Below are positions 1-64,000 of a stretch of 64,000 bases of DNA, piece by piece (the stretch's first letter is position 1; each line of letters begins with the position of its first letter). The stretch is from Haliotis cracherodii. Lineage: Eukaryota. The position numbers and the translations under genes are program-made. Location of the stretch: the NCBI RefSeq assembly GCF_022045235.1, contig NW_027266330.1, positions 31,558,001 to 31,622,000 on the forward strand, read 5' to 3'. Under the pieces are notes generated by a model. That model ran no database searches. It was not told the DNA's origin and worked only from the letters and a program-made list of their open reading frames with translations.

Positions 1-380
1 ATTCCAGATATATGACGGTGGCTGTACATAATCAAGTCTGGACCAGACAATCCGGTGACTGAGACTATGGTTTTAGTTGTTTGAGTGTTTGTTTGTTGTT
101 TAACGCCGCACTCAGAAGTATTCCAGATACATATCGGCGGCCTGTGCATAATCAAGTCTGGACCAGACAACCCAGTGACTGAGACTATGGTTTTAGTTGT
201 TTGAGTGTTTGTTTGTTGTTAAACGCCGCACTCAGACGTATTCCAGATATATGACGGCGGCTGTACATAATCTAGTCTGGACCAGACGATCCAGTGATTG
301 AGACTATGGTTTGAGCTGTTTGATTGTTTGTTGTTTAACGCCGCACTCAGAAGTATTCCAGATATATGACTGCGGTCTGT
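1..380 (-). repeat. Tandem ~115-120 bp amplification (about 3 copies) of the 3' tail of SINE-like family D
   Basis: ATTCCAGATA recurs at 1, 120, 240 and 355; each unit carries GTTTGTTTGTTGTTTAACGCCGCACTCAG, the reverse complement of the family D tail. The body of the element continues to ~540. Confidence 0.85.
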
Positions 381-786
381 AAATAACCGTGCCTGACATC
401 ATGAACATCGATCTATGCAGTTGGGATACGATGACATGCATCAAGCACGTCAGTGAGCCTGACCACCCGATCCCCCTATTAGTCGTCTCTTGTGCGGAAT
501 GGGTTTCGGAAAACCAACTCTAACCCGAATCTTCACGGTGGAGCCGGAAACTGCTATACGTCGAAGGGACTGCTTATATATGTGATAACTGGATATAAAT
601 TCGAGTTTAGGGATTTCCGGCGATGTGTTTGGTTTAGTTGCTGCTCCCATGACCCGTTCATTTTTCAACAAATTCCAGAAAGTGACGTTTAGAAAGTATA
701 AACTTTTTGACGGGAACTATATATACTTTTCATGGGGAATCCCCGAGTTGAACACAATTCTCTGGCTGTCTCACATATTCGCATTA

Positions 787-1062
787 GTTAGTGAGTGAGT
801 CTGGTTTAACGCCGCTTTTAACAGTCAGTTATATCGCGGCGTGTCAGCTTAATGTGGGAGGAAAGCCCGAAGGGATGCAGGTCTCAGACGTTTACCACTT
901 CGGTGAAACCCACGAGCACGGGTATGGTGCTGACAAACCTAGAAACATAACCGGGGCGAACCGGGATTCGAACCCACAATCATAGGTTTCTGGCGTGCCC
1001 AAGGGACGCAACTCTGCACAGCGAATCGCGGCGCCTTAGACGACTAGGCCACCCGTGCCCCC
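787..1062 (-). mobile_element. SINE family C (tRNA-Leu-like head, V-domain-like core, (ACTC)n tail)
   Basis: A-box TGGCCTAGTCG and B-box GGTTCGAATCC on the minus strand; TSD ATATTCGCATTA on both sides; multiple copies in the window. Confidence 0.85.
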
Positions 1063-1659
1063 AATATTCGCATTAACCCATGGATGCCAGAGGGACACAT
1101 TGGCCCATATGTCCCTCCTCCTCAACGCTCACGGAGATGTCGAATAAAATTCAAAATGCATCACGCATACAAATACACTGCAAGTTTTCAATTTGAAGAA
1201 AGTTCCCTTTTCTGTGATGTCATTCACTGTCATTTTAGGCAAAGCAAAATTACTGAAAATGACCTGAAAATTTGGAACTTCGTAAATCTCGCCATTTTTT
1301 GACACATTCCTAAATCCCCATTACGGTGCTGTTTTGTGTATGGTTTGAATAAAAATATCGGATATTTACTAGGAAAATTGCATTTCAAATATAGCATATT
1401 AATTAATGATTAGTGCCTTCATCACGGGTATGTGTTTTTTCTCCAATCACCACTGATCATTTTGAAACGTCGCCGATAACCCTGGAATCGATCAGAATGT
1501 TTTGGAAAATACCCAACACGAAGGCCGAAGTGAACCTCCTACCATATTGCATTGGACATTGTTTACAGAATCTCTTTCATGTATGCCGGTTATGAGACGC
1601 CTATGTCAACTCGCATATTTCAAACTCAGCTGCGATACATACATCCTTCAATTCATCCT

Positions 1660-2024
1660 GGACCGCCTCCGTGGTCTAATGGTAGAGCGTCCGCCCGGAG
1701 AGCGGAAGGTCCGGGGTTCGATCCCCAGCCGCGACATACCAAAAGACGTTTAAAGATGGTACTTGTCTGGCGCTCGGCATTAAGGGGCTAAAACAAGGAC
1801 TGGTCGGCTCAGAGTCAGTATACTGTTTCTGAGTGGGGTATTCATGTTAAACTGCGGCATGGTATCTCAGTGTGCTAGCACTATAAATCGGCATCAGTCC
1901 GGACTTGTACAAGCAGCCACACACACACACATACACGTGCATGCACGTCGCTATATAAGTGCAATAATCTTGGATGCGACGTTAAACCCCATTTCACCTC
2001 ACCTCACCTCACCTCACCTCACCT
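1660..2024 (+). mobile_element. SINE family B (tRNA head, Meta-domain-like core, (CACCT)n tail)
   Basis: A-box TGGTCTAATGG, B-box GGTTCGATCC, core CATACCAAAAGACG...GCTCGGCATTAAGG; TSD CAATT(C/T)ATCCT. The Meta-domain assignment is from recalled similarity. Confidence 0.85.
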
Positions 2025-2042
2025 CAATTTATCCTACATTTT

Positions 2043-2208
2043 AGTGAGTGAGTGAGTTTGATTTTACGCCGCTTTTAGCAATATTCCAGCAATATCACGG
2101 CGGGGGACACCAGAAATGGGCTTGAAACATTGTAACCATGTCGGGAATCGAACCCGGGTCTTCGGCGTGACGAGAGAACGCTTTAACCACAAGGCTACCC
2201 GACCGCCC
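2043..2208 (-). mobile_element. SINE family A (~165 bp, tRNA-derived, (ACTC)n tail)
   Basis: A and B boxes; 13-bp TSD TCCTACATTTTAG; more than 12 copies in the window. Confidence 0.9.
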
Positions 2209-2583
2209 CTCCTACATTTTAGAATCAAATAATAAATGGTCTTTGTCACAACAGGCCTATAAACTGTCTAGATTAACACAAGCAAAATACATTACTTGTG
2301 AAAACGAACGCTGTTCTCGAAAAACTGCACTTGTTTGAAATGTAAACAAAGCAGAGATCGGATTTTACACTGTGTAACGTTTTCTCCCATTTTGAGAGAT
2401 CCATTCATCTAGTCGACGTCGTTGCATACAATGACTCAATATTTTTAGAATATGCATGGGCAGTAAGTGTGAAGAATATACCCGCTGTTAGGTCGCTGTA
2501 TTCCAATGTATCTGGTTACGCCTATCGCCTAAAATGTGCGTCACAGTAAGATTTGCATCGCTAAACTTCAAAATGCGAATTTA

Positions 2584-2716
2584 TAAGAAATGAATTTCAT
2601 ATTGTGTTTGTTTACTGGAGTATGAACGCTTTGAATAGTGCAAGTTAAAATCGTGTAAACACCGGAGCCTGCGTTCACACGCAGTAAACCAACATGATGT
2701 GAAATTCATTTCTTAA
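2584..2716. mobile_element. Small palindromic MITE-like element
   Basis: TAAGAAATGAATTTCATATTGTGTTTGTTTACTG pairs with CAGTAAACCAACATGATGTGAAATTCATTTCTTA. Confidence 0.6.
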
Positions 2717-4057
2717 TTACGAGACAGATAAACGCAATTAGCACCGCCCGTTTATTGTAACATACAAATAGGTTGATAATAGTGTTGATAAAAATTGTGA
2801 AAACTAGTTTACTATATAGCTAAAAGGCATTGGGCCATCTTAAACATATTGAGTAATAAAGTCGAGACAAGAAGATGGATGATATTTAATTAAGAATTAA
2901 CGTCAATATGTTTTGCATTTATAAAATGATAAACGTAAAAGCCGGTGTGCATACTGTCTAAACCCGCGTAGCAATTTATTTATAGAATAATCAACGCACA
3001 GCGAAGAAATACGGATTATTTGGTATCATGTGAAAATGGAGAAAATTGCTGTATTAACCCTATGGGTAATATTAAGATATTAATACATATTTTAATGACG
3101 ATAGCATCAATATTGCCTTGAATAGTATAAGATGTATAGAACACGCCCATACAACACAATTACGGACATAATTGAACAATTTTGTACACGCCTTAAGAAT
3201 ATCAAACAGAGGAATAATGCCTTCTTGCATAATATTGAAAAAAGTGGGCGTATATTTTTGTTTATGTGCATCACGTATTTCATCTATCTTTATCACTTCA
3301 CGTGTTTATATGTGCGTGTCACGTGGAGGTTACAACAAGGGGGGTAGACAATATACACCTTGCAGTACACCTACATTCAAACTTACTGCCAGTGGATAAT
3401 ATTGTCACGAGCCATAAGGTGTTGTCACGTCTACGACAAACCCGAGACTGGAGTAGACTCCATATGCATTTTATTATAATAACATGTAAACAATGTCTAA
3501 AATAAACATAAACAAGTAAACAAACAACAAACAAAACATTGGTCCAAAGGTGATGAAATAACTATTTCCAGAAATAGTGTTTATGCCTTCAGAACACACC
3601 AGGAAAGCGAAAAAATATATCTCGTGTTTTTATATTATTCTTTATATTGTTAATGGACACAAGCACTGCTTCCAGCTTTTGACAACACGGGAGCTGCTTA
3701 TTATAACCAGGGACTTTTGATCTCGTTAACTTGAATTTTATATCGTGTTATCCGCGGATCCGTAAACATGGCTAATGAATATTTATTGCGTGATATGGTT
3801 TTGTATGCTGGAATGGACACGACTTAAAGAGGTCATCAGCGGCGTCAGTTGGTCGATCTTTAATCCAAAGTCATAGGGGGAAAAATGGTCTAAAAATCAA
3901 AGAAGACTACTTCATGCGCTTTCAATAAAATGTTTTGTAATTTTCACTTAGTGTTTGAGTGTTTCACTTATAAAGGCGTGGGGTATGTTCAGTGATGAAT
4001 GCAGAGCATGTACACTGACCGTGACGACGGGATGACGTATCTTGCATATCAGAGCGT

Positions 4058-6540
4058 AACAGTGGGGTGGAATACCCGGGATATAGCAGGGCGTGGCAGT
4101 GGGGTGGAATACCCGGGATATAGCAGGATTACAGTGGGGTGGACTACCCGGGATATAGCAGGATTACAGTGGGGTGGACTACCCGGGATATAGCAGGGCG
4201 TGGCAGTGGGGTGGACTACCCGGGATATAGCATGGGGTGGTAGTGGGGTGGACTACCCGGGATATAGCAGGGCGTGACAGTGGGGTGGACTACCCGGGAT
4301 ATAGCAGGATGACAGTGGGGTGGACTACCCGGTATATAGCAGGGTGTGGCTGTGGGGTGGACTACCCGGGATATAGCAGGGCGTGACAGTGGGGTGGACT
4401 ACCCGGTATATAGCAGGGCGTGACAGTGGGGTGGAATACCCGGGATATAGCAGGATGACAGTGGGGTGGACTACCCGGTATATAGCAGGGTGTGGCTGTG
4501 GGGTGGACTACCCGGGATATAGGAGGGCGTGACAGTGGGGTGGACTACCCGGGATATAGCAGGGCGTGACAGTGGGGTGGAATACCCGGGATATAGCAGG
4601 ATGACAGTGGGGTGGACTACCCGGTATATAGCAGGGTGTGGCTGTGGGGTGGACTACCCGGGATATAGCAGAGTGTGAAAGTGGATGGACTACGCAGGGC
4701 GTGACAGTGGGGTGGGCTACCCGGGATATAGCAGGGTGTGGTAGTGGATTTGAATACCCGGGATATAGCAGGGCGTGGCAGTTGGGTGGACTACCCGGGA
4801 TATAGCAGGGGTTGAAAGTGAATAGAATACCTGGGATATTGCAGGGCGTGACAGTGGCCGGACTTCGCGGGATGTGGCAGGGTGTGACAGTGGATGGACT
4901 ACGCGGGATATAGCAGGGCGTGACAGTGGATGGACTACGCGGGATATAGCAGGGCGTGACAGTGGATGGACTACGCGGGATATAGCAGGGCGTGACAGTA
5001 GGGTGGGCTATCCAGGATATAGCAGGGCGTGAAAGTTGATGGACTACTCGGGATATAGCAGGGCTTGACAGTGGATGGACTACGCGGGATATAGCAGGGC
5101 GTGGCAGTGGGGTGGACTACCCGGGATATAGCAGGGCGTGACAGTGGGGTGGACTACCCGGGATATAGCAGGGCGTGACAGTGGGGTGGACTACCCGGGA
5201 TATAGCAGGGAGTGACAGTGGGGTGGACTACCCCGGATGTAGCAGGGTGTGACAGTGGATGGACTACGCGGGATATAGCAGGGCGTGACAGTGGATGGAC
5301 TACGCGGGATATAGCAGGGCTTGACAGTGGATGGACTACGCGGGATATAGCAGGGTGTGGCAGTGGGGTGGACTACCCGGGATATAGCAGGGCGTGACGG
5401 TGGGGTGGACTACCCGGGATATAGCAGGGCGTGACAGTGGGGTGGACTACGCGGGATATAGCAGGGCGTGACAGTGGGGTGGACTACCCCGGATGTAGCA
5501 GGGTGTGACAGTGGATGGACTACGCGGGATATAGCAGGGCGTGACAGTGGATGGACTACGCGGGATATAGCAGGGCGTGACAGTGGCCGGACTTCGCGGA
5601 ATATAGCAGGGTGTGACAGTGGATGGACTACGCGGGATATAGCAGGGCGTGACAGTAGGGTGGGCTATCCAGGATATAGCAGGGCGTGAAAGTTGATGGA
5701 CTACTCGGGATATAGCAAGGCGTGACAGTGGATGGACTACGCGGGATATCGCAGGGCGTGACAGTGGGGTGGGCTACCCGGGATATAGCAGGGCGTAATT
5801 TGAATACCCGGGACTACGCGGGATATAGCAGGGCGTGGCAGTGGGATGGGCTACCCTGGATATAGCAGGGCGCGAAAGTGGGTGGACTACCCGGGATACT
5901 GCAGGGCGTGACAGTGGGGTAGGCTACCCGGGATATAGCAGGGTGTGACAGTGGATTTGAATACCCGGGATTTAGCAGGGCGTGGCAGTAGGGTGGACTA
6001 CGCGGGATATTGCAGAATGTGACAGTGGGGTGGGCTACCCGACTTAAAGCAGGGTGTGACAGTAGGGTGGACTACCCGAGTTATAGCAGAATGTGACAGT
6101 GGGGTGGGCTACCCGAGATATTGCAGGGCGTGACATTGGAGTGGACTACCCGGCATATAGCAGAATGTGACAGTGGGGTGGGCTACCCGACTTAAAGCAG
6201 GGTGTGAATGTTGGGTGGACTACCCTGGATATTACAGGGTGCGACAGTGGATTTGAATACTCGGGATTTAGCAGGGCGTGGACAGTGGGGTGGACTACCC
6301 GGGATTTAGCAGAATGTGACAGTGAGGTGGGCTTCTCGACTTAAAGCAGGGTGGACTACCCGGGATACAGCAGGGTGTGAGAGTGGGTGGGCTATCCGGG
6401 ATATATCAGGGTGTGACAGTGGGGTGGAATACCCGGGATTTAGCAGAGTGTGAGAGTGGGTGCACTACCCGGGATATATCAGGGTGTGACAGTGGGGTGG
6501 GCTACCCGGGATATATCAGGGTGTGACAGTGGGGTGAACT
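4058..6540. repeat. G-rich minisatellite, 35-37 bp unit (CAGTGGGGTGGACTACCCGGGATATAGCAGGGCGTGA), ~65-70 copies
   Basis: Direct periodicity, e.g. CAGTGG at 5105 and 5142; copies degrade towards the right end. Confidence 0.95.
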
Positions 6541-7049
6541 AACCTGAAACCAAATTATTCCAACACAAATATATATAATTACATAAATAAATGTAACGAC
6601 GCACTTGATGGCCCTCTCTCATATATCGTACAAGGTTCGTTAACAGGGTAGATTTATATTATTATTATTTTATTTTTCTATTAAAGAAATAACGTAAATA
6701 GTTTAATATCGTGCGACCAGAATGCTTAATAAAGGGTGTAAAATTGATTATATTATACAAAACTAGACCAGTCATTCCTAAACCATTTGTGACAACGTGC
6801 ACCCGGTGAATCGTTACACATCAATGCCCTGTCATGCAAACGACCAGAAACAATTCCTTCTACAATAGTGTGCATATATTTAATGCCAATATGATCCATG
6901 TTGTGTATGCATATTGTAAGTAACATATGAAGTTTTAGATATAAGATAAATTGAAATGGCGACACATGAACTTGTTTATATGAAATTGCAATACTAAATA
7001 TTATACATATTGCATTGCATTTGTCGAAATTAAATTCTAATCCTAATAA

Positions 7050-7218
7050 GTGAGTGAGTGAGTAAGTTTGGTTTTACGCCGCTTTTAGCAATATTCCAGC
7101 AATATCACGGCGGGGGACACCAGAAATGGGCTTCACACATTGTACCCATGTCGGGAATCGAACCCGGGTCTTCGGCGTGACGAGCGAACGCTTTAACCAC
7201 TAGGCTACCCGACCGCCC
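7050..7218 (-). mobile_element. SINE family A
   Basis: Near-consensus copy; TSD CTAATCCTAATAAG. Confidence 0.9.
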
Positions 7219-7292
7219 CTAATCCTAATAAGACTGAATCAGTTTTTATTTCTTAGACGAGAACAGCAAGTATACAGTGCCATATGTATTTA

Positions 7293-7623
7293 TGAGGTGA
7301 GGTGAAATTGGGTTTAACGTCGCGTCCAAGATTATTGCACTTATATAGCGACGTGCATGCACGTGTGTCTGTGTGTGGCTGCTTGTACTGAGCCGATTTA
7401 TAGTGCTAGAACACTGAAATATCATGCCGCAGTTTAACATGGATACCCCACTCAGACACAGTATACTGGCTCCGAGCCGACCAGTCCTTGTTTTATCCCT
7501 TTAATGCCGAGCGCCAGACAGGGTAACAACAAGTACCATCTTTTAACGTCTTTTGGTATGACGCAACCGGGAATCGAACCCCGGACCTTGCGCTCTCCGG
7601 GCGGACGCTGTACCACAAGACCA
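7293..7623 (-). mobile_element. SINE family B
   Basis: Reverse complement of the 1660-2024 element. Confidence 0.85.
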
Positions 7624-7927
7624 CGTCTTGGACTTACTCTGCAACTAGATGGTCAGTGGGTGATGCTCATTTTCAGAGGTCTTTTTCAGTAAAAAATGTT
7701 TTTTAGAATGTTTCTTTGCCTAAAATGACTTCGGACAGATATCACAGAATAGTGAATTTCGCACAGAAATCAGAACAGTGAAGTGTATTCGTGTGAGCGA
7801 TGTCTTTTCAGTTGTATTCAACTTCGTGGTGAACCAACCTGCCTGTCGGTGGAATGTGAAAGAAATACGGTATCGACCCTGATATGAGGCGGTGGTGATG
7901 GAATCTGCAAAACGTCAAGCGTTGACT

Positions 7928-8142
7928 ATGTATCCCTAGTAGGGACATTGTCGCGTTGTCGCATTGTCACATTGTCGCCCTGACAAAAACAAGCAAAAAG
8001 TGTCAAAATGAACCAAAGCGGGGCAATGCGAAAATACGACAACGCGACATTTTGGCCATTTGTCGCATTGTCGCGCTTAGAATAATATTTTACCAAAGGG
8101 CGACTATGCGACATCGCGACTATGTCCCTTCTGGGACTCCAT
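7928..8142. mobile_element. MITE with ~45 bp imperfect TIRs and internal TGTCGC/GCGACA subrepeats
   Basis: Left end TATGTATCCCTAGTAGGGACATTGTCGCGTTGTCGCATTGTC versus reverse complement of right end TATGGAGTCCCAGAAGGGACATAGTCGCGATGTCGCATAGTC. Confidence 0.7.
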
Positions 8143-8357
8143 AGTTGAATCATATCAACTGTGCTTTCAATGCAAGTAGTGCATGACGATTTACGGTGTT
8201 GCTGCATTCCAAAGGGAAACAAACGACTGCTTGTACATTGCCACTGTCATGTCTCTCCTAACATCAGGCCGTTTCAGCACATTTCAGTATTTTATTGTAA
8301 TTTTGATGTGTTCTTCCACCTCAGATTATCTGTGGAGAAAAAGTGAAACAACAATGC

Positions 8358-8361
<4 letters not shown>

Positions 8362-8432
<71 letters not shown>

Positions 8433-8901
8433 TTCAGTGGAGATCTGTCAAACCTTAGGGTGATAAGCAATCCCAGTACTATGATCACAAATACATACGA
8501 CGAAATTTGGAATCGGTAATGGAATAAGGACCATGGTTTGGACACACACATACACACACACACACGCATGCACGCACGCACGTCTCCTTCTCTCTCTGTG
8601 TCTCTTTCCGTCTCTCTCTGTCTCTCTTTTTTCTCACTGTGTATCTCGCTGTCCTCTCTCTCCATCTCTCTGTGACTCTCTTACTGTGTACCTATCTCCC
8701 CCTCCCACTCCCTCTCTGTGAATCGTCCTCGGTCTCTTTCTCCCTATCTCTGTGTCTTTTCTTTCTTACCGTGAATCTCGCTTGTGTCTCTCTTCTCTCT
8801 CTCATTTTCTCTGTGGCACTGTGTATATCTCTCGGTTCCTCTCTGCGTGTCTCTCTTCTCTCTGTGTGTCCCTCCCTCTCCACCCACCTCTGTCCCACCC
8901 A

Positions 8902-8970
<69 letters not shown>
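8362..8970. repeat. (CT)n microsatellites and CT-rich low-complexity tract
   Basis: Pure (CT)n at ~8362-8428 and ~8908-8970; (CA)n at ~8542-8565. Confidence 0.95.
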
Positions 8971-8974
<4 letters not shown>

Positions 8975-9858
8975 CCCTCTGGGGGCGGTCGGGTAGCCGA
9001 GTGGTTAAAGCGTAACATTATGAAATCAATAATAACAATGCACATAAACATATCAACACATGTTTATATCATATCTATAAATCAAAATTTGATTATATTA
9101 TATCTATATATCTACACATGATTTTATCATATCTATATATCAACACATGTTATTTATATCATGTATATGTATCAAACACGTTGAAATTATACTATTGATA
9201 TTAACATGCATACAAATAAAATAATAATAAATATTACATTTGAGGTAAGTATATGTGACAATGTCTAAAATGAACGTCACGTTAAAATATATTTTAAGAG
9301 TGAGTGAGTATGGTTTTATGATGCTTTTAGCAATATTCCAGCAATGTCAAGGCGGGGGACACCAGGAATATGAGTATTATATATATGAAGAACAAGTCAT
9401 CAAAATACAATTAATGTATGATGAGAATTGTTAAAAAAGTTACTTAAAAAATTTATAAATTATAATAATGATAATAAAGCGAGAACATACTTTCCATTAT
9501 CATAACGAATCTCCATTGTACGATTCCGACTATATCGGAAAGATGTGTTAACATAAACTGTTTTTGCAAATTGTGTGAGTGGCGGGTCCTACACGTAGAG
9601 CTGGGCATGCTTTCCCTTTTCAGGAACACCTGGTAGCATCACTGATTTTCTTTACGCCAAATGGAGTCAGTAGGGGCAGATAATCGAGACTGTTTATTCT
9701 ATGGCGTTGATGTTCAATATTTACGAATCACTATCAAATAGTGATGATATTAAATGTTCGCAAAACCTGAATAAATTCAAAATATAACAATTAAACAAAT
9801 GCTGATATTGTAGTAATGTTAACTGCAATAAGTACGATATGATATTCTATATGAAACA

Positions 9859-10020
9859 GTGAGTGAGGATGGTTTTACGCCGCTTTTAGCAATATTCCAG
9901 CAATATCACGGCGGGGGACACCACAAATGGGCTTCACACATTGTACCCATGTCGGGAATCGAACCCGGGTCTTCGGCGGGACGAGCGAACGCTTTAACCA
10001 CTAGGCTACCCGACCGCCCC
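9859..10020 (-). mobile_element. SINE family A
   Basis: TSD CTATATGAAACA. Confidence 0.9.
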
Positions 10021-10782
10021 CTATATGAAACAAGGCGCACAGGATGTAGTGAGTGATGGATGCATCTTTCATGGATAACAGCAGGGGTTTCATGCCTTGT
10101 CCTTTTTTAAAGAGAATGATTTTTCGTTAACAAAATGTTCAAACAGTTTCATTAACACTGACAGGTTTGAAAATATTTCAGATAAATAACCAAAACAAAG
10201 CTTGAACAAAGCTTCCAGAATATTTTTTTCACATAAAAATATTACAGTAAACTATATTTATAACACGCTTATAACGAACCGGCCATTTGTTATGTATATG
10301 CTGTATATACGCTTATAACAAACTACGGTTATTACGAACTAAAATCAGTGGTCCCTTTGAGTTCGTTATAACCGTATGTATATTTTGAGTATCCATACTA
10401 TTGAAAACGCACCTGTCTTGAACATAATTCCAGCCATGAAGATAGCCTTGTTGGTAGTAGGTAAAGGGAAGAATGGTACAATTACCAGCATTGGTTATAC
10501 AGCAAAGCTCCGTTAATCCAGACACACCTTTACCATTGAAATCACCCTGAAAATAAATTCTGGATTAACGAATTATGGCCGTGGGGTAAAGTCCTCTTGT
10601 ATATACAGACGTACCAGACAGTTCACCTCGGGAAGGAGGGTTTCTGGACTTCCAGGGTCCAGAAATAACGTGGTTTCACTGTTGTAATACAAACTAGTAA
10701 TTGACGCACAGCTTGTCATGGCTCGGAGGTAACGGTGATGACATGTGCTGTTTCAATATTGCAGAGAACAACGAAGTCACTG

Positions 10783-11670
10783 TCAATATAGATTGTAGTA
10801 TGAAGAAGGGGAGGCAAGGACCTTTAAAGACTTCAGTTTCATGGGCTTTTTCCCAGGTGACAAGACAGGCATTGGTCTTACAGGTCGCAGAGCATGTCGA
10901 GGTCTCCTCGGAGGTTTAAAGCTAGGCTGCCGCTGCAGGTACTTCTCCAACGGACTTCTACTCCGGGTCAATTCTGATGCAACGAAACTATAGCCAAAGG
11001 CGGCAATGATAGCAAAGGCGAACCCGACCCAGGCAGCGATGTAGGATTCCTTGAAGTATCGTGTTGTGGCCCGCTTCAGTTCGCTTGGCCATTTCTGGTA
11101 AAACTGCTGGCGGTTTTCAAGTTGGTCCCCGACAAGGTTCTCCTCGATGTAGACTGAGCTGTGGAAGAACGCCATCCCAAGAACTATAACAAATGCAGCG
11201 AGACACACTAGGATGGATGGGACCCACACGTGCGAGCGAGGTCTTGCTATGCAGAGGTATAATCCTGCCATGTAGCAGATGAAAAGCAGCAGCTCGCCCA
11301 CAAGGAACATGGCCATGAAGGTCGTGTACAGGGCCAACATAGAGGTGTACGCGTCACTGGCACCGTCGATGTTGTCACTGAACATCAGCTTGAAGCAGTT
11401 CTTGTCTTCAACCCCACTTATCGTATCAAGGAATTGGGTATCGTTGCCAGGGTAACACTCACGGAACATGCCTCTGTGGCGGGTGTGGTAGTATCGCGCT
11501 GTGATCCCCGTCGATGATGATGTTTGTTGCGTGGTCGTCAGCTTCGTCCTGTCAACTTTGTACAACAACCATTTATCAGTGCCCATGGCAGCAAGGATGA
11601 GGACGATGGCGACGACGTTGGCAATGTTGCCGAGCGTGATGAATAGGGTGACACGTTTATTCTGTCCCAT
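10783..11670 (-). CDS. Claudin/PMP22/EMP-superfamily tetraspan membrane protein, 295 aa, single coding exon
   Basis: Four hydrophobic helices; TM1 followed by TDKW; GMFREC (counterpart of the GLWxxC signature) plus a second Cys (KNCF) in the first loop; SYxxAW before TM4; basic cytoplasmic tail; start context ACCATGG. Confidence 0.85.
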   Translation of the reverse strand: MGQNKRVTLFITLGNIANVVAIVLILAAMGTDKWLLYKVDRTKLTTTQQTSSSTGITARYYHTRHRGMFRECYPGNDTQFLDTISGVEDKNCFKLMFSDNIDGASDAYTSMLALYTTFMAMFLVGELLLFICYMAGLYLCIARPRSHVWVPSILVCLAAFVIVLGMAFFHSSVYIEENLVGDQLENRQQFYQKWPSELKRATTRYFKESYIAAWVGFAFAIIAAFGYSFVASELTRSRSPLEKYLQRQPSFKPPRRPRHALRPVRPMPVLSPGKKPMKLKSLKVLASPSSYYNLY

Positions 11671-12525
11671 GGTTAAGAAGAGGTTTTCAGGTTACTTCGC
11701 GTTGGCAGGCGTGATAGTTTCTGAGGCTTACTCGACCTCCTCCTATTCGAAATGGATAGGGTAATGCCCACGAGTAATGATGTCCCTATATTGTAAACTG
11801 CTTCTTTTGACAAGACTATTCAGCTTTCAGCCTCCCTTATTACCCGGGGTCTGTCTCCAAAGTATTCACTCGCTTTAAACATGTCTTTCTTGAATATACG
11901 GAACAGATCACCAAACGCACGTCAATGTCATGATGACATAACTATAGCATTGGCAGTATGTGTGGGAAGTGTTAGTTTGGTAAATTAGGAGCTTCGCAAA
12001 TAAATCTACATATCGGTTGTGAGACCTCCCCCTCCAGGTATGTCTCACAAACTGTCACACATTGATGCACATTGGGTGATTGTGTTCACAGTCACCACTG
12101 CATCTGGAGATGGGCTTCACAGAGCGGAACAGAATTGTGAGGACGACAGAGCAGTGATATTCGGATCACGTCGTCTTACAAATATCTGATCAGAGCATTT
12201 ATGTTCAGCTGTATGGGAACCTCAGAATAGGCCAGTTGTGAGTATTTGTAACTTTCGTTTTGACAGCAATGTATTGGTGGGCCCGTGAAGGAAGGGTGGG
12301 GCGGGGCAGGGTAGGGTGGGGTGGGATGGGTTGGGTAAGTGGTTGGATCACGTGAACAGTATGTTAAGATGTATCGCATTTCCACATTACACATGAACAT
12401 AATGATCACAACTGTTGTCACAGACACGCAGAGAGAGAGAAGAGAGAGAGGACAGAGAGGTACACAGTTAGAGAGAAAAGAGACACAGAGAGAGGGGGGG
12501 GGGGGGGGGGGGGGGATGGCACAGA

Positions 12526-12686
12526 GTGAGTAAGTATGGTTTAACGCCGCTTTTAGCAATATTCCAGCAATATCACGGCGTGGATACCAGAAATGGGCTT
12601 CACGCATTTTACCCATGTCGGGAATCGAACCCGGGTCTTCGGCGTGACCATCGAACGCTTTAACCACTAGGCTACCCGACCGCCCC
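12526..12686 (-). mobile_element. SINE family A within a GA-rich tract
   Basis: Matches the family A consensus. Confidence 0.85.
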
Positions 12687-13239
12687 AGATCTAGAGGGGC
12701 ACAGAGAGAGAGAGAGTGAGAGAGAGAGAGAGAGAGGGGGGGGGGGGGGTGACAGAGGTGGGTGGAGAGGGAGGGACATACAGAGAGAAGAGAGACACGC
12801 AGAGAGAAAAGAGAGGGACCGAGAGATATACACAGTGCCACAGAGAAAATGAGAGAGAGAAGAGAGACACAAGCGAGATTCACGGTAAGAAAGAAAAGAC
12901 ACAGAGATAGGGAGAGAAGAGGGAGAGAAGGGAGAGAAACACCTGCTTTTGAGAGATGATTTACTAAGTTTTATATCCCCACACAACTGTTTAGGTCATC
13001 ATCCTCTGCTGGTCGGGTCAAACCTCCGTAACACACCATGGCGCTTGTTGGGCACTCTCCTTGATAGTTCTCAGTAGGCACTCGACCCTACATCCGACAC
13101 AATGGCCTGGGTAGTTCGGAGTCCATCTTGGCGGTGTCTTTGTTGAATATCATCTGCTGGTATATCACCAGAAAGAAACCCGTGAGAACAGGGAACATCA
13201 CATGGAAACCCAAATTCTTATGAAATAGATTGTTACTTA

Positions 13240-13795
13240 CACTCTTCAAAAAAAAAAAAACGCACAGGTAGTATGTAATTCATTGAACCTGACTACACAA
13301 GAAATCAGGTATATAAATTGGATACCTCTTATTGAAAAATGTTGGTGGCCTCATATTCGACAAACGGTGCGTCAAAACGCACAGCCATTGTCGATTTGCA
13401 ATGTCTTAAACGGTATTATTTTCACGCTTGTTCAAAAATGTCATGGAGGAAAACAGTAAAGCAAAATACACGTGCAAGTTATGGCATTCGTAACTCGTGG
13501 TAGTGGTTATAAAAAGGCAATCATAAGCCAATAATTTGTCGTTCAATTGTCAACATTTTTCAAGTTTAAAAATGCCGAGACTCAGCGCTGTCGATTGGAA
13601 CATCGCCATAGGACGTATCCAAAGAGGGGAATCGAAGTGCTCTGTTGCACGTCACTTTAACGTCTACCACAGCACCATTTGCCGCCTTTGGGACCGATAC
13701 AAACAGTTCAATTCCACTGCAGACCGTATATCGACTTAATCAGGTACAATAAATTTAATAAAAAGCTACCTGTGCGTTTCTTTTTTTGAAGAGTG
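13240..13795 (+). mobile_element. Internally deleted Tc1/mariner element
   Basis: TIRs CACTCTTCAAAAAA...CGCACAGGTAG and CTACCTGTGCGTTTCTTTTTTTGAAGAGTG, TA on both sides; N-terminal transposase HTH (MPRLS...VARHFNVYHSTICRLWDRY) at ~13572-13730. Confidence 0.85.
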
Positions 13796-14195
13796 TATAA
13801 GAGTCGAACGAATGTGAGATGACAAATATCTATAGTAGAGAATGAACTTTATCTTTAATTGTAAATACACTGTTATTGCTGATAATAAACTGCCTGACAT
13901 TAGTAAGTACACACCCATGTTTGATGGTGACTAAAAGTGAAACAAACAAGAAAGTTTTGCCAACTGTTTTCAACCTGGTAAAGTTTTGATAACGTTAGTA
14001 ATTTGTTGGTCAAATCCAATTTTCAAGTGTATAATACTTTTGCCTCGACAGTTTATTTGAATCGTATTTTATTTTGATAGCCATGCTTAACATGTTGTCA
14101 CATGATATTTAGTCTAGTTTGAGCGCTGGTGTGCGAGGGGAAAACGAGGGCCTCGCATATATTGCCCTGTATTCACAATTTTCTTTATCAGCAAA

Positions 14196-14361
14196 GGGGC
14201 AGTGGGTAGCCTAGTGGTCAAAGCGGTCGCTCGTCACGCCGAAGCCCCGGGTTCGATTCCCAACATGGGTACAATGTGTGAAGCCCATTTTTGGTGTCCC
14301 CCGCCATGATATTGCTGGAACATTTCTAAAAGCGGCGTAAAACCATACTCACTCACTCACT
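14196..14361 (+). mobile_element. SINE family A
   Basis: Matches the family A consensus. Confidence 0.85.
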
Positions 14362-14679
14362 CCCAAATTCTCTACTTGATTTCTCTAACATTGAGGCAGT
14401 TATCAATCTGTACCTTCGTGATTTAGTCTTCATACACGCATGGGAACCTCGCATTACACAAAGCAATAGCTGTGATACCAAGAAATTGTCGATTTATGAC
14501 TATTTAATAGTGATTAGTACAGACGGTATAGTATAGCGGTAATATAGTCGGAATCTTACAATGGACTTTTATTCACCAAGAAGGCCGATGCGTTATTTCT
14601 TAACGATACGTGTGAACGTTTGGAGGTATTCGCAGCTTAAACAAGGTAATTGAAATACTATCAGGAAATATAGGATTGC

Positions 14680-15230
14680 TACGCTATTACTTACAATGAC
14701 CAATGAAGAACAAAACGTGGTTTATTTCACGATAAAACATTATTCTATCATGATGTCATTTCTGGAGATTCGAGCAAGCGCTCGCAACTTGATGACGTCG
14801 TATGTTTCATGACGTTATGTTTTAGAGGGGAGTGTCCAGTGAGTTGTTCGCCACAGATGTAGCTGGGCAACGCAGATAAACACGATGACAGAGCGATCGC
14901 ATCCAAGACCGTGAGATATATAACAATGCGTATTTGGGAGAAAAGGTACGGGTAATCGACGTAAGAATTGTGAGAATATGCGGGAAATATCCAACTGTAC
15001 ATAAAATGGACATGACCGAGGTCGGATTCTATTGAGGGAGTCATCATTATTTAAATAGGGGTTAATATTTTTTAAGTTTGTACATTTTATCAACATCCTT
15101 AAAGAGGGTGTAGGAGAATAAACCACTCGGGGCTGCGGCCCTCATGGTTTATACTGCCTGCAGTGTTTTATTGTAGGATAAACAACTCCCACTCGTCGTA
15201 TGTCCCTGCTGTGCTCTCTCTTTCTTAATA
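14680..15230. mobile_element. Dispersed non-autonomous repeat; inverted copy at ~33490-33980, fragments at ~15460-15590 and ~34600-34660
   Basis: CATGATGTCATTTCTGGAGATTCG at ~14749 corresponds to the reverse complement of CGAATCTCCAGAAATGACGTCATG at ~33894; shared CTGCAGTGTTTTA motif. Confidence 0.7.
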
Positions 15231-16199
15231 TTTCAGCACATAACATGAATATGTAGGGTGAAAGCGGGTCACCTTGGCGACAGCTTTTTAAAAGTACTCA
15301 ACACCTGTGATCATTACCAACATATTGGATTGAATTTCGTGTTATCCAATTCCAAACAGCCTTTCTGTTTTGACTAAATGTGTAAACTACATTATCCTCG
15401 GGGTTCTGGCTCGCGGTTTTACATTTTCAACCAAAACATCGGAGTCGTGTTTTATTCTCAACATAAAACACTGCAGGGAGAAAAAACACGAGGGGCGTTG
15501 TGTTCTCCCTCCTGTGTTTTATTGAATTTTCATGTCGATTATCTGTACCTTTTCTCCCAATACTGATTGTCATATCTCATATTCTCTCCCTAGGTGTTGT
15601 GTAGCAGAAAACACATATTCCATGAACTACCATAGTTACAGCAGGTATCGCTTGCAGAGTTGCGCCCCTTGCGTGCCAGAAACCTATGACCAACGATTGG
15701 ACGACCAGATTCATCCTTTAATGTTTTCCGTTTGCCAGTGTCATACCCGTGTTACACAAATGTGGTAAATGTCTACGATCTGCATCATTCGGAGTGCATC
15801 TGTCGTTTACACTTGAGGTAAACATGTAGAGAGACGCTGCTGTATATTAACAACAGGTGTGACCAGTCATGCGATGAGAGATCTTATGAGTGAAAAATCA
15901 CAGTTTGACTTCTTAATACATTTTAAAACCTCAGCATCTTAGGTCCATAAAATACGATTCATGAAGTGCAACGATGGCCGGATGTTCCTTCTGCGCTCCA
16001 GCAATGATGGCGAACTGATGCTTGAGAGCTGGGCACATGAATGTATGGTATCAACTTTTGTTCAATTAAATTTTCAATCTATCGTGGGTTGGTTGTTTGT
16101 TGTTTAACGCCGCACACAGCAATATTCCAGCTATATGACGGCGGTCTGTTAATCATTGAGTCTGGACCAGACAATCCAGTGGTTAATATGATGAGAATA

Positions 16200-16735
16200 T
16201 GTAGAGGACGTCATGGAAAATGATAAATACAAAATGTTTTGGAATAGGTCCGTTTACAGCCTCAGACGTATGCAGGCCAACAAACCTGATCTTGTCCTTT
16301 TTGATAAATCCAATGAAATAATTTATATTATTGAATTTTCTGTCCCTTTTGACACCAATGTGATTGACAAGATTGAGGAAAAACATGGCAAATATGCGGA
16401 CCTCGCTTTTGAAATGTCACGCTTGCATCCCAAGTTGTCTGACTCCCCATCATTGTCTGACTCCCAATATGTTGACTGACATTGGAAGAGTACCCGGGTT
16501 TGCTGCCAGGAATTCAGCCCTTCTGACAATCTGTGTAATGCAGAAGGATGCAGTATTGGGGAGTCGTAACATTCTCCGAAAAGTTCAGGGTTGGTTTGAC
16601 AAGGCAGCGCTTCCTGGGAGAAGTCCCATTCGCTGTCTGGGCTGCGTGTAGAGGGGTCAAGGGTCCTGAGCCTGACCAGCCTGACTGTGCCAGGATCACC
16701 CAAACCCTCTTTGCTTCATTTTATATTTTATTTGG
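16200..16735 (+). mobile_element. 5'-truncated, decayed non-LTR retrotransposon with restriction-like endonuclease (R4/Dong-like)
   Basis: NKPDLVLFDK...IIEFSVPFD...EEKHGKY is an RLE PD-(D/E)xK region; the frameshifted C-terminus reads MQKDAVLGSRNILRKV; directly followed by (AAT)n. Confidence 0.75.
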
Positions 16736-16741
16736 ATAATG

Positions 16742-16799
<58 letters not shown>

Positions 16800-16815
16800 T
16801 AATAATAATAATAAT
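16736..16815. repeat. (AAT)n microsatellite
   Basis: Seen directly. Confidence 0.95.
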
Positions 16816-16889
16816 TTTTTTTTTTTTAAATTCACCCTACTGGAAAGGGTGGGGTGTACACTATCATATTGTTTATTAAAATTGTCTGT

Positions 16890-17505
16890 TCATTAGAATA
16901 ATATAATGTTGGTTATAGTAATAGAACATTGTTTCTAATGATAGAATTGTGTTCATTATAATACTGCAACAGTTTATAATAACAGAATGGTGTTTATTAT
17001 AAAATGTTATTTCAGAATAATAGAATATTCTTGATAATAATATAATGGGGTTCAATACTGTTCATGATAATATAATGTTGTTTATAATAGAATGATGTTA
17101 ATACCAACAGAATGTTATAATACAAAGCTATAAATAATAATATAATGTTTTTTTTAGGAAACGGAATGTTATTTATAGTAATGTAGAAAAGTGTTTTTGA
17201 TAATATAATGGTGTTTATGACAAAAGAATGTTATTTATAATCAAAGAGAATGGTGTTTATAATAATACAATGGTGTTTTAAATAATACAGTGGAGTGTAT
17301 GATAAAAGAGTGAGTGAGTGAGTGAGTATGGTTTTACGCCGCTTTTAGCAATATTCCAGCAACATCATGGCGGGGGACACCACAAATGGGCTTCACACAT
17401 TGTACCCATGTCGGGAATCGAACCCGGGTCTTCGGCGTGACGAGCGAACGCTTTAACCACTAGGCTACCCGACCGCCCCGTATGATAATAGAATGGTGTT
17501 TACAA
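16890..17505. repeat. Degenerate AT-rich ~17-20 bp tandem repeat (ATAATAGAATGTTGTTT-like) interrupted by SINE A at 17309-17479
   Basis: Repeated ATAAT(A/G)GAATG motif; SINE TSD GTATGATAA(A/T)AGA. Confidence 0.7.
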
Positions 17506-17946
17506 TATGGAGATGGGATGGAGATAGACTACAGTACTAACCAGTTTCGCGAACACTACAATTTTAATTTTAGTGAAGACACATTTATTTGCCAGGACTC
17601 CTGTCATGTCACGTAGCTAGGATGTGAGTAAGAATAACCTGTCTCATCGTAGCCATCACATATATGATTGTATCTGTTCAATTTGGATATTAATACCACT
17701 TCTACCCCAGGGTATTCTGTGCCACTGCTATGGTAAGCTACACGTCAGAGAGAAGGACCACGAGATGCTGTCTGAAGGGTACGACTTTGCCACCAAACTT
17801 AGAACTGATCGCGGCGGGACCAAGGATATGTGACACCTGCCCGACGAAGATGGATGCTGAGACGGCCGATTCAATAACTTGTTTTGCGCAGGGGACGGAA
17901 TAACTAAAACTGTAGATGACCTTGTGACTGTCACCATTCAGTGTCT

Positions 17947-18105
17947 NNNNNNNNNNNNNNNNNNNNNNNNNNNNNNNNNNNNNNNNNNNNNNNNNNNNNN
18001 NNNNNNNNNNNNNNNNNNNNNNNNNNNNNNNNNNNNNNNNNNNNNNNNNNNNNNNNNNNNNNNNNNNNNNNNNNNNNNNNNNNNNNNNNNNNNNNNNNNN
18101 NNNNT
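17947..18105. other. Assembly gap
   Basis: Run of N. Confidence 1.
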
Positions 18106-18724
18106 TCGCACATAAAAAGGTTGATCATGAAACAGTTCATTTGACATTAGCTTTGTAAACTCTGCCACATACCCACAAACTGCTGATGTGGGCAAGAGAT
18201 CTTATCGTGCATTTTCCCACCTGAATCTGAACAGACACCAACAGCATATAGATATATGGGTTTTACTTTTAGGTGTTTAATAGTTGCGCTCAATATTCAA
18301 GAAAATGTCTGAACAAAAAAATATAATAGAATCAAATTGTCCCTGAAAATATCTTGACAGAAATTGCCTGCCATAATAGATTACAATTTACAGCTTAACC
18401 TAAAGTTCCTAAAATATATCAGAGGAAAGTTGGTGGCATACAATGTCAGGATCTCTTCAGACTATCTAACAAGAGATGTGAAATACAATTGCCGTTGGAT
18501 ACACCTTAGACCAGACAGTTTCTGGTTAATCAGCACAGCGGATCGTGGCGCCTTAGACGACTCGGCCACCCGTGCCCCTTATAAATCTTAGAACGTACCC
18601 TGATTCAATCGACGCAACGAGTAGACATTTGAAACGCCTTCCTCGGATCAACTTTGCTAAATAAGTACGCCCTACGACGTTTCGATGGAGGTGCTTGCTG
18701 TGCAAAGGCTAAAACGAGACAGTT

Positions 18725-18903
18725 GGGCAGCCTAGTAGTTAAAACATTGGCTAGTCACGCCAAAGACTCGGGTTCGATTCCCAACATTGGTACAATATGT
18801 GAAGCCAATTTTCCGGTGACTCCGTCATGATATTGCTGGAATATTGCTAAAACGGCGTAATACCTCACTCACTCACTCACTCACTCACTCACTCACTCAC
18901 TCA
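18725..18903 (+). mobile_element. SINE family A (diverged)
   Basis: B-box GGTTCGATTCC, shared tail, (ACTC)n. Confidence 0.8.
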
Positions 18904-19129
18904 TATGCTAAAACATGATCCGAGGTTTGGGTTGAATTAGCAAAACATCAGGTAAGCAGTGACCTAACGTCAGCTGGTTACTGGTATTGACCAAACGTAA
19001 GCTAGTTATTGACCTAGCGTTACCCAGTTATCCGACATATGAACTGTTGAAACAACATTAAATTCATATATATTTGCTATGACTTATAGTAGTGCGTGAC
19101 GACAGTCTTAAGAAACGCTCGTAAAATAT

Positions 19130-22100
19130 ATAGGAAAAATTCGCTAAACACGGTACCTTCAAATGAAGCACATATCTTCAACCACTACCGTAGTTTAGAG
19201 TTAAGCGTGCCTAACTACTAGGAAATATTCGCCAACCATGGTACCTTCTAATGAAGCACATATATTCAACCACTACCGTAGTTTAGATTTAAGTGTGCCT
19301 AACTACTAGAAAATATTCGCTGAACATGGTACCTTCTAATGAATCACACATCTTCAACCAGTTCTGTAGTATAGAGTTAAGTGTGCCTAACTACTAGGAA
19401 ATATTCGCTAAACATGGTACCTTCTAATGAAGCAAATATATTCAACCACTACTGTAGTTTAGAGTTAAGCGTGCCTTACTACTAGGACTTATTCGCTAAA
19501 CGTAGTACCTTCTAATGAAGCAAATATATTCAACCACTACTGTAGTATAGAGTTAAGCGTGCCTAACTACTAGAACATATTCGCTAAACATGGTACCTTC
19601 TAATGAATCACATATCTTCAACCAGTTCGGTAGTATAGAGTTAAACGTGCCTAACTACTAGAAAATATTCGATAAACATGGTACCTTCTAATGAAGCACA
19701 TATCTTCAACATGTATTCATATCTTCAACCACTACTGTAGTTTAGAGTTAAGCATGCCTAACTACTAGGAAATATTCGCTAACCATGGTACCTTCTAATG
19801 AAGCACATGTGTTCAACCACTACCGTAGTATAGATTTAAGTGTTCCTAACTACTAGAAAATATTTGCTGAACATGGTACCTTCTAATGAAGCACATATCT
19901 TCAACCAGTTCGGTAGTAGAGAGTTAAGTGTGCCTAACTACTAGGAAACATTCGCTAACCATGGTACCTTCTAATGAAGCACATATCTTCAACCAGTTCG
20001 GTAGTATAGAGTTAAGTGTGCCTAACTACTAGGAAATATTCGCTAAACATGGTACCTTCTAATGAAGCACATATCTTCAACCGCTACTGTAGTTTAGAGT
20101 TAAGCGTGCCTAACTACTAGGAAAAATTCACTAAACATGGTACCTTCTAATGAAGCACATATCTTCAACCACTACTGTAGTTTAGAGTTAAGCGTGCCTA
20201 ACTACATGGAAAAATTCACTAAACATGGTACCTTCTAATGAAGCACATATCTTCAACCGCTACTGTAGTTTAGAGTTAAGCGTGCCTAACTACTAGGAAA
20301 AATTCACTAAACATGGTACCTTCTAATGAAGCACATATCTTCAACCACTACTGTAGTTTAGAGTTAAGCGTGCCTAACTACATGGAAAAATTCACTAAAC
20401 ATGGTACCTTCTAATGAAGCACATATCTTCAACCGCTACTGTAGTTTAGAGTTAAGCGTGCCTAACTACTAGGAAAAATTCACTAAACATGGTACCTTCT
20501 AATGAAGCACATATCTTCAACCACTACTGTAGTTTAGAGTTAAGCGTGCCTAACTACATGGAAAAATTCACTAAACATGGTACCTTCTAATGAAGCACAT
20601 ATCTTCAACCACTACTGTAGTTTAGAGTTAAGCGTGCCTAACTACTAGGAAAAATTCACTAAACATGGTACCTTCTAATGAAGCACATATCTTCAACCGC
20701 TACTGTAGTTTAGAGTTAAGCGTGCCTAACTACTAGGAAATATTCTCTAAACATGGTACCTTCTAATGAAGCACATATCTTCAACCACTACTGTAGTTTA
20801 GAGTTAAGCGTGCCTAACTACATGGAAAAATTCACTAAACATGGTACCTTCTAATGAAGCACATATCTTCAACCGCTACTGTAGTTTAGAGTTAAGCGTG
20901 CCTAACTACTAGGAAAAATTCACTAAACATGGTACCTTCTAATGAAGCACATATCTTCAACCGCTACTGTAGTTTAGAGTTAAGCGTGCCTAACTACTAG
21001 GAAATATTCTCTAAACATGGTACCTTCTAATGAAGCACATATCTTCAACCGCTACTGTAGTTTAGAGTTAAGTGTGCCTAACTACTAGGAAATATTCTCT
21101 AAACATAGTACCTTCTAGTGAAGCACATATCTTCAACCGCTACTGTAGTTTAGAGTTAAGCGTGCCTAACTACTAGGAAATATTCTCTAAACATAGTACC
21201 TTCTAGTGAAGCACATATCTTCAACCGCTACTGTAGTTTAGAGTTAAGCGTGCCTAACTACTAGGAAATATTCTCTAAACATAGTACCTTCTAGTGAAGC
21301 ACATATCTTCAACCGCTACTGTAGTTTAGAGTTAAGCGTGCCTAACTACTAGGAAATATTCTCTAAACATGGTACCTTCTAGTGAAGCACATATCTTCAA
21401 CCGCTACTGTAGTTTAGAGTTAAGCGTGCCTAACTACTAGGAAATATTCTCTAAACATAGTACCTTCTAGTGAAGCACATATCTTCAACCGCTACTGTAG
21501 TTTAGAGTTAAGCGTGCCTAACTACTAGGAAATATTCTCTAAACATAGTACCTTCTAATGAAGCAAATATATTCAACCACTACTGTAGTTTAGAGTTAAG
21601 CGTGCCTTACTACTAGGACTTATTCGCTAAACGTAGTACCTTCTAATGAAGCACATATCTTCAACCACTACTGTAGTTTAGAGTTAAGCGTGCCTAACTA
21701 CTAGGAAATATTCGCCAACCATGGTTCCTTCTAATGAAGCACATATATTCAACCACTACCGTAGTTTAGATTTAAGTGTTCCTAACTACTAGAAAATATT
21801 TGCTGAACATGGTACCTTCTAATGAATCACACATCTTCAACCAGTTCTGTAGTATAGAGTTAAGTGTGCCTAACTACTAGGAAATATTCTCTAAACATGG
21901 TACCTTCTAATGAAGCACATATCTTCAACCACTACTGTAGTTTAGAGTTAAGCGTGCCTAACTACTAGGAAATATTCGCTAACCATGGTACCTTCTAATG
22001 AAGCACATATCTCCAACCACTACTGTAGTTTAGAGTTAAGCGTGCCTAACTACTAGGAAATATTCTCTAAACATGGTACCTTCTAGTGAAGCACATATCT

Positions 22101-22890
22101 TCAACCGCTACTGTAGTTTAGAGTTAAGCGTGCCTAACTACTAGGAAATATTCTCTAAACATGGTACCTTCTAGTGAAGCACATATCTTCAACCGCTACT
22201 GTAGTTTAGAGTTAAGCGTGCCTAACTACTAGGAAATATTCTCTAAACATGGTACCTTCTAGTGAAGCACATATCTTCAACCGCTACTGTAGTTTAGAGT
22301 TAAGCGTGCCTAACTACTAGGAAATATTCTCTAAACATGGTACCTTCTAGTGAAGCACATATCTTCAACCGCTACTGTAGTTTAGAGTTAAGCGTGCCTA
22401 ACTACTAGGAAATATTCTCTAAACATGGTACCTTCTAGTGAAGCACATATCTTCAACCGCTACTGTAGTTTAGAGTTAAGCGTGCCTAACTACTAGGAAA
22501 TATTCTCTAAACATGGTACCTTCTAATGAAGCACATATCTTCAACCGCTACTGTAGTTTAGAGTTAAGCGTGCCTAACTACTAGGAAAAATTCACTAAAC
22601 ATGGTACCTTCTAATGAAGCACATATCTTCAACCACTACTGTAGTTTAGAGTTAAGCGTGCCTAACTACTAGGAAAAATTCACTAAACATAGTACCTTCT
22701 AATGAAGCACATATCTTCAACCACTACTGTAGTTTAGAGTTAAGCGTGCCTAACTACTAGGAAATATTCGCTGAACATGGTACCTTCTAATGAAGCACAT
22801 ATCTTCAACCACTACTGTAGTTTAGAGTTAAGCGTGCCTAACTACTAGGAAATATTCGCTGAACATGGTACCTTCTAGTGAAGCACATAT
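19130..22890. repeat. 88-bp satellite array, ~43 copies
   Basis: CATGGTACCTTCTAATGAAGCACATATCTTCAACC... recurs every 88 bp (20048, 20136). Confidence 0.95.
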
Positions 22891-24059
22891 ATGTTGTTTC
22901 TTGTACAGGACAAAGACTGTTGTTTCTTGTACACTTTATTCATTTAATGAGATTATCTGATCCAGATTCAGTCATTCACAGGTTGTCGGCATACAGCTGG
23001 AACAATATGGTGTGACACGTACAATTTACTGAATTCAGGCAAGCAAATATATGCTATGTAAGGTGAGTATAAGTCTATGTCGCCAAAGGACTAAGCACAG
23101 TTTACATATAAGGCATATAAACTGAGATCGTGTCTATCTAATTTAAAATTAAAAGAGCTGATGTTAAATTTGATAATGTCTATTTAACAATTACTCATTC
23201 CTGCAACAGTTTGTAAAAAGTAATCTGTGGCTAGGTAAATTTGTGTAAGTTTAAATGATTGAATAAAGACAAGGGTAAGAAATGAATTTGCAGCCACATG
23301 ACTATACCTTGTTTTATATGTAAATTTGTGACCAAAAAACATTTTTTTTTTTTCAAATATAAGATGTCTAAGATAACCTTCAGTAGTTATTTTTTATGAT
23401 ATTTATTTTTATTTATTTTTTTTAAATTTGAAGGAAATTACATTGCAAAATATATAACCATCTATAAACACTCTTTGAGTGCTCACTAAACACCAGTACA
23501 GTTTATTTTCTGGATATAATATGGCGGACTTAAAGTATTTTAAATTGAAAATCAAATATGTGATAAAATATACAGAGAGGTGTATAACTCAGATATTCAA
23601 AGTGGTAAAACACTTGACAAGAAAACAGTGATGCAGAGCATTAAAATCTCGCCACATCTTGGCATCAGTATAATTACTATGGTGAAAAGTGTTTTGAAAC
23701 CTCGTTTTGAACTACACTGTACTGTTCAGTAGGATTATAACACTCGACCTTATGAAGGTCTTCGAAATCGCTGGACATTGAAGGTCAAGTGAATTGTATG
23801 TCAAAGTATTCCTGTTCGACTCATAAGTCGAGTTTCATAAAAATTACTGACAAATTAATGAAGTATGTATGAGAAATTAATCTCTCCATTTTAATATCAA
23901 TCCGACTTGCCGCCCAAGAAATAGTTCCAAAATAAAAGTTTAAAAATGTATAAAATGACAAATAGCAAAAGGCACGTTCAACACTTTACTGGTGAGTGTA
24001 CATAGTACTACGTCATGGTCCCGAAGCAAAGCCTGTCCTCTTTGTAACCTCTAAATCTA

Positions 24060-24310
24060 TGAGTCAGTGAGGGGCAACGTCGCCTTTAACAGTATTCCAG
24101 TCATATCACGGCCTGTCAGCTTGAAGTGGGAGGAAAGCCCGAAGTGATGCAGGTCTCAGACGTTTGCCACTTCGGTGAGGTCCACGAGCACGGGTATGGT
24201 GCTGACAAACCTAGAAACATAATCGGGGACAACAGGGATTCGAACATAGGTTTCTGGCAACTCTTCACAGCGGATTGAGGCGCCTTTGACATAGGATGCC
24301 ACCCGTGCCT
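24060..24310 (-). mobile_element. SINE family C (diverged)
   Basis: Similar to 787-1062. Confidence 0.8.
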
Positions 24311-25050
24311 CCTATAAATTTCAGAATGTAACCAGGTTCAATCGACGAAACATCGAGGAACGATATCGATAAATACATAAAAAACGCCTTCTCCCGATAA
24401 ACCTTGCGAAAAAGGTACGACCTACGACGTTTAATGGAGAATGTATGCATGGAAACGGTACATAAAATGAAACATAAAAACATTGATACGAAGCATGGAA
24501 CACATATGAAAGTATTGCGTCATTTACATCAAACACCACAGCCAAATACATGATATGTTCGCGTTGTTAAAAGTGATGTCCATCCTGTTAGGTTATGGTA
24601 CACCATCGATGAATGTCAACATTAAAAATAATAATATATCATCACCACACATGTAAATATAAATTGATTATATGATTTTAGTATTTCGTATATAAAGATT
24701 ATTTTGACAGCATAGCTACGTTCTTTTCTATTTATTACGGAAGCGCCAAGCAAGTTTGGACATTCGAAATACTGTCTCCTCTTATTATTGTGGATCAATA
24801 TCTAAAAAGAGTTGAATTCAAGGCGTCTTGTATACATCTTATATGTACAACAGATATATCAGAGTAGATGAAAAAACACACTTTGAACATACACATATTT
24901 CCATCCCATACACTTAAGTCCCATTGTCCAAACGTATGAACGCCAAGGACTCCAGCCACTTAAGGCTGCTAGAGAATGAAGTACATTATGAGAAATTACG
25001 CGTCATATATGGAGGACAATAAGTTAACATGAAGACGTGAAGCTTCTATA

Positions 25051-26619
25051 CACAAAGACAAAAGTTAAGCACATCCCTATATCTGAACCATGACAAATGG
25101 CAAAAATCACGGCATGGAATGACTGACCACAGGATCTGGGCGATACCAATGTCATCGGATAGAACAAACATTTGACAACAAATAAAGAAGATATTGGTGA
25201 GTTGTGATTGACATTTACTGACAAAAACATCAGGGTAACACAGGTACAGTTTTTGATCTTAGACAATACCATAAAAAAATATGGAGCTGCGGGATTACGT
25301 AAACGAGTTACGTTAGAAGTTTCATGTGAAATTGTTCCTTAAAGTCTCTACTTGACATGACACGTGAAACAGATCAGTAGCGGGTATAACCGCCACGTGC
25401 CCGGGTGACGCATTTCACCCTACGTCTCATGCCTCCAGTCAGACGTTGGATCTGTTGATGGGTCAACAACAACCACTCTTGATGTACTGCTGCCTCCAAT
25501 TGATGTACAGGAGGATCTCGTGCCTGTATGCGCCGCCCCAGAATATCCCAAACATGTTCAAGGGGGTTCAAATCTGGGCTCATTGCTGGCCAGGGTAGAG
25601 TCGTTATTGCATTGGCCCTCATGTAATCCACGACTGCATGCGAACGATGAGGCCTGGCATTGTCATCCATGTACTGAGGTCGAGTAGCAGGTTGGTGGTT
25701 GTCAAAATGAGGAACGACTACTGGTCTCAAATCGCCCCGGATGTACTGAGACCTTGTTAAGTTGCCCCTTATGGTGACCAAATCCAACCTGCATCATAAG
25801 AGATACACCCCTAAACCATTACCGAGCCCCCGCCGTATGCAACAGACGGTTTAATGTTCCTGGGGGTGTAGGCCGTGTTCCGGCGCCTCCATTCGCTCGT
25901 CCTTCCATCAGTGACGTGGAGCAGAAAGCGACTTTCGTCTGACCAATGGATCCGACACCAAGTTCTCAGATTCCAGTTCTGTCGCGCAATACACCATGCT
26001 AAACGAGCAGCTTTGTGATGATATCTGAACAAGGGACGCTTTATGACGCGTCTAGTCCACAGTCTTCCTGACGGTTCTGGTGCTAAAACGACGATTTGGC
26101 AACTACAGCTGTTTCAGACGAGTACTTGTTAAAAAGGGTTCTCGGCGCATGAGACGAAGAAGGTCCCTGTCTTCGCGATATGTCGTCACAGGAGGTCTTC
26201 CGGGTCTAGGACGGCCCTGTACATCACCTGTCTGAGCATGTTTCTCGACTAAACGGCTTACGACAGTGTGACCAATGGCATTACAAGACATTCCTGCCTT
26301 ATGCATGCTGATTATTTGCCATCTTGTGGCGTTTGATGATCGCCTTCGTGCCATGGTCACACAATGTCATGGAATAACTGTTTAAAACCGAGCTTAAGAA
26401 AGCAATTTTAACGTTTGGATATACTGCTTCTAGCGATGTCGCACGGGAAGTGTAAGCTGAAGTATACCATGCATGGCACGTGAACTTTCGTCACGCACGA
26501 CTGATTGCATCATCTCGAGAAAACATAATTCTTCCCGTAATTATATCTTTCATGACTGTTACATATTGGGACCAAACAATAATGAAATATATTAGGGTGT
26601 GCTTAGCTTATTTCTTGTG
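25051..26619 (-). mobile_element. Full-length but decayed Tc1-family transposon (transposase pseudogene 26360-25374)
   Basis: HTH and GRPP motif, WSDESRF, DDNARPHR, WPAMSPDLNPLEHVW and GGYTRY* split over three ORFs; imperfect TIRs CACAAAGACAAAAGTTAAGCACATCCCTA and TAGGGTGTGCTTAGCTTATTTCTTGTG, each flanked by TA. Confidence 0.9.
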
Positions 26620-27069
26620 TATATTTGGGTAACAATTTCTCCCGGGCGGTGGTGTCGCTTGTCACACCGAAGGTCCACGTTCGATTCCCCATATAGGGTC
26701 GGGTGGTTTTGGGGGGGGGTAGAAATGGAAGGGTGTCTTGTCGCATCATCACATTACTCATTAAAATGGATGTTGCCGTGAAGTGATGCCGCTGACTGTA
26801 TACGTTTGACCTATTTCCCAGCCAGAAAACAGAGGGCTGCTGTATCAGAGCTGAAATTTCCACACACAACATTCCCATTTACAACTGAGTATCTGGTACT
26901 GGTGTGATGATTTGAGACATCTTAATATTCAGTATTTGTTTAGTCATTATCCACAATTGCATCATCGGTTGTTTCCACAGCAAAGTGTTGACAGTGTCTC
27001 GTTTTTAAACATAACCAGCAGAAAAGTTATTATACTGCATATAATAAGAACCATGATCATCACGTGGGA

Positions 27070-50966: not shown

Positions 50967-51074
50967 AAAGTAACCACATCGGATTTTTAAGTAACACAAT
51001 GTACTGCACCGTTTGATCAATCCCGATTTAATCAATTAACAATGATTGATAATCCCTGGAGATAACAGGACTAG

Positions 51075-51313
51075 ATTGGTTGAACTCTTCTCAGACCTCT
51101 CCCTTTATACGGAAACTTGTTTTGACAAGAAGTTGATTGGTTTCTCAAGTGGACAGCGAGATTCCTTTCCGATCAAAGCCTAATGAAGTTGTAGTGTAGC
51201 TTTGATCTCGCCACTGGCTTCGAAAATGCTCTCCTTGATCTATAAATCTCTACTACTATGTTTATACTAAGGGTCAGTATAAATGTTTTGCACGGACTGA
51301 GGTCCTTCACTTC
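51075..51313 (+). promoter_or_regulatory. Predicted Pol II promoter of the array gene (repeated in every unit)
   Basis: Reverse CCAAT boxes at 51075 and 51136; inverted ATCAAAG/CTTTGAT pair at 51171-51207; TATAAA at 51278; Inr-like TCACTTC with its A 31 nt downstream (51309). Confidence 0.6.
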
Positions 51314-51430
51314 ATCTCAATCCGTGAGAACGAACACATCTACTTTCCAATTATCTAAATTTGGCGCTACTGAATTCCTGTAGTATTACATCCGACTGCA
51401 TTCTAGTGTTGTGTCCGAAGGCCCTAGAAA

Positions 51431-52053
51431 ATGAATCCAGTTCAAGTTGCCATCAAGCTGAGACGACTCCTTATTGCCCACGACAATGCAGTGAAAGAGA
51501 TTCTGACATTAGGTAAATATGAACTGTGTCTCTTTTTCAGTCCCCTGCAAACATGGCAATATTGGTATCACACTGAATTTTAGAATTGAACAAAATAAAA
51601 TGATATTGTTGTGAACACATTTACCGAGATTTCTAATTACCCGTTTTATTGTTTTCAGATACCCAAGTCTACCATCTGATGCGGAAGATGACAGCCAACT
51701 CCTCCAACAACTGCATAATCCGAGGTGAACAGCTGATCCAGAGACGATGGGTGCTGGAAGGTGTCAAGGAGATGTTTACCATCTACAGACAACTCAAGTG
51801 GCAAGAGGTGCAAGCCTGTGTAAACGCCATCACCAAAGATGCTTCTGGAGAGAGTGATTCGGAGGCGGACTGGAATGGAGATACCTCTTTCAATGACGAT
51901 GAAGCTTCCTTCACGGAACTCTTGTCCGACAGCTCATATAGTGAGGACGACGAAGACCAGGGAGACCTATACAGCAACGACAGCAGCTACGATATGACGA
52001 CTCTCAGTCGAGCTTTGTCTGTAGACGACAGTGCACTTCATAGAAACGCCTAA
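51431..52053 (+). CDS. Array gene copy 1, 158-aa uncharacterised protein (exons 51431-51512, 51659-52053)
   Basis: TTAG|GTAAAT...TTTTCAG|AT phase-1 intron joins MNPVQVAIKLRRLLIAHDNAVKEILTL to DTQVYHLMRK...; AATAAA ~150 nt after the stop. Confidence 0.8.
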
Positions 52054-53968
52054 GAAAAATCACAAGTCCCATCCACATCAACTAGTGCTGCATTTACCTT
52101 GTTATTCATTTTTTGTTATTGTACACAAATGTTGCCTGACAGTGTGCAAAGGGCATCCTATTATATTGTAAACCACATTTGTTTGTTGATGAATATGCTG
52201 AGGAAATAAATAATGAAGTCGATATTATAATCTTGATCATTTGCTGACACGCTCACGACATCTTGAAGACATCATTCGTATAGAAAGTTTGTGAGAGAGA
52301 GAGAGAAAAGGTTAATTTGAGATGGTATCTCACAATACCAAGCCTTCGATCATTTTACTTGGTTCTGAGTATGGCAATCATTCGCAGATATCGTCCTTAA
52401 TCTATTCTTTGAAATAGGAAAAGATACAGACTAATCAATTGAAATGAAACACATTAGGTATTGATGGAGAAGAAGAGATTCCAAGGTAATGGTTGCACCA
52501 TAACATTAAATACAGTTTGGAGCGTAGCAATTCGTTTGCCCGTATCCATGCCGATCCTATAGCAAAAGGATTTAGACAGACGAACCACAACCCCATATGA
52601 TATTCATCTGAGAGAGATATATGCCAGGTTGAATTTCATATTATCAGAGCATTTAATTGTTTCTCTTTCCTTTTGAAATGTACATGCCCAAGTGCTTAAG
52701 GAGAGAGTCATACATGTTAAAAAGTGTCAATGCATACAGCATGCAAAACAAAAGGAAATTGAAACATTGACATCAACACAGGCCAAATAACATTTTTGAT
52801 CCAAGTCAGCACTTGATGAATACTATTCCCCTGAAAGCACTAAAAAGTAAAGATCAGAATATCCTGACATGAAACAGTGGGCATCTTTCAAAAACAATGC
52901 TAACAACGTGCTTATGTTTATCTAGCAACATACTCCAATTTCCATCATGTGCTTTAACAGTATTCTGTATTCAAAGATATAAATCATGACACCGTACTTT
53001 GTAATTCTCCCCAAAACATGACAGTTATACACTGAAGATGATGTCTCTAGATCATTTAACATACATAAACTTTATTGTACATGCCTATTTATTTATTTAT
53101 ATAGTAACCTTTTAAGTACCCGACGTCCACCCAAAAGCTTCTAAGATGGTAAATATCCAGATACTTAAGCCAAATGAGCTGCTTCAATTATACCATGATG
53201 ATGGTATTCATCAAAAATAGTATTTGAAATGCTTCAAAACATACGTGCTGTATTTCGATCATGTAAGACGGGTTGGGAAAATGGTCAGATTAACATAGCA
53301 TTTACGACCTCAAACAGATGTGTACAATAAGTTCCAGATTTGACTGTACATGTCTTCAATTTGCCTTTGCCTACCTGATTAAGGATTTTTTAGGATTGTG
53401 GACATGGTTTTCTCGGGTTTTTTAATTGAAACTAAACGTTCAGAGAAGCATCAGACGATTTCCAAGCTGATAGAAGTTTCTGTGACTTGGTTTCTGTGGA
53501 AGCGAAAGTAACCACATCGGATTTTTAAGTAACACAATGTACTGCACCGTTTGATCAATCCCGATTTAATCAATTAACAATGATTGATAATCCCTGGAGA
53601 TAACAGGACTAGATTGGTTGAACTCTTCTCAGACCTCTCCCTTTATACGGAAACTTGTTTTGACAAGAAGTTGATTGGTTTCTCAAGTGGACAGTGAGAT
53701 TCCTTTCGGATCAAAGCCGAATGAAGTTGTAGTGTAGCTTTGATCTCGCCACTGGCTTCGAAAATGCTCTCTTTGATCTATAAATCTCTACTACTATGTT
53801 TATACTAAGGGTCAGTATAAATGTTTTGCAAGGACTGGAGTCCTTCACTGCATCTCAATCCGTGAGAACGAACACATCTACTTTCCAATTATCTAAATTT
53901 GGCGCTACTGAATTCCTGTAGTATTACATCCGACTGCATTCTAGTGTTGTGTCCGAAGGCCCTAGAAC

Positions 53969-54590
53969 ATGGATCCAGTTCAAGTTGCCATCAAGCTGAG
54001 ACGACTCCTTATTGCCCACGACAATGCAGTGAAAGAGATCCTGACATTAGGTAAATATGAACTGTGCTCTTTTTCAGTCCCCTGCAAACATGGCAATATC
54101 GGTATCACACTGAATTTTAGAATTGAACAAAATAAAATGATATTGTTGTGAACACATTTACCGAGATTTCTAATTACCCGTTTTATTGTTTTCAGATACC
54201 CAAGTCTACCATCTGATGCGGAAGATGACAGCCAACTCCTCCAACAACTGCATAATCCGAGGTGAACAGCTGATCCAGAGACGATGGGTGCTGGAAGGTG
54301 TCAAGGAGATGTTTACCATCTACAGACAACTCAAGTGGCAAGAGGTGCAAGCCTGTGTAAACGCCATCACCAAAGATGCTTCTGGAGAGAGTGATTCGGA
54401 GGCGGACTGGAATGGAGATACCTCTTTCAATGACGATGAAGCTTCCTTCACGGAACTCTTGTCCGACAGCTCATATAGTGAGGACGACGAAGACCAGGGA
54501 GACCTATACAGCAACGACAGCAGCTACGATATGACGACTCTCAGTCGAGCTTTGTCTGTAGACGACAGTGCACTTCATAGAAACGCCTAA
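53969..54590 (+). CDS. Array gene copy 2 (exons 53969-54050, 54196-54590)
   Basis: As copy 1, with D at residue 2. Confidence 0.8.
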
Positions 54591-56492
54591 GAGAAATCAC
54601 AAGTCCCATCCACATCAACTAGTGCTGCATTTACCTTGTTATTCATTTTTTGTTATTGTACACAAATGTTGCCTGACAGTGTACAAAGGGCATCCTATTA
54701 TATTGTAAACCACATTTGTTTGTTGATGAATATGCTGAGGAAATAAATAATGAAGTCGATATTATAATCTTGATCATTTGCTGACACGCTCACGACATCT
54801 TGAAGACATCATTCGTATAGAAAGTTTGTGAGAGAGAGAGAGAAAAGGTTAATTTGAGATGGTATCTCACAATACCAAGCCTTCGATCATTTTACTTGGT
54901 TCTGAGTATGGCAATCATTCGAAGATATCGTCCTTAATCTATTCTTTGAAATAGGAAAAGATACAGACTAATCAATTGAAATGAAACACGTTAGGTATTG
55001 ATGGAGAAGAGATTCCAATGTAATGGTTGCACCATAACATTAAATACAGTTTGGAGCGTAGCAATTCGTTTGCCTGTATCCATGCCGATCCTATAGCAAA
55101 AGGATTTAGACAGACGAACCACAACCCCATATGATATTCATCTGAGAGAGATATATGCCAGGTTGAATTTCATATTATCAGAGCATTTAATTGTTTCTCT
55201 TTCCTTTTGAAATGTACATGCCCAAGTGCTTAAGGAGAGAGTCATACATGTTAAAAAGTGTCAATGCATACAGCATGCAAAACAAAAGGAAATTGAAACA
55301 TTGACATCAACACAGGCCAAATAACATTTTTGATCCAAGTCAGCACTTGATGAATACTATTCCCCTGAAAGCACTAAAAAGTAAAGATCAGAATATCCTG
55401 ACATGAAACAGTGGGCATCTTTCAAAAACAATGCTAACAACGTGCTTATGTTTATCTAGCAACATACTCCAATTTCCATCATGTGCTTTAACAGTATTCT
55501 GTATTCAAAGATATAAATCATGACACCGTACTTTGTAATTCTCCCCAAAACATGACAGTTATACACTGAAGATGATGTCTCTAGATCATTTAACATACAT
55601 AAACTTTATTGTACATGCCTATTTATTTATTTATATAGTAACCTTTTAAGTACCCGACGTCCACCCAAAAGCTTCTAAGATGGTAAATATCCAGATACTT
55701 AAGCCAAATGAGCTGCTTCAATTATACCATGATGATGGTATTCATCAAAAATAGTATTTGAAATGCTTCAAAACATACGTGCTGTATTTCGATCATGTAA
55801 GACTGGTTGGGAAAATGGTCAGATTAACATAGCATTTACGACCTCCAACAGATGTGTACAATAAGTTCCAGATTTGACTGTACATGTATTCACTTTGCCT
55901 TTGTCTACCTGATTAAGGATTTTTTAGGATTGTGGACATGGTTTTTTAATTGAAACTAAACGTTCAGAGAAGCATCAGACGATTTCCAAGCTGATAGAAG
56001 TTTCTGTGACTTGGTTTCTGTGGAAGCGAAAGTAACCACATCGGATTTTTAAGTAACACAATGTACTGCACCGTTTGATCAATCCCGATTTAATCAATTA
56101 ACAATGATTGATAATCCCTGGAGATAACAGGACTAGATTGGTTGAACTCTTCTCAGACCTCTCCCTTTATACGGAAACTTGTTTTGACAAGAAGTTGATT
56201 GGTTTCTCAAGTGGACAGTGAGATTCCTTTCGGATCAAAGCCGAATGAAGTTGTAGTGTAGCTTTGATCTCGCCACTGGCTTCGAAAATGCTCTCTTTGA
56301 TCTATAAATCTCTACTACTATGTTTATACTAAGGGTCAGTATAAATGTTTTGCACGGACTGGAGTCCTTCACTGCATCTCAATCCGTGAGAACGAACACA
56401 TCTACTTTCCAATTATCTAAATTTGGCGCTACTGAATTCCTGTAGTATTACATCCGACTGCATTCTAGTGTTGTGTCCGAAGGCCCTAGAAC

Positions 56493-57114
56493 ATGGATCC
56501 AGTTCAAGTTGCCATCAAGCTGAGACGACTCCTTATTGCCCACGACAATGCAGTGAAAGAGATCCTGACATTAGGTAAATATGAACTGTGCTCTTTTTCA
56601 GTCCCCTGCAAACATTGCAATATTGGTATCACACTGAATTTTAGAATTGAACAAAATAAAATGATATTGTTGTGAACACATTTACCGAGATTTCTAATTA
56701 CCCGTTTTATTGTTTTCAGATACCCAAGTCTACCATCTGATGCGGAAGATGACAGCCAACTCCTCCAACAACTGCATAATCCGAGGTGAACAGCTGATCC
56801 AGAGACGATGGGTGCTGGAAGGTGTCAAGGAGATGTTTACCATCTACAGACAACTCAAGTGGCAAGAGGTGCAAGCCTGTGTAAACGCCATCACCAAAGA
56901 TGCTTCTGGAGAGAGTGATTCGGAGGCGGACTGGAATGGAGATACCTCTTTCAATGACGATGAAGCTTCCTTCACGGAACTCTTGTCCGACAGCTCATAT
57001 AGTGAGGACGACGAAGACCAGGGAGACCTATACAGCAACGACAGCAGCTACGATATGACGACTCTCAGTCGAGCTTTGTCTGTAGACGACAGTGCACTTC
57101 ATAGAAACGCCTAA
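56493..57114 (+). CDS. Array gene copy 3 (exons 56493-56574, 56720-57114)
   Basis: As copy 2. Confidence 0.8.
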
Positions 57115-59019
57115 GAGAAATCACAAGTCCCATCCACATCAACTAGTGCTGCATTTACCTTGTTATTCATTTTTTGTAATTGTACACAAATGTTGCCTGA
57201 CAGTGTGCAAAGGGCATCCTCTTATATTGTAAACCACATTTGTTTGTTGATGAATATGCTGAGGAAATAAATAATGAAGTCGATATTATAATCTTGATCA
57301 GTTGCTGACACGCTCACGACATGTTGAAGACATCATTCGTATAGAAAGTTTGTGAGAGAGAGAGAGAAAAGGTTAATTTGAGATGGTATCTCACAATACC
57401 AAGCCTTCGATCATTTTACTTGGTTCTGAGTATGGCAATCATTCGAAGATATCGTCCTTAATCTATTCTTTGAAATAGGAAAAGATACAGACTAATCAAT
57501 TGAAATGAAACACATTAGGTATTGATGGAGAAGAAGAGATTCCAAGGTAATGGTTGCACCATAACATTAAATACAGTTTGGAGCGTAGCAATTCGTTTGC
57601 CCGTATCCATGCCGATCCTATAGCAAAAGGATTTAGACAGACGAACCACAACTCCATATGATATTCATCTGAGAGAGATATATGCCAGGTTGAATTTCAT
57701 ATTATCAGAGCATTTAATTGTTTCTCTTTCCTTTTGAAATGTACATGCCCAAGTGCTTAAGGAGAGAGTCATACATGTTAAAAAGTGTCAATGCATACAG
57801 CATGCAAAACAAAAGGAAATTGAAACATTGACATCAACACAGGCCAAATAACATGTTTGATCCAAGTCAGCACTTGATGAATACTATTCCCCTGAAAGCA
57901 CTAAAAAGTAAAGATCAGAATATCCTGACATGAAACAGTGGGCATCTTTCAAAAACAATGCTAACAACGTGCTTATGTATATCTAGCAACATACTCCAAT
58001 TTCCATCATGTGCTTTAACAGCATTCTGTATTCAAAGATATAAATCATGACACCGTACTTTGTAATTCTCCCCAAAACATGACAGTTATACACTGAAGAT
58101 GATGTCTCTAGATCATTTAACATACATAAACTTTATTGTACATGCCTATTTATTTATTTATATAGTAACCTTTTAAGTACCCGACGTCCACCCAAAAGCT
58201 TCTAAGATGGTAAATATCCAGATACTTAAGCCAAATGAGCTGCTTCAATTATACCATGATGATGGTATTCATCAAAAATAGTATTTGAAATGCTTCAAAA
58301 CATACGTGCTGTATTTCGATCATGTAAGACTGGTTGGGAAAATGGTCAGATTAACATAGCATTTACGACCTCCAACAGATGTGTACAATAAGTTCCAGAT
58401 TTGACTGTACATGTATTCACTTTGCCTTTGTCTACCTGATTAAGGATTTTTTAGGATTGTGGACATGGTTTTTTAATTGAAACTAAACGTTCAGAGAAGC
58501 ATCAGACGATTTCCAAGCTGATAGAAGTTTCTGTGACTTGGTTTCTGTGGAAGCGAAAGTAACCACATCGGATTTTTAAGTAACACAATGTACTGCACCG
58601 TTTGATCAATCCCGATTTAATCAATTAACAATGATTGATAATCCCTGGAGATAACAGGACTAGATTGGTTGAACTCTTCTCAGACCTCTCCCTTTATACG
58701 GAAACTTGTTTTGACAAGAAGTTGATTGGTTTCTCAAGTGGACAGTGAGATTCCTTTCGGATCAAAGCCGAATGAAGTTGTAGTGTAGCTTTGATCTCGC
58801 CACTGGCTTCGAAAATGCTCTCTTTGATCTATAAATCTCTACTACTATGTTTATACTAAGGGTCAGTATAAATGTTTTGCACGGACTGGAGTCCTTCACT
58901 GCATCTCAATCCGTGAGAACGAACACATCTACTTTCCAATTATCTAAATTTGGCGCTACTGAATTCCTGTAGTATTACATCCGACTGCATTCTAGTGTTG
59001 TGTCCGAAGGCCCTAGAAC

Positions 59020-59641
59020 ATGGATCCAGTTCAAGTTGCCATCAAGCTGAGACGACTCCTTATTGCCCACGACAATGCAGTGAAAGAGATCCTGACATTA
59101 GGTAAATATGAACTGTGCTCTTTTTCAGTCCCCTGCAAACATTGCAATATTGGTATCACACTGAATTTTAGAATTGAACAAAATAAAATGATATTGTTGT
59201 GAACACATTTACCGAGATTTCTAATTACCCGTTTTATTGTTTTCAGATACCCAAGTCTACCATCTGATGCGGAAGATGACAGCCAACTCCTCCAACAACT
59301 GCATAATCCGAGGTGAACAGCTGATCCAGAGACGATGGGTGCTGGAAGGTGTCAAGGAGATGTTTACCATCTACAGACAACTCAAGTGGCAAGAGGTGCA
59401 AGCCTGTGTAAACGCCATCACCAAAGATGCTTCTGGAGAGAGTGATTCGGAGGCGGACTGGAATGGAGATACCTCTTTCAATGACGATGAAGCTTCCTTC
59501 ACGGAACTCTTGTCCGACAGCTCATATAGTGAGGACGACGAAGACCAGGGAGACCTATACAGCAACGACAGCAGCTACGATATGACGACTCTCAGTCGAG
59601 CTTTGTCTGTAGACGACAGTGCACTTCATAGAAACGCCTAA
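59020..59641 (+). CDS. Array gene copy 4 (exons 59020-59101, 59247-59641)
   Basis: As copy 2. Confidence 0.8.
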
Positions 59642-61548
59642 GAGAAATCACAAGTCCCATCCACATCAACTAGTGCTGCATTTACCTTGTTATTCATTTT
59701 TTGTAATTGTACACAAATGTTGCCTGACAGTGTGCAAAGGGCATCCTCTTATATTGTAAACCACATTTGTTTGTTGATGAATATGCTGAGGAAATAAATA
59801 ATGAAGTCGATATTATAATCTTGATCAGTTGCTGACACGCTCACGACATGTTGAAGACATCATTCGTATAGAAAGTTTGTGAGAGAGAGAGAGAAAAGGT
59901 TAATTTGAGATGGTATCTCACAATACCAAGCCTTCGATCATTTTACTTGGTTCTGAGTATGGCAATCATTCGAAGATATCGTCCTTAATCTATTCTTTGA
60001 AATAGGAAAAGATACAGACTAATCAATTGAAATGAAACACATTAGGTATTGATGGAGAAGAAGAGATTCCAAGGTAATGGTTGCACCATAACATTAAATA
60101 CAGTTTGGAGCGTAGCAATTCGTTTGCCCGTATCCATGCCGATCCTATAGCAAAAGGATTTAGACAGACGAACCACAACTCCATATGATATTCATCTGAG
60201 AGAGATATATGCCAGGTTGAATTTCATATTATCAGAGCATTTAATTGTTTCTCTTTCCTTTTGAAATGTACATGCCCAAGTGCTTAAGGAGAGAGTCATA
60301 CATGTTAAAAAGTGTCAATGCATACAGCATGCAAAACAAAAGGAAATTGAAACATTGACATCAACACAGGCCAAATAACATTTTTGATCCAAGTCAGCAC
60401 TTGATGAATACTATTCCCCTGAAAGCACTAAAAAGTAAAGATCAGAATATCCTGACATGAAACAGTGGGCATCTTTCAAAAACAATGCTAACAACGTGCT
60501 TATGTATATCTAGCAACATACTCCAATTTCCATCATGTGCTTTAACAGCATTCTGTATTCAAAGATATAAATCATGACACCGTACTTTGTAATTCTCCCC
60601 AAAACATGACAGTTATACACTGAAGATGATGTCTCTAGATCATTTAACATACATAAACTTTATTGTACATGCCTATTTATTTATTTATATAGTAACCTTT
60701 TAAGTACCCGACGTCCACCCAAAAGCTTCTAAGATGGTAAATATCCAGATACTTAAGCCAAATGAGCTGCTTCAATTATACCATGATGATGGTATTCATC
60801 AAAAATAGTATTTGAAATGCTTCAAAACATACGTGCTGTATTTCGATCATGTAAGACTGGTTGGGAAAATGGTCAGATTAACATAGCATTTACGACCTCC
60901 AACAGATGTGTACAATAAGTTCCAGATTTGACTGTACATGTATTCACTTTGCCTTTGTCTACCTGATTAAGGATTTTTTTTAGGATTGTGGACATGGTTT
61001 TTTAATTGAAACTAAACGTTCAGAGAAGCATCAGACGATTTCCAAGCTGATAGAAGTTTCTGTGACTTGGTTTCTGTGGAAGCGAAAGTAACCACATCGG
61101 ATTTTTAAGTAACACAATGTACTGCACCGTTTGATCAATCCCGATTTAATCAATTAACAATGATTGATAATCCCTGGAGATAACAGGACTAGATTGGTTG
61201 AACTCTTCTCAGACCTCTCCCTTTATACGGAAACTTGTTTTGACAAGAAGTTGATTGGTTTCTCAAGTGGACAGTGAGATTCCTTTCGGATCAAAGCCGA
61301 ATGAAGTTGTAGTGTAGCTTTGATCTCGCCACTGGCTTCGAAAATGCTCTCTTTGATCTATAAATCTCTACTACTATGTTTATACTAAGGGTCAGTATAA
61401 ATGTTTTGCACGGACTGGAGTCCTTCACTGCATCTCAATCCGTGAGAACGAACACATCTACTTTCCAATTATCTAAATTTGGCGCTACTGAATTCCTGTA
61501 GTATTACATCCGACTGCATTCTAGTGTTGTGTCCGAAGGCCCTAGAAC

Positions 61549-62170
61549 ATGGATCCAGTTCAAGTTGCCATCAAGCTGAGACGACTCCTTATTGCCCACG
61601 ACAATGCAGTGAAAGAGATCCTGACATTAGGTAAATATGAACTGTGCTCTTTTTCAGTCCCCTGCAAACATTGCAATATTGGTATCACACTGAATTTTAG
61701 AATTGAACAAAATAAAATGATATTGTTGTGAACACATTTACCGAGATTTCTAATTACCCGTTTTATTGTTTTCAGATACCCAAGTCTACCATCTGATGCG
61801 GAAGATGACAGCCAACTCCTCCAACAACTGCATAATCCGAGGTGAACAGCTGATCCAGAGACGATGGGTGCTGGAAGGTGTCAAGGAGATGTTTACCATC
61901 TACAGACAACTCAAGTGGCAAGAGGTGCAAGCCTGTGTAAACGCCATCACCAAAGATGCTTCTGGAGAGAGTGATTCGGAGGCGGACTGGAATGGAGATA
62001 CCTCTTTCAATGACGATGAAGCTTCCTTCACGGAACTCTTGTCCGACAGCTCATATAGTGAGGACGACGAAGACCAGGGAGACCTATACAGCAACGACAG
62101 CAGCTACGATATGACGACTCTCAGTCGAGCTTTGTCTGTAGACGACAGTGCACTTCATAGAAACGCCTAA
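61549..62170 (+). CDS. Array gene copy 5 (exons 61549-61630, 61776-62170)
   Basis: As copy 2. Confidence 0.8.
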
Positions 62171-64000
62171 GAGAAATCACAAGTCCCATCCACATCAACT
62201 AGTGCTGCATTTACCTTGTTATTCATTTTTTGTAATTGTACACAAATGTTGCCTGACAGTGTGCAAAGGGCATCCTCTTATATTGTAAACCACATTTGTT
62301 TGTTGATGAATATGCTGAGGAAATAAATAATGAAGTCGATATTATAATCTTGATCAGTTGCTGACACGCTCACGACATCTTGAAGACATCATTCGTATAG
62401 AAAGTTTGTGAGAGAGAGAGAGAAAAGGTTAATTTGAGATGGTATCTCACAATACCAAGCCTTCGATCATTTTACTTGGTTCTGAGTATGGCAATCATTC
62501 GAAGATATCGTCCTTAATCTATTCTTTGAAATAGGAAAAGATACAGACTAATCAATTGAAATGAAACACATTAGGTATTGATGGAGAAGAAGAGATTCCA
62601 AGGTAATGGTTGCACCATAACATTAAATACAGTTTGGAGCGTAGCAATTCGTTTGCCCGTATCCATGCCGATCCTATAGCAAAAGGATTTAGACAGACGA
62701 ACCACAACCCCATATGATATTCATCTGAGAGAGATATATGCCAGGTTGAATTTCATATTATCAGAGCATTTAATTGTTTCTCTTTCCTTTTGAAATGTAC
62801 ATGCCCAAGTGCTTAAGGAGAGAGTCATACATGTTAAAAAGTGTCAATGCATACAGCATGCAAAACAAAAGGAAATTGAAACATTGATATCAACACAGGC
62901 CAAATAACATGTTTGATCCAAGTCAGCACTTGATGAATACTATTCCCCTGAAAGCACTAAAAAGTAAAGATCAGAATATCCTGACATGAAACAGTGGGCA
63001 TCTTTCAAAAACAATGCTAACAACGTGCTTATGTATATCTAGCAACATACTCCAATTTCCATCATGTGCTTTAACAGCATTCTGTATTCAAAGATATAAA
63101 TCATGACACCGTACTTTGTAATTCTCCCCAAAACATGACAGTTATACACTGAAGATGATGTCTCTAGATCATTTAACATACATAAACTTTATTGTACATG
63201 CCTATTTATTTATTTATATAGTAACCTTTTAAGTACCCGACGTCCACCCAAAAGCTTCTAAGATGGTAAATATCCAGATACTTAAGCCAAATGAGCTGCT
63301 TCAATTATACCATGATGATGGTATTCATCAAAAATAGTATTTGAAATGCTTCAAAACATACGTGCTGTATTTCGATCATGTAAGACTGGTTGGGAAAATG
63401 GTCAGATTAACATAGCATTTACGACCTCCAACAGATGTGTACAATAAGTTCCAGATTTGACTGTACATGTATTCACTTTGCCTTTGTCTACCTGATTAAG
63501 GATTTTTTTTAGGAATGTGGACATGGTTTTCTCGGGTTTTTTAATTGAAACTAAACGTTCAGAGAAGCATCAGACGATTTCCAAGCTGATAGAAGTTTCT
63601 GTGACTTGGTTTCTGTGGAAGCGAAAGTAACCACATCGGATTTTTAAGTAACACAATGTACTGCACCGTTTGATCAATCCCGATTTAATCAATTAACAAT
63701 GATTGATAATCCCTGGAGATAACAGGACTAGATTGGTTGAACTCTTCTCAGACCTCTCCCTTTATACGGAAACTTGTTTTGACAAGAAGTTGATTGGTTT
63801 CTCAAGTGGACAGTGAGATTCCTTTCGGATCAAAGCCGAATGAAGTTGTAGTGTAGCTTTGATCTCGCCACTGGCTTCGAAAATGCTCTCTTTGATCTAT
63901 AAATCTCTACTACTATGTTTATACTAAGGGTCAGTATAAATGTTTTGCACGGACTGGAGTCCTTCACATCACATGCCTCCCCCATGGAAACTCAACCAGC

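What the first reader, a model, noticed from the sequence alone, without database searches (positions are those of the whole stretch)
50967..63967. Homogeneous 2.53-kb tandem array of a complete two-exon orphan gene
Seen: each unit has CCAAT, TATA and Inr elements, an 82-nt coding exon 1, a 145-146 nt GT-AG intron, a 395-nt exon 2 and AATAAA. The 158-aa product has an ~85-aa amphipathic helical N-terminal half (...LIQRRWVLEGVKEMFTIYRQLKWQEV...) and a very acidic Asp/Ser/Glu tail with spaced aromatic and Leu residues. The proteins are identical apart from N2/D2. The ORF track splits it into two misleading ORFs. Inference: a dosage-amplified, macrosatellite-type gene (histone- or DUX4-like organisation) whose tail resembles an acidic activation or chaperone domain. 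The LEGVxxMF motif recalls uncharacterised multicopy lophotrochozoan proteins (memory only, unverified).
Basis: partly seen in the sequence, partly recalled or inferred. Interest (0 to 1): 0.75.

Follow-up and report, generated by a model that had tools for sequence, protein, structure and literature searches.

The report
Abalone tandem gene with degradation tag
An abalone chromosome carries at least five nearly identical head-to-tail copies of a small gene of unknown function, whose relatives almost all end in what looks like a 'destroy me' tag, and the array is broken at both ends right at the gene's start site, at least once by a retrotransposon.

Summary
The array is real: five 2.53-kb units plus a sixth promoter, about 99-100% identical and recombining, each with a two-exon 158-aa gene. 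The DNA is Haliotis (abalone). The protein matches RefSeq 'uncharacterized' models (156/158 to H. rufescens; 138/158 to H. asinina), so it is not a strict orphan. It belongs to a family with 18 further representatives, one named as Mytilus, and no Pfam or PDB match. It is predicted as a basic helical hairpin, an acidic disordered linker and a terminal helix; there is no recognisable DNA-binding domain, so the DUX4 likeness is organisational only. New: arginine is fixed third from the C-terminus in 16 of 18 representatives while the last two residues vary. That is the -Rxx* C-degron read by CRL4-TRPC4AP in human cells. Best reading: a dosage-amplified, short-lived adaptor made in a pulse, probably in embryo or germline (inferred; no expression data). 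Also new: both array ends break at the predicted initiator. The left has an inverted RNase H LINE 3' end fused to +1; the right has 33 foreign LINE-like bases after +2, suggesting promoter-targeted insertion or one insertion later rearranged.

The parts
50967..53504 (+). Unit 1 (2538 nt; N2 variant; starts abruptly at the LINE 5' junction)
53505..56028 (+). Unit 2 (CDS 53969-54050 + 54196-54590)
56029..58555 (+). Unit 3 (CDS 56493-56574 + 56720-57114)
58556..61084 (+). Unit 4 (CDS 59020-59101 + 59247-59641)
61085..63623 (+). Unit 5 (CDS 61549-61630 + 61776-62170)
63624..63967 (+). Unit 6, promoter only, cut at +2 of the predicted start site
51075..51313 (+). Promoter of unit 1: reverse CCAAT boxes at 51075 and 51136, TATAAA at 51278, Inr with predicted +1 at 51309 (same in all units)
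   Evidence: start site inferred from motif spacing, not mapped
51431..51512 (+). Coding exon 1 (82 nt; first 27 codons, most of helix 1)
   Evidence: matches NCBI models
51513..51658 (+). Phase-1 GT-AG intron (146 nt; 145 in units 2-5)
51659..52053 (+). Coding exon 2 (395 nt): rest of hairpin, acidic linker, terminal helix ending in -Rxx*; 0 differences among five units
52205..52210 (+). AATAAA polyadenylation signal (unit 1)
49520..50966 (-). 5'-truncated APE-RT-RNase H LINE (I-group type): RNase H + CCHC finger ORF 49802-50890 with a frameshift near 50866, then about 280 nt of 3' UTR; its 3' end joins the gene's start site
49345..49521 (-). Inverted copy of the gene from about -2 to +175 (5' UTR and 18 codons), unit-1 haplotype, 98% identical; ends in a small fold-back junction at 49325-49347
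48785..49339 (+). Spacer fragment of the unit, 96% identical
48378..48494 (+). Old remnant of the distal spacer, 70% identical over 117 columns
63968..64000 (+). 33 foreign A/C-rich bases after +2 of unit 6; one frame fits the P-x-W motif that precedes RNase H in related LINEs; runs off the window

Best explanation
Each unit is a complete polymerase II gene. Head-to-tail copies, kept alike by unequal crossing-over and gene conversion, multiply output from a compact CCAAT-TATA-Inr promoter. The protein is intracellular and has three parts: a basic two-helix hairpin (1-92) with a conserved patch (H17, D18, Y70, R71, K74, W75) that most likely binds a partner; a disordered acidic linker; and a terminal helix whose arginine sits exactly third from the end. 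That end is most likely a C-degron read by the CRL4-TRPC4AP ubiquitin ligase. Many copies give a fast rise and the degron gives a fast fall, so the gene acts as a pulse regulator, probably in cleavage embryos or germ cells. Shown: array, gene model, recombination, family, predicted fold, fixed R-3. Inferred: expression, timing, the partner, the ligase. My odds per step: real gene 0.92; C-terminus read by a terminal-binding protein 0.8; that protein is TRPC4AP 0.55; embryo or germline timing 0.6.
For: Gene intact in 5 of 5 units; NCBI models of identical length in two Haliotis species, each in a 90% cluster of 12 member sequences. 0 of 38 between-unit variant events fall in exon 2 (395 of 2538 nt; binomial P 0.0016; whole CDS 2 events, P 0.017). 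13 of 55 informative site pairs fail the four-gamete test. The family is held together by the hairpin: a hairpin-only HMM of 10 close members scores 8 distant ones at 24-57 bits against at most 5.8 for reversed and shuffled controls. Two AlphaFold models agree (hairpin pLDDT mostly above 90, linker below 50-52, terminal helix 54-69). No signal peptide or TM segment by hydropathy. Arg at -3 in 16 of 18 representatives, with 16 different terminal dipeptides among the 18, against 3 of 120 LINE proteins. It holds in 7 of 7 distant members whose best HMMER stretch did not include the tail. -Rxx* is the canonical TRPC4AP degron (PMC10567573 and PMC7458402, passages). Six lysines lie in the hairpin.
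Against: No transcript, proteomic or half-life data were available. The degron is defined in human cells; that molluscs have TRPC4AP with the same specificity is recalled, not tested. Family members are related, so 16 of 18 is not 18 independent trials. 2 of 18 lack R-3 (P0014 is a fragment that stops before the tail; P0011 has the motif internally with an extension). The tail also conserves L-12, D-9, C-7 and L-5, more than a minimal degron needs, so it may be another docking helix. The low variation in exon 2 includes synonymous sites, so a recent conversion sweep explains it as well as selection. The 12 cluster members could not be listed, so tandem organisation in other species is not shown. 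Timing rests on analogy only.
Confidence: 0.45

Rival explanations
1. Acidic co-activator or chaperone: the hairpin docks on a DNA-bound factor or histone complex and the acidic, aromatic-studded tail activates or chaperones. R-3 would then be the usual coupling of activation to turnover.
For: Residues 89-138 hold 17 Asp/Glu, no Lys/Arg and 9 Phe/Trp/Tyr/Leu. The terminal helix is amphipathic. DUXC/DUX4 arrays encode a C-terminal transactivation domain (PMC13558733, passages). An ING dimerisation hairpin is among the fold matches (Z 11.2, rmsd 3.3, 91 aligned).
Against: No DNA-binding domain was found. Linker length and acidity vary widely; distant members have short, weakly acidic linkers. 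The ING match ties with dozens of unrelated hairpins.
Confidence: 0.17
2. Degron decoy or piggy-back degrader: the amplified protein either saturates TRPC4AP and so stabilises its other substrates, or binds a coiled-coil target with the hairpin and carries it to the ligase.
For: Two conserved ends joined by a free linker are the layout of a bridging adaptor. Dosage amplification suits a stoichiometric role. The conserved tail is longer than a minimal degron.
Against: No partner is known and no binding was tested. A simple self-destruct tag explains the same data with fewer assumptions.
Confidence: 0.13
3. Selfish or conflict gene (Stellate/Sly-type driver or suppressor), or a non-autonomous mobile element amplified in tandem.
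For: Amplified, homogenised array; many divergent relatives at 25-50% identity; retroelement hits at the promoter suggest germline-open chromatin.
Against: The protein is slow for a conflict gene: 80 of 88 hairpin residues identical between H. rufescens and H. asinina. The unit has no terminal repeats beyond 18 nt, no second long ORF and no dispersed copy in the other 48 kb. No transposon, phage or viral family match.
Confidence: 0.1
4. A truncated derivative of ESCRT-III, prefoldin or another known hairpin protein, acting as a dominant-negative subunit.
For: ESCRT-III hairpins recur near the top of three fold searches (5vo5 Foldseek E 0.24; Z 11.9, rmsd 1.1, 82 aligned for the second model). 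Basic hairpin, acidic tail and terminal helix echo the ESCRT-III layout.
Against: No Foldseek match at E <= 0.001. Z falls only from 11.7 to 9.8 over 50 unrelated rows. Identity 9-16%. No Snf7 or prefoldin Pfam hit in 13 members. No ordered helices are predicted after residue 92, where ESCRT-III has helices 3-4 (recalled).
Confidence: 0.05
5. Assembly artefact or non-coding satellite with a chance ORF.
For: Units 3 and 4 differ by only 1 substitution and 2 gap columns. The window has two N runs elsewhere.
Against: Mosaic shared variants, older diverged remnants at the edge, matching NCBI models in two species and a conserved protein family.
Confidence: 0.03
6. For the array ends: one LINE inserted once at the start site of unit 6 with a 12-nt target duplication, and its 3' end plus 175 nt of gene was later copied, inverted, to the left edge during break repair. 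No site-specific family is needed.
For: The 12-mer ending at +2 on the right (63956-63967) matches the LINE-gene join on the left at 10 of 12 positions. The left end has a fold-back junction typical of repair.
Against: The inverted piece has the unit-1 haplotype at 3 diagnostic sites. The right-hand bases do not match the left LINE or its 82% relative P0025 but fit the P-x-W motif of other relatives (9 of 15868 background windows and 2 of 5000 shuffles score as high; motif chosen after seeing the peptide), which would make it a second, independent insertion.
Confidence: 0.5

Closest known systems
NCBI 'uncharacterized protein' LOC125377576 / LOC124119705 / LOC125377315 (Haliotis rufescens) and the H. 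asinina counterpart
   Same: Same 158-aa gene model; 156 of 158 identical to LOC125377576, 138 of 158 to H. asinina.
   Different: Automatic annotations only; 0 papers in the library hold these identifiers.
DUXC/DUX4 macrosatellite arrays (D4Z4 type)
   Same: One gene per tandem unit, homogenised units, intron-containing forms exist, and LINE insertions can split arrays (PMC13558733, passages).
   Different: No homeodomains; unrelated sequence; role in genome activation not shown here.
CRL4-TRPC4AP C-degron substrates (-Rxx*, R-3 motif)
   Same: Arg at -3 with free terminal residues (PMC10567573, PMC7458402, passages).
   Different: Defined in human cells; degradation was not tested here; the family conserves a longer helical motif.
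Target-specific non-LTR retrotransposons of multicopy genes (R1 clade, Tx1 clade, R2/Utopia)
   Same: Insertion in a multicopy tandem gene, at or near one position, in sense orientation, with a possible short target duplication. APE-type elements can be site-specific (PMC4640811, passages).
   Different: The targets listed there are rRNA, spliced-leader, tRNA and snRNA genes, transposons, microsatellites and telomeres, not the initiator of a protein-coding gene. A histone-promoter-targeting element is recalled only and was not found. Only two junctions here, possibly from one event.
Replication-dependent histone tandem repeats; Drosophila Stellate; USP17/RS447; TSPY (all recalled)
   Same: Dosage amplification of a small gene in a head-to-tail array; CCAAT/TATA promoter in histone genes.
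   Different: Intron and AATAAA, no stem-loop hit, no sequence relationship.

Membership tests
Macrosatellite-type protein-coding tandem array | Head-to-tail kilobase units with one intact gene each | tested here: met
   5 of 5 full units
Macrosatellite-type protein-coding tandem array | Concerted evolution with exchange between units | tested here: met
   1-26 substitutions per pair; 13 of 55 site pairs incompatible
Macrosatellite-type protein-coding tandem array | Copy-number variation between individuals; transcription from the units | not testable with these tools
   No reads or RNA-seq
DUX/DUXC family | Double homeodomain | tested here: not met
   No Pfam hit near cut-off; the N-terminal half models as two long helices
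DUX/DUXC family | C-terminal transactivation domain | not testable with these tools
   Acidic composition only
Replication-dependent histone gene repeat | Histone fold, no intron, 3' stem-loop instead of poly(A) | tested here: not met
   Intron and AATAAA; no Rfam hit; no histone Pfam
TRPC4AP C-degron substrate | Arg at -3 (or -4/-5) from a free C-terminus | tested here: met
   16 of 18 representatives, 21 of 23 proteins held; control 3 of 120
TRPC4AP C-degron substrate | TRPC4AP-dependent instability or binding | not testable with these tools
ESCRT-III / Snf7 | Snf7 profile match | tested here: not met
   0 of 13 members at E <= 1
ESCRT-III / Snf7 | Structural match standing above generic hairpins | tested here: inconclusive
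   Z 10-12, tied with unrelated coiled coils
Transposon or viral ORF | TE or viral domain, terminal repeats, dispersed copies | tested here: inconclusive
   None in Pfam, PHROGs, BFVD or in the window; Repbase, the whole genome and viral contig collections were not searched
I-group (RNase H-bearing APE) LINE, for 49520-50966 | APE + RT + RNase H + C-terminal CCHC finger | tested here: met
   RNase H E 4e-19; full-length relatives carry endonuclease, RT and RNase H; CCHC read from the ORF
I-group (RNase H-bearing APE) LINE, for 49520-50966 | Clade placement (Nimb, I, R1, Ingi...) by RT phylogeny | not tested
Target-specific non-LTR retrotransposon | Several independent copies at the same target position | tested here: inconclusive
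   Two junctions at the Inr, perhaps from one event; prokaryotic genome scans for host-derived contigs empty

The most novel reading that the evidence does not exclude
An undescribed molluscan family of array-encoded adaptors that pair a partner-binding hairpin with a hard-wired -Rxx* C-degron, acting as natural bridging degraders or ligase decoys in early development; and its tandem array is the dedicated landing site of RNase H LINEs that insert at the initiator of this protein-coding gene, placing themselves under its promoter.
Probability: 0.15. Interest if true: 0.85.

Novelty: new variant of a known kind. Interest (0 to 1): 0.6.

Why it matters
Gene-bearing macrosatellites are well studied in mammals and flies; ten literature searches turned up no description of this abalone array or protein family. 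A family that keeps Arg at -3 across roughly 25% sequence identity would be a rare natural case of selection for a C-degron outside mammals and gives a one-residue test of function. If LINEs return to this initiator, protein-coding arrays join RNA genes as targets of site-specific retrotransposons. For abalone genomics the array is a likely copy-number-variable locus that short-read assemblies would collapse.

Tried and rejected
Pfam on the protein and on 13 family members: nothing at cut-off. PDB by sequence: 0 hits for the protein, 1 hit at E 1.6 for the profile. PHROGs: best E 0.022. Foldseek PDB and BFVD: 0 at E <= 0.001; VIA-align: only generic hairpins. ESM Atlas: no usable hit for residues 1-90; scores of 0.82 or less to bacterial clusters for P0018, within chance. 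Rfam 46000-64000: 0. Prokaryotic genome scans for host-derived contigs: 0 of 21 and 0 of 62 pattern matches confirmed. One HMMER hit, P0009, was dropped as a low-complexity repeat protein that does not score on the hairpin HMM. Zinc site from the tail cysteines: rejected as essential, since both are Ser in this species. D-box motifs are present but lie inside helices and are absent from 11 of 18 representatives. The minus-strand 106-aa ORF over the intron has no support. The family tree has only 1 well-supported inner branch of 12 (15 rows), so no history is claimed. The sigma-70 scan is irrelevant to a eukaryote. Cluster member lists were unavailable, and a homodimer prediction was not run, so copy number in other species and oligomer state stay open. 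Viral and metagenome contig collections were not searched. Koren et al. 2018 was not held. No supplements were read.


Full report
Observation. Self-comparison shows five complete head-to-tail units of 2524-2539 nt from 50967 and a sixth promoter ending at 63967. Pairs differ by 1-26 substitutions and 2-15 gap columns. Every full unit carries an 82-nt coding exon, a 145-146-nt GT-AG intron, a 395-nt exon and AATAAA, and gives a 158-aa protein that differs only at residue 2. Two reverse CCAAT boxes, TATAAA at -31 and an Inr lie upstream; 0 of 95 TATA-like sites in the other 48 kb have this combination. The start site is inferred, not mapped.

Organism and prior annotation. The protein matches NCBI 'uncharacterized' models of Haliotis rufescens (156 of 158) and H. 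asinina (138 of 158), each in a 90% cluster of 12 member sequences. SINEs in the window end in (CACCT)n, as described for Haliotis MESC SINEs (PMC4758252, passages). So the gene model is independently predicted, but 0 papers in the library name those loci. The cluster members could not be listed, so tandem organisation in other species is likely but not shown.

The array is real and evolving in concert. Of 11 informative sites, 13 of 55 pairs show all four gametes, which points to exchange between units and not to a copied contig. A 96% spacer piece (48785-49339) and a 70% remnant (48378-48494) show that the array has been here a long time. Of 38 variant events, 0 fall in exon 2 (P 0.0016) and 2 in the whole CDS (P 0.017). 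Events are not independent and synonymous sites are also clean, so a conversion sweep is an alternative to selection.

Protein family. HMMER over 1.84 billion representatives gave 19 hits at E <= 0.001; one (P0009) was dropped as a repeat artefact. A hairpin-only HMM from 10 close members scores 8 distant ones at 24-57 bits, against at most 5.8 among 399 controls, of which 306 scored. The only named distant member is from Mytilus galloprovincialis; the rest are unnamed records. No Pfam, PDB, PHROGs or Atlas assignment was found. AlphaFold gives helices 3-40 and 47-92 at high confidence, a disordered 96-135 and a weak terminal helix 137-157; a distant member folds the same way. Fold searches return only generic hairpins (ESCRT-III, ING, prefoldin, SMC arms). 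The hairpin is basic (pI 9.4), the linker has 17 acidic and no basic residues, and there is no signal or membrane segment. By helix register the conserved H17/D18 sit opposite Y70/R71/K74/W75, a likely binding patch (inference).

The tail. Whatever the linker length, 16 of 18 representatives have Arg exactly third from the stop, and the last two residues vary freely; 3 of 120 LINE proteins do so. The two misses are a fragment and a record with the motif internal. All 7 distant members whose best match excluded the tail have it, so it is not a search bias. In human cells -Rxx* is the C-degron of CRL4-TRPC4AP (PMC10567573, three passages; PMC7458402, one passage). That molluscs use the same ligase is recalled, not tested, and relatedness inflates the count.

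Mechanism. Many copies of a short gene with a TATA promoter give a quick rise; a terminal degron gives a quick fall. I read the gene as a pulse-expressed adaptor whose hairpin binds a partner, probably in cleavage embryos or germ cells (0.45 overall). The timing rests on analogy with DUX arrays (PMC13558733, passages) and on my recollection that first zygotic genes are short and young, which search 74 did not confirm. Rivals are an acidic co-activator (0.17), a ligase decoy or bridging degrader (0.13), a conflict gene or mobile unit (0.10), an ESCRT-III-like derivative (0.05) and artefact (0.03).

The array ends. On the left, 49520-50966 (minus) is the 3' 1.45 kb of a LINE with RNase H and a CCHC finger; a relative at 82% carries RT, and full-length relatives carry endonuclease, RT and RNase H. 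Its 3' end runs into an inverted copy of the gene that starts at the predicted +1; continuous identity begins at -2, and the preceding ten bases match the target at 8 of 10. On the right, unit 6 stops at +2 and 33 foreign bases follow. They are A/C-rich like LINE sense strand (2.3% of 95220 background windows as extreme), and one frame fits the P-x-W motif upstream of RNase H in 76 of 120 relatives (9 of 15868 background windows, 2 of 5000 shuffles; motif picked after seeing the peptide). They do not match the left LINE or P0025. Either LINEs return to this initiator, or one insertion with a 12-nt duplication was partly copied and inverted; I rate the single event at about 0.5 and true site-specificity at about 0.25. 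Targets listed for site-specific LINEs are RNA genes, transposons and simple repeats (PMC4640811, passages; PMC8869645, passages); searches (listings only) showed no protein-coding initiator target.

Verdict. Observation confirmed; interpretation partly supported. The organisation is a known kind, the gene is annotated but undescribed, and the fixed R-3 terminus and the start-site junctions are new leads with cheap tests. Interest 0.6; new variant of a known kind.

Noticed in passing
window 10783-11691 (-): Intact single-exon-looking claudin/PMP22-family ORF of 302 codons stop to stop (Pfam Claudin_2, E 1.9e-16).
   Followed up: no
window 27776-28504 (-) and 36403-36795 (-): Fibrinogen C-terminal domain ORF (E 1.7e-16) and a PAN-like exon below cut-off (E 0.012) on the same strand; perhaps one PAN-fibrinogen gene.
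   Followed up: no
window 25374-26113 (-): Broken Tc1/mariner transposase in two frames (DDE_3, E 2e-9).
   Followed up: no
window 1-386, 4046-6541, 19131-22890, 30340-31293, 31608-32900: Minisatellite arrays with periods 120, 37, 88, 53 and 25 nt; the 120-nt unit also matches dispersed repeats.
   Followed up: no
window 1660-2026, 7044-7223, 29875-30232, 35996-36274 and others: At least three dispersed SINE-like families with (CACCT)n or (TCAC)n tails; the first fits the Haliotis MESC SINE description.
   Followed up: partly
window 49325-49347: Short fold-back palindrome joining the spacer fragment to the inverted gene piece, like a templated repair insertion.
   Followed up: partly
window 49530-49545 (-): The LINE 3' end lacks a poly(A) or microsatellite tail; its last bases share a 7-mer with the promoter just upstream of the TATA box, so the true join may lie up to about 26 nt before +1.
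   Followed up: partly
window 17947-18104 and 44631-44768: Two runs of N, 158 and 138 nt.
   Followed up: no
proteins P0029, P0031, P0057, P0144: LINE ORF2 relatives filed under bacterial MAG names, probably eukaryotic contigs binned into those assemblies.
   Followed up: no
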